A DNA stretch of 17,867 nt. Origin: a virus. Its lineage: Duplodnaviria > Heunggongvirae > Uroviricota > Caudoviricetes. The notes beneath the pieces were generated by a model. The model was not told the DNA's origin. It was given only the letters and a program-made list of their open reading frames with translations, and made no database searches. Numbering within the stretch: position 1 is the first letter of the stretch; the number at the start of each line of letters is the position of its first letter. The DNA lies in the IMG/VR virus record IMGVR_UViG_3300044294_000233. One strand, given 5' to 3'. Below, in pieces: positions 1 through 17,867 of the stretch. The position numbers were made by a program, and so were the translations under genes.

Positions 1-611
1 TCGCCTCGCTCTCGATCAACGTGAGTGGTTCGACGGCGAGCGCCACCAAAGCCTACGAAATTGTCAACGCACTGAACGCCAACGCGGTGTTCGCGGCCCT
101 TTTCACCGCCAGCGTTTCCAGAGTGGATGGCCTGAACACCGTTCTGATCAGGAGCAGCCGGGACAAGACGGCTATCCGCGCCTACATCAGCAACACGTCG
201 GCCGAAAATGCTCTGCGGTTCAACAAGAAGGCGGCAGTTGTTGAACTGCCCTCTTACTTCGAGCGGTTCGCCATTTCACAAGCTGCTACCTACCCGGAAC
301 TGCCGGTCGGCATTTTGCTGAAGTTGAACTTGGCCGACGCCAATGATCAGGCCGTGATTACGCTCGCGGGAATGGATTACACCTCGCCGAAAGCCGACTG
401 GCAACTCTTGGCGGGCAGTAACGATGCGTTCCACTTCACAAAGAACAGTTACACCGGCACGAACCTGATGACTTCGATTTACTACCCGGCCGGCGCGAGG
501 GTGGGGGACTTGGCGAAGAAAACGACCTACACCTACGACGGCAGCAATAACAGGCTCACTGCCGCAGAAGTGCCATACATTCTGACTTCGGGCGATTTGA
601 TTACGCCTTGA
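1..611 (+). CDS. Hypothetical protein, 5'-truncated by window edge (possible virion structural protein)
   Basis: Open frame (frame 3) with no stop from nt 3 through to TGA at 609-611. The track ORF starts at GTG 21, but there is no RBS there and the frame is open upstream, so the gene probably begins outside the window. GC3-rich codon usage like neighbouring genes. No recognisable motif. Confidence 0.5.
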   Translation, partial: ASLSINVSGSTASATKAYEIVNALNANAVFAALFTASVSRVDGLNTVLIRSSRDKTAIRAYISNTSAENALRFNKKAAVVELPSYFERFAISQAATYPELPVGILLKLNLADANDQAVITLAGMDYTSPKADWQLLAGSNDAFHFTKNSYTGTNLMTSIYYPAGARVGDLAKKTTYTYDGSNNRLTAAEVPYILTSGDLITP

Positions 612-921
612 TCGGTCTGACCTGACTGCCGAGGACGTTGAACTTGGAGCCGCGAAGCTCCTCGGCGACAGCGTCCTCAGCAACTTTTTTGGCGTCGGCC
701 ATATTGTCCGCTTCGACTTCTTTCGTTTTGAACTCGGCTCCGAGTCCACGGTCGTAGCGAACCACCACCTCGAACTTGCAGATATTCTTTTCCGGTAACT
801 TGGTTCCGCACCACGGGCAGTAGATGATGCCGGGGTGGTTGTCGCCGAAATCCCACGCTCCCGGCCCGCCACAGATGTGGGTCACGCCGGTTTCACAACA
901 GAGTTTTACTTTAGTCCCCAT
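601..921 (-). CDS. Small Zn-ribbon-like protein (CC..C..H..CPWC), 106 aa
   Basis: ORF with Cys pairs (LCCETGVTHICGG ... YCPWCGT) typical of a zinc ribbon. Its start overlaps the stop of the upstream minus-strand gene by 16 nt (operon-style). The 11-nt convergent overlap with gene 1..611 is observed. Confidence 0.5.
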   Translation of the reverse strand: MGTKVKLCCETGVTHICGGPGAWDFGDNHPGIIYCPWCGTKLPEKNICKFEVVVRYDRGLGAEFKTKEVEADNMADAKKVAEDAVAEELRGSKFNVLGSQVRPIKA

Positions 922-1448
922 TTTCGTTTCATCTCTTCGAGGAATTGTTCCTTCATCCTTTGGCCGATGGCAACATCGCGTTGGTCGGCGAGGTTGATGT
1001 ATTCGTATTCTTTCTTGCGGGCAACCACTGCCAGTTTTTCGATTTCCATTTCCCAGTCGCCTGGGGCGAACGCCCCAAGTTCACCACTCATCTCATGGTA
1101 CACGATCTCGCCCTTCCACCGCACCCAAATTTCCGGGCCGTCAAACTTGATCTCCAGATGAAGCCCCCGACTGTAGCCGTTAAAGAGGTAGGCGTTCGCG
1201 GCCATGCCCGCATCGGCCGTGGGGATTTCGCCCTCTTCGAGTTCGTCTTCTTCGAGGAAGTTCTGTTCGAGGCCCATCATGTTCTCGAATTCATGGAACA
1301 TGGCACGCCTGCCGCCGCCGTGTCGCCCGTAAACCTTGTCTCCCAACATCCGCGCGACGCACGCGAGCTTGCCCTCGCCGCTCATAAGACCCTTGCGTAC
1401 CGCCTCGACGGTGCGTTGCTCGCGGATGATGTCTTCTTTTGATCGCAT
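906..1448 (-). CDS. Hypothetical protein, 180 aa
   Basis: Long minus-strand ORF with ATG at 1446-1448 and GC3-rich codons. Diverges from gene 1476 across a 27-bp intergenic region. No recognisable domain. Confidence 0.5.
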   Translation of the reverse strand: MRSKEDIIREQRTVEAVRKGLMSGEGKLACVARMLGDKVYGRHGGGRRAMFHEFENMMGLEQNFLEEDELEEGEIPTADAGMAANAYLFNGYSRGLHLEIKFDGPEIWVRWKGEIVYHEMSGELGAFAPGDWEMEIEKLAVVARKKEYEYINLADQRDVAIGQRMKEQFLEEMKRKWGLK

Positions 1449-1456
1449 GATGCGAC

Positions 1457-1490
1457 TATATACCTCGGAGGCACAATGGAAACCAAGAAA
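1457..1490 (+). promoter_or_regulatory. Shared 5' module copy 1: TATATAC, 12 nt including GGAGG, then ATGGAAACCAAGAAA
   Basis: A -10-like TATATA sits 13 nt upstream of the ATG. The 15-nt start of the coding sequence is identical to copy 2 at 4460-4474. Confidence 0.35.
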
Positions 1491-3137
1491 AACCTAGCAG
1501 TGACGCAGACACAGCAGAACAGACGCCCGTATGGTCCGTCTCGCCCGCCAACCCCTACCCCTTCAGAGAGCGTGATCCGCCGTGACGGTGAGATCCGTTT
1601 CTTCATGGACGAGGAGTCAAACACCCCCTTCATCCAAAACGTTCAGGTTCCGACCGAGAACCCGGACCCGCCGTTTTCCGTTCAGAACTACAAGGGTTAT
1701 TCCCCCGATCCGAACTCACCACAGGCGCTCGCGGCCAACTGCATGGCTACGCTCTGCTCGGCCCAAAGGATGTTGAAGAAGTACCTCGGCACGCTCCCGA
1801 AGTGGGCGGCGGTCAAAGTTCTTCGCGTTTACCCGAACGCCGGGAACCAGTTGAACGCCTTCTACAATCGCGAGTCGTTGCAGTTCTTCACGGGCCGGAA
1901 CCCTGTGAACGGGCAGGTGGTCCACACCTGTTTGTCGAACGACGTGGTCACCCACGAATTCTTTCACTCGGTACTTGACTCTTTGAAGCCCGTGCTGTTC
2001 AATACTCCATTCATTGAACAGGGTGCGTTTCACGAAGCGTTCGCCGACTGCGGCTCGATCCTGCATGCGATGTCGATTGACCCGGTTTTGACCTATACTG
2101 CACAGCAGATGGACGCGGCCCAAAGCAGTACCATTGCGTCGTCCGTAGCACCGGATCTGGGCTATGCGATCAACGGGGTGATCGGCGGGCTGCGTGACGC
2201 TTCGGTTCCGTACTACTACATCGATCCGGCCACACTGCCGAGATCTGCGCCGAAGAACCAGTTGTCCAGCGAGGTCCACAGTTTCAGCCGCGTGTTCAGC
2301 AGTGCGTTTTACGCTGCGATCATGGCCGTTTACGCCAAAGTGAAGGCACCGGGCGGTATCGGCACACGCGAAGCACTGATCATCGCACGCGACGAAATGG
2401 CTACGGTTTTGTTCCGTGCGGTACAAAACGCCCCGCTGACTCCGAGGTACATGGCTTCAATTGCGAGTACCATGTTGACAGAACTCGCTACCGGGCCTTA
2501 CGCAACTGAAGTTGCGAGCGTTTTTGCGACGTGGGGGTTGACCACGGTTCGTGCGGCCTCGACCGAAAGCGTCGAGGTTTTGCCGACCGACAAGGCTGTG
2601 AAGATCGGCGATCAGGATTTCTTGATTCGCGAAAAAAGCACTCAGATGGTACTGGCGGATACAATGATTGTCGGTCAGTCTGACAATCCGCTGTACTTCT
2701 GTAAGGTTGATGTCCCGCACGAGCAACTTTTGGTCGCTCAGGGCTTCGGCATGGCGGGGTTCGTAGACGGCGCAGAAGACGAGGAAATTCTCGATGAAGT
2801 TAAACTTGGTCTTGACTATATTTGGGAGTCGGACCTAGTAACCCTTCACGGGGAGCCGGTCAAGGACCACCACGTTTTCAAGGTTGATGAATCAGGCTCG
2901 CTGCTGAGGACCAGCTATAATTCCGACGACGGCTACTTCAACAACGCCACCTTGCCCGGTGCGCCAGAGTTTGGTAAGCCGTGGAAACCAGAAAACAATT
3001 CGGGGTGTTGCTCCGGTTGTAAGAAGAAAGTAGACCCTCCAGTTCGTCCACCGAAACTGGGGTGCTACGTCAACGAACGAGTGTGCGGCTCTCGTACTGT
3101 GCGAAGCTGCCAAGTCGTCCGTCAAAAGGTGTGTTAA
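1476..3137 (+). CDS. M4 thermolysin-family-like zinc metallopeptidase with Pro-rich N-terminus and Cys-rich C-terminal tail, 553 aa
   Basis: RBS GGAGG 4 nt before the ATG. Motifs NAFYNRESLQFFTG, VVTHEFFHSV (HExxH) and EQGAFHEAFADCGS (third-ligand Glu, ExxxD), with EVHSF downstream, parallel thermolysin NAFWNG / VVAHELTH / NEAISD / GGVHIN. No signal peptide visible. C-terminal tail is CCSGCKKK...C...C...C...C. Confidence 0.65.
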   Translation: METKKNLAVTQTQQNRRPYGPSRPPTPTPSESVIRRDGEIRFFMDEESNTPFIQNVQVPTENPDPPFSVQNYKGYSPDPNSPQALAANCMATLCSAQRMLKKYLGTLPKWAAVKVLRVYPNAGNQLNAFYNRESLQFFTGRNPVNGQVVHTCLSNDVVTHEFFHSVLDSLKPVLFNTPFIEQGAFHEAFADCGSILHAMSIDPVLTYTAQQMDAAQSSTIASSVAPDLGYAINGVIGGLRDASVPYYYIDPATLPRSAPKNQLSSEVHSFSRVFSSAFYAAIMAVYAKVKAPGGIGTREALIIARDEMATVLFRAVQNAPLTPRYMASIASTMLTELATGPYATEVASVFATWGLTTVRAASTESVEVLPTDKAVKIGDQDFLIREKSTQMVLADTMIVGQSDNPLYFCKVDVPHEQLLVAQGFGMAGFVDGAEDEEILDEVKLGLDYIWESDLVTLHGEPVKDHHVFKVDESGSLLRTSYNSDDGYFNNATLPGAPEFGKPWKPENNSGCCSGCKKKVDPPVRPPKLGCYVNERVCGSRTVRSCQVVRQKVC

Positions 3138-3157
3138 CCAACCCAGAGAGGGCTATC

Positions 3158-3496
3158 ATGGCAGCTTTCCCAGAAGACGATTACAAGAACCGGAACGCGA
3201 TGTCGTCCGGCGTTCCCGGCGGATTCGGCGGGGGCGTCGATGACGATGATGACTTCGACGGCGACCTAGACGACGATGACGACGACTGGGACGACGACGA
3301 TGATCTCGATGACGATGACGATGACGATGACGACTTCGATGACGAAGACGACGATGACGACTGGGATGATGACGACGACTTCGATGACGAAGACGATGAC
3401 GACCTAGACGACGATGACGACTGGGATGATGACGATGACGATGACGACGACGACGACTTCGATGACGATGACGACGACGATGACGTGAACTTCTGA
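3158..3496 (+). CDS. Extreme poly-aspartate acidic protein (about 80% Asp, aromatic/Leu residue every 6-10 residues), 112 aa
   Basis: ATG 3158 is in frame with track ORF 3062..3496 and is preceded by GAGAGGG 5 nt upstream. Sequence is MAAFPEDDYKNRNAMSSGVPGGFGGGV followed by about 85 aa of D with spaced F/W/L. It lies 20 nt after the peptidase stop on the same strand, and the next gene starts 8 nt after its own stop. Confidence 0.5.
   Translation: MAAFPEDDYKNRNAMSSGVPGGFGGGVDDDDDFDGDLDDDDDDWDDDDDLDDDDDDDDDFDDEDDDDDWDDDDDFDDEDDDDLDDDDDWDDDDDDDDDDDFDDDDDDDDVNF
3230..3490. repeat. Low-complexity GAY-codon (GAC/GAT) tract encoding poly-Asp
   Basis: Near-continuous gacgatgacgac... with interspersed tgg/ttc/cta codons. 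Slippage-prone. Confidence 0.8.
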
Positions 3497-3504
3497 GAGG
3501 CGCA

Positions 3505-4137
3505 ATGATCGCGGCTTTGGAGTTCTACATTCGCAGTACAGATCTTCGTAACAACCTTCCGGTCCCTTGCTCTTTCTGCCTGGAAAGCGAGCGTGGCGAC
3601 CGGAAGGTTGTTACTTTGAACGACGCTTATCGCCACCCCGATCAGATCGCGGTCAGGCAATGGAATCTCACCGAGTGCGAAGACAATCAATCGCTCCCAA
3701 CTATTCAGGAACGGATCATTCCACGCGGCGAGGTTTTTATCAGTGATGCGGTGATCATTCCCAACCACCGGCTTCTCAATTTGGTCAACGGTATCGGCAT
3801 ACCGAGCGGCCTCAATTTCCGAAACAAGCCCATGCCGGCCGATCAGTACACTCGGTTCTACGACAAGCTTCTGTCGATGGAATCTCAACTCTTCATCAAA
3901 GAGACGTGGGTCTGGCGAGAGTTCATCAGGGTTTATTTGCCTTTGATGTACACTCTGATTTACAGCGAGCGGGACGAGTTCGACCGGCTCAGAGAAATCA
4001 TGTCGATGATCCCGACCAACCAGCCGGAATTGTGGCATAAGTGGTTGAGGTGGAAGAAGTACATGCTCGATATGCCGGGCGTTCCGGGCGAAATCCTCTT
4101 CTACAAAGAATACGGGTCCGTCTTCCGCTTCGTGTGA
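3505..4137 (+). CDS. Hypothetical Trp-rich protein, 210 aa
   Basis: RBS GAGAGG 5 nt upstream of the ATG. GC3-biased codon usage like other plus-strand genes. The overlapping minus-strand ORF 3181..4152 looks like an antisense artefact. Confidence 0.55.
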   Translation: MIAALEFYIRSTDLRNNLPVPCSFCLESERGDRKVVTLNDAYRHPDQIAVRQWNLTECEDNQSLPTIQERIIPRGEVFISDAVIIPNHRLLNLVNGIGIPSGLNFRNKPMPADQYTRFYDKLLSMESQLFIKETWVWREFIRVYLPLMYTLIYSERDEFDRLREIMSMIPTNQPELWHKWLRWKKYMLDMPGVPGEILFYKEYGSVFRFV

Positions 4138-4138
4138 C

Positions 4139-4408
4139 TCACGGGTTGACACCCAGTTCTTTGGCCCTATACATGTTCCGTTTTATTAGGTCGCGGTCGT
4201 CGTAGCTCGGTTGTGTGATCTCTCGCGGCGGCTTTTTGCGTTTCTTCTCTTTGCCGAACTGTTCTTCTTTGCCGGGTGGTCTGGCACCTTTGGTGTTGCC
4301 GGCAATGGGTGCGTTCGGTCCCAACATGATTTGGACCGGAGGCGCGGGTGCGGTTCCCCACGAATCGCCCGCCGTCTCTCTCATTTTGACGTACTCGGCG
4401 AAGGTCAT
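4139..4408 (-). CDS. Small basic Gly/Pro/Lys-rich protein, 89 aa (start chosen at internal ATG with RBS)
   Basis: Internal Met54 of track ORF 4139..4567 is preceded by CAGGAGAAACC (GGAG 6 nt upstream). The longer ORF would run into the start of divergent gene 4460. KEKKRKKPPRE basic patch. Confidence 0.45.
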   Translation of the reverse strand: MTFAEYVKMRETAGDSWGTAPAPPVQIMLGPNAPIAGNTKGARPPGKEEQFGKEKKRKKPPREITQPSYDDRDLIKRNMYRAKELGVNP

Positions 4409-4448
4409 TGGTTTCTCCTGAAATCTCCAAAACGTCATTCGTACTAAC

Positions 4449-4474
4449 TTATATACGGCATGGAAACCAAGAAA
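4449..4474 (+). promoter_or_regulatory. Shared 5' module copy 2: TTATATAC-GGC-ATGGAAACCAAGAAA
   Basis: TATATAC sits 4 nt upstream of the ATG with no SD. The 15-nt identity with 1476-1490 is observed directly. Confidence 0.35.
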
Positions 4475-4990
4475 CCCTGGCCCGGCATCATGACGATTCT
4501 TTCTCTCGAACAGGTCCGCGACGGCTGCGTGATCTACCGCGAGGAGAACGTACTCAACACACTCCACTTTCTGGGCGAGCAGTTCCTTTTGAACGCCCTG
4601 TTCCTGGGCGGCAACGCGCCGAACACATACATCCCCAACAACTACTACTTGGGGTTGGACAACAGGACGATTCTGGCAATTGGCGATACGATGGAGAGCT
4701 TGCAGAACGAGCCGTTCATCAACGGGTATTCACGTCAGCCGGTCAATTCTACGACCGGCTTCTCGATGACGGTTTCGGGCGGGGTGCATCAGGTGTCGAG
4801 TCAGATCGTGACCTTCTCGGCGGTCGGCGGGAGTTGGGGACCGTGCAGCAACATCTTCTTGTCAGATAAACCAAACACGACGGGCGTATTGATCAGCAGC
4901 GCGAAGCTGACGAATCCGGTAACGGTTCAGTCTGGGGACTCGGTGAACATGCGGATGGGCATGTCACTTCGGTACTGCCCCGCCAGTTGA
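4460..4990 (+). CDS. Hypothetical protein, 176 aa, begins METKK like gene 1476
   Basis: Good GC3 codon bias over the whole ORF. No SD; TATATAC lies only 4 nt upstream, so possibly a leaderless or short-leader mRNA. The first 15 nt are identical to the first 15 nt of gene 1476. Confidence 0.55.
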   Translation: METKKPWPGIMTILSLEQVRDGCVIYREENVLNTLHFLGEQFLLNALFLGGNAPNTYIPNNYYLGLDNRTILAIGDTMESLQNEPFINGYSRQPVNSTTGFSMTVSGGVHQVSSQIVTFSAVGGSWGPCSNIFLSDKPNTTGVLISSAKLTNPVTVQSGDSVNMRMGMSLRYCPAS

Positions 4991-5408
4991 CGGAGTCCCA
5001 GAAATACTCCCAGTCCCGAATCTCGACGTAGTGAAGCACCTTGCTCTTTTTGCCGTTGGGGGCTTCGACCACTTGGAGTTGTTTGAACTTGAGCCAGCCC
5101 ATCCCCTCTTTGTTTCCCAGTCTCTTGTAATCCGGCGTTTCCTCGTCGTCGGGCTTCGGTTGCGTCAGGTTGATCCTGTAGCCGCTCGGCGTAACGGCAA
5201 CCATCAGGGTCTTCGGTTCGTTGGTGACCGTGTACTGACAGAACACTTCTCGCGCCGGTGCCGATCCCTTGTTGTCATCGAACCACACCGGGATGCTGAT
5301 GCCGATAGCCGCAACTTGCTGGCGTTCCTCTACCAGAGTTTTTCGCTGCTCCGGGGTCAGATAGATGACGTGGTTGACGATCAACAGCTTTTCTTTCTGC
5401 TCGAACAT
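4893..5408 (-). CDS. Hypothetical protein, 171 aa, co-transcribed downstream of the nuclease (possible recombination partner)
   Basis: Strong RBS GGAGGA 6 nt upstream of ATG 5408. Stop of upstream gene is at 5412. Its 3' end overlaps convergent gene 4460..4990 by 98 nt. Confidence 0.6.
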   Translation of the reverse strand: MFEQKEKLLIVNHVIYLTPEQRKTLVEERQQVAAIGISIPVWFDDNKGSAPAREVFCQYTVTNEPKTLMVAVTPSGYRINLTQPKPDDEETPDYKRLGNKEGMGWLKFKQLQVVEAPNGKKSKVLHYVEIRDWEYFWDSVNWRGSTEVTCPSACSPSPQTEPLPDSSASRC

Positions 5409-5411
5409 CCC

Positions 5412-6215
5412 TTATCCTCCGAAGAACGGACAAATCGTGGCGTAATCGCACCGTTCGCAGTGGTAGCCCGGACTTCCCCAGACTTCGTCCGGTCGCATCG
5501 ACTGGATCTGCTTGAAAGAGGTTAGCAGTTCGGTCGCGGCCGAGTCAATGCTCTCTTGGGTGAAAGTGGCGTCAACCAGTTCGGCACCTTCAAGGTAAAA
5601 CAAGGCCGCTCGGATTTTCTCCGGGGCGATCCCGAAGGTGCGGTTCACGACCATCGCGTAGGTCCGCAACTGGAGGTCGTAGTTGACGTTCGCCTTCGTC
5701 TTCCGCCATTTGTTCTTCTTGCTGGTCTTGTAGTCGATGATGTACGCCCGTTCCTTGTCCTTCGTGAACACCAGCCGGTCGATGAAGCCCTTCACGCACC
5801 GCTTGTGCGGCGGGTCGAGGTCGAACAGGAACGGCCATTCGATTTCACCACTGAATCCGATCCTCTGGTGGAGCGATTCGATGGCACGCAGGTGTGAAAT
5901 CAGTTGCTCTTTGCTGTACTCGACCGGCAGTTTGGGCGGCACCTTCTGGTCGTCTTCGAGGAGCAGTTTTCCCGCGAAAACTTCGCCGGCACAGTGTAGA
6001 ATGGGGGTCTTGCCCTTGCGTCGGACATACTCCTCGGCGGCGCGGTGGACGATCTTGCCGTAGATGAAGTAGCACGCTTCGGGCTTGTCAGATACCACCT
6101 TGAGGTGATACTTATACTTGTACTGCTGGTTGCAGAGATCCCAAACCCCGTAGCGGCTCACCGACATGTGTTCGATGGTCAGGAATTCGGATTTCGGTGC
6201 GTCTTCGGGATTCAT
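5412..6215 (-). CDS. PD-(D/E)xK nuclease, Cas4/RecB-family-like exonuclease with C-terminal Cys cluster
   Basis: Motifs FDLD ... IIDYKTSK (D, then D/ExK), QLRTYAMV (QxxxY) and a C-terminal HCERCDYATICPF Cys cluster as in Cas4/AddB-type nucleases. Start set at ATG 6213-6215, which has GGAGG 5 nt upstream; the track start 6227 is a TTG. Confidence 0.75.
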   Translation of the reverse strand: MNPEDAPKSEFLTIEHMSVSRYGVWDLCNQQYKYKYHLKVVSDKPEACYFIYGKIVHRAAEEYVRRKGKTPILHCAGEVFAGKLLLEDDQKVPPKLPVEYSKEQLISHLRAIESLHQRIGFSGEIEWPFLFDLDPPHKRCVKGFIDRLVFTKDKERAYIIDYKTSKKNKWRKTKANVNYDLQLRTYAMVVNRTFGIAPEKIRAALFYLEGAELVDATFTQESIDSAATELLTSFKQIQSMRPDEVWGSPGYHCERCDYATICPFFGG

Positions 6216-6232
6216 GAGTACCTCCAACCAGC

Positions 6233-6260
6233 ATTATACCCTTTGATTCGGATTAGTCAT
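6233..6260 (-). promoter_or_regulatory. Sigma70-like promoter (-10 TATAAT, -35 ATGACT, 16-bp spacer) for the nuclease operon, overlapping the divergent primase start codon
   Basis: Minus strand reads ATGACT-N16-TATAAT, then 17 nt to ATG 6215 containing GGAGG. The perfect -10 hexamer is the reverse complement of 6233-6238. Confidence 0.4.
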
Positions 6261-7293
6261 GGCAATTGATTTCGGTCGATTCAAACACTGGGTGCAGGAC
6301 CGTTTCCCCGACGCCATTGTCAAGGGGAAAGAGATCCGCATCAACTCCATTTTCGAGTCCGACCACAACTACCACCTCTGGTGCAGTCCGTCTGGCGGTA
6401 AAAAGAAACGCGCGAACGGCGTGTTCCACTGCTTCAAGACGGACAACAAAGGGTCGCTCGTCAAGCTCGTCATGTTGGTTGACAAGATCCCCTACGACGA
6501 AGCCTCGGCCATTTTGAAGGGGGAAGCCAACCTCGGCGAACTCGAACGTCAGGTCGAAGAACTGATGGAAGCGGCCGACCGGCCGTTCATCGAGAACAAA
6601 CCCAAAGTTCGCATCTCCCTGCCGGACGAGTGCTACGCCATCGACGGGTTGCGCGGCTGGTGGGGCGACAAGGCCCGTGAGTACCTCGCCGAACGCAAGA
6701 TCCCGCACGACGGGCTTTACATCTGCACCGGCGGCAAGTACAAGGCACGGATCATCCTACCGTATTACGACCGGGATGGCGATCTCTGTTATTTCAACGG
6801 TCGTCACATCGGCAAATCCAAGTTGAAGTATCTCGGCCCGGAGAAAGAGATCGGCGTCGGCAAGGAAGACGTGGTCTTCATGCCGGGAGGCGTTTGGCCC
6901 GCTCTTGGCTCGACCGTTCACCTCTGCGAAGGCGAGTTCAACAGCAAGAGCCTGTCGCTGTGCGGTTTCAACGGGGCGGCGGCGGGCGGCAAAAACCTGA
7001 GCGAGAAGCAGGCCGTTCTGCTCAAGGACTACAAGCTTGTCATCTGTCTGGACCGCGACAAGGCGGGCGAAAAGGGTTCGATGGCAATGGCTCAGAAGAT
7101 CATGAGCATCAGTCTGCGGTTCGGCAAAGACAAGTTGAGACTGGTTCAACCGCCGGAAGGGTACAACGACTGGAACGACATGTTGAAGAAATTCGGCACG
7201 AAGATTCTCTATGAGTATGTCCTTCGCGCCGAAACCACACTCGACAGTGAGTCGCCGTTCGGCGCGGCTGCTTACTCAGCTAGGTTGAAATGA
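6259..7293 (+). CDS. DnaG-type DNA primase (N-terminal Zn-binding region plus TOPRIM domain), 344 aa
   Basis: HNYHLWCSPSGG...HCFKTD Cys/His zinc-ribbon-like region. TOPRIM signatures VHLCEGEFNSKSL (catalytic Glu) and LVICLDRDKAGEKG (DxD). No helicase domain. Confidence 0.75.
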   Translation: MAIDFGRFKHWVQDRFPDAIVKGKEIRINSIFESDHNYHLWCSPSGGKKKRANGVFHCFKTDNKGSLVKLVMLVDKIPYDEASAILKGEANLGELERQVEELMEAADRPFIENKPKVRISLPDECYAIDGLRGWWGDKAREYLAERKIPHDGLYICTGGKYKARIILPYYDRDGDLCYFNGRHIGKSKLKYLGPEKEIGVGKEDVVFMPGGVWPALGSTVHLCEGEFNSKSLSLCGFNGAAAGGKNLSEKQAVLLKDYKLVICLDRDKAGEKGSMAMAQKIMSISLRFGKDKLRLVQPPEGYNDWNDMLKKFGTKILYEYVLRAETTLDSESPFGAAAYSARLK

Positions 7294-7646
7294 AAGAAGC
7301 TCTCGAAAACCTCAAATACTTTGTCGGCAAGGCCGTCAGCATCTTCACCGGACCCATCAACCGCGACTTTGACGAGCGACAGAAGTGCGACTACTTCGTC
7401 GGGATCGTCAAGTCGGTCGATTCGATGGGAATTATGACGCAGCACCCCATTACGGGCTGCTGCAACTACTATTTCTACAGCCAGATCGTCGGCATCGCCG
7501 AAGAACAGATTCTGGATTCTGCCAATCCCGAACACGCCACGGTCATTGCCGAAATCGAAGCAAAACGGCGGATGGCTACTACGCCCCCGCCGTCGAATAA
7601 TTTGGTCGATGTCAATGCCTTGTCCAAACTGGCCGGACTCCATTAA
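7290..7646 (+). CDS. Hypothetical protein, 118 aa, translationally coupled to primase
   Basis: ATGA start/stop overlap with the primase gene at 7290-7293. Consistent codon usage. No recognisable domain. Confidence 0.5.
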   Translation: MKEALENLKYFVGKAVSIFTGPINRDFDERQKCDYFVGIVKSVDSMGIMTQHPITGCCNYYFYSQIVGIAEEQILDSANPEHATVIAEIEAKRRMATTPPPSNNLVDVNALSKLAGLH

Positions 7647-9331
7647 GACTCGCGATAGATCCTTTCCGACACCGCCCTCATCTTCTGTTTGAAACCCGAC
7701 ACACCTTCGCCGAAGTGCTTTTTGACCTCTTCGTCATCGTCTTCATAGGTTTTCTTCTTTTTCTTCTCGCTGGACATTGCTTGGATGTCTTTGTACTTAC
7801 CGGCCTCAATCAACTTCAAGAATTTTCTCCTTAAAGTCTTGCTATCGGATATGTGATCCCATGTGTCCATCAGCTTTTTCACCAGTTCACGATCCGTCTT
7901 GACAACCTTTTCAATTTTGGAGGCGAACTCTTCGTATTGGGGTTCGTAGAGCCGTTGTTGGACAGCAGCCGTTTCTGGATTGTCTTCAAAATTGTCGCTT
8001 TTATCGTGGGACGAAAGTGCTTTCAAGTCATCGAAGTCCGACCGCTTTTCGGTGTCCTTTGGGTTTTCATCGGACATATTGTGAATCTCGGCGCGGTCGC
8101 CAACCTCTGGCTTTTCGTCTTCCGAACGATGACCCTCTTCTTTGTCTTTTCTGAGAAGTCTTGCAATTCGTTTCGTAACCTTGTCTTCGGTATCGTCCGG
8201 TCGTTCGACACGACCAGCTAGATCCAACTGATTGAAAAATTCGGGATAGTATTTGCTGAGGATCTCGTGCCTCGGATCATCAATTCGCAATACTTTTGGC
8301 AAAGTAAACGGACCACTTTGGCTGCGGTTAGTTATCCGCTTGCCGTTGTTTCCGCGATTGTTATGCAGATTCTTTCGTTTGCCAAGTTTGTTCCACGGCT
8401 CGTGTATCGCTCGGAGAATCTCCTGTTCTCTGGTGTTCAGACCACTCCATGCGTCACCCTTCTTTTTCTTCTGCCTGAAAAGCTCCAAGTATCTGTTAGT
8501 CGCAGCGTGGATTTCTTTCAGTGGGTATTTGTCTTCAGCCGTGTCATTTTTCGGACAATGTCCAGAACGACAAGCACCAATAATAAGTCTTTTCTTGGAA
8601 TCATCGAGTTTTCCGAAGATACCAAAAGTGGTTCTGGTGTCTTTGAATATGCCAAATTTTTCAGCCTGCTTATCGAGAGTCAGTTCGGGTTTTTCGGCCG
8701 GTTTTAGCGGGGCTGTACTGCCGTCGTCTCCCTCATCATCGGCGGCAGACCCAGGCACGAAATCGTCATCATGCACAGTCGGCGTTCTTGGTTCCGGCGT
8801 CGGCTCCGGTGTCGGACGAGGCTTTTCGGGTGCTGGTGTACTGCCCACACGAGTTGCCATACTGCGAACGCGATTCATCATGTCGTCCAAACTGGACGCG
8901 ATGGTCTGACGGAGTCTGGCGGTCCAGTTGTTTAGGATCTTTCGGATCAGTGGTTGTGGTGCTGCGGAGGCGTCTTCCCACAGGGTGTCCGCGAGGTTTT
9001 TGAGCATCGCGTATTCGCGGACGGTGGGCGGTTCGAGGTCGGTGCGGCCGAGTGCGCCGATCTTGTTTTGCCAGTAGTACGGGTTGGAACGACGGTCGCT
9101 ACCGAACAGGTTCTTCCACCAGTTGTGAACGCGGGTAAAGAACCCTCGCTTGGAAGGCAGCTTGTCGTTCATGATCTGCGTTTGCAAATCGTTGACGAGT
9201 CCGACGACCTTCTGGTCCAGATTTCTTCTGACGGAAGCCAGTTGCTGGTAAAGAGCTTCTAGTTCGGAGGCGAAGTCCTTGCTCCCCTCGAAAAAGCTCA
9301 GTTGTTCGTACAAATCGATTGTTCTCAGCAT
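7643..9331 (-). CDS. Large hypothetical protein, 562 aa, with Pro-rich linker and K/E/D-rich C-terminal half encoded by an AT-rich segment
   Basis: Long ORF. Start ATG 9329-9331 is preceded by AGGGGGA. PTPEPTPEPRTPT linker. C-terminal half is low-complexity charged. 3' end overlaps convergent gene 7290..7646 by 4 nt. Confidence 0.65.
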   Translation of the reverse strand: MLRTIDLYEQLSFFEGSKDFASELEALYQQLASVRRNLDQKVVGLVNDLQTQIMNDKLPSKRGFFTRVHNWWKNLFGSDRRSNPYYWQNKIGALGRTDLEPPTVREYAMLKNLADTLWEDASAAPQPLIRKILNNWTARLRQTIASSLDDMMNRVRSMATRVGSTPAPEKPRPTPEPTPEPRTPTVHDDDFVPGSAADDEGDDGSTAPLKPAEKPELTLDKQAEKFGIFKDTRTTFGIFGKLDDSKKRLIIGACRSGHCPKNDTAEDKYPLKEIHAATNRYLELFRQKKKKGDAWSGLNTREQEILRAIHEPWNKLGKRKNLHNNRGNNGKRITNRSQSGPFTLPKVLRIDDPRHEILSKYYPEFFNQLDLAGRVERPDDTEDKVTKRIARLLRKDKEEGHRSEDEKPEVGDRAEIHNMSDENPKDTEKRSDFDDLKALSSHDKSDNFEDNPETAAVQQRLYEPQYEEFASKIEKVVKTDRELVKKLMDTWDHISDSKTLRRKFLKLIEAGKYKDIQAMSSEKKKKKTYEDDDEEVKKHFGEGVSGFKQKMRAVSERIYRES

Positions 9332-9341
9332 AATCCCCCTG

Positions 9342-9370
9342 ATTATTTAGAGGGGCTGAACCAATTTCAA
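9342..9370 (-). promoter_or_regulatory. Sigma70-like promoter (-35 TTGAAA, 17-bp spacer, -10 AATAAT) for the 7643..9331 gene; predicted very short leader
   Basis: Minus strand reads TTGAAA-N17-AATAAT-cagggggatt-ATG. The -10 ends only 10 nt from the ATG. Confidence 0.35.
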
Positions 9371-9490
9371 AGTTGATGGATTGCAAAAACGGGTGTCCCA
9401 CGATGACGAGCATTATGCTCTCGAACATCAGGATACTGGACACGCACACGGCTTGATAGCCGTGTACCGTGCAGATGTACCCGTTGCATT

Positions 9491-9517
9491 CCAAATCGGT
9501 CCCAATTGGGAATTTGG
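9491..9517. promoter_or_regulatory. Operator-like dyad: perfect 12-bp palindrome TCCCAATTGGGA (9500-9511) flanked by CCAAAT / ATTTGG arms
   Basis: Read directly. The left arm carries a 3-nt insertion (cgg) relative to perfect symmetry. Lies in the 219-bp intergenic region upstream of the 7643..9331 promoter. Confidence 0.4.
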
Positions 9518-9550
9518 CTTTCGCCTCTTTCAACAAGAGGGTGATGTTTC

Positions 9551-10012
9551 TCAAGACTCTCCGATTTTCTTAACCGACATGAGAGACGAGTCGAACTCGT
9601 GGAACTCACTGGTGACGTACTGGAGCCTGAGTTCGTCAAAGTTTTTGGCCTCGTCGTCGTCGTTGATCTCGAAGTAGAACGACTTGCCGCGCCGCCCGAT
9701 GATCCTGAAGTTGTGCATCAACACATACGCCGCCGCTCCCAGATCGGTCAGGAACTTGCACGACGAAAAGTCTTGATCGGGGTCGGACTCATCCACCTTT
9801 TTCAAAGACATCAGGCAGTGGTCGAAGCGGTGAAATTCACTCACGAGGTAGTCCAGCTTCCACCGTTTGAACTCCTTGAGCTTTTCGGCCGGGACGTAAA
9901 AGAAAATCGTCTTGTCGCGACGACCAGACAATGCGCAACCCTTCATGGCCATGTACGCGGCTACGCCGAGGTCGCTCACCGGCATCGGGATACCTTTTGT
10001 TCCTTCTTTCAT
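9551..10012 (-). CDS. Protein made of two tandem copies of a roughly 65-aa domain (DLGxAAY...GRRxK...YVxSEFHxFDxxLMSxKK), 153 aa
   Basis: Internal duplication visible in the translation. RBS AAGGAAGG before ATG 10012. Confidence 0.6.
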   Translation of the reverse strand: MKEGTKGIPMPVSDLGVAAYMAMKGCALSGRRDKTIFFYVPAEKLKEFKRWKLDYLVSEFHRFDHCLMSLKKVDESDPDQDFSSCKFLTDLGAAAYVLMHNFRIIGRRGKSFYFEINDDDEAKNFDELRLQYVTSEFHEFDSSLMSVKKIGES

Positions 10013-10026
10013 TTGCCTTCCTTCTT

Positions 10027-10052
10027 GAACCGGGGAGCATGCTCCCCGGTTC
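10027..10052. promoter_or_regulatory. Perfect 26-bp palindrome GAACCGGGGAGCATGCTCCCCGGTTC between two co-directional minus-strand genes
   Basis: Two 13-nt arms with no spacer, read directly. On the plus strand it is followed by TTTGTTGTT. On the minus strand it sits 8 nt after the TGA of gene 10061 and 14 nt before the RBS of gene 9551. Confidence 0.55.
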
Positions 10053-10060
10053 TTTGTTGT

Positions 10061-10714
10061 TCATAGCACGTTTGCGATTTTCTTGCCCAACTCACGCGCC
10101 ACGACCTTCTCAGCCTCTCGCGGCGGCAGGATCGCCGACAGAGCGGTCACGGCCGCGTTTATCTCACGCATGTCGAACTTGGTTTCGATGCCCTTGACAC
10201 ACAACTTATTCTTCCAGCGGTTGTATGTCACCACGCCTCCACCCATGTATTTGGAGATCAACTCGAACATGCGGTTGTCGTTGGCCTCCACCTTCTTCGG
10301 ATCTGGGAAAACTTCTTGAACGGCACTGTAGATGTTCTCAAGGCTCTCCATGCCCCACTTGATTTCATCCACTGGGATCGGCGGGTGGTCCGTGAGCGCC
10401 CCCTTCTCGTCCATGATCTTTTTGATCAGATCCTTGTTCTCGTTCATCGTGAGCGTGATGTACTCTTTCGGCTGCTCGTACTCTTCGCACTGGAACAGCA
10501 GCTTGCCCTTCGGCAGTTCCGGGTAGGCTTCGGTTTTGGTGTACTTGGCCCGTTCTGTTTTGCGTTTGCCGGCCTTCCAGTCGTCAATGTTCTTCTGGAC
10601 TTCGTCCTCTTTGGCGAAGTCGTCTGCGGTCTTCATGTCCTCAAGCGTCGGCTTGCGGAGCCTGGGCTGATCCAACAGGTCGTTGATGTTGGGTTTGTTT
10701 TTCGTCTCATCCAT
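10061..10714 (-). CDS. Hypothetical protein, 217 aa, directly downstream of actin-like ATPase gene
   Basis: Start placed at Met24 (MDETKNK) of track ORF 10061..10783 by codon arithmetic (10783 minus 69). The track start is a GTG with no RBS and overlaps the upstream stop. AGGAAT lies 9 nt upstream of the chosen ATG. Confidence 0.5.
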   Translation of the reverse strand: MDETKNKPNINDLLDQPRLRKPTLEDMKTADDFAKEDEVQKNIDDWKAGKRKTERAKYTKTEAYPELPKGKLLFQCEEYEQPKEYITLTMNENKDLIKKIMDEKGALTDHPPIPVDEIKWGMESLENIYSAVQEVFPDPKKVEANDNRMFELISKYMGGGVVTYNRWKNKLCVKGIETKFDMREINAAVTALSAILPPREAEKVVARELGKKIANVL

Positions 10715-10733
10715 TTTGGGATTCCTATCTTTG

Positions 10734-11744
10734 TTACTTTCGGGTTGACGCCTCGGCAGCGAGCAGACACCCACGAGCAACACTGTACAAGGTGTCCTGC
10801 GGACGGATCACTTCGCTCACCTTGATCGGCAGCTTGGCGTCGTCCAGAACAGTCTTGAACATTTCCACGAAACCGGGCGGCGAACTGGTCCCACCGGAAA
10901 CAACGATGTCGAACGGGTCGTCCGTCCTTACGACTTTGCTGTTCTTGTTCAGGCCGTTTTTGATTTCGGATACGCAGTGTTCGATCATCAGCCGGTACTG
11001 GCTGATGATCGCCCGTTCGATGAGGTCACCGGGAGCTTTCGAGAGATCGATCTTCATCTTCTGTTTGTTGATGAAGGTCGGCGACTCGGCAGTGGCTCGC
11101 GCCGCCTGCTTGTCGATCCAGTCTCCGCTGTTGACGATTGCGAAAGAGAAGACGGGGTTGCCGAACATGGCCATACACAGGTTGACCATACCGGCCCCGA
11201 AGCTGATCCCGATTCCCGTGTACGCCTTCTTCGACAGTTCGGCGTAAACGAGGGCGAGGGCTTCGTTAATCGGGTGCGGATCGACTCGCATTCCGTCCTT
11301 GTTCCTGAAGGCTTTGAAGATGCCTTCGAGCGTCAGGCGGTGGAAGTTCGCGTCCGTTTCGACGTTGATTGCGTTGGCCGGGACGCAGAAGTAGAGAGGC
11401 TCCTTGTCCTCCTTCACCGTCTCGATCAGCGAGTGGATCATGATGCTCAAGATCTGGTAGGCTTCCTTTTCCTTCGGGTTCACGCACCCGTCCGACATCG
11501 GCCGCTTCAACTCCATCGAGTTGATCGCGTAGGCCATCTTGACCGCCGACTCGCCGAGGGCGTAAGCCAACTTGTCCCTCTTGATCAGCGGGACACCAGC
11601 GTTATTCATCATGTTGTAGACGAAGTCGTTTTCGAGAGGAATCTCGATAAATGCGTTGACTTCGCGCTTGTGAACGAAGTTTCCCTTTTCGTCACGCTTG
11701 GAGCATACGAGGTTGTATGTGCCAACGTCAAATCCGATTGCCAT
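10734..11744 (-). CDS. Actin-fold ATPase (ParM/MreB/FtsA-like), 336 aa
   Basis: Phosphate-1 MAIGFDVGTYNLV. Phosphate-2 GIGISFGAGMVNL. Adenosine motif DIVVSGGTSSPPGF. C-terminal YSVARGCLLAA, like MreB ...CVARGTG. Start taken at Met21, which is preceded by AAAGGGTGA; the track start at 11804 has no RBS. Confidence 0.7.
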   Translation of the reverse strand: MAIGFDVGTYNLVCSKRDEKGNFVHKREVNAFIEIPLENDFVYNMMNNAGVPLIKRDKLAYALGESAVKMAYAINSMELKRPMSDGCVNPKEKEAYQILSIMIHSLIETVKEDKEPLYFCVPANAINVETDANFHRLTLEGIFKAFRNKDGMRVDPHPINEALALVYAELSKKAYTGIGISFGAGMVNLCMAMFGNPVFSFAIVNSGDWIDKQAARATAESPTFINKQKMKIDLSKAPGDLIERAIISQYRLMIEHCVSEIKNGLNKNSKVVRTDDPFDIVVSGGTSSPPGFVEMFKTVLDDAKLPIKVSEVIRPQDTLYSVARGCLLAAEASTRK

Positions 11745-11778
11745 GTCTTTCACCCTTTCGTTTTGAGGTCTTTCGATC

Positions 11779-12033
11779 TCACTTGTCGTACTTTCCGAAT
11801 TCAATCGTTTCGGTGGATGGTGTGAACTCAGGTATCATCCACTCTGCTGCCTCTGCGGGCTTCGGTGCCATCTGCTTTTGCTCAGGCACCTGATCCGCAC
11901 TCGCTACCGACGCCACAGACATTCCCACCACACCGCCACCAAGATTCAGATTCAGGTCGATTACCAACCTGACCGTTATCTCTCCGTCGCGGGTCGTGAT
12001 GTTCACGTTCTGTGGTTTGATAACTTGAGGCAT
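11779..12033 (-). CDS. Small hypothetical protein, 84 aa, immediately upstream of actin-like gene
   Basis: ORF with weak RBS-like AGGTAA. Plausible codon usage. Position is analogous to an adaptor or regulator gene of a segregation module, but no motif was recognised. Confidence 0.4.
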   Translation of the reverse strand: MPQVIKPQNVNITTRDGEITVRLVIDLNLNLGGGVVGMSVASVASADQVPEQKQMAPKPAEAAEWMIPEFTPSTETIEFGKYDK

Positions 12034-12075
12034 GAGCTATTTACCTAAGTCCGGCGTATTTTAATCGAGTATCTC

Positions 12076-13053
12076 TCATTCGATTTGTGGCTTGTACGGC
12101 CACTTCGCCATCATTTTTTCTATACCGTCCATCACCATGTCGGACGTGATCTCGCTCGCACACGGCTTGATCGTTTTCTTGCACTCTTTTTTGCACATCG
12201 ACCAGTTGAAGCACGGGCCGCAATCCCAGTTGCTGTCGTCCCTGTGCTTTTGAACGAGTACGAAGTCGAAATACTTTCCGTACACTTTTCCGTCGCAGTA
12301 GGTAAAAATTCCCACCAGCGGTTTCTTCAGCCCGCCCGCGCAGTGGAACGCCGACGTGTCAACGCTCAAGACGTAGTCGGCCGCGTCCAGTGCCGTTATC
12401 CACTGTCGCGTGTTCAAGCCGCTCAAGGTTCGGCACCCGATCTGATCGAGGTGTGGCATGGACTTGTTGTGCAGACAAACGACGTTGCACCCCTTCTGCC
12501 AAACTCGCGTGACGACTTCCGTCTGTAGTGCCGGCGACATGTCCTTGCCGATCTGAGCCGACGCGGGACACATTGCCAAGATCGGAGCGTTCGGACTCGA
12601 TACGCTGCGTTGCAGAAGTTGACGGGCGGCTTTCTTCTCTTCGGCCGTTACGCCGAGATACATTTCGTGCTTGCCAATTACCACGCCACAGTGGTTGGCC
12701 CAGATGTCGCTGCGGTGCTTGTCGGCTCTGGGTGCGATGGCGTTCTCGTACCGGCCGCACGCGAAGGTGATGTTGTAGACGAGGGTGAAGTCGGCTTTGT
12801 TGACGGTGCGGCAGTCAACCACTTCGTCAACAAATGGATGTCTCGCGGCGGCTTCCAAGTATTGTTGGGGGACGGCCCAGGTGATGTGACATTCGGGCAT
12901 CACACGTTTGAAGCTCTCGAACATCATCCTTTGCATCAGGATGTCGCCGAGGCCACCAACGTCGCGAACGACCAGCACCCTATCACGTCGCTCGTAGTAA
13001 TCTCTAAGACCCCACGCCGGCGCTTTTGAAGGTGTCTTTCTCTTGATCTTCAT
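12076..13053 (-). CDS. Glycosyltransferase family 9-like (heptosyltransferase-like) protein with Cys-rich C-terminal tail, 325 aa
   Basis: N-terminal RVLVVRDVGGLGDILMQ resembles the GT9 N-terminus (R..lGDvi). LSVDTSAFHCAGGLKKPLVGIFT matches the GT9 C-terminal motif (DSGpmHLAaAlgtPvvalFG). Tail is WDCGPCFNWSMCKKECKKTIKPC. Confidence 0.6.
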   Translation of the reverse strand: MKIKRKTPSKAPAWGLRDYYERRDRVLVVRDVGGLGDILMQRMMFESFKRVMPECHITWAVPQQYLEAAARHPFVDEVVDCRTVNKADFTLVYNITFACGRYENAIAPRADKHRSDIWANHCGVVIGKHEMYLGVTAEEKKAARQLLQRSVSSPNAPILAMCPASAQIGKDMSPALQTEVVTRVWQKGCNVVCLHNKSMPHLDQIGCRTLSGLNTRQWITALDAADYVLSVDTSAFHCAGGLKKPLVGIFTYCDGKVYGKYFDFVLVQKHRDDSNWDCGPCFNWSMCKKECKKTIKPCASEITSDMVMDGIEKMMAKWPYKPQIE

Positions 13054-13073
13054 GACTATAGTTTAGTGCCTTC

Positions 13074-13105
13074 AAACGAAAAAGCCCGACATTGCTGTCG
13101 GGCTT
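13074..13105 (-). terminator. Rho-independent terminator: 8-bp GC-rich stem (GCCCGACA / TGTCGGGC), 4-nt loop, then TTTTTCGTTT on the minus strand
   Basis: Read directly. Lies 54 nt downstream of the stop of gene 13157..13735. Confidence 0.75.
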
Positions 13106-13156
13106 TCTGTCCGGCCATTAAGGGCAGACATCGGTTCAAAAACCGAGGGGTGGTAC

Positions 13157-13735
13157 TCAGCTTGTCGGGGTGCTGCGGATCGTGAGGATGACCTGCACGG
13201 TTGCCGTGGTCGCGCCGGAAGCGGTGTTGTTGAACTCCAAGCGGCTGATGACGGCATCGCCGATGTTGAAGGTCTTGGTTTCGTTCGCCGAGAGGTCGAA
13301 GATGGCCGTCGAAAGACCGTTCATCTTCACGCGGATCGCCTGACCACTCGTGTTCTCGATGCTCGCCGAAACAGCCGCCGCGCCGTTGTCGCCCGTTACA
13401 TCGATCACGTTCGATGCGTACACAGAACCGCCAGCGATGGTCAGGTCGTAAACACGAGGGAAGGTGTTCTCAGCCGGGTCACTGGAGTAAATGCTGCCGT
13501 CGTCGGTCACGACTTCGATGAACGCCTTTTCCAGAGTCGTCTGCGGGTACGCGAACTGCTTCCAATAGTTGCAGTCCGTGAAGGTTTCACCGTCGAAAAG
13601 TTGACGGTAAGTCTTGTTCGGGCCGGTGACCCACATCGTCCGCTGAATCGACGGCGACATCTGTGCGCCAGTGGACGGGTTAAGGTCCAATACGCCCTGC
13701 TGAGTGTTGTTCAGCTTTACACGAAATACGCTCAT
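13157..13735 (-). CDS. Hypothetical small protein, 192 aa, candidate abundant virion structural protein
   Basis: Start at Met19 of track ORF, preceded by AAGGAGAACA (AGGAG 5 nt upstream). Followed by a strong intrinsic terminator, a layout typical of highly expressed structural genes. Ser/Thr/Asn-rich. Confidence 0.55.
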   Translation of the reverse strand: MSVFRVKLNNTQQGVLDLNPSTGAQMSPSIQRTMWVTGPNKTYRQLFDGETFTDCNYWKQFAYPQTTLEKAFIEVVTDDGSIYSSDPAENTFPRVYDLTIAGGSVYASNVIDVTGDNGAAAVSASIENTSGQAIRVKMNGLSTAIFDLSANETKTFNIGDAVISRLEFNNTASGATTATVQVILTIRSTPTS

Positions 13736-13789
13736 TGTTCTCCTTGATGGGGTGCCTAATCCCTGTCTTCTGTCTATATGTAGAAGCAC

Positions 13790-14404
13790 TCAAATAGAAA
13801 TCACCGCACCCCACGGACAGATTACGCGGAAGAAGCCCGTCCCCAATCCGGTGTCGCACAGGTGCGTCATTTTGCCTTCGAGTGCGGCCGACCAAACAGC
13901 GACCGATTCGACCCCTACAACGACGCCCGCGTCACGCCAGTCACAGTCCTCTCGGACGACGTACCCCTGGCTGGCGTACTTCTTGGTCAGCTTTGTTTTT
14001 TCTTCTTCTGTAAGTGAGCGGGTAGGCGATATGCCTTCCGCCGCCAGCTTGACGAGTCTGTTTTCCGTGTCCGGTTTGTGTCCGGTTGGGTTGATCTTGA
14101 TTCCCGAATCATTGAAGAACTGCTGGACAGGGTGTGATTTCATGTCGCATCGGATCTCTTTGATATGTCCGAATTGTGTCCCCCACGGTTCCCTGACCAT
14201 CTGAAACGCCGCCTTTTCGGAGACGAACCGTTCTCCGTTGCACAGGTGTTCTTTGCACCCTATATACACTTGCAATCCGGGCAGTTGTTGTTCGGCTTGT
14301 GGCCGAAGGCCATCGAGTAGTGTGACGTATTCGTCGCACGGCCCGAAGTAGCACACACAGTATTTGTTTTTGACTTCGCGGTAACGCGGCAGGTGAAGAT
14401 TCAT
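13790..14404 (-). CDS. Hypothetical Cys-containing protein, 204 aa
   Basis: Start at Met30 (MNLHL) of the track ORF, preceded by TTGGAGTCCGAC (GGAG 7 nt upstream). Contains CVCYFGPC and CKEHLC motifs. Confidence 0.5.
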   Translation of the reverse strand: MNLHLPRYREVKNKYCVCYFGPCDEYVTLLDGLRPQAEQQLPGLQVYIGCKEHLCNGERFVSEKAAFQMVREPWGTQFGHIKEIRCDMKSHPVQQFFNDSGIKINPTGHKPDTENRLVKLAAEGISPTRSLTEEEKTKLTKKYASQGYVVREDCDWRDAGVVVGVESVAVWSAALEGKMTHLCDTGLGTGFFRVICPWGAVISI

Positions 14405-14624
14405 GTCGGACTCCAATCTGATCAAAGAAACGATGGACGATTTCTTCAGTAATTTTGGCGCGGCCGATGACCCGCATGCGAAATTACTCATTCAAATGGT
14501 GCTGGCCGAGGCTCTGCGTCCTGGCAACAAAAACAACAATCGATTTTGGGTGAAGTGCGATGCGAATGTTGAGAAATGTCCCGTCGTGCCGCATACAATA
14601 GTTCATGGGAAAACCGTGGTCTGA
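14403..14624 (+). CDS. Small hypothetical ORF, 73 aa, at the left edge of the AT-rich homing-endonuclease island
   Basis: AT-shifted codon usage like the HE gene. Its end overlaps the HE start by 20 nt. It is in the same frame (coordinate mod 3 = 0) as ORF 15462..15821. Weak call. Confidence 0.3.
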   Translation: MSDSNLIKETMDDFFSNFGAADDPHAKLLIQMVLAEALRPGNKNNNRFWVKCDANVEKCPVVPHTIVHGKTVV

Positions 14625-15465
14625 ATCCGAGTTGGAATTACTTCGTCAGCTTGGGCCGTCAAAACATTCGACTGAATTAATTGATTGCTTGCCGGGCCAT
14701 ACTGCACCTGCCATTGCCAAGATGAGGAACAGAATCGGCGTAGTTATTACGGCTGAGTGTCGTTCTAGGTCTGGCGAAAAGGCCGCTCGGTTTCGCAATG
14801 GCTGCAAACTCGACCAAAACCTTTCCTTGTCTGATTTTGACGACTGCGTTTTTCAGGTACTGATCGGCAGTATGTTGGGCGATGGTTGTGTGACCAAAAG
14901 CGACGACTGCAAAAACTACTTCTTCTGCGAAGGACATGGTTCCAAACAGACTGATTACCTCGAATGGAAAATGAACATCCTGTCGCCTTTCATGTCGCGA
15001 TGGAATTCAAACAAAAAGACGCACATTTCTACGGCCCGTCATCCGATATTTACTTCATTGAGAGATCGATTCTACAAGGCCAGGAAAAACTGCGACAAAA
15101 GCATAATTCCAGTAGACTTGATTTCCAAGCTGAATTTTTTCGGGTTGATGATTTGGTACATGGACGATGGCTACCTGGGGACTACCAGAACCGGCCGTCT
15201 TAGCAATGGACTCAAAAAATCGCCACAACCTTCAATATCAGCCAAAGGATGGGATCGTATCGACTTGGAGAACGCGGTGTCCATTTTGAATCAAAACTTA
15301 GATCTATCAATGTACATCAAGTATTACAAACACAGAAATGGTCAGAACAAGTTAGTTATGCTTGGCAAAAGCAGAGACTTCTTGCTGTCTAAATGGAAGA
15401 CAATTTCACAAGAACGTAAACTGCCGGCTTGTATGTCGTACAAGCTAGAATGCGAGGTTTGATGA
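14405..15465 (+). mobile_element. AT-rich island carrying the homing endonuclease gene (free-standing HEG or intron-like insertion)
   Basis: Local drop in GC and codon bias against a high-GC background, coinciding with the HE ORF and the small upstream ORF. Confidence 0.4.
14605..15462 (+). CDS. LAGLIDADG homing endonuclease (two-motif, monomeric type) with N-terminal Myb/HTH-like extension, 285 aa
   Basis: Two LAGLIDADG motifs: VLIGSMLGDGCV and FFGLMIWYMDDGYL. N-terminal WSESELELLRQL resembles a Myb/SANT-like helix. Codons are markedly more A/T-ending than surrounding genes. A stop lies immediately upstream in frame. Confidence 0.8.
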   Translation: MGKPWSESELELLRQLGPSKHSTELIDCLPGHTAPAIAKMRNRIGVVITAECRSRSGEKAARFRNGCKLDQNLSLSDFDDCVFQVLIGSMLGDGCVTKSDDCKNYFFCEGHGSKQTDYLEWKMNILSPFMSRWNSNKKTHISTARHPIFTSLRDRFYKARKNCDKSIIPVDLISKLNFFGLMIWYMDDGYLGTTRTGRLSNGLKKSPQPSISAKGWDRIDLENAVSILNQNLDLSMYIKYYKHRNGQNKLVMLGKSRDFLLSKWKTISQERKLPACMSYKLECEV

Positions 15466-15821
15466 GTCGTTGTTACCTGTATCTGGCGCGGCGGGACAAA
15501 ATGGGGGCCAGAGTGGTCACGGTGCTGGACGGCCCGCAGCGACCGCCAATCCGACTCGTTGATCTGGAATCTCTGAAACTGCCCCCGACGATTCATGCGA
15601 GTGTCGAGAAGATCATTTACGACAATCGCATGTATTGGGAGCCGTGGATCGAGTCGGCCGAACACTACCAAGAGTTGAGGAAGAAACTACACGCCAGGGG
15701 TTTTCAAGGGCTGTATCCGAGTTGCAAACCCTTGTTCGACGGCACCTCTTTCTTGCTGCCGCCGAAGGCCGACCTGAAGAAGCACCCGAAGAAGAAGACG
15801 ATGTTGACGAGGAAGTCTTAG
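15462..15821 (+). CDS. Hypothetical protein, 119 aa, Lys-rich C-terminus; start overlaps HE stop (TGATG)
   Basis: Start at Met12 of track ORF 15429..15821, so it does not overlap the HE body. Codon usage back to the GC-rich style. Confidence 0.4.
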   Translation: MSRCYLYLARRDKMGARVVTVLDGPQRPPIRLVDLESLKLPPTIHASVEKIIYDNRMYWEPWIESAEHYQELRKKLHARGFQGLYPSCKPLFDGTSFLLPPKADLKKHPKKKTMLTRKS

Positions 15822-16093
15822 CGGACGCTTTTCCGGTTGGTGTAGAACGTGCCTGCCCCCGCGTCGATCAACAGGTGGTCCCCGTCTTGACTGATCACAG
15901 TTCCGCCCTTGCGGTAGAACTGCCTTACGGACTCGTACAGGTCGCCCTGATCGGACTCCGCGACCTGTAACAGCTTCTTGGGCGACAACGCCGAAGACAC
16001 TCTCTTGCCTTCGAGGTTCTTGGACCCGGCGTCCTGGCCTTCGATCCACTTTCTGAAATCGCTAAGTGACAATGGGTGTTTACCCTTTTCCAT
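15818..16093 (-). CDS. Hypothetical protein, 91 aa
   Basis: ORF starting 5 nt after the stop of upstream gene 16098..16937. GGAG lies just upstream, though the spacing is short. Ends with a 4-nt convergent overlap with gene 15462..15821. Confidence 0.45.
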   Translation of the reverse strand: MEKGKHPLSLSDFRKWIEGQDAGSKNLEGKRVSSALSPKKLLQVAESDQGDLYESVRQFYRKGGTVISQDGDHLLIDAGAGTFYTNRKSVR

Positions 16094-16097
16094 ACTC

Positions 16098-16937
16098 CTA
16101 CTTTCCCTGGAAGAAACGGCTCAAATCCTCCAGGGGTATATACGTTGCAACCTTCAACTTCGGGCCGACCGAGTGCTGTACCGTCTTGCAGCCGTTGTTT
16201 TGAGACAGCCAATACAGATTGCCGTCGATCAGTTTGTTTGCGGTCAGGTGCTGTGGATAGTACCACTTCCCGTCCTCACTCTGCTCGCTGCCCTGCCTCT
16301 GCTCATCGAACGCTTCGTCGCAGAAAGCCAGAGCCAGCTTCTGAACCCCGAACTTGTGCAGAAGGTTGATGGCGGCACAAACCGGGTTGCGGTAGTCATC
16401 GATCTTGTACTTACAGTCCCTGTTCTCGACCCCGCAGTACCATGCGTCACTCGACGGACAGTACCTGTACTTCATTCCGGTGTAGCCCTTCAAGAACTCG
16501 CTGTTCGCGCGAGTCGAAGCGATACACTTGGTCGTCGTTGACCTCGGTAGATAGCTCTGAGCTTCCGAATAAGGGTTGTTGACGACGTAGAAATTGGGAC
16601 TTCTTTTTGTCGATTTCCATTTGGACAAACTCCCGTTGACCGCGAAGATCAACACGTCCTTCGGCAAGGCCGCGATTTGCTCGTGACCCGACTCGAAGTC
16701 GAAGCCGTCCGAAACGATTACCGCCTTGTTGACGCTCAAATTCTCCGTGTCGATCCACGGGTACTTGGCCCGCATCGACCACTGCTCGTTCTTGAGGATC
16801 AGCGGGTAGTCGGCGGTTGACAAAAGTCGGTTGATGTCTTTGTACGGAACCCCGCTGACGCCGGGGTTCCGTACCCACAAGTCGTCTCCGACGTGCAGGT
16901 ACTGGTTCTTGTTCGCGTGTTTTTTCAGTCTGTACAC
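16098..16937 (-). CDS. Hypothetical protein, 279 aa; tentative resemblance to DUF115 / MptE-like (Maf-like) putative transferase family
   Basis: GTG start with GGAGGTAAG immediately upstream. Segment KAVIVSDGFDFES...LIFAVNGS loosely matches the aivvgsGPS ... iifavN signature of that family. The family assignment is low-confidence. Confidence 0.5.
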   Translation of the reverse strand: MYRLKKHANKNQYLHVGDDLWVRNPGVSGVPYKDINRLLSTADYPLILKNEQWSMRAKYPWIDTENLSVNKAVIVSDGFDFESGHEQIAALPKDVLIFAVNGSLSKWKSTKRSPNFYVVNNPYSEAQSYLPRSTTTKCIASTRANSEFLKGYTGMKYRYCPSSDAWYCGVENRDCKYKIDDYRNPVCAAINLLHKFGVQKLALAFCDEAFDEQRQGSEQSEDGKWYYPQHLTANKLIDGNLYWLSQNNGCKTVQHSVGPKLKVATYIPLEDLSRFFQGK

Positions 16938-16938
16938 C

Positions 16939-17867
16939 TTACCTCCTACACGGTACGAATCTGACGCACTGGCCCTCGCCCTCGTCGTCGCTGAGTAGTT
17001 TGCTCATGTCGAGTTCGACCTTGTGCGTGATCGGGTCGCCACGGTACACCATTTCCACTTCCGGCTTCTCTGGCAGGACCAAGTGGATCGCGGTCGGGAC
17101 GTTGCTGACCAAGTGGATCGCGGTCGGCGCACCCACCAGTTGGATCGATTCAGGTACGCCCACCAACTCCATCATCAGCTTCCTCGGCACGTCCTCGGCC
17201 ATTCGCAATTCGATGAACTCAGGTACGTCCTTGTTCTTCAAGAAAATGAATTCCGGTACGTTAGTCGCCCTCAGTTCAAAGAACTCAGGCAGGTTGTGTT
17301 TCAAAGAGATCTCGTTCGGAATCGGCGTCTCGGCCTTGATTTCGATGTAGGTCGGCAACGTGGTTCCGCGAACCTCGATGAACATTGGCAGATCGTGTAC
17401 CAGTCTCATGTCCGGTATTTCCGGCACCACGACCTTGATCTCGGACGGGATGCCGATGTCTTGCGCGGTTACCAGCGGAGGGTCCGACTGGAAGCTGTCA
17501 ACGAAGCTCTCCTCGAACCCGCCCGACATCATCGCCATCGGCGTCACCGACGTACTTCCGCAACTGACCGTGACCACGCAACTCAGAACCGGCACCGGGT
17601 TCCAGTTCACGTCGATTACCGTGGGGACGTTCGCGTTGTATGCGAAGATTGAAGTCGGGATGTTGATGTTGTACCCCAAGATCGAAGTCGGGATATTGAC
17701 GTTGTATGCCAAGATCGAAGTCGGGATATTGACGTTGTACGCCAAGATCGAAGTCGGGATGTCAACGTTGTACGCCAAGATCGAGGTCGGGAAAGACCCG
17801 TAGACGTTGATCGAGGTCGGGAAAGATCCGTAGACGTTAATCGTTGTCGGGATGTTCGCGTAAACAT
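16939..17867 (-). CDS. Tandem-repeat protein (11-aa repeats (A/G)YN(V/I)NIPTSIL, then degenerate 11-12 aa xPEFIELRxxx repeats), 5' end beyond window; probable fiber or beta-solenoid structural protein
   Basis: The frame stays open to the window edge. The track Met at 17778 is internal. At least eight 11-aa repeats are visible (VYGSFPTSIN, AYNVDIPTSIL, AYNVNIPTSIL, ...). Its stop is 1 nt before the start of the next gene. Confidence 0.6.
   Translation of the reverse strand, partial: VYANIPTTINVYGSFPTSINVYGSFPTSILAYNVDIPTSILAYNVNIPTSILAYNVNIPTSILGYNINIPTSIFAYNANVPTVIDVNWNPVPVLSCVVTVSCGSTSVTPMAMMSGGFEESFVDSFQSDPPLVTAQDIGIPSEIKVVVPEIPDMRLVHDLPMFIEVRGTTLPTYIEIKAETPIPNEISLKHNLPEFFELRATNVPEFIFLKNKDVPEFIELRMAEDVPRKLMMELVGVPESIQLVGAPTAIHLVSNVPTAIHLVLPEKPEVEMVYRGDPITHKVELDMSKLLSDDEGEGQCVRFVPCRR
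17635..17867. repeat. 33-bp (and 30-bp) tandem DNA repeats, at least 7 units, coding for the 11-aa protein repeats
   Basis: Units such as gttgtatgccaagatcgaagtcgggatattgac recur head-to-tail with a few substitutions. They continue to the window edge. Confidence 0.8.

Follow-up and report, generated by a model that had tools for sequence, protein, structure and literature searches.

A conserved TA[N]ATA hexamer as a putative T4-late-like promoter core at gene starts of huge uncultivated phages

INTRODUCTION

Bidirectional promoters of bacteria can originate from symmetry of the -10 element, in which a TAnnnTA heptamer is read with sigma-70 and the starts are about 18 bp apart. The late promoter of phage T4 is TATAAATA at -13 to -6, and the variant in Aeh1 is CTAAATA from -12 (PMC1524935). 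The early promoter of the jumbo phage AR9 is AAATATATATTAT, followed by 6 nt and G at +1 (PMC5312081). Also known are leaderless genes whose -10 box lies a few bp ahead of the ORF and which coexist with a class of genes with GGAG (PMC12340547).

We analysed a stretch of 17,867 nt (the window) from a tailed phage (Caudoviricetes; IMG/VR record IMGVR_UViG_3300044294_000233). To our knowledge, nothing is known experimentally about the transcription organisation of uncultivated huge phages, which here range from 476 to 595 kb. About 26 kb of the window phage could be examined, namely the window and about 8.5 kb on its left, and the contigs stop at the right edge; genome-wide tests were made on a complete relative of 595 kb, LR756511, in place of the window phage.

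RESULTS

Two gene starts with a shared 15-mer

According to the original prediction, two plus-strand genes of the window begin with the same 15 nt, carry TATATAC shortly upstream, and stand back-to-back with a minus-strand gene at distances of 27 and 51 bp. All of this was borne out. The 15-mer ATGGAAACCAAGAAA is present in exactly two copies, against 0.07 matches expected, and no further copy was found in the window with up to 2 mismatches allowed. TATATAC, which occurs five times in the window against 0.13 expected, lies at 1457-1463, ending 12 nt ahead of the ATG at 1476 (copy 1), and at 4450-4456, ending 3 nt ahead of the ATG at 4460 (copy 2). The head-to-head genes are separated by 27 nt (1449-1475) and 51 nt (4409-4459); the features around these spacers are as follows.

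906..1448, minus strand: 180-aa gene, function unassigned, without Shine-Dalgarno (SD) sequence; TATATA 8 nt upstream of its ATG
1457..1462: copy 1 hexamer TATATA, palindromic, in the spacer between the 180-aa gene (minus) and the M36-like peptidase gene (plus)
1467..1471, plus strand: SD GGAGG of gene 1476, starting 4 nt past the copy 1 hexamer
1476..1490, plus strand: shared 15-mer, codons 1-5 (METKK) of the peptidase gene
1476..3137, plus strand: gene 1, for a 553-aa protein with an HExxH motif
4139..4408, minus strand: 89-aa gene (MTFAEY...), divergent from gene 4460, with an alternative in-frame ATG at 4436-4438
4450..4455: copy 2 hexamer TATATA, with 4 nt between it and the start codon of gene 4460; no SD
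4460..4474, plus strand: shared 15-mer, codons 1-5 (METKK) of the Gp80-like (fibre-like) gene 4460-4990, gene 2

Both ATGs are the earliest possible start codons of their ORFs and conservation with homologous proteins begins at residues 2-7, hence we take them as the real starts. The identical sequence recurs in independent assemblies from other samples and is therefore not an assembly artefact. More distant homologues of the 553-aa protein bear the fungalysin/M36 peptidase domain PF02128. At the second pair, the copy 2 hexamer lies 41 nt upstream of the minus-strand gene 4139..4408, whose SD is AGGAG. The window gave no matches to Rfam or in a tRNA scan, and none to GenBank phages by megablast. 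In a search for the host, neither a volactin-like protein scan nor an exact 51-mer from the related locus L011 found a match in genome contigs.

A directional hexamer family upstream of starts

The hexamers (A/C)TA[N]ATA form a directional family, of which TATATA is a member. The words TATAGA, TATATA, TATCTA, TAAATA, TAGATA and TACATA are enriched 12-23x within 45 nt upstream of starts, which equals the enrichment of AGGAGG. In the window phage, 7-8 of the 14 TA[N]ATA sites are intergenic, while intergenic sequence makes up 4.3%. Across 10 loci TATATA was found 11 times between genes and 4 times in coding sequence, a distribution unique to it among A/T-only hexamers. Further sites in the window are listed here.

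6233..6238, minus strand: canonical TATAAT, with ATGACT 16 nt upstream, before a PD-(D/E)XK nuclease gene; a sigma-70-type contrast
9344..9349, minus strand: TAAATA, with 12 nt and an SD between it and the start codon of gene 7643-9331; putative short-leader class
12038..12043, minus strand: TAAATA, separated by 4 nt from the start codon of gene 11779-12033 (84 aa), which lacks an SD; grouped with copy 2
13051..13066, minus strand: CTAAACTATAGTC plus ATG, preceding the glycosyltransferase gene 12076-13053; no SD
13777..13782, minus strand: TACATA, 41 nt upstream of gene 13157-13735, with a putative long leader containing an SD; overlaps CATATAGAC
16137..16142, minus strand: TATATA, part of the palindrome GTATATAC, in the 3'-terminal part of gene 16098-16937

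The last of these, 43 nt upstream of gene 15818-16093, is a candidate internal promoter. Weaker TATA-like motifs had also been suggested just upstream of genes 12076..13053 and 13157..13735. The former is present as TATAGTcATG at 13051-13060 on the minus strand; the latter is more distant, inside TACATATAGAC (13772-13782, minus strand) and 41 nt upstream of the start at 13735. The CTAAACTATAGTC site sits 12 nt past an intrinsic terminator (13079-13103); CTAAACTA is invariant there in 5 relatives, and TATAGT at the same site varies.

At least eight related huge phages, with 27-87% protein identity, retain the hexamer at orthologous positions, and sites are preserved though flanks diverge (window, L009/L010, L011, L013-L017, LR756511). 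Conserved sites comprise copy 1, copy 2, the portal/202-aa spacer, and the orthologues of 11779-12033 (84 aa), 7643-9331 (562 aa) and 13157-13735 (192 aa). The C following TATATA is not conserved. At copy 1, TA[T/C]ATA is found in the window, L009, L011, L014, L015, L016, L017 and LR756511, and relatives retain (A)GGAGG between the hexamer and the gene 1 start; two relatives (L013, L002) have longer spacers, with the hexamer displaced or imperfect. On the opposite strand of this spacer, the hexamer stands 4-5 nt upstream of the orthologues of the 180-aa gene in relatives versus 8 nt in the window. At copy 2 relatives have TAGATA or TATCTA, 4-5 nt ahead of the orthologous ATG. The 84-aa gene orthologues are preceded by TAGATA, TACATA or TATATA, again 4-5 nt from the start, and in most relatives covering the site of gene 13157-13735, TA[C/G]ATA is followed by a conserved AGACAG-containing leader.

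Fixed spacing and missing SD

In the window clade, distances from hexamer to start peak at 4-5 nt (17 cases), with a second cluster at 12-19 nt in which an SD lies between; the hexamer is also conserved 28-50 nt upstream of genes having their own SD. The SD core is absent in 18 of the 20 genes with a hexamer no more than 8 nt from the start, compared with 63/165 of the others, and the gene calls with 4-5 nt spacing begin with ATG. In LR756511, counting ATG-initiated ORFs of at least 80 codons, the hexamer precedes 63 ORFs by 4-5 nt versus about 8 expected (27 at 4 nt and 36 at 5 nt, versus about 4 per bin), and TAAATA is its commonest variant (29/63). In the same genome no positional peak before starts was found for reverse complements, TATAAT, TANNNT or other A/T hexamers, the TANNNT profile being flat apart from 3-nt periodicity. 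The 63 aligned sites contain neither a -35 element nor TGn, only position -1 being biased (A/C, 81%), and no usable -35 was found at either window copy. The hexamer also corrects start-codon calls: several gene-caller starts in relatives were off by 8-13 codons, and the hexamer indicated the conserved start.

Divergent gene pairs and terminators

Genes with 4-5 nt spacing are concentrated at the heads of divergent pairs, which account for 33 of 67 such genes and for 111/528 genes with SD (odds ratio 3.6, p = 2.6e-6). Three of the 4-5 nt-spaced sites are within 20 nt of perfect intrinsic terminators. In the smallest divergent spacers, with 15-30 nt between start codons, the hexamer is the sole TA-rich word kept across relatives, for example CAT-ATGC-TAGATA-GTGGC-ATG in L016. 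Palindromic TATATA was counted at 13 divergent and 4 co-directional junctions, versus 20 and 30 for the other variants. The genes preceded by a hexamer include the fibre-like Gp80 homologue, portal, terminase and a head-tail adaptor homologue; most preceded genes are unannotated, and few adjacent-hexamer genes can be annotated as structural. Nuclease and primase genes carry TATAAT instead.

Sigma factors in a syntenic relative

Information on sigma factors comes from the syntenic relative LR756511, as about 26 kb of the window phage is readable. This genome encodes two gp55-like proteins, one of which fits a profile built from 8 gp55 sequences at E 3.3e-8; both match PHROG 234 'late sigma transcription factor' (2.9e-7 and 1.7e-4). 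The profile of 8 diverse gp55 sequences was needed, for T4 gp55 as a single-sequence query against LR756511 gave nothing below E 0.01. LR756511 also encodes sigma-70-family proteins. For T4 gp45 and gp44, single-sequence queries found no phmmer match (E <= 1) in LR756511, while gp46 and gp47 matched. A family of 333-aa proteins of these phages with sigma-70 region 2 was considered as gp55 and rejected, as it has no similarity to it (hhalign probability 0.04%).

The 15-nt identity in relatives

Among the 32 gene starts of the window phage, the shared prefix of 15 nt is a clear outlier, with 10 nt as runner-up, and position-specific or codon-specific nulls give 1e-4 to 8e-4 expected pairs; in a genome of 476 kb or more, chance alone would give about 0.1-0.4 such pairs. 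An exact 15/15 match between both starts was seen only in the window phage. In the relative at about 87%, the gene 1 start (L009) retains 15/15 and the gene 2 start (L010) 14/15, the change being non-synonymous. METKK in gene 1 is limited to these two phages, others having MRSKKK, MSDEKN, VPTSKKN and similar starts, and in relatives at about 50-67% protein identity gene 1 codons 2-3 differ and gene 2 has TAGATA or TATCTA, not TATATAC. Most close homologues of gene 2 begin with variants of ME(T)(K)KDW[PH]G, from which METKK of gene 2 appears ancestral. A scan for the composite TATATAC-N(1-20)-ATGGAAACCAAGAAA gave 0 matches in viral contigs and 4 in metagenome contigs, in unrelated contexts and at about the number expected by chance. 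The proposal that the coding identity is part of the element is not supported, as relatives differ at gene 1 codons 2-3, and we saw no sign of a regulator site across the start, a translation enhancer or an N-terminal targeting peptide.

DISCUSSION

Enrichment, orientation, spacing and conservation of the hexamer make it reasonably probable, in our judgement, that TATATA at 1457 and 4450 are two instances of a clade-wide promoter core, which lacks a -35 element, is read by a phage sigma factor and resembles T4 late promoters. The original prediction of a phage-specific promoter comparable to T4 late TATAAATA gains support from the conserved (A/C)TA[N]ATA at a fixed 4-5 nt from SD-less ATGs, with hexamers also further upstream of genes having an SD-containing leader; the same SD-less geometry favours its suggestion that the copy 2 mRNA is essentially leaderless. 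We infer 'promoter' and 'leaderless' from geometry; the start position, the sigma factor involved and the timing during infection are likewise inferred. Most likely, host RNA polymerase would recognise the hexamer by means of a gp55-like sigma factor from the phage, and transcription would start about 5-6 nt downstream. If the last A of the hexamer is at -6 as in T4-type late promoters, spacing of 4-5 nt places +1 at the ATG. At copy 2, +1 would fall on or beside the A of ATG 4460 and give a leaderless mRNA of the fibre-like gene, whereas at copy 1 the peptidase mRNA may start at or just before GGAGG, with a leader of 8-10 nt. On the opposite strand, the copy 1 hexamer could drive the 180-aa gene, whose mRNA would then have a 0-3 nt leader. 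As the same palindromic hexamer can be read on both strands at copy 1, TATATA may act bidirectionally, as a compact promoter in head-to-head spacers too short for anything else. Several observations run counter to this reading: spacing is not uniform (8 nt for the 180-aa gene in the window, 4-5 nt in relatives), and the predicted copy 1 start falls inside or at the edge of GGAGG. The incomplete agreement of the window copies with the T4 8-mer (5/8 and 6/8), the lack of phmmer matches for T4 gp45 and gp44 in LR756511, the small number of adjacent-hexamer genes annotated as structural, and the displaced or imperfect copy 1 hexamer of L013 and L002 also count against it.

In a stronger form of this reading, a 6-bp core recognised by a gp55-like sigma would launch leaderless mRNAs for about one tenth of genes, with the palindrome firing both ways. 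It would concern a clade of 0.5-Mb uncultured phages with head-to-head spacers down to 15-30 bp and two genes sharing one promoter. We put this joint form forward tentatively, as plausible but somewhat short of probable.

The hexamer could alternatively belong to translation initiation and replace the SD, for example as an A/U-rich site for S1 or a phage factor. For the adjacent class such a role is possible, since the hexamer lies at about the distance of an SD from the ATG (4-5 nt vs 5-7 nt), and hexamer and SD are almost mutually exclusive; in addition, huge phages have been reported with translation-related genes and, in some, non-canonical ribosome-binding sites (PMC7162821). However, the hexamer is also conserved 12-50 nt upstream of genes with their own SD, adjacent-hexamer genes are enriched at divergent-pair heads (p = 2.6e-6) with some directly after terminators, and the palindromic variant is favoured at divergent junctions. 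Together with the T4-late-like motif and the gp55-like genes of a relative, these features leave a translational signal rather unlikely. Another reading takes the hexamer as an ordinary -10 box of host sigma-70, without a phage sigma, and the genes as leaderless in the manner of Deinococcus-Thermus or Actinobacteria. Such -10-adjacent leaderless genes beside a GGAG class are known (PMC12340547), the nuclease gene does carry canonical TATAAT, and the minus strand of copy 1 holds TTTCCA-16-TATAGT-6-ATG, which has sigma-70 geometry; this was the one partial match to a TTGACA-(16-18)-TATAAT-like pair, for which neither plus-strand copy qualifies. Yet TANNNT and TATAAT have no positional peak before starts in LR756511, the motif ends in TA and lacks the critical -7 T, the 4-5 nt spacing is shorter than the 6-7 nt of sigma-70, and sigma-70-like sites are not enriched in the window (12 vs 8.1 expected), all of which makes ordinary host promoters quite improbable. 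An archaeal TATA box, considered on account of a Volactin match, was rejected: the hexamer is 4-19 nt from most starts, not about 25 nt, bacterial-type intrinsic terminators and strong SDs are present, and conservation of the protein pins down where gene 4460 starts.

TATATAC and the 15 nt might instead make one unit, be it a regulator-binding site across the start codon, a 5' translation enhancer common to co-regulated genes or a shared METKK targeting or processing peptide. The identity including synonymous positions is very unlikely within the window (1e-4 to 8e-4), ATGGAA is a frequent start among adjacent-hexamer genes in LR756511, and the sites of the window lineage have converged, copy 2 from TAGATA to TATATAC and gene 1 codons 2-3 to GAA ACC. 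Against one unit, METKK of gene 1 is confined to the window phage and the relative at about 87%, whose starts match at 14/15, AAGAAA is independently ancestral in both genes, and the two proteins have no similarity past residue 5. The two copies do not form one module either, since their spacers differ (12 vs 3 nt) and one holds an SD. No other copy exists in the approximately 26 kb of the window phage or in related loci, the four matches of the collection scans all stand in unrelated contexts, and chance would give about 0.1-0.4 such pairs genome-wide, so that a single composite element seems very improbable. Similarly, we regard it as unlikely that ATGGAAACCAAGAAA is a 5' end selected for efficient translation of co-expressed genes with leaderless or short-leader mRNAs. 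A short patch of gene conversion or recombination between regions 3 kb apart, leaving a trace without function, has more in its favour: METKK is ancestral in gene 2 and derived in gene 1, which provides a plausible donor and recipient, synonymous positions are identical too, and, with two gaps allowed, TATATAC...GGC...ATGGAAACCAAGAAA can be read at both sites. A change confined to codons 2-3 (6 nt) would suffice, however, and the SD-containing spacer of copy 1 is ancestral, which excludes a single tract spanning hexamer and start, and the 14/15 match between the starts in the relative argues against ongoing homogenisation; we find such a patch conceivable but doubtful. A conversion origin of the 15-nt identity is compatible with the promoter reading of the hexamer. 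Given a chance of about 1e-4 to 1e-3 within the window alone, a non-random origin is possible; most likely, judged by comparison among relatives, the identity is a lineage-specific coincidence outside the hexamer signal. It would combine ancestral METKK in gene 2 and ancestral (S/T)KKN in gene 1 with a lineage-specific change of gene 1 codons 2-3, which may have arisen by chance or by a short conversion patch.

The eye-catching 15-nt identity is probably incidental. A conserved directional hexamer at fixed distance from the start codon provides a testable promoter model, and makes it possible to predict transcription units and probable leaderless genes straight from metagenomic sequence. Should the model be confirmed, the principle of the T4 late promoter would gain a leaderless and bidirectional use, and the gp55-like sigma factors of these phages would become clear candidates for biochemical study.

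Comparison with known systems

Leaderless genes of Deinococcus-Thermus (PMC12340547) resemble those of our phages in having two alternative signals, either GGAG or a -10-like hexamer that precedes the ATG by a few bp, and in that adjacent-hexamer genes have no SD and, in the window clade, start with ATG. They differ in that TANNNT is used there, with a host sigma and sigma-70 spacing, whereas here TA[N]ATA stands at 4-5 nt. Early promoters of phiKZ and AR9 (PMC5312081) are likewise jumbo-phage elements with an A/T-rich core containing TATATA and a start about 6 nt downstream, but they are 13 nt long and read by phage-encoded multisubunit RNA polymerases, of which the motifs DFDGD and NADFDG were absent from six-frame ORFs of at least 60 aa in LR756511. 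Moreover, 5' UTRs in AR9 are 26-491 nt (PMC5312081). In bidirectional bacterial promoters, too, the two divergent start points flank a single short symmetric A/T element; here, in contrast, the element is a 6-bp TAnnTA and divergent start codons are down to 15-16 nt apart.

Likeness is found also with T4-type late promoters, which have a short A/T core ending in ATA, no -35 element, and A or C before TAAATA. Such promoters are recognised by gp55 together with gp33 and the gp45 clamp, and variants of their core are (A/T)ATAAATA and CTAAATA. The window copies, ACTATATA and CTTATATA, match the T4 8-mer at only 5/8 (copy 1) and 6/8 (copy 2) positions. Phages of the window clade have T4-type portal and terminase genes, and the syntenic relative encodes gp55-like proteins. 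Unlike in T4, the third position of the hexamer is free here (T, G, C or A), the window copies being TATATA. The core in our phages often abuts the start codon, an arrangement for which we know of no description in T4-like phages, and would give mRNAs that are leaderless or start at the SD. Finally, and again unlike in T4, the palindromic variant seems to serve both strands.

The two gene starts

The original prediction that two plus-strand genes, each heading a divergent pair, share their first 15 nt and an upstream TATATAC was confirmed. In the window, ATGGAAACCAAGAAA has just two occurrences, 1476-1490 and 4460-4474 (up to two mismatches gives no third site; 0.07 expected). TATATAC lies at 1457-1463 and 4450-4456, with five copies in the window against 0.13 expected. 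Each ATG is the earliest possible start of its ORF. The gap to the head-to-head minus-strand gene is 27 nt at the first (1449-1475) and 51 nt at the second (4409-4459). Independent assemblies from other samples were identical save one mismatch in 3.3 kb, with none in 13.1 kb. The two genes and other features of the window are as follows.

1476-3137 (+), gene 1: HExxH motif; fungalysin/M36 peptidase domain in more distant homologues; TATATA at 1457-1462 (copy 1)
4460-4990 (+), gene 2: matches Pfam Gp80, podophage fibre protein (4.6e-8); TATATA at 4450-4455 (copy 2)
3158-3496 (+): extremely acidic protein, with irregular 9-15-nt GAY-rich repeats encoding ~100 residues, mostly Asp; in relatives a comparable acidic tail precedes a 210-aa gene
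3548-3564 and 3598-3614: perfect 17-nt inverted repeat (loop 33 nt) in gene 3505-4137
4406-4438 (-): start of an 89-aa gene with another ATG in frame, 10 codons upstream (MTFWRFQEKP-MTFAEY..., MTF repeated); the Shine-Dalgarno (SD) sequence belongs to the downstream ATG
4893-4990: 98-nt 3' overlap of convergent genes 4460-4990 (+) and 4893-5408 (-); overlaps of 46-98 nt are likewise called in loci L010, L011, L013, L014 and L016
10734-11744 (-): actin homologue matching Pfam Volactin PF25216 (4.6e-69), without a PHROG family; synteny is kept in every relative covering the region, including LR756511 (60% identity)
14605-15462 (+): free-standing LAGLIDADG homing endonuclease in a low-GC patch (0.43), at this position in no relative examined; TACAAT-N5-ATG upstream, without SD
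17621-17792 (and 17077-17127): 33-nt tandem repeats encoding AYNVNIPTSIL-type peptide repeats, the N-terminus of the gene in ORF 16939-17778 (-), whose true start is uncertain and is called differently by different gene callers

The window is part of a huge phage; its exact proteins are carried by a 475,914-bp JGI contig. The 8.5 kb to the left of the window encodes a T4-type portal with intein and a large terminase; the portal gene (Portal_T4; L001 98-2656, orthologues in L009, L013-L015 and L017) has an intein-splicing domain in relatives with an annotated portal. Further products include a PD-(D/E)XK nuclease, a primase, the volactin-like actin, a family-9 glycosyltransferase and the LAGLIDADG endonuclease; searching the window for Rfam families and tRNAs gave no matches. 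Syntenic loci were compared from a phage with ~87% protein identity (L009, L010) and from several phages at 50-67% identity (L002, L011, L013-L017), together with the complete genome of an uncultured phage, LR756511.1 (595,163 bp, 42% GC; terminase 53%, volactin-like protein 60% and peptidase 30% identical to the window phage).

Origin of the 15-nt identity

The 15-nt identity is an outlier among 496 gene-start pairs, where the runner-up shares 10 nt; 1e-4 to 8e-4 such pairs are expected in this set, and ~0.1-0.4 genome-wide at this genome size. The encoded METKK appears ancestral in gene 2, because most of its close homologues have some form of ME(T)(K)KDW[PH]G at the N-terminus; the ~87% relative has a non-synonymous G-to-T change in this gene. 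Homologues of gene 1 at 61-67% identity begin MRSKKKN, MKSVKKN, VPTSKKN, MSDEKN and similar. At the DNA level this start reads AAGAAAAACC in L013 and TCCAAGAAGAAG in L002; AAG AAA (AAC) is therefore ancestral in gene 1 also, and only codons 2-3 (GAA ACC) are new in the window lineage.

A single conversion tract spanning hexamer and start was excluded, because the spacers between them differ (12 nt at copy 1, 3 nt at copy 2) and copy 1 retains its ancestral SD. The proposal of one composite element including the 15-mer was not borne out; the identity, we conclude, lies outside the element. It may have arisen either by chance against a background of A-rich and lysine-rich 5' ends or through a conversion patch of 6 nt.

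A conserved hexamer before gene starts

The most strongly enriched 6-mers in the 45 nt before called starts were TATAGA, TATATA, TATCTA, TAAATA, TAGATA and TACATA, together with SD words (each 12-23x). In the window phage, 7-8 of 14 TA[N]ATA sites are intergenic, although intergenic sequence is 4.3% of the total. Over ten loci TATATA is intergenic 11 times and coding 4 times, and no other A/T-only hexamer is so distributed (TTTTTT, for example, 1 versus 86).

The copy 1 spacer reads CAT-N4-8-TA[T/C]ATA-N5-8-(A)GGAGG-N4-6-start in the window, L009, L011, L014, L015, L016 and L017, and TATATA is present at this site in LR756511 too. At the copy 2 site relatives have TAGATA (L013, L014, L016) or TATCTA (L011) 4-5 nt from the orthologous ATG, TATATAC being confined to the window lineage; divergent start codons are just 15-22 nt apart in several relatives (L016, CAT-ATGC-TAGATA-GTGGC-ATG). 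Four other sites show the same pattern.

portal/202-aa spacer: hexamer conserved in the same way as copies 1 and 2
84-aa gene: TA[N]ATA-N4-5-ATG in seven phages
562-aa gene: conserved order of hexamer, SD and ATG
192-aa gene: hexamer, then a 41-45 nt leader with conserved AGACAG in most relatives covering the site

The hexamer is a conserved cis-element. Two weaker TATA-like motifs had been placed just upstream of other genes. In front of gene 12076-13053 it is CTAAACTA that is conserved, and TATAGT itself varies among relatives. For gene 13157-13735 the word that matters is TACATA (13777-13782, conserved as TA[C/G]ATA), which overlaps the named CATATAGAC and lies 41 nt upstream of the start. 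A possible internal promoter is the palindrome GTATATAC at 16136-16143, which falls within the 3'-terminal part of gene 16098-16937, 43 nt before the ATG of the next gene, 15818-16093.

In the window clade, distances from hexamer to start are maximal at 4-5 nt (17 cases), with a second cluster at 12-19 nt having an SD in between. Of 20 genes whose hexamer lies no more than 8 nt from the start, 18 lack an SD core, versus 63 of the 165 remaining genes. In LR756511, TA[N]ATA precedes the ATG of an ORF of at least 80 codons in 27 cases at a distance of 4 nt and in 36 at 5 nt, over a background of ~4 per position; no positional peak was found there for reverse complements (TATCTA, TATGTA), TATAAT, other A/T hexamers or generic TANNNT. 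De novo ranking of hexamers by positional preference in this genome gave mainly SD variants, plus TAAATA and TAGATA. In its aligned sites position -1 is A or C in 81%, and nothing further upstream is conserved, neither a -35 nor TGn.

Gene-caller starts of the Gp80-like gene (L011 10001, L016 6095, L010 1131) are misplaced, 8-13 codons too far upstream or 10 too far downstream; the hexamer-N4-5-ATG rule recovers the conserved ME(T)KK start. The products of about half of the 63 LR756511.1 genes with the hexamer 4-5 nt before ATG are small proteins with an M-x-x-F-x-E start (MKTFAE, MLNFKE and similar), which may be a large paralogous family; the window 89-aa protein (4139-4408, MTFAEY) and its orthologues (MITFHEY, MISFSEY) also fit this pattern.

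Promoter or ribosome site

The main rival to a promoter is a translational role, because the hexamer occupies roughly the position expected of an SD. However, the same hexamer is conserved 12-50 nt before genes having their own SD, and genes with an adjacent hexamer head divergent pairs more often than SD genes (33/67 versus 111/528; odds ratio 3.6, p = 2.6e-6). Moreover, three adjacent-hexamer sites come no more than 20 nt after a perfect intrinsic terminator; the window glycosyltransferase gene has a comparable order of terminator, motif and ATG. In head-to-head spacers of 15-30 nt the hexamer is the sole TA-rich word conserved among relatives, and palindromic TATATA favours divergent junctions (13 versus 4) whereas other variants do not (20 versus 30). 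These five observations favour a promoter over a ribosome site, and the palindromic core probably works in both directions.

We consider the model of a promoter with leaderless transcripts somewhat more likely than not. The original prediction was partly supported: its reading as a phage-specific, T4-late-like promoter holds up, and so does a putative leaderless mRNA at copy 2; the composite with the 15-mer fails.

Comparison with T4 late transcription

The window shows no excess of sigma-70-type sites. A conserved TATAAT does precede the nuclease gene, and this would fit a T4-like split between replication and late genes. In LR756511 the DFDGD polymerase motif was not found. This relative's genome encodes two gp55-like proteins, both matching PHROG 234 'late sigma transcription factor' (2.9e-7, 1.7e-4), and a profile built from eight diverse gp55 sequences gives 3.3e-8 for one of them. 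The sigma-70-family genes of LR756511 comprise one for a 333-aa region-2 protein and a frameshifted one with regions 2 and 4. Many huge-phage contigs carry the 333-aa family, for which hhalign shows no relationship to gp55. The region 2+4 gene is split over two overlapping frames (~190.4-191.4 kb, plus strand; reverse-strand 403738-404711), through an assembly error or a genuine frameshift.

T4 late promoters have TATAAATA at -13 to -6, and the late variant of phage Aeh1 is CTAAATA from -12 (PMC1524935). Both come close to the clade motif, (A/C)TA[N]ATA. If the last A of the hexamer lies at -6, a 5-nt spacer would set +1 at the A of the ATG. The hexamer is, on balance, rather likely a -35-less promoter core of the T4-late type that abuts start codons.

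Follow-up and report, generated by a model that had tools for sequence, protein, structure and literature searches.

A phage locus that encodes a thermolysin-like protease beside a protein made largely of aspartate raises the question of what the second protein does, and whether it acts on the first. We analysed this locus in a window of 17,867 nt (the whole stretch of DNA), which is part of the genome of a huge phage. Three plus-strand genes encode the protease (553 aa, 1476..3137), the poly-Asp protein (112 aa, 3158..3496), and a third protein, ORF3 (210 aa, 3505..4137); the gaps between them are 20 and 8 nt, an order and spacing that agree with the earlier note on this DNA. A K/R/P-rich protein of 89 aa is encoded convergently on the minus strand (4139..4408), 1 nt from ORF3.

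The relatives of the locus likewise come from phage contigs, which reach 586 kb. Portal and terminase genes lie upstream of the protease cassette in these relatives, and the protease family is widespread among IMG/VR contigs, which is consistent with the earlier proposal of a phage module; the literature library that we searched contained no description of such a module, in line with its having been called undescribed. The cassette is conserved across a large clade of huge phages whose portals are T4-type, and clade-wide synteny also includes up180, Gp80, a 171-aa gene, a PD-(D/E)XK nuclease, and a primase. The gene that most regularly accompanies the protease gene is the divergent up180 (180 aa, 906..1448, minus strand), which phmmer places beside it in 89 phage loci and no bacterial locus, and which has no match in Pfam, PHROG, or NCBIfam. 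The Gp80-like fibre gene (4460-4990, plus strand; PF23140 Gp80, E = 4.6e-8) is present in 54 phage loci. ORF3 is an accessory member of the cassette, found after the poly-acidic gene in a subset of phages; a beta-sheet at its N-terminus leads into a helical bundle, with no recognisable fold, and the protein, earlier called W-rich, has 6 Trp (2.9%). The convergent 89-aa protein is probably not part of the conserved module, having homologues in six loci only, mainly in the close clade. It is indeed K/R/P-rich (12% Pro), but only mildly basic (net charge +6, pI 9.8), and this small charge and narrow distribution speak against its suggested role as a partner of the poly-Asp protein.

The structure prediction gives the protease a two-lobed thermolysin fold. 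Its active-site segment (1953..2048, plus strand) encodes HEFFH (aa 160-164) and FHEAFAD (aa 185-191), with Glu187 as the third zinc ligand. H160-E161-F-F-H164, H186-E187-A-F-A-D191, and H268 are invariant in alignments of 20 and of 78 homologues, and the full catalytic motif is intact in 87 of 87 phage homologues. This is the gluzincin arrangement, i.e., HExxH, a third-ligand Glu about 20 residues further on in (N/H)EAxxD, and a downstream catalytic His, of which H268 is the putative equivalent. Matches to PF01447 (M4; 15.7 bits against a cut-off of 22.4, E = 0.022) and PF02868 (M4_C; 14.7 bits against 24.4, E = 0.028) occur in the correct order but are sub-threshold, NCBIfam gave no match to the protease, and identity to thermolysin (M4) and fungalysin (M36) is 15–19%. 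Thus, the description of this gene as an M4-like zinc peptidase stands for the fold and the catalytic motif, but not for Pfam's curated M4 and M4_C thresholds; as modelled, the product is a cytoplasmic thermolysin-fold zinc endopeptidase from an uncurated family nearest M36/M4.

The lack of a visible signal peptide, the Pro-rich N-terminus, and the Cys-rich tail reported earlier were all confirmed. No hydrophobic stretch occurs in aa 1-60 (maximum Kyte-Doolittle hydropathy −0.02), and the protease therefore carries no Sec signal; residues 1-30 are Pro-rich and are modelled as a disordered N-terminus of ~30 residues ahead of the catalytic N-lobe. Neither the Pfam search nor the AlphaFold2 model revealed a pro-domain of the FTP/PepSY type. 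The protease gene and the Gp80-like gene are identical in the first 15 nt of their CDSs, and the METKK that they share had been proposed as a virion-targeting peptide. This proposal is not supported, as the protease N-terminus is not conserved even at 53–66% identity; relatives begin with MSDEK (L002), MSEIQ (L004), or MRSKK (L007). An extra C-terminal beta/alpha domain (2556..2930, aa ~361-485, pLDDT ~90) is also kept in bacterial homologues; L476 is invariant in 20 homologues, and R478 is invariant in 20 and nearly so in 78. The remainder is the basic, Cys-rich tail (2931..3134, aa 486-553; 7 Cys, net charge +8), with the motif PEFGKPWKPENNSGCC ... GCYVNERVCGS ... QKVC and an AlphaFold2 pLDDT <50. 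In at least 14 relatives this motif is found on a separate ORF of ~100 aa between the protease and poly-Asp genes (e.g., 7519-7842 in L009), and the tail is thus a separable module, either fused or encoded by its own small ORF. The module is present in 59 of the 75 loci with a poly-acidic gene vs. two of the 12 without. Taken as a whole, the core of the protease is not basic (median net charge −4).

The poly-Asp protein consists of a non-acidic N-terminus of 26 aa and an acidic core of 86 aa, and is preceded by a Shine-Dalgarno-like purine-rich stretch, AGAGAGGG (3145-3152). The ~80% Asp attributed to the whole protein applies to the core (80%), while the overall content is 63.4%; the computed net charge is −72 where roughly −75 had been estimated. 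The core is punctuated by F, L, and W and ends in DDDDVNF, and its supposed periodicity of 6-10 residues gives way to an irregular spacing of 4-12. Such a core is incompatible with a folded domain of the Ocr or ArdA type, and we expect the protein to be intrinsically disordered. It has no match in Pfam, PHROG, or NCBIfam.

With a composition this extreme, one has to ask whether the frame is a gene at all, or is open by chance in a GAY simple repeat or in a DNA-level element for packaging or recombination. The DNA is a GAY-type tandem repeat, and the assemblies of L001, L003, and L005 break inside the poly-Asp gene. However, the repeat is imperfect (69% matches, GAT and GAC mixed), the frame follows the Shine-Dalgarno-like stretch and starts with a non-repetitive N-terminal segment that subclades conserve, it ends −54 to +19 nt from the opening of the ORF3 frame where ORF3 exists, and stops do not interrupt it in many relatives. 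The use of GAC, GAT, and GAA varies with GC content, but the 68 distinct sequences remain acidic and aromatic as proteins; GC-rich relatives have mainly D codons and AT-rich relatives a mix of D and E, a pattern that points to the protein, and not the DNA, as the target of selection. We consider a non-coding origin hardly credible. The ORF is neither a chance frame nor an assembly oddity, and the gene is real and conserved, as had been supposed: of 87 related phage loci, 75 have an equivalent ORF at this position.

In these 75 loci, which range from AT-rich to 57% GC and have protease identities of 29–100%, a hyper-acidic ORF with W/Y/L/F lies downstream on the same strand, typically within ~1 kb, and is the most acidic ORF of the ~13-kb locus. 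The family comprises 68 distinct proteins of 56-170 aa with net charges of −34 to −105. Their cores contain 62% D, 19.5% E, 3.8% W, 3.1% Y, 2.9% L, and 1.8% F, with W/Y/L/F accounting for 64% of the non-acidic core residues. A short amphipathic N-terminal segment (e.g., LPDWMEEAY) recurs among them, and about one third end in F or Y, the others being acidic or different at the terminus. Tract length differs even among near-identical phages (89 aa in L041, 139 aa in L043, and 155 aa in L042). A reciprocal search of 2.9 million IMG/VR contigs found ~17 small hyper-acidic ORFs with D5-W-D5, and 11 of the 13 that could be evaluated adjoin the protease. Among 80 bacterial homologue loci, a poly-acidic ORF occurs in only one, a MAG contig of 5.6 kb. 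The poly-acidic gene is absent nearby in 10-12 phage loci with an intact protease, and L200 and L206, two unrelated phage contexts that lack the protease, each encode a small W-spaced acidic protein. Many loci have an opposite-strand DUF3568 lipoprotein gene or other genes between the protease and poly-acidic genes, so that the two are not always co-transcribed.

The intergenic region between up180 and the protease gene is only 27 nt (1449..1475); within it lie a TATATAC box (1457-1463) and, as the Shine-Dalgarno sequence for the protease, GGAGG (1467-1471). A second TATATAC box (4450-4456) lies upstream of the Gp80-like fibre gene, and the window has five occurrences of TATATAC vs. 0.13 expected. 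Among relatives, 46 of the 61 distinct intergenic regions between up180 and the protease contain a TATA[AT]A hexamer, and in L001 a TATATAC box is also found between the portal gene and its divergent neighbour. These boxes may act as promoters. A TATATA box common to the portal and fibre genes hints at late, not immediate-early, expression, and the poly-Asp gene probably does not belong to the immediate-early class.

The bacterial homologues provide a further clue. Emfourin (PF20242) is encoded directly downstream of the protease in 14 of 80 bacterial loci (E = 5.5e-12 to 2.3e-24), as counted with an HMM built from bacterial emfourin-like ORFs, with PF20242 confirmed by Pfam for three representatives; the same HMM found emfourin in none of the phage loci. 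A family of ~90-aa proteins ending in RRRFSAL (RRF) occupies the downstream slot in ~20-30 bacterial loci, and the enzymes linked to emfourin are more distant than those linked to RRF (median 102 vs. 146 bits). The poly-Asp protein is similar neither to emfourin nor to the RRF proteins. Emfourin shares one operon with protealysin, an intracellular M4 protease, binds the active-site region 1:1, and is deleterious to delete, according to the passage in PMC9505478 that cites Chukhontseva et al. (2021). The poly-Asp gene thus occupies the position at which the bacterial homologues have a gene for a small cognate protein; this suggests, without proving, that its product is the protease's own regulator. 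The earlier idea of an inhibitor or propeptide surrogate gains indirect support by the same analogy.

We tentatively favour, at somewhat less than an even chance, the reading that the poly-Asp protein is a trans-acting partner of the phage protease, be it an inhibitor, a pseudo-substrate, or a clamp on the basic Cys-rich tail. Besides the gene slot, this reading draws on the near-restriction of the pairing to phages, the reciprocal search, and the co-occurrence of the poly-acidic gene with the Cys-rich module. With its active site intact and neither signal peptide nor pro-domain, the enzyme would be an unrestrained broad protease in the cytoplasm; the polyanion could keep this otherwise constitutively active protease latent, or sequester it in the infected cell. 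Latency would come from electrostatic clamping of the +8 tail, from pseudo-substrate binding, or from both. Thermolysin-type (M4) enzymes classically prefer L and F at P1′, and a pseudo-substrate might insert its L/F/W residues into the hydrophobic S1′ pocket with Asp carboxylates near the zinc. Inhibition could be relieved later through slow cleavage, dilution, or competition from DNA, and the freed protease would act late in infection on host proteins or virion precursors. Against the partner reading stand the non-basic protease core, the genes that often separate the pair, the dissimilarity to emfourin and RRF, the 10-12 loci without a poly-acidic gene, the two acidic proteins found without the protease, and the fact that classical thermolysin disfavours Asp/Glu at P1. 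A broader proposal, which we hold to be possible but doubtful, is that huge phages have evolved a new class of gene-encoded polyanions, disordered poly-Asp/Glu chains of 60-170 residues (net charge down to −105) with aromatic "stickers", which either gate the protease together with the Cys-rich module or serve as protein-based nucleic-acid surrogates during infection. If the gating version is true, such an electrostatic pseudo-substrate clamp would be a principle of protease control with no described counterpart.

As the whole region is syntenic across the clade, the adjacency of the two genes could be inherited gene order and is weak evidence of a functional link. The poly-Asp protein might then act on its own, as a polyanionic decoy resembling DNA or an SSB tail and directed at host defence or repair proteins such as restriction enzymes, BREX, nucleoid proteins, or SSB-interacting enzymes. 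The phage DNA mimics Ocr and ArdA are strongly acidic, and a linear chain of such extreme charge would suit this role, as would the W-spaced acidic proteins that occur without the protease. SSB-like '...DDDDDVPF' ends surfaced in the same pattern search (L178, L205, and L210), and the third of the members with a terminal aromatic close on an SSB-tail-like acidic run (..DDDVNF, ..DEDDY); the other two thirds, however, have no such aromatic. Known DNA mimics are folded, with geometrically placed carboxylates, and are not chains of ~80% Asp, and Pfam, PHROG, and NCBIfam gave no homology to anti-restriction or defence families. Most small hyper-acidic ORFs in IMG/VR adjoin the protease, the poly-acidic gene co-occurs with the protease's Cys-rich module, and the box in common with the portal and fibre genes would imply late expression. 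Taken together, we find a decoy unlikely, both as a role for the protein and in the targets proposed for it.

Two further readings seem to us distinctly improbable, and to a similar degree. In one, the protease would serve in virion maturation or processing, with the poly-Asp protein as its substrate: cleavage on the N-terminal side of every L/F/W/Y would turn this precursor into oligo-Asp peptides of 5-12 residues, much like the acidic internal peptides that gp21 releases from T4 prohead-core proteins. Hydrophobic residues mostly 4-12 apart in a uniform acidic chain fit the hydrophobic P1′ specificity of thermolysin-type enzymes, the cassette is near the terminase, portal, and fibre genes and has a promoter-like box in common with the portal gene, and the free variation in tract length is as expected if only bulk peptide output matters. 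Classical thermolysin, however, cuts poorly after Asp/Glu at P1, and free oligo-Asp peptides have no obvious use; moreover, in phages with T4-type portals the prohead protease is normally a serine enzyme of the gp21 type (PMC7824862). In the other, the protein is an acidic chaperone or condensate scaffold comparable to a histone chaperone or prothymosin, which would keep nucleic acids away from basic phage proteins, such as the Cys-rich tail or DNA-binding internal proteins, or form an assembly coacervate in which aromatics are the "stickers" and Asp the "spacers". The composition fits, being that of a disordered polyanion in which aromatics and Leu are sparse and other residues nearly absent, the recurrent amphipathic N-terminal segment could be a docking helix, and both the co-occurring basic Cys-rich module and the K/R/P-rich protein encoded alongside in the window might be seen as clients. 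This argument is purely compositional and names no identified basic client; the neighbouring protein is too weakly charged and too rare to be a convincing one, and where the client is the protease tail the chaperone overlaps with the trans-acting partner that we favour.

The locus can be compared with several known systems. The phage protease resembles thermolysin (M4) and fungalysin (M36) in its HExxH and xxEAxxD Glu zinc ligands and conserved His, but, unlike these secreted enzymes, it lacks both a signal peptide and a pro-peptide of the FTP/PepSY or M36 kind, and it is a phage-encoded cytoplasmic protein with an extra beta/alpha domain and a Cys-rich tail. T7 Ocr and ArdA are, like the poly-Asp protein, small and very acidic products of phages or plasmids, and a polyanion could likewise compete with DNA; however, they are folded with carboxylates arranged as in B-DNA, whereas the poly-Asp protein is presumably disordered, with a core of ~80% Asp and an unrelated sequence. 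T4 gp21 and the core proteins offer a similar layout, with genes for a protease and a small acidic protein near the portal and terminase and with spaced potential cleavage sites, but gp21 is a serine protease of another fold and cleavage motif, and T4 core proteins are not poly-Asp. The adenovirus protease AVP, a cysteine protease of a eukaryotic virus, is activated by viral DNA and the basic, Cys-containing pVIc; there is no homology, and its polyanion is DNA and activates, unlike the role proposed here, so that the parallel is conceptual only: a polyanion and a short basic Cys-containing module may govern a viral protease. The protealysin-emfourin pair of Serratia proteamaculans differs in that the phage protease is not Pfam-level M4 and carries both an additional domain at the C-terminus and a Cys-rich tail, and in that the downstream phage protein would be a disordered poly-Asp chain, often with other genes in between; yet both pairs consist of a thermolysin-fold zinc endopeptidase without a signal peptide and a small protein encoded downstream on the same strand.

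The gene order and coordinates that the earlier note had put forward for the four-gene layout were recovered from the ORF list and the raw sequence. The protease ORF (1476-3137, plus strand) encodes 553 aa and is followed after 20 nt by the poly-Asp ORF (3158-3496, plus strand, 112 aa), which has AGAGAGGG upstream, and 8 nt after the latter begins ORF3 (3505-4137, plus strand, 210 aa). A basic protein of 89 aa is encoded convergently (4139-4408, minus strand), its stop codon lying 1 nt from that of ORF3. Rfam gave no match anywhere in the window, and PHROGs, NCBIfam, and Pfam gave none for the poly-Asp protein, ORF3, the basic protein, the divergent 180-aa gene upstream of the protease (up180; 906-1448, minus strand), or a Cys-rich ORF that occurs in related cassettes.

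Judged from its motifs and predicted structure, we take the protease to be an active cytoplasmic endopeptidase with the thermolysin fold, from an uncurated family and not a Pfam-level M4 member; it is a new family of known fold. The label of M4-like Zn metallopeptidase thus stands for the fold and the catalytic motif but not for the family, as Pfam M4 and M4_C matched only below threshold; PHROGs and NCBIfam had no match for the protease. Residues H160, E161, H164, H186, E187, D191, and H268 were invariant in alignments of 20 and 78 homologues, giving the thermolysin-type gluzincin signature HExxH ... xEAxxD. AlphaFold2 modelled residues ~30-485 confidently (pLDDT 84, pTM 0.84) and the Cys-rich tail with low confidence, and a search of PDB sequences with a family profile matched M36 Mep (E = 7e-5) and thermolysin (E = 0.009). 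The enzyme has no pro-domain, it shares an extra beta/alpha domain (aa ~361-485) with its bacterial homologues, and only one entry in a viral predicted-structure library resembles it. Composition analysis bore out the lack of a signal peptide, the Pro-rich N-terminus, and the Cys-rich C-terminal tail that had been proposed: the Pro-rich N-terminus has no hydrophobic segment and hence no Sec signal, and the last 68 residues include seven Cys and carry a net charge of +8. An electrostatic match of the whole protease core to the poly-Asp protein was not seen (median net charge of the core, -4).

The poly-Asp protein was said to be about 80% Asp, which is true of its 86-aa core, whereas the figure for the whole protein is 63.4%. 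Its net charge of -72 is near the estimate of about -75, but F, L, and W are spaced irregularly, 4-12 residues apart, and not every 6-10; the C-terminal end is VNF, and tryptic sites are almost absent. The underlying DNA is an imperfect GAY repeat (69% matches, 25 GAT and 46 GAC). A pattern scan of IMG/VR based on the protease alignment yielded 80 loci on contigs of up to 572 kb and, together with loci from other look-ups, 87 phage loci. In 75 of these 87, loci of the kind that the earlier note had suggested seeking, the same-strand region downstream of the protease holds the most acidic reading frame of the ~13-kb locus. The poly-acidic set comprises 68 distinct proteins (56-170 aa, net charge -34 to -105), whose cores consist of D (62%), E (19.5%), W (3.8%), Y (3.1%), L (2.9%), and F (1.8%), with every other residue type at 1.8% or less and K, R, H, C, P, A, T, and Q each at 0.5% or less; W, Y, L, and F account for 64% of those core residues that are not acidic. 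Every member starts with a short non-acidic N-terminus, often amphipathic (e.g., LPDWMEEAY). GC-rich phages use Asp and AT-rich phages Asp/Glu mixtures, a pattern that indicates selection on the protein. Tract lengths of 89, 139, and 155 aa are found among near-identical phages (loci L041, L043, and L042, respectively), and assemblies often break inside the poly-Asp gene (contig ends of the relatives L001, L003, and L005). Either the repeat is hypervariable or it resists assembly, and database lengths of this gene may therefore be unreliable.

In a reciprocal test, a DNA pattern for D5-W-D5 matched 43 IMG/VR loci. About 17 of the matches are small hyper-acidic ORFs, 11 with the protease in the fetched stretch, four not evaluable for it, and two (L200 and L206) in unrelated contexts. 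The other matches are acidic tracts within larger proteins, SSB-like ...DDDDDVPF tails included. An acidic run followed by ...DDDDDVPF, like the tip of bacterial SSB, occurs C-terminally in L178 (5232-5408) and internally in L205 (1180-2499) and L210 (8539-9858), which shows that phages employ acidic-aromatic tails as interaction motifs in other places too.

Contig sizes and neighbouring genes in the relatives indicate that the window is a piece of a huge phage. A database look-up placed an identical protease on contigs of up to 476 kb, a 66%-identical one on a 586-kb contig, and a 29%-identical homologue in LR756511.1, an uncultured phage of 595 kb. Upstream genes in these relatives include a T4-type portal with intein, a large terminase, and a ferritin-like gene, and downstream lie the Gp80-like fibre gene, a PD-(D/E)XK nuclease, and a Toprim primase. 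With portal and terminase upstream and the protease family widespread in IMG/VR contigs, assignment of the module to phages was upheld. The portal intein of close relatives shows as PF14890 together with PF07230 (L001 98-2656; L002 1-2311), and the ferritin/Dps-like gene adjoins the terminase in L001, L002, L004, L005, and L009. Genomes of this widespread clade reach 260-590 kb and consist mostly of 'hypothetical' genes; the cassette would give the clade a core function that had so far gone unannotated.

In 45 loci the protease carries a fused Cys-rich motif, PE[FY]xKxxKPENNxGC; in at least 14, the motif forms a separate ORF of ~100 aa between the protease and poly-acidic genes. It is present in 59 of the 75 loci with a poly-acidic gene (57 by raw regular expression, plus L017 and L018 added by eye) vs. 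two of the 12 without (Fisher's exact test on the raw table: P ~ 1e-4, uncorrected for phylogeny). ORF3, whose structure model matched no known fold, occurs in 24 loci, its stop-to-stop frame always opening -54 to +19 nt from the poly-acidic stop, and four loci have ORF3 without a poly-acidic gene. The convergent basic protein had been proposed as a partner of the poly-Asp protein; with a net charge of only +6 and a distribution confined to six loci, it was rejected as a general counter-ion. The up180 gene is found in 89 loci. A minus-strand DUF3568 lipoprotein gene often sits between the protease and poly-acidic genes; its product is ~140 aa with a lipobox (PF12092, E = 2.5e-10; L013, between 7172 and 7618, L016, L030, L048, L063, and others), and the gene is absent from the window.

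In 46 of the 61 distinct intergenic regions between up180 and the protease, a TATATA hexamer precedes the protease Shine-Dalgarno sequence by 10-25 nt, and TATATAC occurs five times in the window vs. 0.13 expected. TATATA(C/G) boxes precede the protease gene (1457-1463), the Gp80-like gene (4450-4456, TATATAC), and a 91-aa gene (16136-16143), and in L001 TATATAC is found in the gap between the portal gene and the gene diverging from it (2707-2712). The box was found in both AT-rich and GC-rich phages (intergenic regions of the phage relatives L006-L089). Its placement hints at one class of phage promoter shared by several genes, structural ones among them, and TATATA(C/G) is a candidate clade-wide promoter box which, being palindromic, may work in both directions. 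The N-terminal METKK shared by the protease and the Gp80-like gene (4460-4990, plus strand) had been suggested as a possible virion-targeting peptide, which we rejected: protease orthologues start with MSDEK, MSEIQ, or MRSKK, and METK is native only to the Gp80-like gene. The 15-nt identity adjoins the shared TATATAC box and so resembles either a coincidence or a short tract of gene conversion.

Elsewhere, the window encodes an actin-family protein of 356 aa (10734-11804, minus strand; also in L002) with a match to Pfam Volactin (PF25216, E = 5.7e-69), which takes its name from an archaeal actin. A LAGLIDADG_2 homing endonuclease gene (14605-15462, plus strand; E = 4e-21) has its 3' half in the lowest-GC stretch of the window (0.43 at 15001-15500 vs. 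0.47-0.60 elsewhere) and looks like a mobile insertion. The N-terminus of a 279-aa protein (16939-17778, minus strand) has the peptide AYNVNIPTSIL about five times over, specified by a 33-nt tandem repeat (17634-17852; 4.8 copies, 88% matches). The remaining products include a heptosyltransferase-like family-9 glycosyltransferase (12076-13053, minus strand; E = 2.5e-8) and a highly charged, low-complexity protein of 562 aa without family match (7643-9331, minus strand).

A scan of representative genomes for protease homologues returned 80 bacterial loci from many phyla. A poly-acidic ORF is present in a single one of them, on a MAG contig of 5.6 kb. In 14 of the 80, the gene directly 3' of the protease on the same strand is emfourin (PF20242, E = 5.5e-12 to 2.3e-24), and about 20-30 carry another ORF of ~90 aa ending ...RRRFSAL. 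This RRF family, which has no PHROGs match and no Pfam or NCBIfam model, is encoded directly downstream of the protease (e.g., L105 2973-3227 and L099 5303-5578), has the conserved end RGEAxxxGxLPPGATHEIV...RRRFSAL, and may be another protease partner or inhibitor. Neither family occurs in any phage locus, and hhalign detected no similarity of the Cys-rich module to either. RRF-linked enzymes are nearer to the phage enzymes than emfourin-linked ones.

The best-supported reading, which we hold tentatively, is that the poly-Asp protein may be the trans-acting partner of the phage protease, because the enzyme has no pro-domain, because an inhibitor occupies the same slot in its relatives, and because the poly-acidic gene goes together with the protease and the basic Cys-rich module. 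The poly-Asp chain would capture the +8 tail, or L, F, and W would enter the hydrophobic S1' pocket as pseudo-substrate, and either, or both together, could keep the protease latent. Serious caveats stand against this: region-wide synteny, the genes between protease and poly-acidic gene in many loci, the 10-12 loci without a poly-acidic gene, and the lack of a complementary charge on the protease core. A decoy of DNA or of the SSB tail is a somewhat doubtful alternative. A role as precursor of oligo-Asp peptides in head maturation is unlikely, and about equally so is one as acidic chaperone or as scaffold of a condensate. That the repeat is non-coding is very unlikely. If the poly-Asp protein is the protease's partner, natural proteins of nearly pure poly-aspartate may serve as specific regulators, and the protease itself points to a cytoplasmic thermolysin-type enzyme as a phage weapon or assembly tool.

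The literature searched (poly-aspartate or acidic proteins of huge or jumbo phages, thermolysin-like phage proteases, and disordered DNA mimics) held no description of the module, which the earlier note had put forward as a candidate undescribed one; the closest published remark is that uncharacterised zincin-like peptidases occur in some jumbo phages (PMC7824862). The slot directly after the protease gene recurrently holds a small cognate protein. The one characterised case is an inhibitor: emfourin inhibits the intracellular M4 protease protealysin (PMC9505478). The protease family with emfourin or RRF widens the theme of an intracellular protease plus immunity-like inhibitor to many phyla, and the phage pairing of a protease with a nearly pure poly-Asp protein varies the theme of protease plus cognate small protein and could prove to be a new principle.

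Follow-up and report, generated by a model that had tools for sequence, protein, structure and literature searches.

One open reading frame in the window, the whole stretch of 17,867 nucleotides analyzed here, encodes a protein made of little besides aspartate. We asked whether this frame is a gene, how the few other residues within it are placed, and what such a protein could do for a phage.

The poly-Asp gene and its orthologues

The features that bear on the first question are given by position, strand, and description.

3146 to 3152, plus strand: Shine-Dalgarno-like GAGAGGG, 5 nt upstream of the poly-Asp ATG
3158 to 3496, plus strand: poly-Asp protein gene, ATG at 3158 to TGA at 3496; 112 aa, net charge -72, 66% D+E
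3158 to 3238, plus strand: nonrepetitive leader of 27 aa (MAAFPEDDYKNRNAMSSGVPGGFGGGV)
3239 to 3484, plus strand: acidic tract of 82 residues (69 Asp, 2 Glu, 1 Gly, no basic residue) with F33, L37, W44, L50, F60, W69, F75, L83, W89, and F101
3485 to 3493, plus strand: C-terminal V-N-F
3505 to 4137, plus strand: downstream co-oriented ORF of 210 aa, starting 8 nt after the poly-Asp stop
3181 to 4152, minus strand: poly-Ser shadow ORF of 323 aa, not a gene; reverse complement of the GAY tract

The 112-aa translation reads MAAFPEDDYKNRNAMSSGVPGGFGGGV-D5-F-DGD-L-D6-W-D5-L-D9-F-DDEDDDDD-W-D5-F-DDEDDDD-L-D5-W-D11-F-D8-VNF.

The Asp frame on the plus strand is the true reading frame of the tract. We accept it because orthologues conserve the GAGAGG ribosome-binding site (found before the orthologous ATG in L023-L028 as well; L numbers denote loci), the N terminus, and the C-terminal Phe, because the next gene begins directly past the stop, and because the minus-strand ORF is a shadow. 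We considered that poly-Ser ORF as a gene and rejected it, since it lies over the downstream plus-strand gene, which is conserved in L001, L025, L030, L031, L013, and L064. At L030, the gene caller picked the shadow strand. Between 1476 and 4137, no promoter- or terminator-like site was found on the plus strand except inside the protease gene that lies upstream, and terminator-like hairpins are located at 4210 to 4289, past the 210-aa ORF. From this layout, the 210-aa ORF probably shares a transcript with the poly-Asp gene. A scan of viral contigs with the 210-aa protein gave no match.

A direct homology search with the poly-Asp protein scored 8,000 candidates, and none passed; the HMMER composition correction removed them all. 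Because this correction erases profile matches, orthologues were located by synteny and by a D5-W-D5 DNA motif. The protein matched no family in Pfam (E ≤ 0.01), PHROG, or NCBIfam and no PDB sequence at E ≤ 10. The window as a whole had no Megablast match among isolated phages, and we found no earlier description in the literature on polyaspartate in phages and on phage mimics of the SSB tail.

The poly-Asp ORF is a real gene that is conserved in very large phages. It was recovered, open and in frame and with its start context, leader, and terminus kept, at more than 20 divergent loci in phages; these derive from independent samples and assemblers. Its synteny persists down to 29% identity of the neighboring gene, and the family spans many huge-phage contigs of 0.2 to 0.6 Mb from varied metagenome samples. 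The leaders are clade specific, with a loose motif in the close clade (MA-x-LLE[ND][DE]..K.[HR]AP..AG), and the dense acidic tract begins after 21 to 37 residues in all 13 complete orthologues tabulated. The terminal Phe is kept in the close clade, where 5 of 5 complete orthologues have it (DVNF in the window and L001, DENF in L025, DVDF in L030, and DPGF in L031); in distant orthologues, the last residue is D, E, S, N, or Y.

AlphaFold2, run on this single low-complexity sequence, returned no secondary structure (pLDDT 55, pTM 0.14), and the poly-Asp protein is predicted to be intrinsically disordered. Its acidity is not a proteome-wide trait, since the other window proteins have ordinary pI values (4.6 to 10). 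A halophile-type acidic proteome was rejected on the same values.

Interrupting residues and turnover of the tract

The first-pass annotation of this DNA had read the hydrophobic residues of the tract as the series F, L, W, L, F, W, F, L, W, F. This order is exact in the translation, and the V-N-F end adds a twelfth hydrophobic position beyond that list. The separation it gave, 5 to 11 Asp, needs minor correction: the first gap is 3 residues (DGD, with a Gly), and 2 Glu lie within the tract. We found that the gaps in the window tract are more even than random placement would give (coefficient of variation 0.37, P = 0.002, 20,000 permutations).

The tract is 84% D/E, and K, R, and H are absent. 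F, L, and W account for 11 of its 14 nonacidic residues, compared with an F/L/W/Y share of 19.7% in the other genes of the window, D and E set aside (binomial P = 3.5e-6). Across orthologues, F/L/W/Y make up 157 of 223 interrupting residues (70%) against the same background (P = 4e-60); Trp and Leu occur 43 times each, whereas I (5), V (7), M, and A are rare. We rejected neutral decay of a pure GAY repeat as their source: the one-step neighbors of GAY codons (N, H, Y, G, A, and V) contribute 60 of the 223, whereas F, L, and W contribute 141. F, L, and W are two to three nucleotide changes from GAY codons and therefore do not represent mutational decay. Judged by composition, selection acts on the interrupting residues as a class (F/L/W/Y). 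Thus, the earlier view that the tract is not random low complexity is borne out, both by this bias and by the retention of the ORF in synteny.

The first-pass annotation had also let its case turn on whether aromatic spacing is conserved among orthologues. It is not: the density of hydrophobic residues varies widely, from 1 per 6 to 8 residues (window clade, L002, and L005) to 1 per 16 to 18 (L011, L052, L054, and L058), and L006 contains an uninterrupted D/E run of 65 residues. The closest relative with a recovered poly-Asp ORF, in which the protease is 87% identical, carries the series F, L, W, L, L, W, L, L instead. Because the spacing drifts and the order differs even in the closest relative, a fixed repeating unit with "phosphate-like spacing" is unlikely. 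The periodicity of the window clade comes largely from tandem duplication of short units. We also rejected a coiled-coil or heptad reading. L001 has a Phe every 6 to 7 residues, but neither the window, with gaps of 4 to 12, nor other orthologues show this, and no helix is predicted.

The longest exact repeat within the tract has two copies.

3346 to 3375, plus strand: copy 1 (30 bp, direct repeat)
3406 to 3435, plus strand: copy 2, 60 bp downstream of copy 1; possible substrate for an in-frame 20-codon deletion or duplication

At the codon level, the tract is a degenerate GAY repeat (GAC 45, GAT 24) in which the longest run of identical codons is 5, and Tandem Repeats Finder places arrays at 3238 to 3485 with periods of 6, 12, 27, and 45 and 68 to 69% matches. 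Calling the tract slippage prone, as had been done, is only partly apt. The length polymorphism predicted along with it does occur in related lineages. An in-frame indel of 36 bp, with an 18-bp direct repeat at its borders, separates L011 from L016 and is a case comparable to that of the 30-bp repeat, and alleles of 89 (L055), 136 (L062), 139 (L059), and 155 aa (L058) lie between flanks that are 98.6 to 99.99% identical. The window allele, however, is monomorphic so far, with the same 112-aa protein on 9 contigs. Every indel observed in the tract is in frame. Assemblies frequently break within the poly-Asp tract.

Linkage to a thermolysin-like protease gene

Our strongest lead, overlooked in the first-pass annotation, is the linkage of the poly-Asp gene to the protease gene upstream.

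1476 to 3137, plus strand: thermolysin-like (M4/M36-fold) zinc metalloprotease, 553 aa, with HEFFH at residues 160 to 164, E187, D191, and H268; no N-terminal propeptide
2964 to 3134, plus strand: C-terminal tail of the protease, 57 aa, basic and Cys-rich (7 Cys, 12 K/R), ending in QKVC

In the AlphaFold2 model of the protease (pLDDT 83.9), the catalytic fold starts at about residue 35. The top Foldseek matches are aureolysin, thermolysin, protealysin, and M36 fungalysins (E of 1e-6 to 2e-4, target-normalized TM-score of 0.49 to 0.63). H160, E161, H164, E187, D191, and H268 are invariant in 46 protease sequences and include the zinc ligands expected of HExxH plus a downstream Glu, and the enzyme is therefore predicted to be probably active. 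The window protease has no match in Pfam, where it stays below the gathering score of the M4/M36 profiles, and only some distant homologues carry PF02128. Because the window protein lacks a Pfam match, we regard the protease as a divergent, unnamed branch of thermolysin-like enzymes. Residues 485 to 525 have a pLDDT below 50 and are followed by a predicted beta-hairpin at 530 to 547. The catalytic core is acidic (pI 4.9), and only the two ends of the protein are basic; the tail carries about +7, against -72 for the poly-Asp protein. The neighborhood in the window holds a primase and a PD-(D/E)XK nuclease and is not a head-morphogenesis cluster.

The two genes lie side by side at more than 20 divergent phage loci. 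Viewed from the protease side, a same-strand acidic ORF comes next in 11 of the 13 loci with enough downstream DNA. In the reverse test, a protease lies upstream on the same strand at 12 of 16 testable stand-alone hyperacidic ORFs found by the D5-W-D5 DNA motif. The gaps between the two genes are 20 to 43 nt in the window clade and L002. A strongly acidic ORF stands behind every protease that has the conserved basic Cys-rich tail; where this tail is missing, the acidic ORF is absent (L012 and L013) or weaker (L015, L037, and L052). The linkage is not absolute, as L012 and L013 show from one side and the acidic ORFs of L048, L066, L069, and L072, which have no protease, show from the other. In one subclade, opposite-strand genes lie between the protease and the acidic ORF, so the pair is not always cotranscribed. 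A Rosetta-stone test found a fused D/E-rich segment in 0 of 120 protease homologues, and the bacterial homologues (Streptomyces and Acidobacteria) have no acidic neighbor.

Candidate roles of the poly-Asp protein

By analogy with known acidic proteins, we tentatively favor the reading that the poly-Asp protein is a polyanionic, multivalent decoy that resembles nucleic acid or an SSB tail and carries hydrophobic anchors. It would be a disordered polyanion with a clade-specific leader, ~85 acidic residues with nothing basic among them, sparse F/L/W/Y anchors, and, in this clade, a C-terminal Phe. The carboxylate chain would occupy the basic nucleic-acid-binding surface of a partner, and aromatic and Leu side chains would plug hydrophobic pockets beside that surface. 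Candidate partners may be host DNA- or ssDNA-binding proteins, client proteins of the SSB tail, or the basic Cys-rich tail of the adjacent protease. We infer this binding mode and target; the acidic tails of SSB, T7 gp2.5, and gp32 work in this manner, as do the acidic domains of histone chaperones. Slippage, or else unequal recombination, at its short degenerate repeats drives the evolution of the tract, so that unit number and spacing drift while charge and anchor class are retained. The strain-level variation in length, as read from the alleles, fits a generic polyanion whose exact length is uncritical.

SSB-type tails are disordered Asp-rich chains with a terminal aromatic that dock on basic and hydrophobic sites of their partners and compete with ssDNA; for T7 gp2.5, the docking site is a basic patch on the polymerase (PMC12339929). 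Titles of references cited in that paper describe the C-terminal Phe of gp2.5 as essential. Like these tails (E. coli SSB, ending in DDDIPF, T7 gp2.5, and T4 gp32), the poly-Asp protein is an Asp-rich disordered chain ending in an aromatic residue. Unlike them, it is a free-standing 112-aa ORF without an OB fold, 5 to 10 times longer, and multivalent; it ends in VNF, ENF, VDF, or PGF, with N, D, or G and not Pro before the Phe, and its distant orthologues lack the terminal Phe. The gp32-like phage SSBs recovered in the motif scans have acidic tail regions of the same Asp-run and W/F composition (one ORF of L044 ends in DDDDDVPF, and L071 and L076 have DDDDDVPF inside the tail region); those with such tails are separate proteins of ~350 to 420 aa.

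The disordered domain of SPO1 Gp44 (57% D/E) is a proposed ssDNA mimic that binds RNA polymerase (PMC8208478). The poly-Asp tract has the features of the Gp44 type: D/E exceed 50%, basic residues are absent, disorder is predicted, and repeats occur within it. It is, like the Gp44 middle domain (residues 56 to 122), phage encoded and hyperacidic. However, it reaches 84% D/E, and Gp44 has no near-pure Asp tract. Gp44 is a 27-kDa protein whose N-terminal domain is folded and binds DNA and which has a C-terminal domain as well, whereas a 27-aa leader and no folded domain are found here. Nor does Gp44 have a linked protease or detectable homology to the poly-Asp protein.

Aromatic anchors in an acidic chain are also found in eukaryotes. 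APLF uses a disordered acidic domain with two aromatic anchors to cover the surface with which H2A-H2B binds DNA, and the anchors of related chaperones are 9 to 23 residues apart (PMC6101569). BKRF4 of Epstein-Barr virus is likewise a disordered acidic chain in which spaced aromatics anchor to a DNA-binding surface and exclude DNA (PMC9477414). The poly-Asp protein shares with BKRF4 and the histone chaperones (APLF, YL1, and Nap1) a disordered acidic chain with spaced aromatics; they differ from it in being eukaryotic, in targeting histones, and in having 2 to 3 anchors in a mixed D/E/S context without a repeat array.

The surface carboxylates of Ocr imitate the phosphate backbone and block DNA-binding defense enzymes. 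PMC3439906 and PMC7261183 describe how Ocr, by mimicking DNA, blocks BREX and the restriction enzymes of type I. T7 Ocr and ArdA are, like the poly-Asp protein, small and very acidic phage proteins, but they are folded dimers with a fixed carboxylate geometry, whereas the poly-Asp protein is predicted to be unstructured and is variable in length. No Pfam, PHROG, NCBIfam, or PDB match places it with Ocr or ArdA, and its predicted model has no fold for a B-DNA-like carboxylate geometry. It counts against the decoy that most of the DNA mimics known are folded proteins of much lower acidity. The anchors are not essential to the core function of the family, because L006 and the L055 group have almost none inside the tract. 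A free-standing anti-host decoy also leaves the two-way protease linkage unexplained, and this linkage favors a protease-related role.

One such role, which we consider possible but doubtful, is that of a cognate regulator of the adjacent protease, either an inhibitor or "immunity" protein or a foldase/chaperone acting in trans. In M4/M36 enzymes, the propeptide is the usual inhibitor and foldase; the window protease has no N-terminal propeptide and would therefore be active in the cytoplasm once made. Regulation could work through a hydrophobic residue in the S1' pocket together with an Asp carboxylate at the zinc, through sequestration of Ca2+ or Zn2+, or through contact with the basic Cys-rich tail. 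The two-way linkage, the short gaps in the window clade and L002, the invariant catalytic residues of a probably active enzyme, the start of the modeled catalytic fold near residue 35, and the constant pairing of the conserved tail with a strongly acidic ORF all argue for this role. Several of our observations argue against it: the catalytic core is itself acidic and the tail holds a small fraction of the opposing charge, either gene occurs alone, opposite-strand genes separate the pair in one subclade, no fusion was seen among the 120 homologues, and the bacterial homologues lack an acidic neighbor. We rejected simple electrostatic pairing with the whole protease, because only its ends are basic.

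Emfourin, a folded protein, offers a precedent for the regulator. It inhibits protealysin, an intracellular M4 protease with which it shares an operon, and it binds the active-site region 1:1 (PMC9505478). Both systems have a small ORF adjoining the gene of an intracellular thermolysin-like protease, and protealysin is among the top structural matches of the neighbor described here. However, emfourin is not a poly-Asp chain and has no sequence similarity to the protein, whose composition is unlike that of a folded inhibitor; no homology to emfourin or to other inhibitor families was found in Pfam or NCBIfam.

We consider improbable the alternative that the poly-Asp protein is a precursor or substrate, which the protease would cut before each F/L/W to release hydrophobic-capped oligo-Asp peptides (F/L/W + D5-D11) serving as cation chelators or packaged counter-ions. 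Thermolysin-like enzymes (family M4) favor bulky hydrophobic residues at P1', usually Leu, Phe, Ile, or Val. The analogy for the released peptides is the T4 prohead protease, which cuts acidic internal peptides from core proteins. The same gene linkage is consistent with this scheme. The only frequent nonacidic residues are of the type accepted at P1', and the regular spacing of the window clade would yield peptides of similar size. Against it, Trp is as frequent as Leu and Ile and Val are scarce, a mismatch with the M4 preference; L006 and the L055 group have almost no internal cleavable residues; and the primase and nuclease neighborhood is not that of head morphogenesis.

The two protease-related roles can be drawn together. 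The poly-Asp protein and the propeptide-less protease would then form an undescribed two-component unit, in which the former is either a disordered polyanionic regulator (through an Asp-zinc "switch" with hydrophobics in S1', or through cation withholding) or a polyprotein cut before each F/L/W, its repeat number tuned by slippage between strains. We regard such a unit as conceivable, though on balance unlikely.

A further proposal concerns only the pattern of the tract and would go with whatever function the protein has. In it, the leader and the hydrophobic punctuation would counter intrinsic ribosome destabilization, an account that we judge quite improbable. Acidic runs destabilize the bacterial ribosome, and a filled exit tunnel and bulky residues near the peptidyl-transferase center, the two elements proposed here, counteract this effect (10.1101/2021.02.02.429294). 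In agreement with it, 21 to 37 residues precede the dense tract in the 13 complete orthologues tabulated, D/E runs in the window clade are at most 15 residues long, and the interrupting residues are the bulkiest amino acids. However, orthologues tolerate uninterrupted D/E runs of 19, 22, 32 to ~40, and 65 residues. Moreover, acidic runs within a protein reportedly have little effect when the exit tunnel is already occupied (10.1101/2021.02.02.429294), and therefore the leader alone may suffice.

A divalent-cation or polyamine sponge, which would be a calsequestrin-type Ca2+/Mg2+ buffer without a specific protein partner and which takes up the "metal-binding repeat" of the first-pass annotation, seems very improbable to us. 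It agrees with composition alone (69 Asp in 82 residues), with the tolerated variation in tract length, and with the dependence of thermolysin-like enzymes on Ca2+; it leaves the aromatic and Leu selection, the conserved terminal Phe, and the clade-specific leaders unexplained. Near-pure GAY-encoded Asp runs whose length varies between alleles are known from the asporin D-repeat and aspein, which, unlike the phage protein, are secreted animal matrix or mineral-binding proteins with no aromatic punctuation and an unrelated context.

Finally, that there is no functional protein at all, but a GAY repeat that expanded within a spurious or decaying small ORF or arose as an artifact of assembly, is scarcely credible: broken assemblies, one opposite-strand gene call, and the loss of all matches to composition correction point that way, but at the sequence level this reading is already contradicted by conservation, with an open ORF that keeps its start context, leader, and terminus at more than 20 independent loci, indels that are all in frame, and interrupting residues far from neutral in composition.

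The family is invisible to standard annotation because gene callers and assemblers mishandle the locus (wrong-strand calls and contig breaks) and profile searches erase it. Hyperacidic phage proteins are a proven source of anti-defense and host-takeover factors, but those described to date are folded and much less extreme. The analysis uncovered an unannotated, widespread family of near-pure poly-Asp proteins with hydrophobic anchors, tied to an unnamed branch of thermolysin-like enzymes. Its natural allelic series of 89 to 155 aa offers a test of charge and valency, and the family is a test case for how bacteria translate 60 to 110 consecutive acidic codons despite ribosome destabilization. 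The poly-Asp family may also represent a new type of protease regulator, or a new type of decoy that targets proteins binding DNA or SSB.

The poly-Asp gene and its product

The poly-Asp ORF is a real gene that is read in the Asp frame. It has three parts.

3158-3496, plus strand: poly-Asp ORF, ATG to TGA, 112 codons
Leader: 27 residues, nonrepetitive
Acidic tract: 82 residues (69 Asp, 2 Glu, 1 Gly, and the anchors F33, L37, W44, L50, F60, W69, F75, L83, W89, and F101)
C terminus: V-N-F

A GAGAGGG precedes the ATG by 5 nt, and its GAGAGG is kept in relatives. The ATG is 20 nt after the stop of the upstream gene, and 8 nt separate the poly-Asp stop from the start of the next gene. We found no promoter-like sites between the three co-oriented ORFs and no terminator-like sites between them outside the protease coding sequence; terminator-like hairpins lie downstream of the three, at 4210-4289. 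A 323-aa minus-strand poly-Ser ORF was rejected as a gene: it is the reverse complement of the tract, and its overlap with the conserved downstream gene marks it as a shadow. At one related locus (L030, 3127-3525), the gene caller had annotated the minus-strand shadow ORF and not the poly-Asp ORF.

The first-pass annotation reported hydrophobic residues in the order F, L, W, L, F, W, F, L, W, F, which matches the translation exactly, and a spacing of 5 to 11 Asp, which holds roughly, except that one gap consists of DGD and two contain a Glu. As a whole, the observation was confirmed. The protein has a net charge of -72, with no basic residues in the tract. The gaps between anchors are more even than under random placement (P = 0.002), and F, L, and W account for 11 of the 14 nonacidic tract residues, compared with an F/L/W/Y share of 19.7% among the nonacidic residues of other window genes (P = 3.5e-6). 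Thus, the pattern is not due to chance. AlphaFold2 predicted no secondary structure (pLDDT 55, pTM 0.14), and searches of Pfam, PHROGs, NCBIfam, and PDB returned no match. Nor does the protein belong to the Ocr/ArdA, Gp44, or emfourin families.

Conservation and repeat turnover in the family

We compared the window with loci on other phage and viral contigs, most of them metagenomic (handles L001 to L078). Complete orthologues have net charges of -41 to -85 (-30 in the weak L015 copy), and 21 to 37 nonacidic residues precede the dense tract. Across 18 orthologues, the interrupting residues were F (55), L (43), W (43), and Y (16), together 157 of 223 (70%; P = 4e-60 against the 19.7% background, a value inflated by shared ancestry). 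Ile (5) and Val (7) were rare, and Met and Ala were absent. Turning GAY into F, L, or W codons takes two to three nucleotide changes, and single-step neighbors are a minority of the interruptions; therefore, the interruptions are selected and do not reflect decay. The poly-Asp protein is a conserved polyanion, predicted to be disordered, in which bulky hydrophobic residues are under selection. The earlier view that the tract is not random low complexity was correct, and anchor class, acidity, and synteny are conserved across the family.

In the window clade, delimited by a protease identity of 51% or more, the proteins are 112 to 120 aa long, the leaders have a loose motif in common, and Phe is the last residue of each of the five complete proteins (DVNF, DVNF, DENF, DVDF, and DPGF). 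Anchor density is 1 per 6 to 8 residues in this clade, L002, and L005 and 1 per 12 to 18 in L007, L011, L052, L054, and L058, and L006 has an uninterrupted D/E run of 65 residues. Regularity of the spacing reaches significance in the window, L001, and L002 alone and is marginal in L011. The relative with an 87% identical protease has the anchor order F, L, W, L, L, W, L, L, and L001 contains runs, for example FDDEDDD repeated three times and FDDDDDD four times. Neither spacing nor anchor identity is conserved, and the window-clade periodicity is therefore for the most part a side effect of short units being duplicated in tandem. The proposal of a repeating binding unit is supported in part: the tract is nonrandom, conserved, and length-polymorphic, but the spacing is not a conserved unit.

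The tract DNA is a degenerate GAY repeat and no clean microsatellite. Its Asp codons are 45 GAC and 24 GAT (152:55 in other genes), with same-codon runs of at most five. Tandem Repeats Finder gave periods of 6, 12, 27, and 45 with 68 to 69% matches, and the longest exact repeat is 30 bp, with copies at 3346 and 3406. Loci L011 and L016 are 98% identical across 2059 bp, and 36 of their 38 gap positions form a single in-frame 36-bp indel within the tract, flanked by an 18-bp direct repeat, GATGAAGATGGTGATGAT. In four samples, L055, L062, L059, and L058 carry acidic ORFs of 89, 136, 139, and 155 aa within flanks that are 98.6 to 99.99% identical over 4 to 11 kb. Short-read assemblies often break in the tract, so that repeat collapse could account for some of this apparent variation; among Logan and SPAdes contigs, many stop within the tract (L022, L023, L024, and L026 to L029). 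The family evolves by repeat turnover. The predicted length polymorphism was found in the family but not in the window's allele, for which exact copies of the 112-aa protein on nine contigs showed no variation.

Genomic context and linkage to a protease

Phage-like genes of the window encode a Toprim primase, a PD-(D/E)XK nuclease, and a GP4 gp80-like fiber protein. No close relative was found among isolated phages. The source is a huge phage, because the same proteins recur on metagenomic contigs of up to 476 to 586 kb. Other features of the window are as follows.

10734-11804, minus strand: 356-aa actin-fold protein, Pfam PF25216 "Volactin" (E 5.7e-69)
14605-15462, plus strand: LAGLIDADG homing endonuclease, PF03161 (E 4e-21)
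16939-17778, minus strand: 279-aa acidic protein, pI 4.6
17634-17852: two tandem-repeat arrays, with units of 33 nt (4.8 copies, 88% matches) and of 30 nt

The Volactin family is named for the Haloferax volcanii cell-shape actin (PMC10869688), and the huge-phage member may be a phage cytoskeletal element. The homing endonuclease, in the region of lowest GC (0.43 to 0.49 versus ~0.55 elsewhere), is probably a mobile insertion. The 33-nt array encodes repeated N-terminal "AYNVNIPTSIL" units of the 279-aa protein, whereas most of the 30-nt array falls upstream of the ORF for this protein.

The 553-aa protein encoded directly upstream of the poly-Asp ORF (1476-3137, plus strand) had no Pfam match of its own. 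Its AlphaFold2 model (pLDDT 83.9) most closely matched aureolysin, thermolysin, protealysin, and M36 fungalysins. Across 46 homologues, H160, E161, H164, E187, D191, and H268 never vary, and PF02128 is present in some distant homologues. Despite the missing Pfam match, we conclude that this gene encodes a thermolysin-like zinc protease. The N-terminal propeptide that such enzymes usually have is missing, and the protein ends in the following tail.

2964-3134, plus strand: protease tail, 57 aa, basic, 7 Cys, 12 K/R, PEFGKPWKPENNSGCCSGCKKK...KLGCYVNERVCGSRTVRSCQVVRQKVC

The tail is highly conserved, though relatives are only 51 to 87% identical overall, and its motif PE[FY].KPWK..NN.GC ... SRKVC-COOH is seen again in very distant homologues. 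The tail might bind zinc or nucleic acid or serve as a release peptide. On a 389-kb contig (L014, 6305-6532), the catalytic part of the protease stops at 6326 and the tail is read in another frame, reflecting either a split gene or a frameshift, the latter programmed or due to a sequencing error.

A same-strand acidic ORF follows the protease gene in L001 (protease 66% identical), in the 595-kb uncultured phage LR756511 (L002; 29% identical), and in L004 (partial), L005, L006, L007, L011, L014, L015, L016, L025, L030, and L031; contig ends cut it short in L023, L024, and L026 to L029. No such ORF is present in L012 or L013, where the protease is without the conserved tail, or next to bacterial homologues. 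In the reverse direction, we scanned IMG/VR for DNA encoding D5-W-D5, ignoring the protease. Small stand-alone hyperacidic ORFs occurred in 18 of the 43 loci found; two were cut by contig ends, and the protease lay upstream on the same strand in 12 of the 16 testable cases and was absent in 4. Thus, synteny from one side and the motif scan from the other link the pair both ways and show a genetic association of the poly-Asp gene with a thermolysin-like protease that has a basic, Cys-rich tail. Cotranscription is not universal, because opposite-strand genes intervene in one subclade.

In that subclade, two conserved flanking genes (L054, 5555-5995 and 6534-7265; L058, 6513-6941 and 7617-8324; L014, 6539-6964 and 7242-8159) may be extra module components. 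One, on the minus strand between protease and acidic ORF, encodes a lipoprotein-like protein of ~141 to 146 aa; the other, just past the acidic ORF, encodes 235 to 305 aa with an N-terminal hydrophobic signal-like segment. Viral contigs L048, L066, L069, and L072 carry stand-alone hyperacidic, W-rich ORFs of 62 to 109 aa, with no thermolysin-like protease found in the loci fetched; they either form a family of their own or represent the poly-Asp protein in a different setting.

Possible functions of the poly-Asp protein

The best explanation, held tentatively and by analogy, is that the poly-Asp protein imitates nucleic acid or an SSB tail and serves as a multivalent decoy. Its acidic chain would cover a partner's basic DNA- or ssDNA-binding surface, and the aromatic or Leu side chains would serve as anchors. 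Analogues are the disordered acidic domain of SPO1 Gp44 (PMC8208478) and the acidic domain of APLF, with its aromatic anchors (PMC6101569); titles of references cited by PMC12339929 describe the C-terminal Phe of the T7 gp2.5 acidic tail as essential. The D-run plus W/F pattern also occurs in acidic tail regions of gp32-like phage SSBs recovered by the motif scans. The sequence DDDDDVPF ends one ORF (L044, truncated) and is internal in two SSBs (L071/L076).

These SSB-like proteins (~350 to 420 aa; L035 1405-2604, L041, L043, L049/L056, L050, L051/L073, L061, L071/L076, and L075) were called gp32-like from a zinc-finger motif in L035. Their C-terminal regions contain very long, W/F-punctuated poly-Asp with poly-Lys segments on both sides, so that polyanion and polycation blocks alternate. 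Two further recurrent small viral proteins with a D5-6-W-D5-7 motif are unrelated to the protease module (L039, L045, L060, L068, L077 and L046, L047, L053, L065, L078). One has 195 aa, is His/Tyr/Cys-rich, and has an N-terminal hydrophobic signal-like segment and C-terminal WDDDDDDWDDDDDDD; the other (90 to 92 aa) has central DDDDDDWDDDDD followed by Gly/Arg/Met-rich repeats.

The main rival to the decoy reading, only somewhat less probable, is that the protein regulates or inhibits its cognate protease, which has no propeptide. Linkage in both directions and the protealysin-emfourin precedent (PMC9505478) argue for it, but the protease's catalytic core is itself acidic (pI 4.9), some loci have only one of the pair, and no fusion of protease and acidic segment was found. 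Cleavage of a precursor before F/L/W into oligo-Asp peptides is improbable. About as improbable is a role of anchors and leader as aids against the ribosome destabilization caused by acidic nascent chains (10.1101/2021.02.02.429294), with orthologues whose uninterrupted runs span 22 to 65 residues counting against it. A cation sponge is very improbable, and an artifactual ORF is the least credible of all.

The poly-Asp protein represents an unannotated, widespread huge-phage protein family, which we tentatively class with the known hyperacidic phage decoy proteins and whose linkage to a protease was previously unnoted.

Follow-up and report, generated by a model that had tools for sequence, protein, structure and literature searches.

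A Volactin-family actin-fold ATPase and two co-inherited partner genes as a candidate cytoskeletal module of huge phages

We found that a 17.9-kb stretch of phage DNA (the window, by which we mean the whole stretch that was analyzed) encodes an actin-fold ATPase of the Volactin family together with two small partner proteins, and that hundreds of related huge phages have kept this trio, which we counted in 80 IMG/VR loci. The ATPase gene (336 aa; 10734..11744, minus strand) forms the module's core and is the best-conserved gene of its neighborhood in the 80 loci. It lies downstream of a gene for an 84-aa acidic protein (11779..12033, minus strand) and upstream of a gene for a 153-aa protein with two tandem ~70-aa alpha+beta domains (9551..10012, minus strand). 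With moderate confidence, we interpret the trio as a phage actin cytoskeleton, in which a Volactin-family filament and its two co-inherited partners would organize a large cargo in a way that is not of the ParMRC type. Our literature search found no published description of the trio, and actin homologues go unmentioned in recent reviews of jumbo phages and in the survey of huge phages.

Identity of the ATPase

The preliminary description, made from the DNA letters and their translations, had proposed an actin-like ATPase of 336 aa, and the Pfam scan bore this out over the full length of the protein: PF25216 (Volactin) matched at E=4.6e-69 and 233.8 bits (cutoff 35), spanning residues 1-330 of the ATPase and positions 1-321 of the 321 in the profile. 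With a score over the gathering threshold and the profile covered end to end, the protein is a member of the Volactin family. Homologues fell into 1694 clusters, and PF25216 was present in 120 of 120 homologues among the matches listed. The mechanical ORF opens with a TTG at 11804; given that homologues are 333-336 aa long and can be aligned from residue 1, we place the start at the ATG at 11744, which gives the 336-aa product.

The founding member of the family, volactin (HVO_2015) of Haloferax volcanii, forms dynamic cytoplasmic filaments in vivo and acts in the rod-to-disk shape transition of this archaeon (PMC10869688). The window protein shares with the family the full-length profile match and the SFGAG phosphate-2 motif, which is common across the broad alignment. 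It differs in being phage-encoded and part of a tight clade (65-95% identity), which is ~30-40% identical to other Volactin family representatives. It also differs from volactin in having two partner genes that lack a family annotation, and the role in shape transition is not transferable.

Among solved structures, a profile search of the PDB with the broad alignment (A4) ranked MamK first (1e-13), followed by BeeR (8R2N; 1.7e-9), the three-stranded actin of Verrucomicrobiota (PMC11929497), and MreB (~1e-7), with FtsA and PilM next and DnaK at just 0.045. These relatives were recovered with the broader alignment A4 and not with the narrow ATPase profile (A1), which returned nothing from the PDB at E<=0.01. 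Foldseek gave the same ranking with an AF2 model of the ATPase that was poor (pLDDT 56, from the shallow A1 alignment) and served as a weak cross-check only. Affiliation with Hsp70 or sugar kinases, named beforehand as the outcome that would speak against a filament, was not seen, and sequence comparison supports grouping the ATPase with filament-forming actins. The protein nevertheless stands apart from its nearest characterized relatives. It belongs to neither the MamK nor the BeeR family, the match to the NCBIfam MamK model NF040964 being partial and scoring 25.4 bits where the cutoff is 400, and its partner proteins differ from theirs. With MreB it shares the fold and sub-threshold matches (PF06723, 23.4 bits against 27; NCBIfam PRK13927, 19.2 against 293), but it falls under every MreB cutoff and has no MreC, MreD, or RodZ context. 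The suggested search against ParM, Alp, and MreB families returned polymer-forming relatives, with MreB models below threshold and ParM and Alp without a match in the PDB at E<=10.

In the active site, the phosphate-1 motif D6-x-G8-T9 and the adenosine motif G284/G285/T286 are conserved, as is E161, which occupies the catalytic position and aligns with the Glu of the MamK SEP segment; in some members, inteins lie within the two most conserved motifs, which are active-site motifs. In phosphate 2, the ATPase reads S181-F-G-A-G where MamK reads D-I-G-A-G-T. Given that S181 is invariant throughout the Volactin-like alignment, this Asp-to-Ser substitution is family-wide rather than phage-specific.

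The substitution bears on whether the protein is a non-polymerizing ATPase of the ASKHA fold, such as a chaperone, a kinase, or an activase-like enzyme, that has no more than the fold in common with filament formers; weak PDB matches to EutJ, DnaK, and glycerol dehydratase reactivase point the same way. We consider this very improbable, since those matches are at least 10 orders of magnitude weaker than that to MamK and weaker than those to BeeR and MreB too, and since the Ser is common to a family named after volactin, a polymer in vivo. Sequence constraint on the ATPase is also unusually high. Median identity across the 80 IMG/VR loci was 67%; the primase, 210-aa, and 153-aa genes reached 51-53% and the other neighbors 27-42%. 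Such constraint fits a polymer, because polymers with many interfaces are expected to be so constrained. Judged from its sequence, the 336-aa protein most likely binds ATP and polymerizes into filaments in the infected cell.

Genomic context and conservation of the module

Matches to the ATPase were concentrated in viruses, with 197 in IMG/VR; on the cellular side, a search of 185,579 species genomes gave seven scattered contigs, all from MAGs. Four of these seven (L001-L004) showed phage synteny, and a cellular origin was therefore rejected for them; the other three are too short to judge. Contigs bearing homologous loci reached 532 kb (in IMG/VR), 595 kb, and 673 kb, and two curated huge-phage genomes, both uncultured-phage records, carry a homologue (LR756511, 595 kb; LR745208, 485 kb). 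Viral contigs of jumbo size with common synteny place the module in huge phages (Caudoviricetes, >200 kb); given that the window spans only 17.9 kb, we infer rather than read off the genome size of its source phage. Within the window, a PHROG DNA primase and a Gp80 fibre-like protein are further phage signals, and the phage context claimed at the outset is thereby upheld. These loci were recovered through alignment-based searches. Searched as a whole by megablast, the window matched none of 50,697 phage records, and single-sequence locus searches of the genome and viral collections gave no match either.

Gene order around the ATPase was highly consistent. The gene for the 84-aa protein was found upstream in 76 of the 78 loci having upstream sequence, with a gap of no more than 60 nt in 67 of those 76, and the 153-aa gene was found downstream in all 78 loci having downstream sequence, lying within 140 nt after the ATPase in 63/79 loci. 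The trio was kept even in L092, whose ATPase is only 40% identical, so that, judged by homology and synteny, the three-gene module is co-inherited across a large clade of huge phages. Another lineage of huge phages, LR745208 (ATPase 33% identical), has the actin without either partner. The 84-aa and 217-aa neighbors and the tandem-duplicated small protein (here 153 aa) listed in the preliminary description are all encoded on the minus strand where it described them. Its suggestion that small partner genes accompany the ATPase held for the 84-aa and 153-aa proteins and failed for the 217-aa protein, which is limited to a subclade of ~20 loci.

Upstream of the trio, a 325-aa GT9-like (heptosyltransferase-like) glycosyltransferase gene (12076..13053, minus strand; PF01075, E=2.5e-8; TIGR02193 in NCBIfam far under cutoff) is the first gene past a canonical intrinsic terminator (13081..13106, minus strand). 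This terminator follows the upstream 210-aa gene, has a stem plus U-tract, the stem being followed by UUUUUCGUUU (-30.8 kcal/mol, z = -4.7 for the 71-nt stretch), and probably delimits the actin transcription unit on its 5' side. Downstream of the module lies a gene for a highly charged, low-complexity protein of 562 aa (7643..9331, minus strand), with a promoter-like site near it (9342-9370); it is poorly conserved (53/80 loci, median 27% identity over ~23% of its length). Scans of the window for tRNA genes and Rfam families were empty.

The glycosyltransferase raises the possibility of an envelope or cell-shape function, in which an MreB-like scaffold would steer glycosyltransferases or take over the host's synthesis of wall or polysaccharide, for instance so that the cell becomes large enough to hold a giant virion. 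The gene stands directly upstream of the module in 54/80 loci, a larger GT9-domain protein takes its place in L092, and two MptE/DUF115-like genes lie farther upstream. Moreover, Wzz/GNVR/BY-kinase domains (polysaccharide co-polymerase, tyrosine-kinase) are fused to the Volactin domain of a distant cellular protein, P0332, and volactin itself influences cell shape (PMC10869688). A variable glycosyltransferase in the operon together with cellular fusions of distant homologues thus hints at an envelope-related role. However, the glycosyltransferase is dispensable, missing in about a third of loci where the partners are near-universal; MreB models stayed under threshold; and inspection by eye revealed no obvious membrane-targeting helix in the ATPase. 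We therefore regard an envelope function as unlikely.

Other neighbors would fit a role in virion assembly or structure, with the actin-fold protein building or moving giant capsids or tails, or being packaged itself. PKD-domain and Gp80 fibre-like genes lie close to the module, the neighboring 210-aa gene is beta-rich, highly conserved, and equipped with its own terminator (its PHROG match is marginal, E=0.056), and the LR745208 homologue sits among large ORFs, one with 1665 aa, for which only size and composition suggest a structural role. A PHROGs search, on the other hand, returned no homology to known virion proteins, and the module is convergent to the gene for the PHROG primase, leaving a virion role a slim chance.

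Partner proteins and the absence of centromere features

The 84-aa family, with 481 homologous clusters, comprises a beta-hairpin-like N-terminal segment (MPQLIKPxxVKVxTKDGEVxVSIxLxLNINLN in the family alignment) joined by a variable charged linker to a conserved C-terminal peptide, W-x-I-P-D/E-F...K-I-x-F-G-K. The best 120 of the 481 clusters were 69-103 aa long and without a Pfam domain, and neither PHROGs nor NCBIfam matched the protein. In FtsZ, the C-terminal peptide D-IP-x-F is the binding site for FtsA and ZipA. The W-x-IPDF motif recalls this peptide, and by analogy the 84-aa protein could tether a phage filament to its cargo, or even rival FtsZ in binding the division proteins of the host.

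The 153-aa protein, for which 105 homologues were collected, arose by internal tandem duplication, as its halves align with each other (local score 144), and a single-domain version occurs in the deeper-branching phages LR756511, L003, and L092. Its AF2 model is confident (pLDDT 93.4) and shows a fold that is neither ribbon-helix-helix (RHH) nor wHTH, with no significant match among solved structures and none for the protein in PHROGs or NCBIfam. We take the domain to resemble the small phage domains of the DUF5659 type; given that DUF5659 was absent from the Pfam scan matches, we claim no such identity.

Between the ATPase and the 153-aa gene, the window carries an accessory gene for a 217-aa protein (counted from its ATG; 10061..10714, minus strand), here called the mid gene. 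Mid genes (181-412 aa) form one fast-evolving family in which only the C-terminal ~100 aa are common. Pfam, PHROGs, and NCBIfam gave the 217-aa protein no family assignment, and PHROGs and NCBIfam likewise had no match for the 562-aa protein. The mid gene was considered as a core adaptor and rejected, given its restriction to the ~20-locus subclade.

A perfect palindrome of 26 bp, GAACCGGGGAGCATGCTCCCCGGTTC (10027..10052, 13+13 bases), follows the mid gene and precedes the ribosome-binding site of the 153-aa gene; its estimated chance expectation in 17.9 kb is ~3e-4. The preliminary description had rightly noted it as perfect and single-copy; its further suggestion of a centromere-like or operator site did not survive comparison with relatives. 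Folded as RNA, the palindrome forms a hairpin with an 11-bp stem (-23.2 kcal/mol, z = -3.9), and loci with a mid gene have a strong hairpin of unrelated sequence in the same place, with one exception (L083), whereas hairpins are mostly missing from loci without one. Because position and structure are conserved and sequence is not, we read the palindrome as an RNA hairpin and not as a centromere. On comparative grounds, the mid gene and its hairpin are a lineage-specific, moron-like insertion.

These features also bear on whether the actin moves phage or plasmid-prophage genomes in the manner of ParMRC or Alp systems, with the 153-aa or 84-aa protein as an adaptor on a centromere. In the parMR, alfAB, and alp7AR operons, small co-directional genes stand beside an actin-like ATPase, a layout that the module resembles. 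A prophage actin with an adaptor, AlpC, is known and sets a precedent for (pro)phage actins (PMC4446434), the tandem-domain 153-aa protein could serve as a pseudo-dimer, and replication genes are nearby (the primase, and gyrase B and PhoH in L092). However, ParM, AlfA, and Alp were absent from the 53 PDB sequences obtained even with E<=10 allowed, so the likeness to ParMRC, AlfAB, Alp7AR, and AlpC/AlpA is one of layout on a mobile element, with no detected sequence relationship. The model of the 153-aa protein is not that of an RHH or wHTH adaptor, and no partner is basic, with pI values of ~5-6 (medians 5.2 and 6.2 for the two conserved partners, acidic to neutral). Iterated repeats were found neither in 9300-9600 nor elsewhere in the window. 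Tandem repeats in 89 related loci were mostly in-frame, where the gene of the 562-aa family sits (its homologues contain such repeats), leaving no iterated non-coding repeats in the window or in the 89 loci; the palindrome is single-copy, unconserved in sequence, and tied to the mid gene. The carriers are, moreover, virulent-looking phage genomes of 0.5-0.7 Mb and not plasmids. Since neither iterated repeats nor a ribbon-helix-helix adaptor nor a basic partner was found, the ParMRC/Alp-type operon proposed at first is unsupported, and we judge segregation of this kind quite unlikely.

A proposed phage cytoskeleton

Given that the ATPase and its partners are conserved together in huge phages, they may build an actin-based skeleton in the infected cell. 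In the cytoskeleton that we favor, the ATPase would polymerize and act as the hub of the three-gene module. The W-x-IPDF...FGK peptide at the C terminus of the 84-aa protein, carried on a flexible linker, would dock onto the actin, in parallel with ParR, PilN, and the FtsZ tail on their respective actin-fold partners, and the 153-aa (pseudo)dimeric alpha+beta protein may be a second factor that binds filament or cargo. Such a cytoskeleton would organize something large in the cell, such as the replicating genomes or assembly sites of phages of 0.5-0.7 Mb. MamK and BeeR, the nearest solved structures by profile and Foldseek, are ATP-dependent polymers, and MamK positions large cargo. Family membership, the phage clade, synteny, conservation, and the lack of centromere or RHH features are what our analysis shows; polymerization, partner binding, and cargo are what we infer from them.

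Phage cytoskeletons are known mainly from PhuZ of nucleus-forming jumbo phages and from a few plasmid and prophage actins. The best available reading of the module, named as an alternative in the preliminary description, is by analogy a putative positioning role like that of the PhuZ tubulin spindle rather than centromere segregation of the ParMRC type. PhuZ/TubZ and the Volactin-family protein would both be cytoskeletal NTPases of very large phages that position replication or assembly, but one has the tubulin fold and the other the actin fold, and there is no homology between them. A more specific version, which we put forward tentatively and hold to be doubtful, is that a widespread clade of mega-phages (~0.3-0.7 Mb) has its own actin cytoskeleton of three dedicated proteins, with the 84-aa protein as a tail-peptide adaptor or regulator and the 153-aa protein as a second filament-binding factor. 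If this version were true, the module would give the PhuZ spindle its first counterpart built on actin and would be a source of new actin-binding proteins.

If the ATPase does not polymerize, it would still be an abundant and strongly constrained ATPase of phages. If it does, intracellular organization by a cytoskeleton of viral making would have evolved at least twice in large phages, on different folds, and the module would offer a compact three-protein actin system that could be expressed heterologously. What is known of the biology of bacterial and archaeal actins in the Volactin/MamK/BeeR branch would then come to include viruses.

An actin-fold ATPase of the Volactin family

The 336-aa ATPase encoded at 10734-11744 (minus strand) was matched end to end by the Pfam Volactin model PF25216 (E=4.6e-69; 233.8 bits versus a cutoff of 35). 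The Pfam MreB and Actin models gave only sub-threshold matches to it, and the NCBIfam models for MamK (25 bits versus a cutoff of 400) and MreB (19 bits versus 293) fell below their cutoffs. Given this pattern, the protein is almost certainly a Volactin-family member rather than MamK or MreB. A profile of 53 diverse family members matched, among PDB chains, MamK (5JYG/5LJV; E=1e-13), 8R2N (E=1.7e-9), MreB (E about 1e-7), FtsA (E=1e-5), PilM (E=5e-3), and eukaryotic actin (E about 0.4). The full-length PF25216 match and the top matches to MamK, 8R2N, and MreB bear out the actin/MreB-type ATPase of the preliminary description, and the protein did not group with Hsp70 or sugar kinases, as DnaK reached only 0.045 versus 1e-13 for MamK. 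Foldseek with an AF2 model of the protein also ranked MamK, MreB, and actin first, a consistency check only at a model pLDDT of 56. The chain 8R2N belongs to BeeR, an actin from Verrucomicrobiota that assembles with ATP into three-stranded tubules (PMC11929497), and the founding member of the family, volactin of H. volcanii, forms dynamic filaments in vivo (PMC10869688). Polymerization of the 336-aa protein is likely, while a non-polymerizing ATPase is scarcely probable.

Phosphate 1 (D6, G8, T9), the adenosine motif (G284 G285 T286), and E161, which aligns with the Glu of the SEP segment of MamK, were conserved. At phosphate 2 the sequence is D-I-G-A-G-T in MamK and S181-F-G-A-G in the window protein; S181 is invariant throughout the Volactin-family alignment. 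Some homologues are ~700 aa long because they are interrupted by an intein. Two independent intein sites were observed, both in the most conserved actin motifs: one in the phosphate-2 loop (proteins P0226, P0232, P0349, and P0368; GVS|C...HN|CGAG; window protein residues 181/182), the other within the invariant SGDWID motif (P0236, P0264, and P0340; window protein residues about 205-207). Hint and LAGLIDADG domains were confirmed in P0226, P0232, and P0236.

Occurrence in very large phages

Among 50,697 phage records, tblastn matched only LR756511 (595 kb; actin identity 59.6%) and LR745208 (485 kb; 32.6%), both uncultured huge phages. A large protein database held 1694 homologue clusters, most of them 333-336 aa and 65-70% identical, and in IMG/VR 197 loci were confirmed by pattern search, with contigs reaching 532 kb. 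The same type of search across 185,579 species (one genome each) confirmed only 7 loci, in unrelated MAGs scattered over Acidobacteriota, Actinomycetota, Bdellovibrionota, Neisseriaceae, Planctomycetota, Flavobacteriaceae, and Verrucomicrobiales; given the phage synteny in L001-L004, these four carry the signature of mis-binned phage contigs. The 673-kb contig L093 has an actin homologue in the same gene order, and FBPase, Rieske, Mpo1-like, and Acb1-like genes lie near it. The window encodes a PHROG_47 DNA primase, a Gp80 fibre-like protein, and a LAGLIDADG endonuclease. The phage setting first described is therefore real, as indicated by the primase and Gp80 genes, the IMG/VR loci, and the huge-phage records, and the phages of this clade are very large.

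In LR745208 (L091), a second huge-phage lineage, a 33%-identical Volactin-family gene (9938-10981) lacks the 84-aa and 153-aa partners described below and may have been acquired independently, with another role. The ORFs around it are large (one of 1665 aa), and only their size and composition make them look structural. This apparently structural neighborhood would favor a role in virion assembly, which we consider very unlikely for the module.

The free-standing LAGLIDADG homing endonuclease gene (14605-15462, plus strand; PF03161, E=4e-21) had a counterpart in 0 of 87 related loci and thus looks like a recent mobile insertion. At 3062-3496 (plus strand), 9-15-nt imperfect tandem repeats build the gene of a 144-aa protein (pI 4.05) that consists almost entirely of Asp, broken up by Phe, Trp, and Leu residues. 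This protein could be a DNA mimic or acidic decoy. In-frame tandem repeats of 33 nt (and 30 nt), numbering at least four to six, occupy 17621-17838; they lie at and slightly past the upstream end of a minus-strand 279-aa ORF (16939-17778), and overlap an ORF (17616-17867) that runs off the window end.

A conserved trio and a variable insertion

When window proteins were compared with 89 related loci, the actin was the most conserved gene of the region, with a median identity to the window protein of 67% (IQR 65-68) over 80 IMG/VR loci; medians were 53% for a 210-aa gene, 52% for the 153-aa gene, 51% for the primase, and 27-42% for other neighbors. All elements first described are present in the window, and all module genes are co-directional on its minus strand. 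The small flanking genes recur: the 84-aa gene (11779-12033), upstream of the actin, was found in 76 of 78 loci with upstream sequence (gap ≤60 nt in 67 of 76), and the 153-aa gene (9551-10012) in 78 of 78 with downstream sequence, starting ≤140 nt from the actin end in 63 of 79. Locus L092 keeps the trio despite an actin of only 40% identity; its upstream protein (73 aa) retains 'KDGEITINLNLNIE' and 'YIPDE', and its downstream protein (73 aa) is one copy of the ~70-aa unit tandemly duplicated in the 153-aa protein. Given that LR756511 and the MAG locus L003 also have the single-domain form, the duplication is derived. A ribosomal protein S21 gene (L092 9583-9894) lies two genes downstream of the L092 module.

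The 84-aa family comprised 481 clusters, the best 120 of which were 69-103 aa long and showed neither a Pfam domain nor fusions. Its members (median pI 5.2) have a ~30-residue beta-hairpin-like segment at the N-terminus and a conserved peptide, W-x-I-P-D/E-F...K-I-x-F-G-K, at the C-terminus; the linker between the two is charged and variable. This architecture, in which the flexible linker of an acidic protein presents a short conserved end peptide, is typical of proteins docking onto actin-fold partners, as in ParR tail-ParM, PilN-PilM, and FtsZ tail-FtsA; the IP-x-F core recalls the FtsZ C-terminal peptide, a lead only. The 153-aa protein (family median pI 6.2) was modeled with a pLDDT of 93.4 as two beta-alpha-beta-beta-alpha-alpha domains.

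The 217-aa gene (10061-10714), between the actin and 153-aa genes, had been counted among the flanking genes of the operon-like array. However, a gene at this position occurred in only about 20 loci, and these 'mid genes' (181-412 aa) belong to a single family that evolves fast and shares only the C-terminal ~100 residues; we therefore rejected it as a core partner and regard it as an accessory insertion. The perfect 26-bp palindrome that follows (10027-10052) had been proposed as a centromere-like or operator site. At its position, the close relatives L088 and L089 carry strong hairpins of wholly different sequence (ATGGTCCGAAGAGC...GCTCTTCGGACCAT and GCCCCCGGTGAA...TTCACCGGGGGC), downstream of the mid gene and immediately ahead of the purine-rich ribosome-binding site that serves the 153-aa gene. 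With the exception of L083, nearly all examined loci with a mid gene have such a hairpin, different in sequence in each; most loci lacking a mid gene do not. Given that structure is kept while sequence varies freely, the palindrome behaves as an RNA stem-loop, such as a putative terminator-like or mRNA-stabilizing element of a moron-like cassette, and not as a protein-binding centromere or operator. The window hairpin has no U-tract on the coding strand and a T-run on the opposite strand.

A ParMRC/Alp-type operon, in which the actin would partition DNA, is quite improbable: ParM, AlfA, and Alp were not among the PDB chains matched by the family profile, neither the 84-aa nor the 153-aa partner resembles ParR, AlfB, or Alp7R-type DNA-binding adaptors, the palindrome sequence is not conserved, and no iterated non-coding repeats were found in intergenic 9332-9550 or elsewhere in the module. 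Tandem repeats in the 89 loci were mostly in-frame, at the family of the highly charged 562-aa gene (7643-9331, minus strand), which lies downstream of the 153-aa gene across 219 nt containing a promoter-like site. These repeats (homologues in L010, L015, L028, L057-L063, L066, L077, and others) are hypervariable, with periods of 18-54 nt and up to 9 copies, differing between closely related phages.

Possible roles in the infected cell

Glycosyltransferases adjoin the module, including a GT9-like gene (12076-13053, minus strand; PF01075, E=2.5e-8), and distant cellular Volactin homologues are fused to Wzz/BY-kinase; both would fit manipulation of the envelope or cell shape, which we consider unlikely. 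The distant Planctomycetota proteins P0332 (MBI4566665.1) and P0271 (MBP9891465.1) carry either Wzz/GNVR/ParA-like tyrosine-kinase modules (polysaccharide co-polymerases) or N-terminal extensions of ~580 aa, which hints that some Volactin-family members act at the envelope. A canonical intrinsic terminator with a U-tract (13081-13106, minus strand; 12-bp GC-rich stem followed by UUUUUCGUUU; z = -4.7) directly follows the well-conserved, beta-rich 210-aa gene (13157-13789, minus strand), suggesting that this gene forms an expression unit of its own, probably with high expression.

Phage and plasmid actins such as AlpC are already known (PMC4446434), as are the fold and family of the 336-aa protein. 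Full-text searches of incomplete coverage turned up neither an account of jumbo or huge phages with Volactin- or MamK-like actins, which is absence of evidence, nor a paper citing PF25216. Tubulin/PhuZ was the sole mention in a huge-phage survey (PMC7162821), and a 2026 jumbo-phage biology review and a 2026 viral gigantism review did not mention actin homologues. The huge-phage actin clade, its extreme conservation, and two partner proteins without family assignment thus appear to be new. For the module, a role in spatial organization is about evenly balanced; its action would parallel that of PhuZ, with an actin fold in its place. On balance, we lean towards a filament system that is encoded by the phage, depends on ATP, and has two dedicated partners; it would organize the cell interior during infection by very large phages.

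Follow-up and report, generated by a model that had tools for sequence, protein, structure and literature searches.

A probable free-standing LAGLIDADG homing endonuclease element inserted at the 5' end of a conserved phage gene

The 17,867-nt stretch of phage DNA analysed here (IMG/VR record IMGVR_UViG_3300044294_000233; hereafter the window) contains a predicted LAGLIDADG homing endonuclease whose ends overlap two short open reading frames, and the question raised by this locus is whether the endonuclease occupies an intron splitting one gene or is a free-standing gene lodged between two. The first-pass annotation left both readings open. Its observation that the two short ORFs overlap the endonuclease ends and share a reading frame was confirmed: the end of the upstream ORF (o73) overlaps the start of the endonuclease ORF by 20 nt, and the endonuclease stop codon overlaps the ATG of the downstream gene (o119) by 1 nt (TGATG). 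In the ORF list o119 begins at a TTG at 15429; its 119 residues are counted here from the ATG at 15462. The features of the locus are as follows, the inserted element itself having been delimited by blastn against the endonuclease-less loci L107 and L108.

13790..14404, minus strand: conserved divergent neighbour gene o233, 204 aa from an internal ATG; outside the element
14403..14624, plus strand: small native phage gene o73, 73 aa
14403..14569, plus strand: native part of o73, residues 1-56
14560..14569, plus strand: relic of the original o119 5' end, ATGCGAATGT, coding M R M plus a T
14570..15473, plus strand: inserted mobile element, 44.9% GC
14570..14604, plus strand: element leader, 35 nt
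14570..14624, plus strand: last 18 codons of o73, element-derived, replacing the original tail
14605..15462, plus strand: LAGLIDADG homing endonuclease gene, 285 aa, I-SceI/I-WcaI-like monomer
14617..14742, plus strand: N-terminal Myb/SANT-like three-helix domain, about residues 5-46
14860..14886, plus strand: LAGLIDADG motif 1, LIGSMLGDG, catalytic Asp93
15145..15171, plus strand: LAGLIDADG motif 2, LMIWYMDDG, catalytic Asp188
15462..15473, plus strand: element-borne replacement 5' end of o119, ATGAGTCGTTGT, coding MSRC
15462..15821, plus strand: conserved phage gene o119, 5' end invaded, 119 aa from the ATG
15818..16093, minus strand: conserved convergent neighbour gene o91, placed by synteny; outside the element

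The start codons of o233 and o73 overlap as CATG; o233 has syntenic homologues in ~70 loci, and gene callers also gave it 204 residues in L104, a contig identical to the window.

The product of 14605..15462 matched Pfam LAGLIDADG_2 (PF03161) with an E-value of 4e-21 (76 bits against a cutoff of 25) over profile positions 1-155 of 168, and matched PHROG 11023 at 7e-10 over residues 81-195 only. A profile search of the PDB returned I-WcaI (7.5e-8) and I-SceI (1.5e-6), to which the endonuclease is only 19-22% identical. Two LAGLIDADG helices lie in one chain, each closing with a conserved acidic residue and a Gly. In an alignment of eight family members, L91, G92, D93 and G94 of motif 1 were invariant, as were L181, I183, W184, Y185, D187, D188 and G189 of motif 2, and the two motifs align to LIGNILGD and AYWFMDDG of I-WcaI, respectively. 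The AlphaFold model (pLDDT 85, pTM 0.72) is predicted to have the pseudo-symmetric alpha-beta-beta-alpha-beta-beta-alpha double-domain fold; its best Foldseek matches were again I-WcaI and I-SceI (E ~1e-8, probability 1.00, target-normalised TM 0.62-0.66), and all of the top 50 matches were LAGLIDADG enzymes. Judged by its sequence, the protein is an intact I-SceI-type monomeric two-motif LAGLIDADG nuclease keeping both catalytic aspartates; the earlier reading of it as a monomeric two-motif enzyme is borne out by the LAGLIDADG_2 match and by both motifs.

The extra N-terminal segment, which had been described as DNA-binding-like, is real. Relatives conserve its ~80 residues, and modelling gives a three-helix bundle, predicted to be a DNA-binding-type domain (AlphaFold helices at residues 7-16, 22-25 and 34-43, pLDDT 85-92), with a low-confidence linker at residues 50-70 (pLDDT ~52-56). 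W5 and the pattern LP.HT..AI.K.R..LG are kept in the family; W5 aligns with a Trp in the six relatives whose sequences reach the N-terminus and places a conserved aromatic where helix 1 begins. While the N-terminus of the window protein alone gave no Pfam match, a family profile gave a weak match to c-Myb R3 (E 0.66). A paralogue, P0004, has three such repeats, one of which barely passes the Pfam Myb_DNA-binding cutoff (25.4 bits against 24.4, E 1.5e-5).

Relatives of the locus in IMG/VR were found with alignment-based scans only. The site is occupied in L001-L005 and empty in L107, L108 and ~75 more distant loci. By blastn, L107 and L108 are collinear with the window apart from 14570..15473, with 75-82% nucleotide identity on both sides, and the window sequences ending at 14569 and resuming at 15474 align to contiguous subject positions (2786 on either side of the junction in L107, 4004 in L108). 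When the junctions were read base by base, the insertion point (slash) was AATGT/ACCTGTATCTGG, one base past the o119 start codon and also within the overlapping tail of o73. The empty site reads ...GCGAATGT/ACCTGTATCTGGCGCG..., and the sequence spanning the empty junction is AATGTACCTGTATC. Of the inserted sequence, 904 bases are clearly foreign, and a T common to both sides of the junction brings the net insertion to 905 bp; only 46 of the inserted bases (35 + 11) lie outside the endonuclease ORF. Comparison with endonuclease-less relatives, which the first-pass annotation had proposed, fixed the insertion site to the base. No reconstituted empty site occurs elsewhere in the window with up to three mismatches allowed. 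A metagenome search with the 17-mer of the right half-site was set aside, all 88 matches being chance ones and none encoding o119 or the endonuclease.

The stretch hit by the insertion, TACCTGTATCTGG, is the most strongly conserved of the locus; homologues of o119 begin MRMYLYL or MYLYL. Aligned base for base with the empty sites of L107 and L108, the sequence shows the original o119 5' end at 14560..14569, now stranded 5' of the insertion and translated within the tail of o73, and native o119 sequence (YLYLA...) picks up again at 15474. A new o119 start is made by the 3' end of the element, the last 12 bases of which comprise an ATG and three codons in frame with the remainder of o119 to give MSRC-YLYLARRDK; GAGG stands 6-9 nt upstream of this replacement ATG. 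In all three endonuclease-bearing lineages o119 begins MSR[C/L] (ATGAGTCG), as do none of 24 other homologues. From these sequences it appears that the insertion was made harmless without splicing, by a replacement start for o119 and a new 18-residue tail for o73. The earlier idea of an interrupted gene was right in part, though not as it was meant: the insertion does lie inside coding sequence, but the repair is made by a replacement start codon and not by splicing.

A group I (or II) intron dividing one gene into exons 14403..14624 and 15462..15821 was suggested by flanking ORFs that share a strand and a frame and both touch the endonuclease ORF, but the flanks belong to two different conserved families, and we regard this reading as very improbable. 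An HMM trained on endonuclease-less loci only scored o73 at E 2.2e-7, and up to 14569 the DNA of o73 is at least 80% identical to that of its counterparts in L107 and L108. This small-gene family lies immediately 5' of o119 (overlap -4 to +167 nt), and the two families abut or overlap directly, as separate genes, in ~75 endonuclease-less huge-phage relatives in IMG/VR, in which the syntenic order is o279b-o279-o91-[o119]-o233-o210-GT9. Homologues of o119 are present in 78 of 85 syntenic loci and always stand alone; all 25 of its database homologues are likewise stand-alone proteins of 100-141 residues, with none fused. By this family analysis o73 is neither a fragment of o119 nor part of a split gene. 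Two Rfam scans, one of the whole window using gathering scores and one of 13700..16300 with E ≤ 10 allowed, matched no intron family, group I structures in the flanks included, and returned only two chance-level snoRNA/sRNA matches. The 35 + 11 bases outside the endonuclease ORF leave no space for a ribozyme core. The shared frame of 14403 and 15462 (difference 1059 = 353 x 3) carries no meaning, because it has a chance expectation of 1 in 3 and is not kept in L002 (3736 and 4860, difference 1124). An in-frame intein within a host protein might be considered given that 8 of 20 phage LAGLIDADG genes (~40%) were intein-borne in one survey (PMC10448857), but its probability is vanishingly small here: the endonuclease ORF has its own start and stop and a frame different from both neighbours, Pfam found no Hint/intein domain, and the protein belongs to LAGLIDADG_2 (I-SceI type), while it is LAGLIDADG_3 that is associated with inteins. 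The alternative raised at the outset, a free-standing endonuclease, is upheld by flanks that are separate genes, by the lack of an intron match and by presence or absence at a defined site.

No Pfam or PHROG match was found for o119, and its AlphaFold model is confident (pLDDT 85) yet has no PDB fold match at E < 1. A downstream protein identical to that of the window occurs on contigs of up to 476 kb; by sequence comparison the host appears to be a huge-phage genome in which o73 and o119 form a two-gene operon. The 48% GC of o73 had suggested that it belonged to the mobile cassette or was co-converted; this was rejected, as the endonuclease-less L107 gene is 42.5% GC and homology with L107 and L108 is unbroken to 14569. 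A tRNA as target was also discounted, with none in the window.

The base composition of the element is distinct from its surroundings. The window averages 53.9% GC (sd 2.9%, 858-bp windows), and the endonuclease ORF has 44.8%. Of all 858-bp windows in the sequence, the one beginning at 14591 has the lowest GC, and just 0.3% of them reach so low a value. The GC fraction of the whole insert is 0.449, against 0.525 and 0.558 in flanks of equal length, and the right edge of the patch is sharp at ~15460. GC3 is 52% in the window endonuclease and 41% in that of L002, against 63-77% in the genes neighbouring these two copies (six such genes in the window), while the L005 endonuclease (36%) is near its own neighbours (36-47%). 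The description of an AT-rich, codon-atypical patch therefore holds, although the genome around it is moderately GC-rich (54%) and not high-GC as had been stated.

Over six flanking genes the window shares 81.5% protein identity with L107 and also with L108, both endonuclease-less, and only 66.7% with endonuclease-bearing L002. With the closest relatives lacking the element and the more distant L002 carrying it, its presence is patchy. The endonucleases of the window and L002 are 58% identical, those of the window and L005 61%, and those of L002 and L005 68%, whereas flanking-gene identity is 57-78% between the window and L002 and 29-54% between either and L005; endonuclease similarity thus appears incongruent with that of the flanking genes. 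With the nearest other endonuclease copy 58% identical in protein, synonymous sites are saturated. The L005 copy is frameshifted, as are neighbouring genes on the same nanopore-derived contig, and this may be an assembly error. Other phage contigs carry relatives of the endonuclease (32-45% identity) at different positions, each a free-standing, tightly packed gene; in L092 a 38%-identical enzyme is inserted ~1 kb away in the same neighbourhood. L085 has an unrelated HNH/EndoVII-type gene at the same junction, plus a truncated second o119 copy, the insertion amounting to 966 bp relative to L022. The left junction is identical in the three carrier lineages, and a single old insertion followed by losses may account for part of the presence pattern. 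A megablast of the whole window against 50,697 GenBank phages found no match, and IMG/VR single-protein scans with o279 and with the endonuclease found none either.

Collectively, the comparisons support a horizontally acquired insertion, as the first-pass annotation proposed, in that the site is empty in L107 and L108, which are closest to the window. Mobility is further favoured by the patchy presence of the element, the incongruent similarity of the endonuclease, its atypical GC3 and the unrelated HNH gene at the L085 junction; incongruence and foreign composition would lend homing indirect support. Relatives with the same endonuclease in the same setting had been named as evidence that would speak against insertion; L001-L005 do carry it at the same site, but this does not count against insertion because nearer relatives are without the element.

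The window copy may be poorly expressed or decaying, judging from its leader. In alignment this leader keeps the motif TGTCCCGTCGTGCC common to L002 and L005 and is without the TATAAT box and AGGA ribosome-binding site found in both. A hairpin hiding the endonuclease ribosome-binding site was not significant in any of the three leaders (z-scores +0.9, -0.3 and -1.1), and a promoter and terminator scan of 13700..16200 gave counts near shuffle expectation, with no plus-strand signal upstream of the endonuclease.

Taking the insertion as observed and homing as inferred, we consider it likely that 14570..15473 is a free-standing homing-endonuclease element. The window copy would be expressed at a low level, probably through translational coupling to the operon and read-through from it. 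In mixed infections involving a related empty-site phage, the enzyme would cut the empty allele, by analogy with other LAGLIDADG enzymes recognizing ~20 bp and leaving 4-nt 3' overhangs, and recombinational repair off the carrier genome would copy the element in. Going by the insertion point only, the most likely target would span that point in the conserved YLYLARRDK-coding DNA, with a predicted ~20-bp sequence of GCGAATGT/ACCTGTATCTGG; as the target would span the insertion point, insertion is proposed to destroy the site and so to protect the carrier.

Characterised LAGLIDADG enzymes cut inside a ~20-bp recognition site at the insertion point. Since the closest structures to the window enzyme are two such enzymes, I-SceI and I-WcaI, and the locus is at its most conserved where the element is inserted, it seems unlikely that this is an active free-standing enzyme that cuts at a distance from the element ('intronless homing', as for T4 Seg/Mob), its Myb-like domain binding one site and its nuclease cutting another. 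In favour of such distant cutting, the two modules with a flexible linker resemble GIY-YIG and HNH enzymes, and the L092 enzyme sits ~1 kb off in the same neighbourhood. Characterised free-standing phage endonucleases, moreover, frequently cleave at sites hundreds of bases away from the gene that encodes them (PMC2988022), so the target may lie elsewhere in o119 or in o233. A domesticated or decaying LAGLIDADG protein, vertically inherited, no longer mobile and perhaps only a DNA-binding regulator, is a reading to which we give a low probability. It would draw on a DNA-binding role for the Myb-like domain and saddle, on the exact same junction being occupied in three lineages whose flanking proteins diverge by 33-55%, on the TATAAT and AGGA signals lost in the window copy, and on the o119 start, which is now element-supplied so that the element is not removable by simple deletion. 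However, the family keeps the two motifs and the two catalytic Asp residues without variation, the element is absent from the nearest relatives, the similarity of the endonuclease is incongruent with that of its flanks, and its composition is not ameliorated.

Returning to the mobile free-standing element, a more speculative extension, which we hold as possible though doubtful, is that the Myb-LAGLIDADG lineage represents a third way, beside introns and inteins, of living in coding DNA. It would be a 'start-codon-swapping' cassette, targeting the first codons of a conserved gene and bringing a built-in initiation region (GAGG plus ATGAGTCG) whose use is tied to the endonuclease stop by translational coupling, and the host gene would become dependent on the element. 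The extra Myb-like domain might widen target recognition past the saddle typical of LAGLIDADG enzymes, or steer it elsewhere. With an independent hit on the same junction by an HNH element, the o119 5' end would be a multi-family homing hotspot in huge phages.

The element is an ordinary kind of mobile gene and leaves current understanding of homing endonucleases unchanged. The locus nonetheless provides a ready test system, with occupied and empty alleles at ~80% nucleotide identity and an insertion point known to the base, and it shows that a free-standing endonuclease can be tolerated inside overlapping coding sequences without intron or intein, one gene regaining a start codon and the other gaining a tail. 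A LAGLIDADG enzyme with an extra Myb-like domain from huge phages could interest meganuclease engineers, and also those who study selfish nucleases for their effect on recombination boundaries in very large phage genomes.

Among known systems, the closest by sequence profile and fold are I-SceI and I-WcaI, monomeric LAGLIDADG_2 enzymes of yeast mitochondrial group I introns, which share the Pfam family, the two motifs in one chain and the LGD and DDG catalytic aspartates. Unlike these, the window enzyme is phage-derived and not organellar, and is not intron-encoded; I-SceI also lacks the N-terminal Myb/SANT-like ~50 residues and linker. The remark that LAGLIDADG enzymes are uncommon in phages agrees with the literature, in which they are a minority class: the free-standing endonucleases of T4 are all GIY-YIG or HNH (PMC2988022), and a phage survey counted 20 LAGLIDADG genes (PMC10448857). 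PHROG 11023, 'homing endonuclease with LAGLIDADG motif', matches the nuclease core and shows that phage LAGLIDADG genes are already catalogued, but its family description is without the Myb-like N-terminal domain and the huge-phage context. The Seg (GIY-YIG) and Mob (HNH) genes of T4-like phages resemble the window element in being selfish nuclease genes wedged between conserved operon genes, present or absent among related phages and encoding a DNA-binding module at one terminus and a nuclease at the opposite one; they are expressed by read-through of host transcripts (PMC2988022, PMC2790892), as is predicted for the window element. They differ in nuclease class, that of the window being LAGLIDADG, and in that the window insertion is not strictly intergenic, lying 1 base inside o119 and within the o73 tail. 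Finally, mobE, which splits nrdA of Aeromonas phage Aeh1 ('genes in pieces'), is likewise a free-standing endonuclease gene inside a coding sequence, with no intron or intein and with host function kept through new translation signals (PMC3045599); in contrast to Aeh1, the window locus loses only the first 1-3 codons, which are replaced, so that the host protein stays in one piece and needs no assembly of two polypeptides.

The architecture of the locus is plain in the window: between minus-strand genes lie three plus-strand ORFs, the middle one overlapping its neighbours at both ends, the small upstream gene o73 by 20 nt and the downstream gene o119 by one base shared between its TGA and the ATG (TGATG).

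Features of the locus in the window
14403..14624, plus strand, o73, 73 aa
14605..15462, plus strand, endonuclease ORF, 285 aa
14860..14886, LAGLIDADG motif 1 (LIGSMLGDG)
15145..15171, LAGLIDADG motif 2 (LMIWYMDDG)
15462..15821, plus strand, o119, 119 aa counted from ATG

The first-pass annotation described a LAGLIDADG ORF in an AT-rich, codon-atypical patch, and this description held: the 285-aa ORF matched Pfam LAGLIDADG_2 (E 4e-21) and PHROG 11023 and has both motifs, its GC content is 44.8% against a window mean of 53.9% (the lowest-GC 858-bp stretch of the window, with only 0.3% of 858-bp windows as low), and its GC3 is 52% against 63–77% in the six adjoining genes. A second low-GC patch (45–47%, window 7500..8700) lies inside a 562-aa minus-strand ORF (7643..9331) that had no match in Pfam or PHROG and shows no clear sign of being an endonuclease or intein.

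An alignment-based IMG/VR scan with the conserved neighbour o279 as query gave 80 loci on phage contigs of up to 532 kb; almost all had the order o279b-o279-o91-o119-o233-o210-GT9, with o119 on the opposite strand and the endonuclease absent. A megablast search against a phage database and single-protein locus scans found nothing. At virtually every locus, the position directly upstream of o119 is taken by a member of one family of small ORFs (core motif F..QFG..D.Y..I.LE.L.EEL), whose stop falls from 4 nt before the o119 start to 167 nt after it. A profile of this small gene, trained on endonuclease-less loci only and searched against 1070 ORFs, picked up window o73 (E 2.2e-7), a 57-aa ORF in L005 (5.6e-15) and a 68-aa ORF in L001 (6.6e-4), the latter two being related loci with the endonuclease. 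By this family match and by synteny, o73 and o119 are two distinct native genes of one small operon, not exons. All 25 of 25 database homologues of o119 stand alone (100–141 aa), and the identical o119 protein occurs on contigs of up to 476 kb, which makes the source a huge phage; a fold search with the o119 model gave no match.

Loci L001–L004 and L005 match the window's arrangement (small ORF, endonuclease and 119-aa ORF, all plus, with the same minus-strand genes outside) and their endonucleases are 58–61% identical to the window's. The first-pass annotation proposed that relatives carrying the same endonuclease in the same composition context would speak against an insertion; L001–L005 do share the arrangement, but L107 and L108, close relatives reached through two o119 homologues (80% and 75% identity), lack the endonuclease. 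By blastn the window aligned to L107 and L108 up to 14569 and resumed at 15474 (75–82% identity) with contiguous subject coordinates, the empty site in both reading ...GGGTGAAGTGCAATGCGAATGT|ACCTGTATCTGGCGCG... The proposed comparison with endonuclease-less relatives thus fixed the junction to the base, and on this alignment the element (904 unambiguous bases, net 905 bp, 44.9% GC) is an insertion with a precisely defined site. Because the ATG within AATGT is the called o119 start in L107 and L108 (MYLYLARRDK), the element lies one base past the start codon; other o119 homologues begin two codons earlier, at a further ATG (MRMYLYL). The bases ATGCGAATGT, stranded to the left of the element, are now read within o73; the o73 tail, ...NV-PVSGATGQ... 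in L107 (84 aa), has become ...NV-EKCPVVPHTIVHGKTVV. On the right the element ends ATGAGTCGTTGT and supplies o119 with the new N-terminus MSRC, followed by YLYLARRDK. The left junction (ATGnnnAATnT then TGARAA) is common to the window, L002 and L005; the same replacement start is found in L002 and L005 (ATGAGTCG, MSRL), and an MSR start in 0 of the 24 remaining o119 homologues. In L002 a 7-nt direct repeat, TATCTGT (3905..3911 and 4872..4878), flanks the element, and at the left junction the remaining o119 5' end is 5–6 bases longer than in the window; the repeat may be left over from a staggered cut at the original insertion, or may have arisen by chance.

The suggestion that an intron might split one gene did not survive these comparisons. 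The flanks are two native genes, the search for group I intron structure matched no Rfam family even at E <= 10, and the insert has only 35 + 11 bases outside the endonuclease ORF; the shared frame of the flanking ORFs is correct by coordinates, but it is a coincidence expected in one case out of three, and L002 does not have it. We likewise rejected an intein, as the ORF does not share a reading frame with either neighbour and lacks a Hint domain, leaving the free-standing homing endonuclease gene that had been offered as the other reading.

Across six flanking genes, the window's proteins are 81.5% identical to those of L107 and of L108, which lack the element, and 66.7% identical to those of L002, which carries it, so its presence is patchy. 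Endonuclease identities (window-L002 58%, window-L005 61%, L002-L005 68%) are incongruent with those of flanking proteins (57–78% for window-L002, 29–54% for either against L005). In the window and in L002 the element is richer in AT than its host, and in L005 it is near that low-GC genome's composition, a contrast suggesting that it arose in, or long resided in, a phage of roughly 40% GC, with amelioration incomplete in the window. Patchiness, incongruence and composition together uphold the horizontal insertion originally proposed. By locus comparison, the small-gene/o119 junction is an insertion hotspot: relative to the 85%-identical L022, L085 (IMGVR_UViG_3300032462_000002) has a 966-bp insertion (2355..3320) between small gene and o119, with an HNH/EndoVII-type gene (phrog_3322, 5.6e-19) and a truncated second o119 copy (2313..2624, minus). 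The LYLYLARRDK-coding DNA of this copy is closer to the window's than to L085's own o119.

Further HNH-type and Myb-LAGLIDADG genes of this neighbourhood in relatives
L002 2976..3683, minus strand, HNH-type gene, between o233 and small gene, far side of small gene
L005 5028..5510, minus strand, HNH-type gene, between o233 and small gene, far side of small gene
L092 3830..4792, plus strand, Myb-LAGLIDADG gene (38% identical), between o210 and truncated o233

Two GIY-YIG genes absent from the window also lie close by in L001 and L002. Distant family members (32–45% identical) are free-standing and tightly packed in other phage contigs, beside unrelated genes (DHH phosphoesterase, CTP synthase and others); a 40%-identical member in L089 (3208..5067) lies about 1.6 kb from IS605-type OrfB/TnpB and Y1 transposase genes.

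A profile built from the window endonuclease and seven metagenomic relatives found I-WcaI and I-SceI among solved structures, and these were also the best fold matches (E about 1e-8) of the AlphaFold model (pLDDT 85), whose top matches were LAGLIDADG enzymes without exception. The catalytic residues are intact, D93 and D188 being invariant in the alignment and falling opposite the metal-binding aspartates of LGD and DDG. By every sequence and fold criterion, then, the protein classes with the I-SceI-type LAGLIDADG family. Its start is ATG 14605 and not TTG 14632, picked by one gene caller (P0001, 276 aa); W5 has a Trp as its counterpart in all six relatives with sequence at the N-terminus. Residues 5–46 form a three-helix bundle in the model (W..xE...L...LP.HT..AI..KR..LG); together with the paralogue P0004, in which one of three copies of this module barely passes Pfam Myb_DNA-binding, and a weak family-profile match to c-Myb repeat 3 (E 0.66), this gives moderate support for a Myb/SANT-like module.

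A CATG palindrome (14402..14405) holds the start codons of both o233 (minus, 14404) and o73 (plus, 14403), which share 2 nt, as they do in L107; with no intergenic region between these divergent genes, each promoter must lie within the other's coding sequence. L002 and L005 have a longer leader with a TATAAT box and an AGGA ribosome-binding site. The window's leader is 35 nt with neither, and its endonuclease is probably expressed by read-through from the o73 promoter and translational coupling; a leader-hairpin test was not significant, and a promoter scan was near shuffle expectation. The endonuclease would cut the empty allele in a relative infecting the same cell, and repair templated on the carrier genome would copy the element into it. 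Characterised LAGLIDADG enzymes have targets that span the insertion point, and by analogy we favour such a target here. Distant cleavage, as by the T4 'intronless homing' endonucleases (PMC2988022), seems unlikely given that the candidate right half-site at the insertion point, TAYCTNTAYCTGGC, which encodes the first β-strand YLYLA, is the most conserved DNA of the locus. No reconstituted target was found elsewhere in the window, and a 17-mer metagenome scan gave chance matches only.

Elsewhere in the window, a tandem array with a 33-nt unit (17634..17792; 4.8 copies, 88% match) encodes AYNVNIPTSIL repeats at the N-terminus of a minus-strand ORF (16939..17778), and a GAC/GAT-rich array of about 250 nt (3238..3485) would, if translated, be acidic, Asp-rich coding sequence. 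There is a Toprim/DnaG-like primase (6259..7293, plus), and an ORF at 10734..11804 (minus) strongly matches Pfam Volactin, an actin-like family (E 5.7e-69), with relatives on phage contigs of 225–532 kb; the actin homologue may interest those studying huge-phage cell biology.

LAGLIDADG genes of phages have been catalogued before (PHROG 11023; PMC10448857), one survey listing 20, 8 of them intein-borne (PMC10448857), and the window's element is mildly unusual in its Myb-like domain and start-codon swap. In lifestyle it resembles the free-standing T4 Seg and Mob endonucleases (PMC2988022, PMC2790892), but it belongs to another nuclease class and sits just within coding sequence. Among free-standing endonucleases lodged within a gene, the nearest precedent is mobE, which splits nrdA in phage Aeh1 (PMC3045599), whereas in the window the host protein, o119, remains whole.
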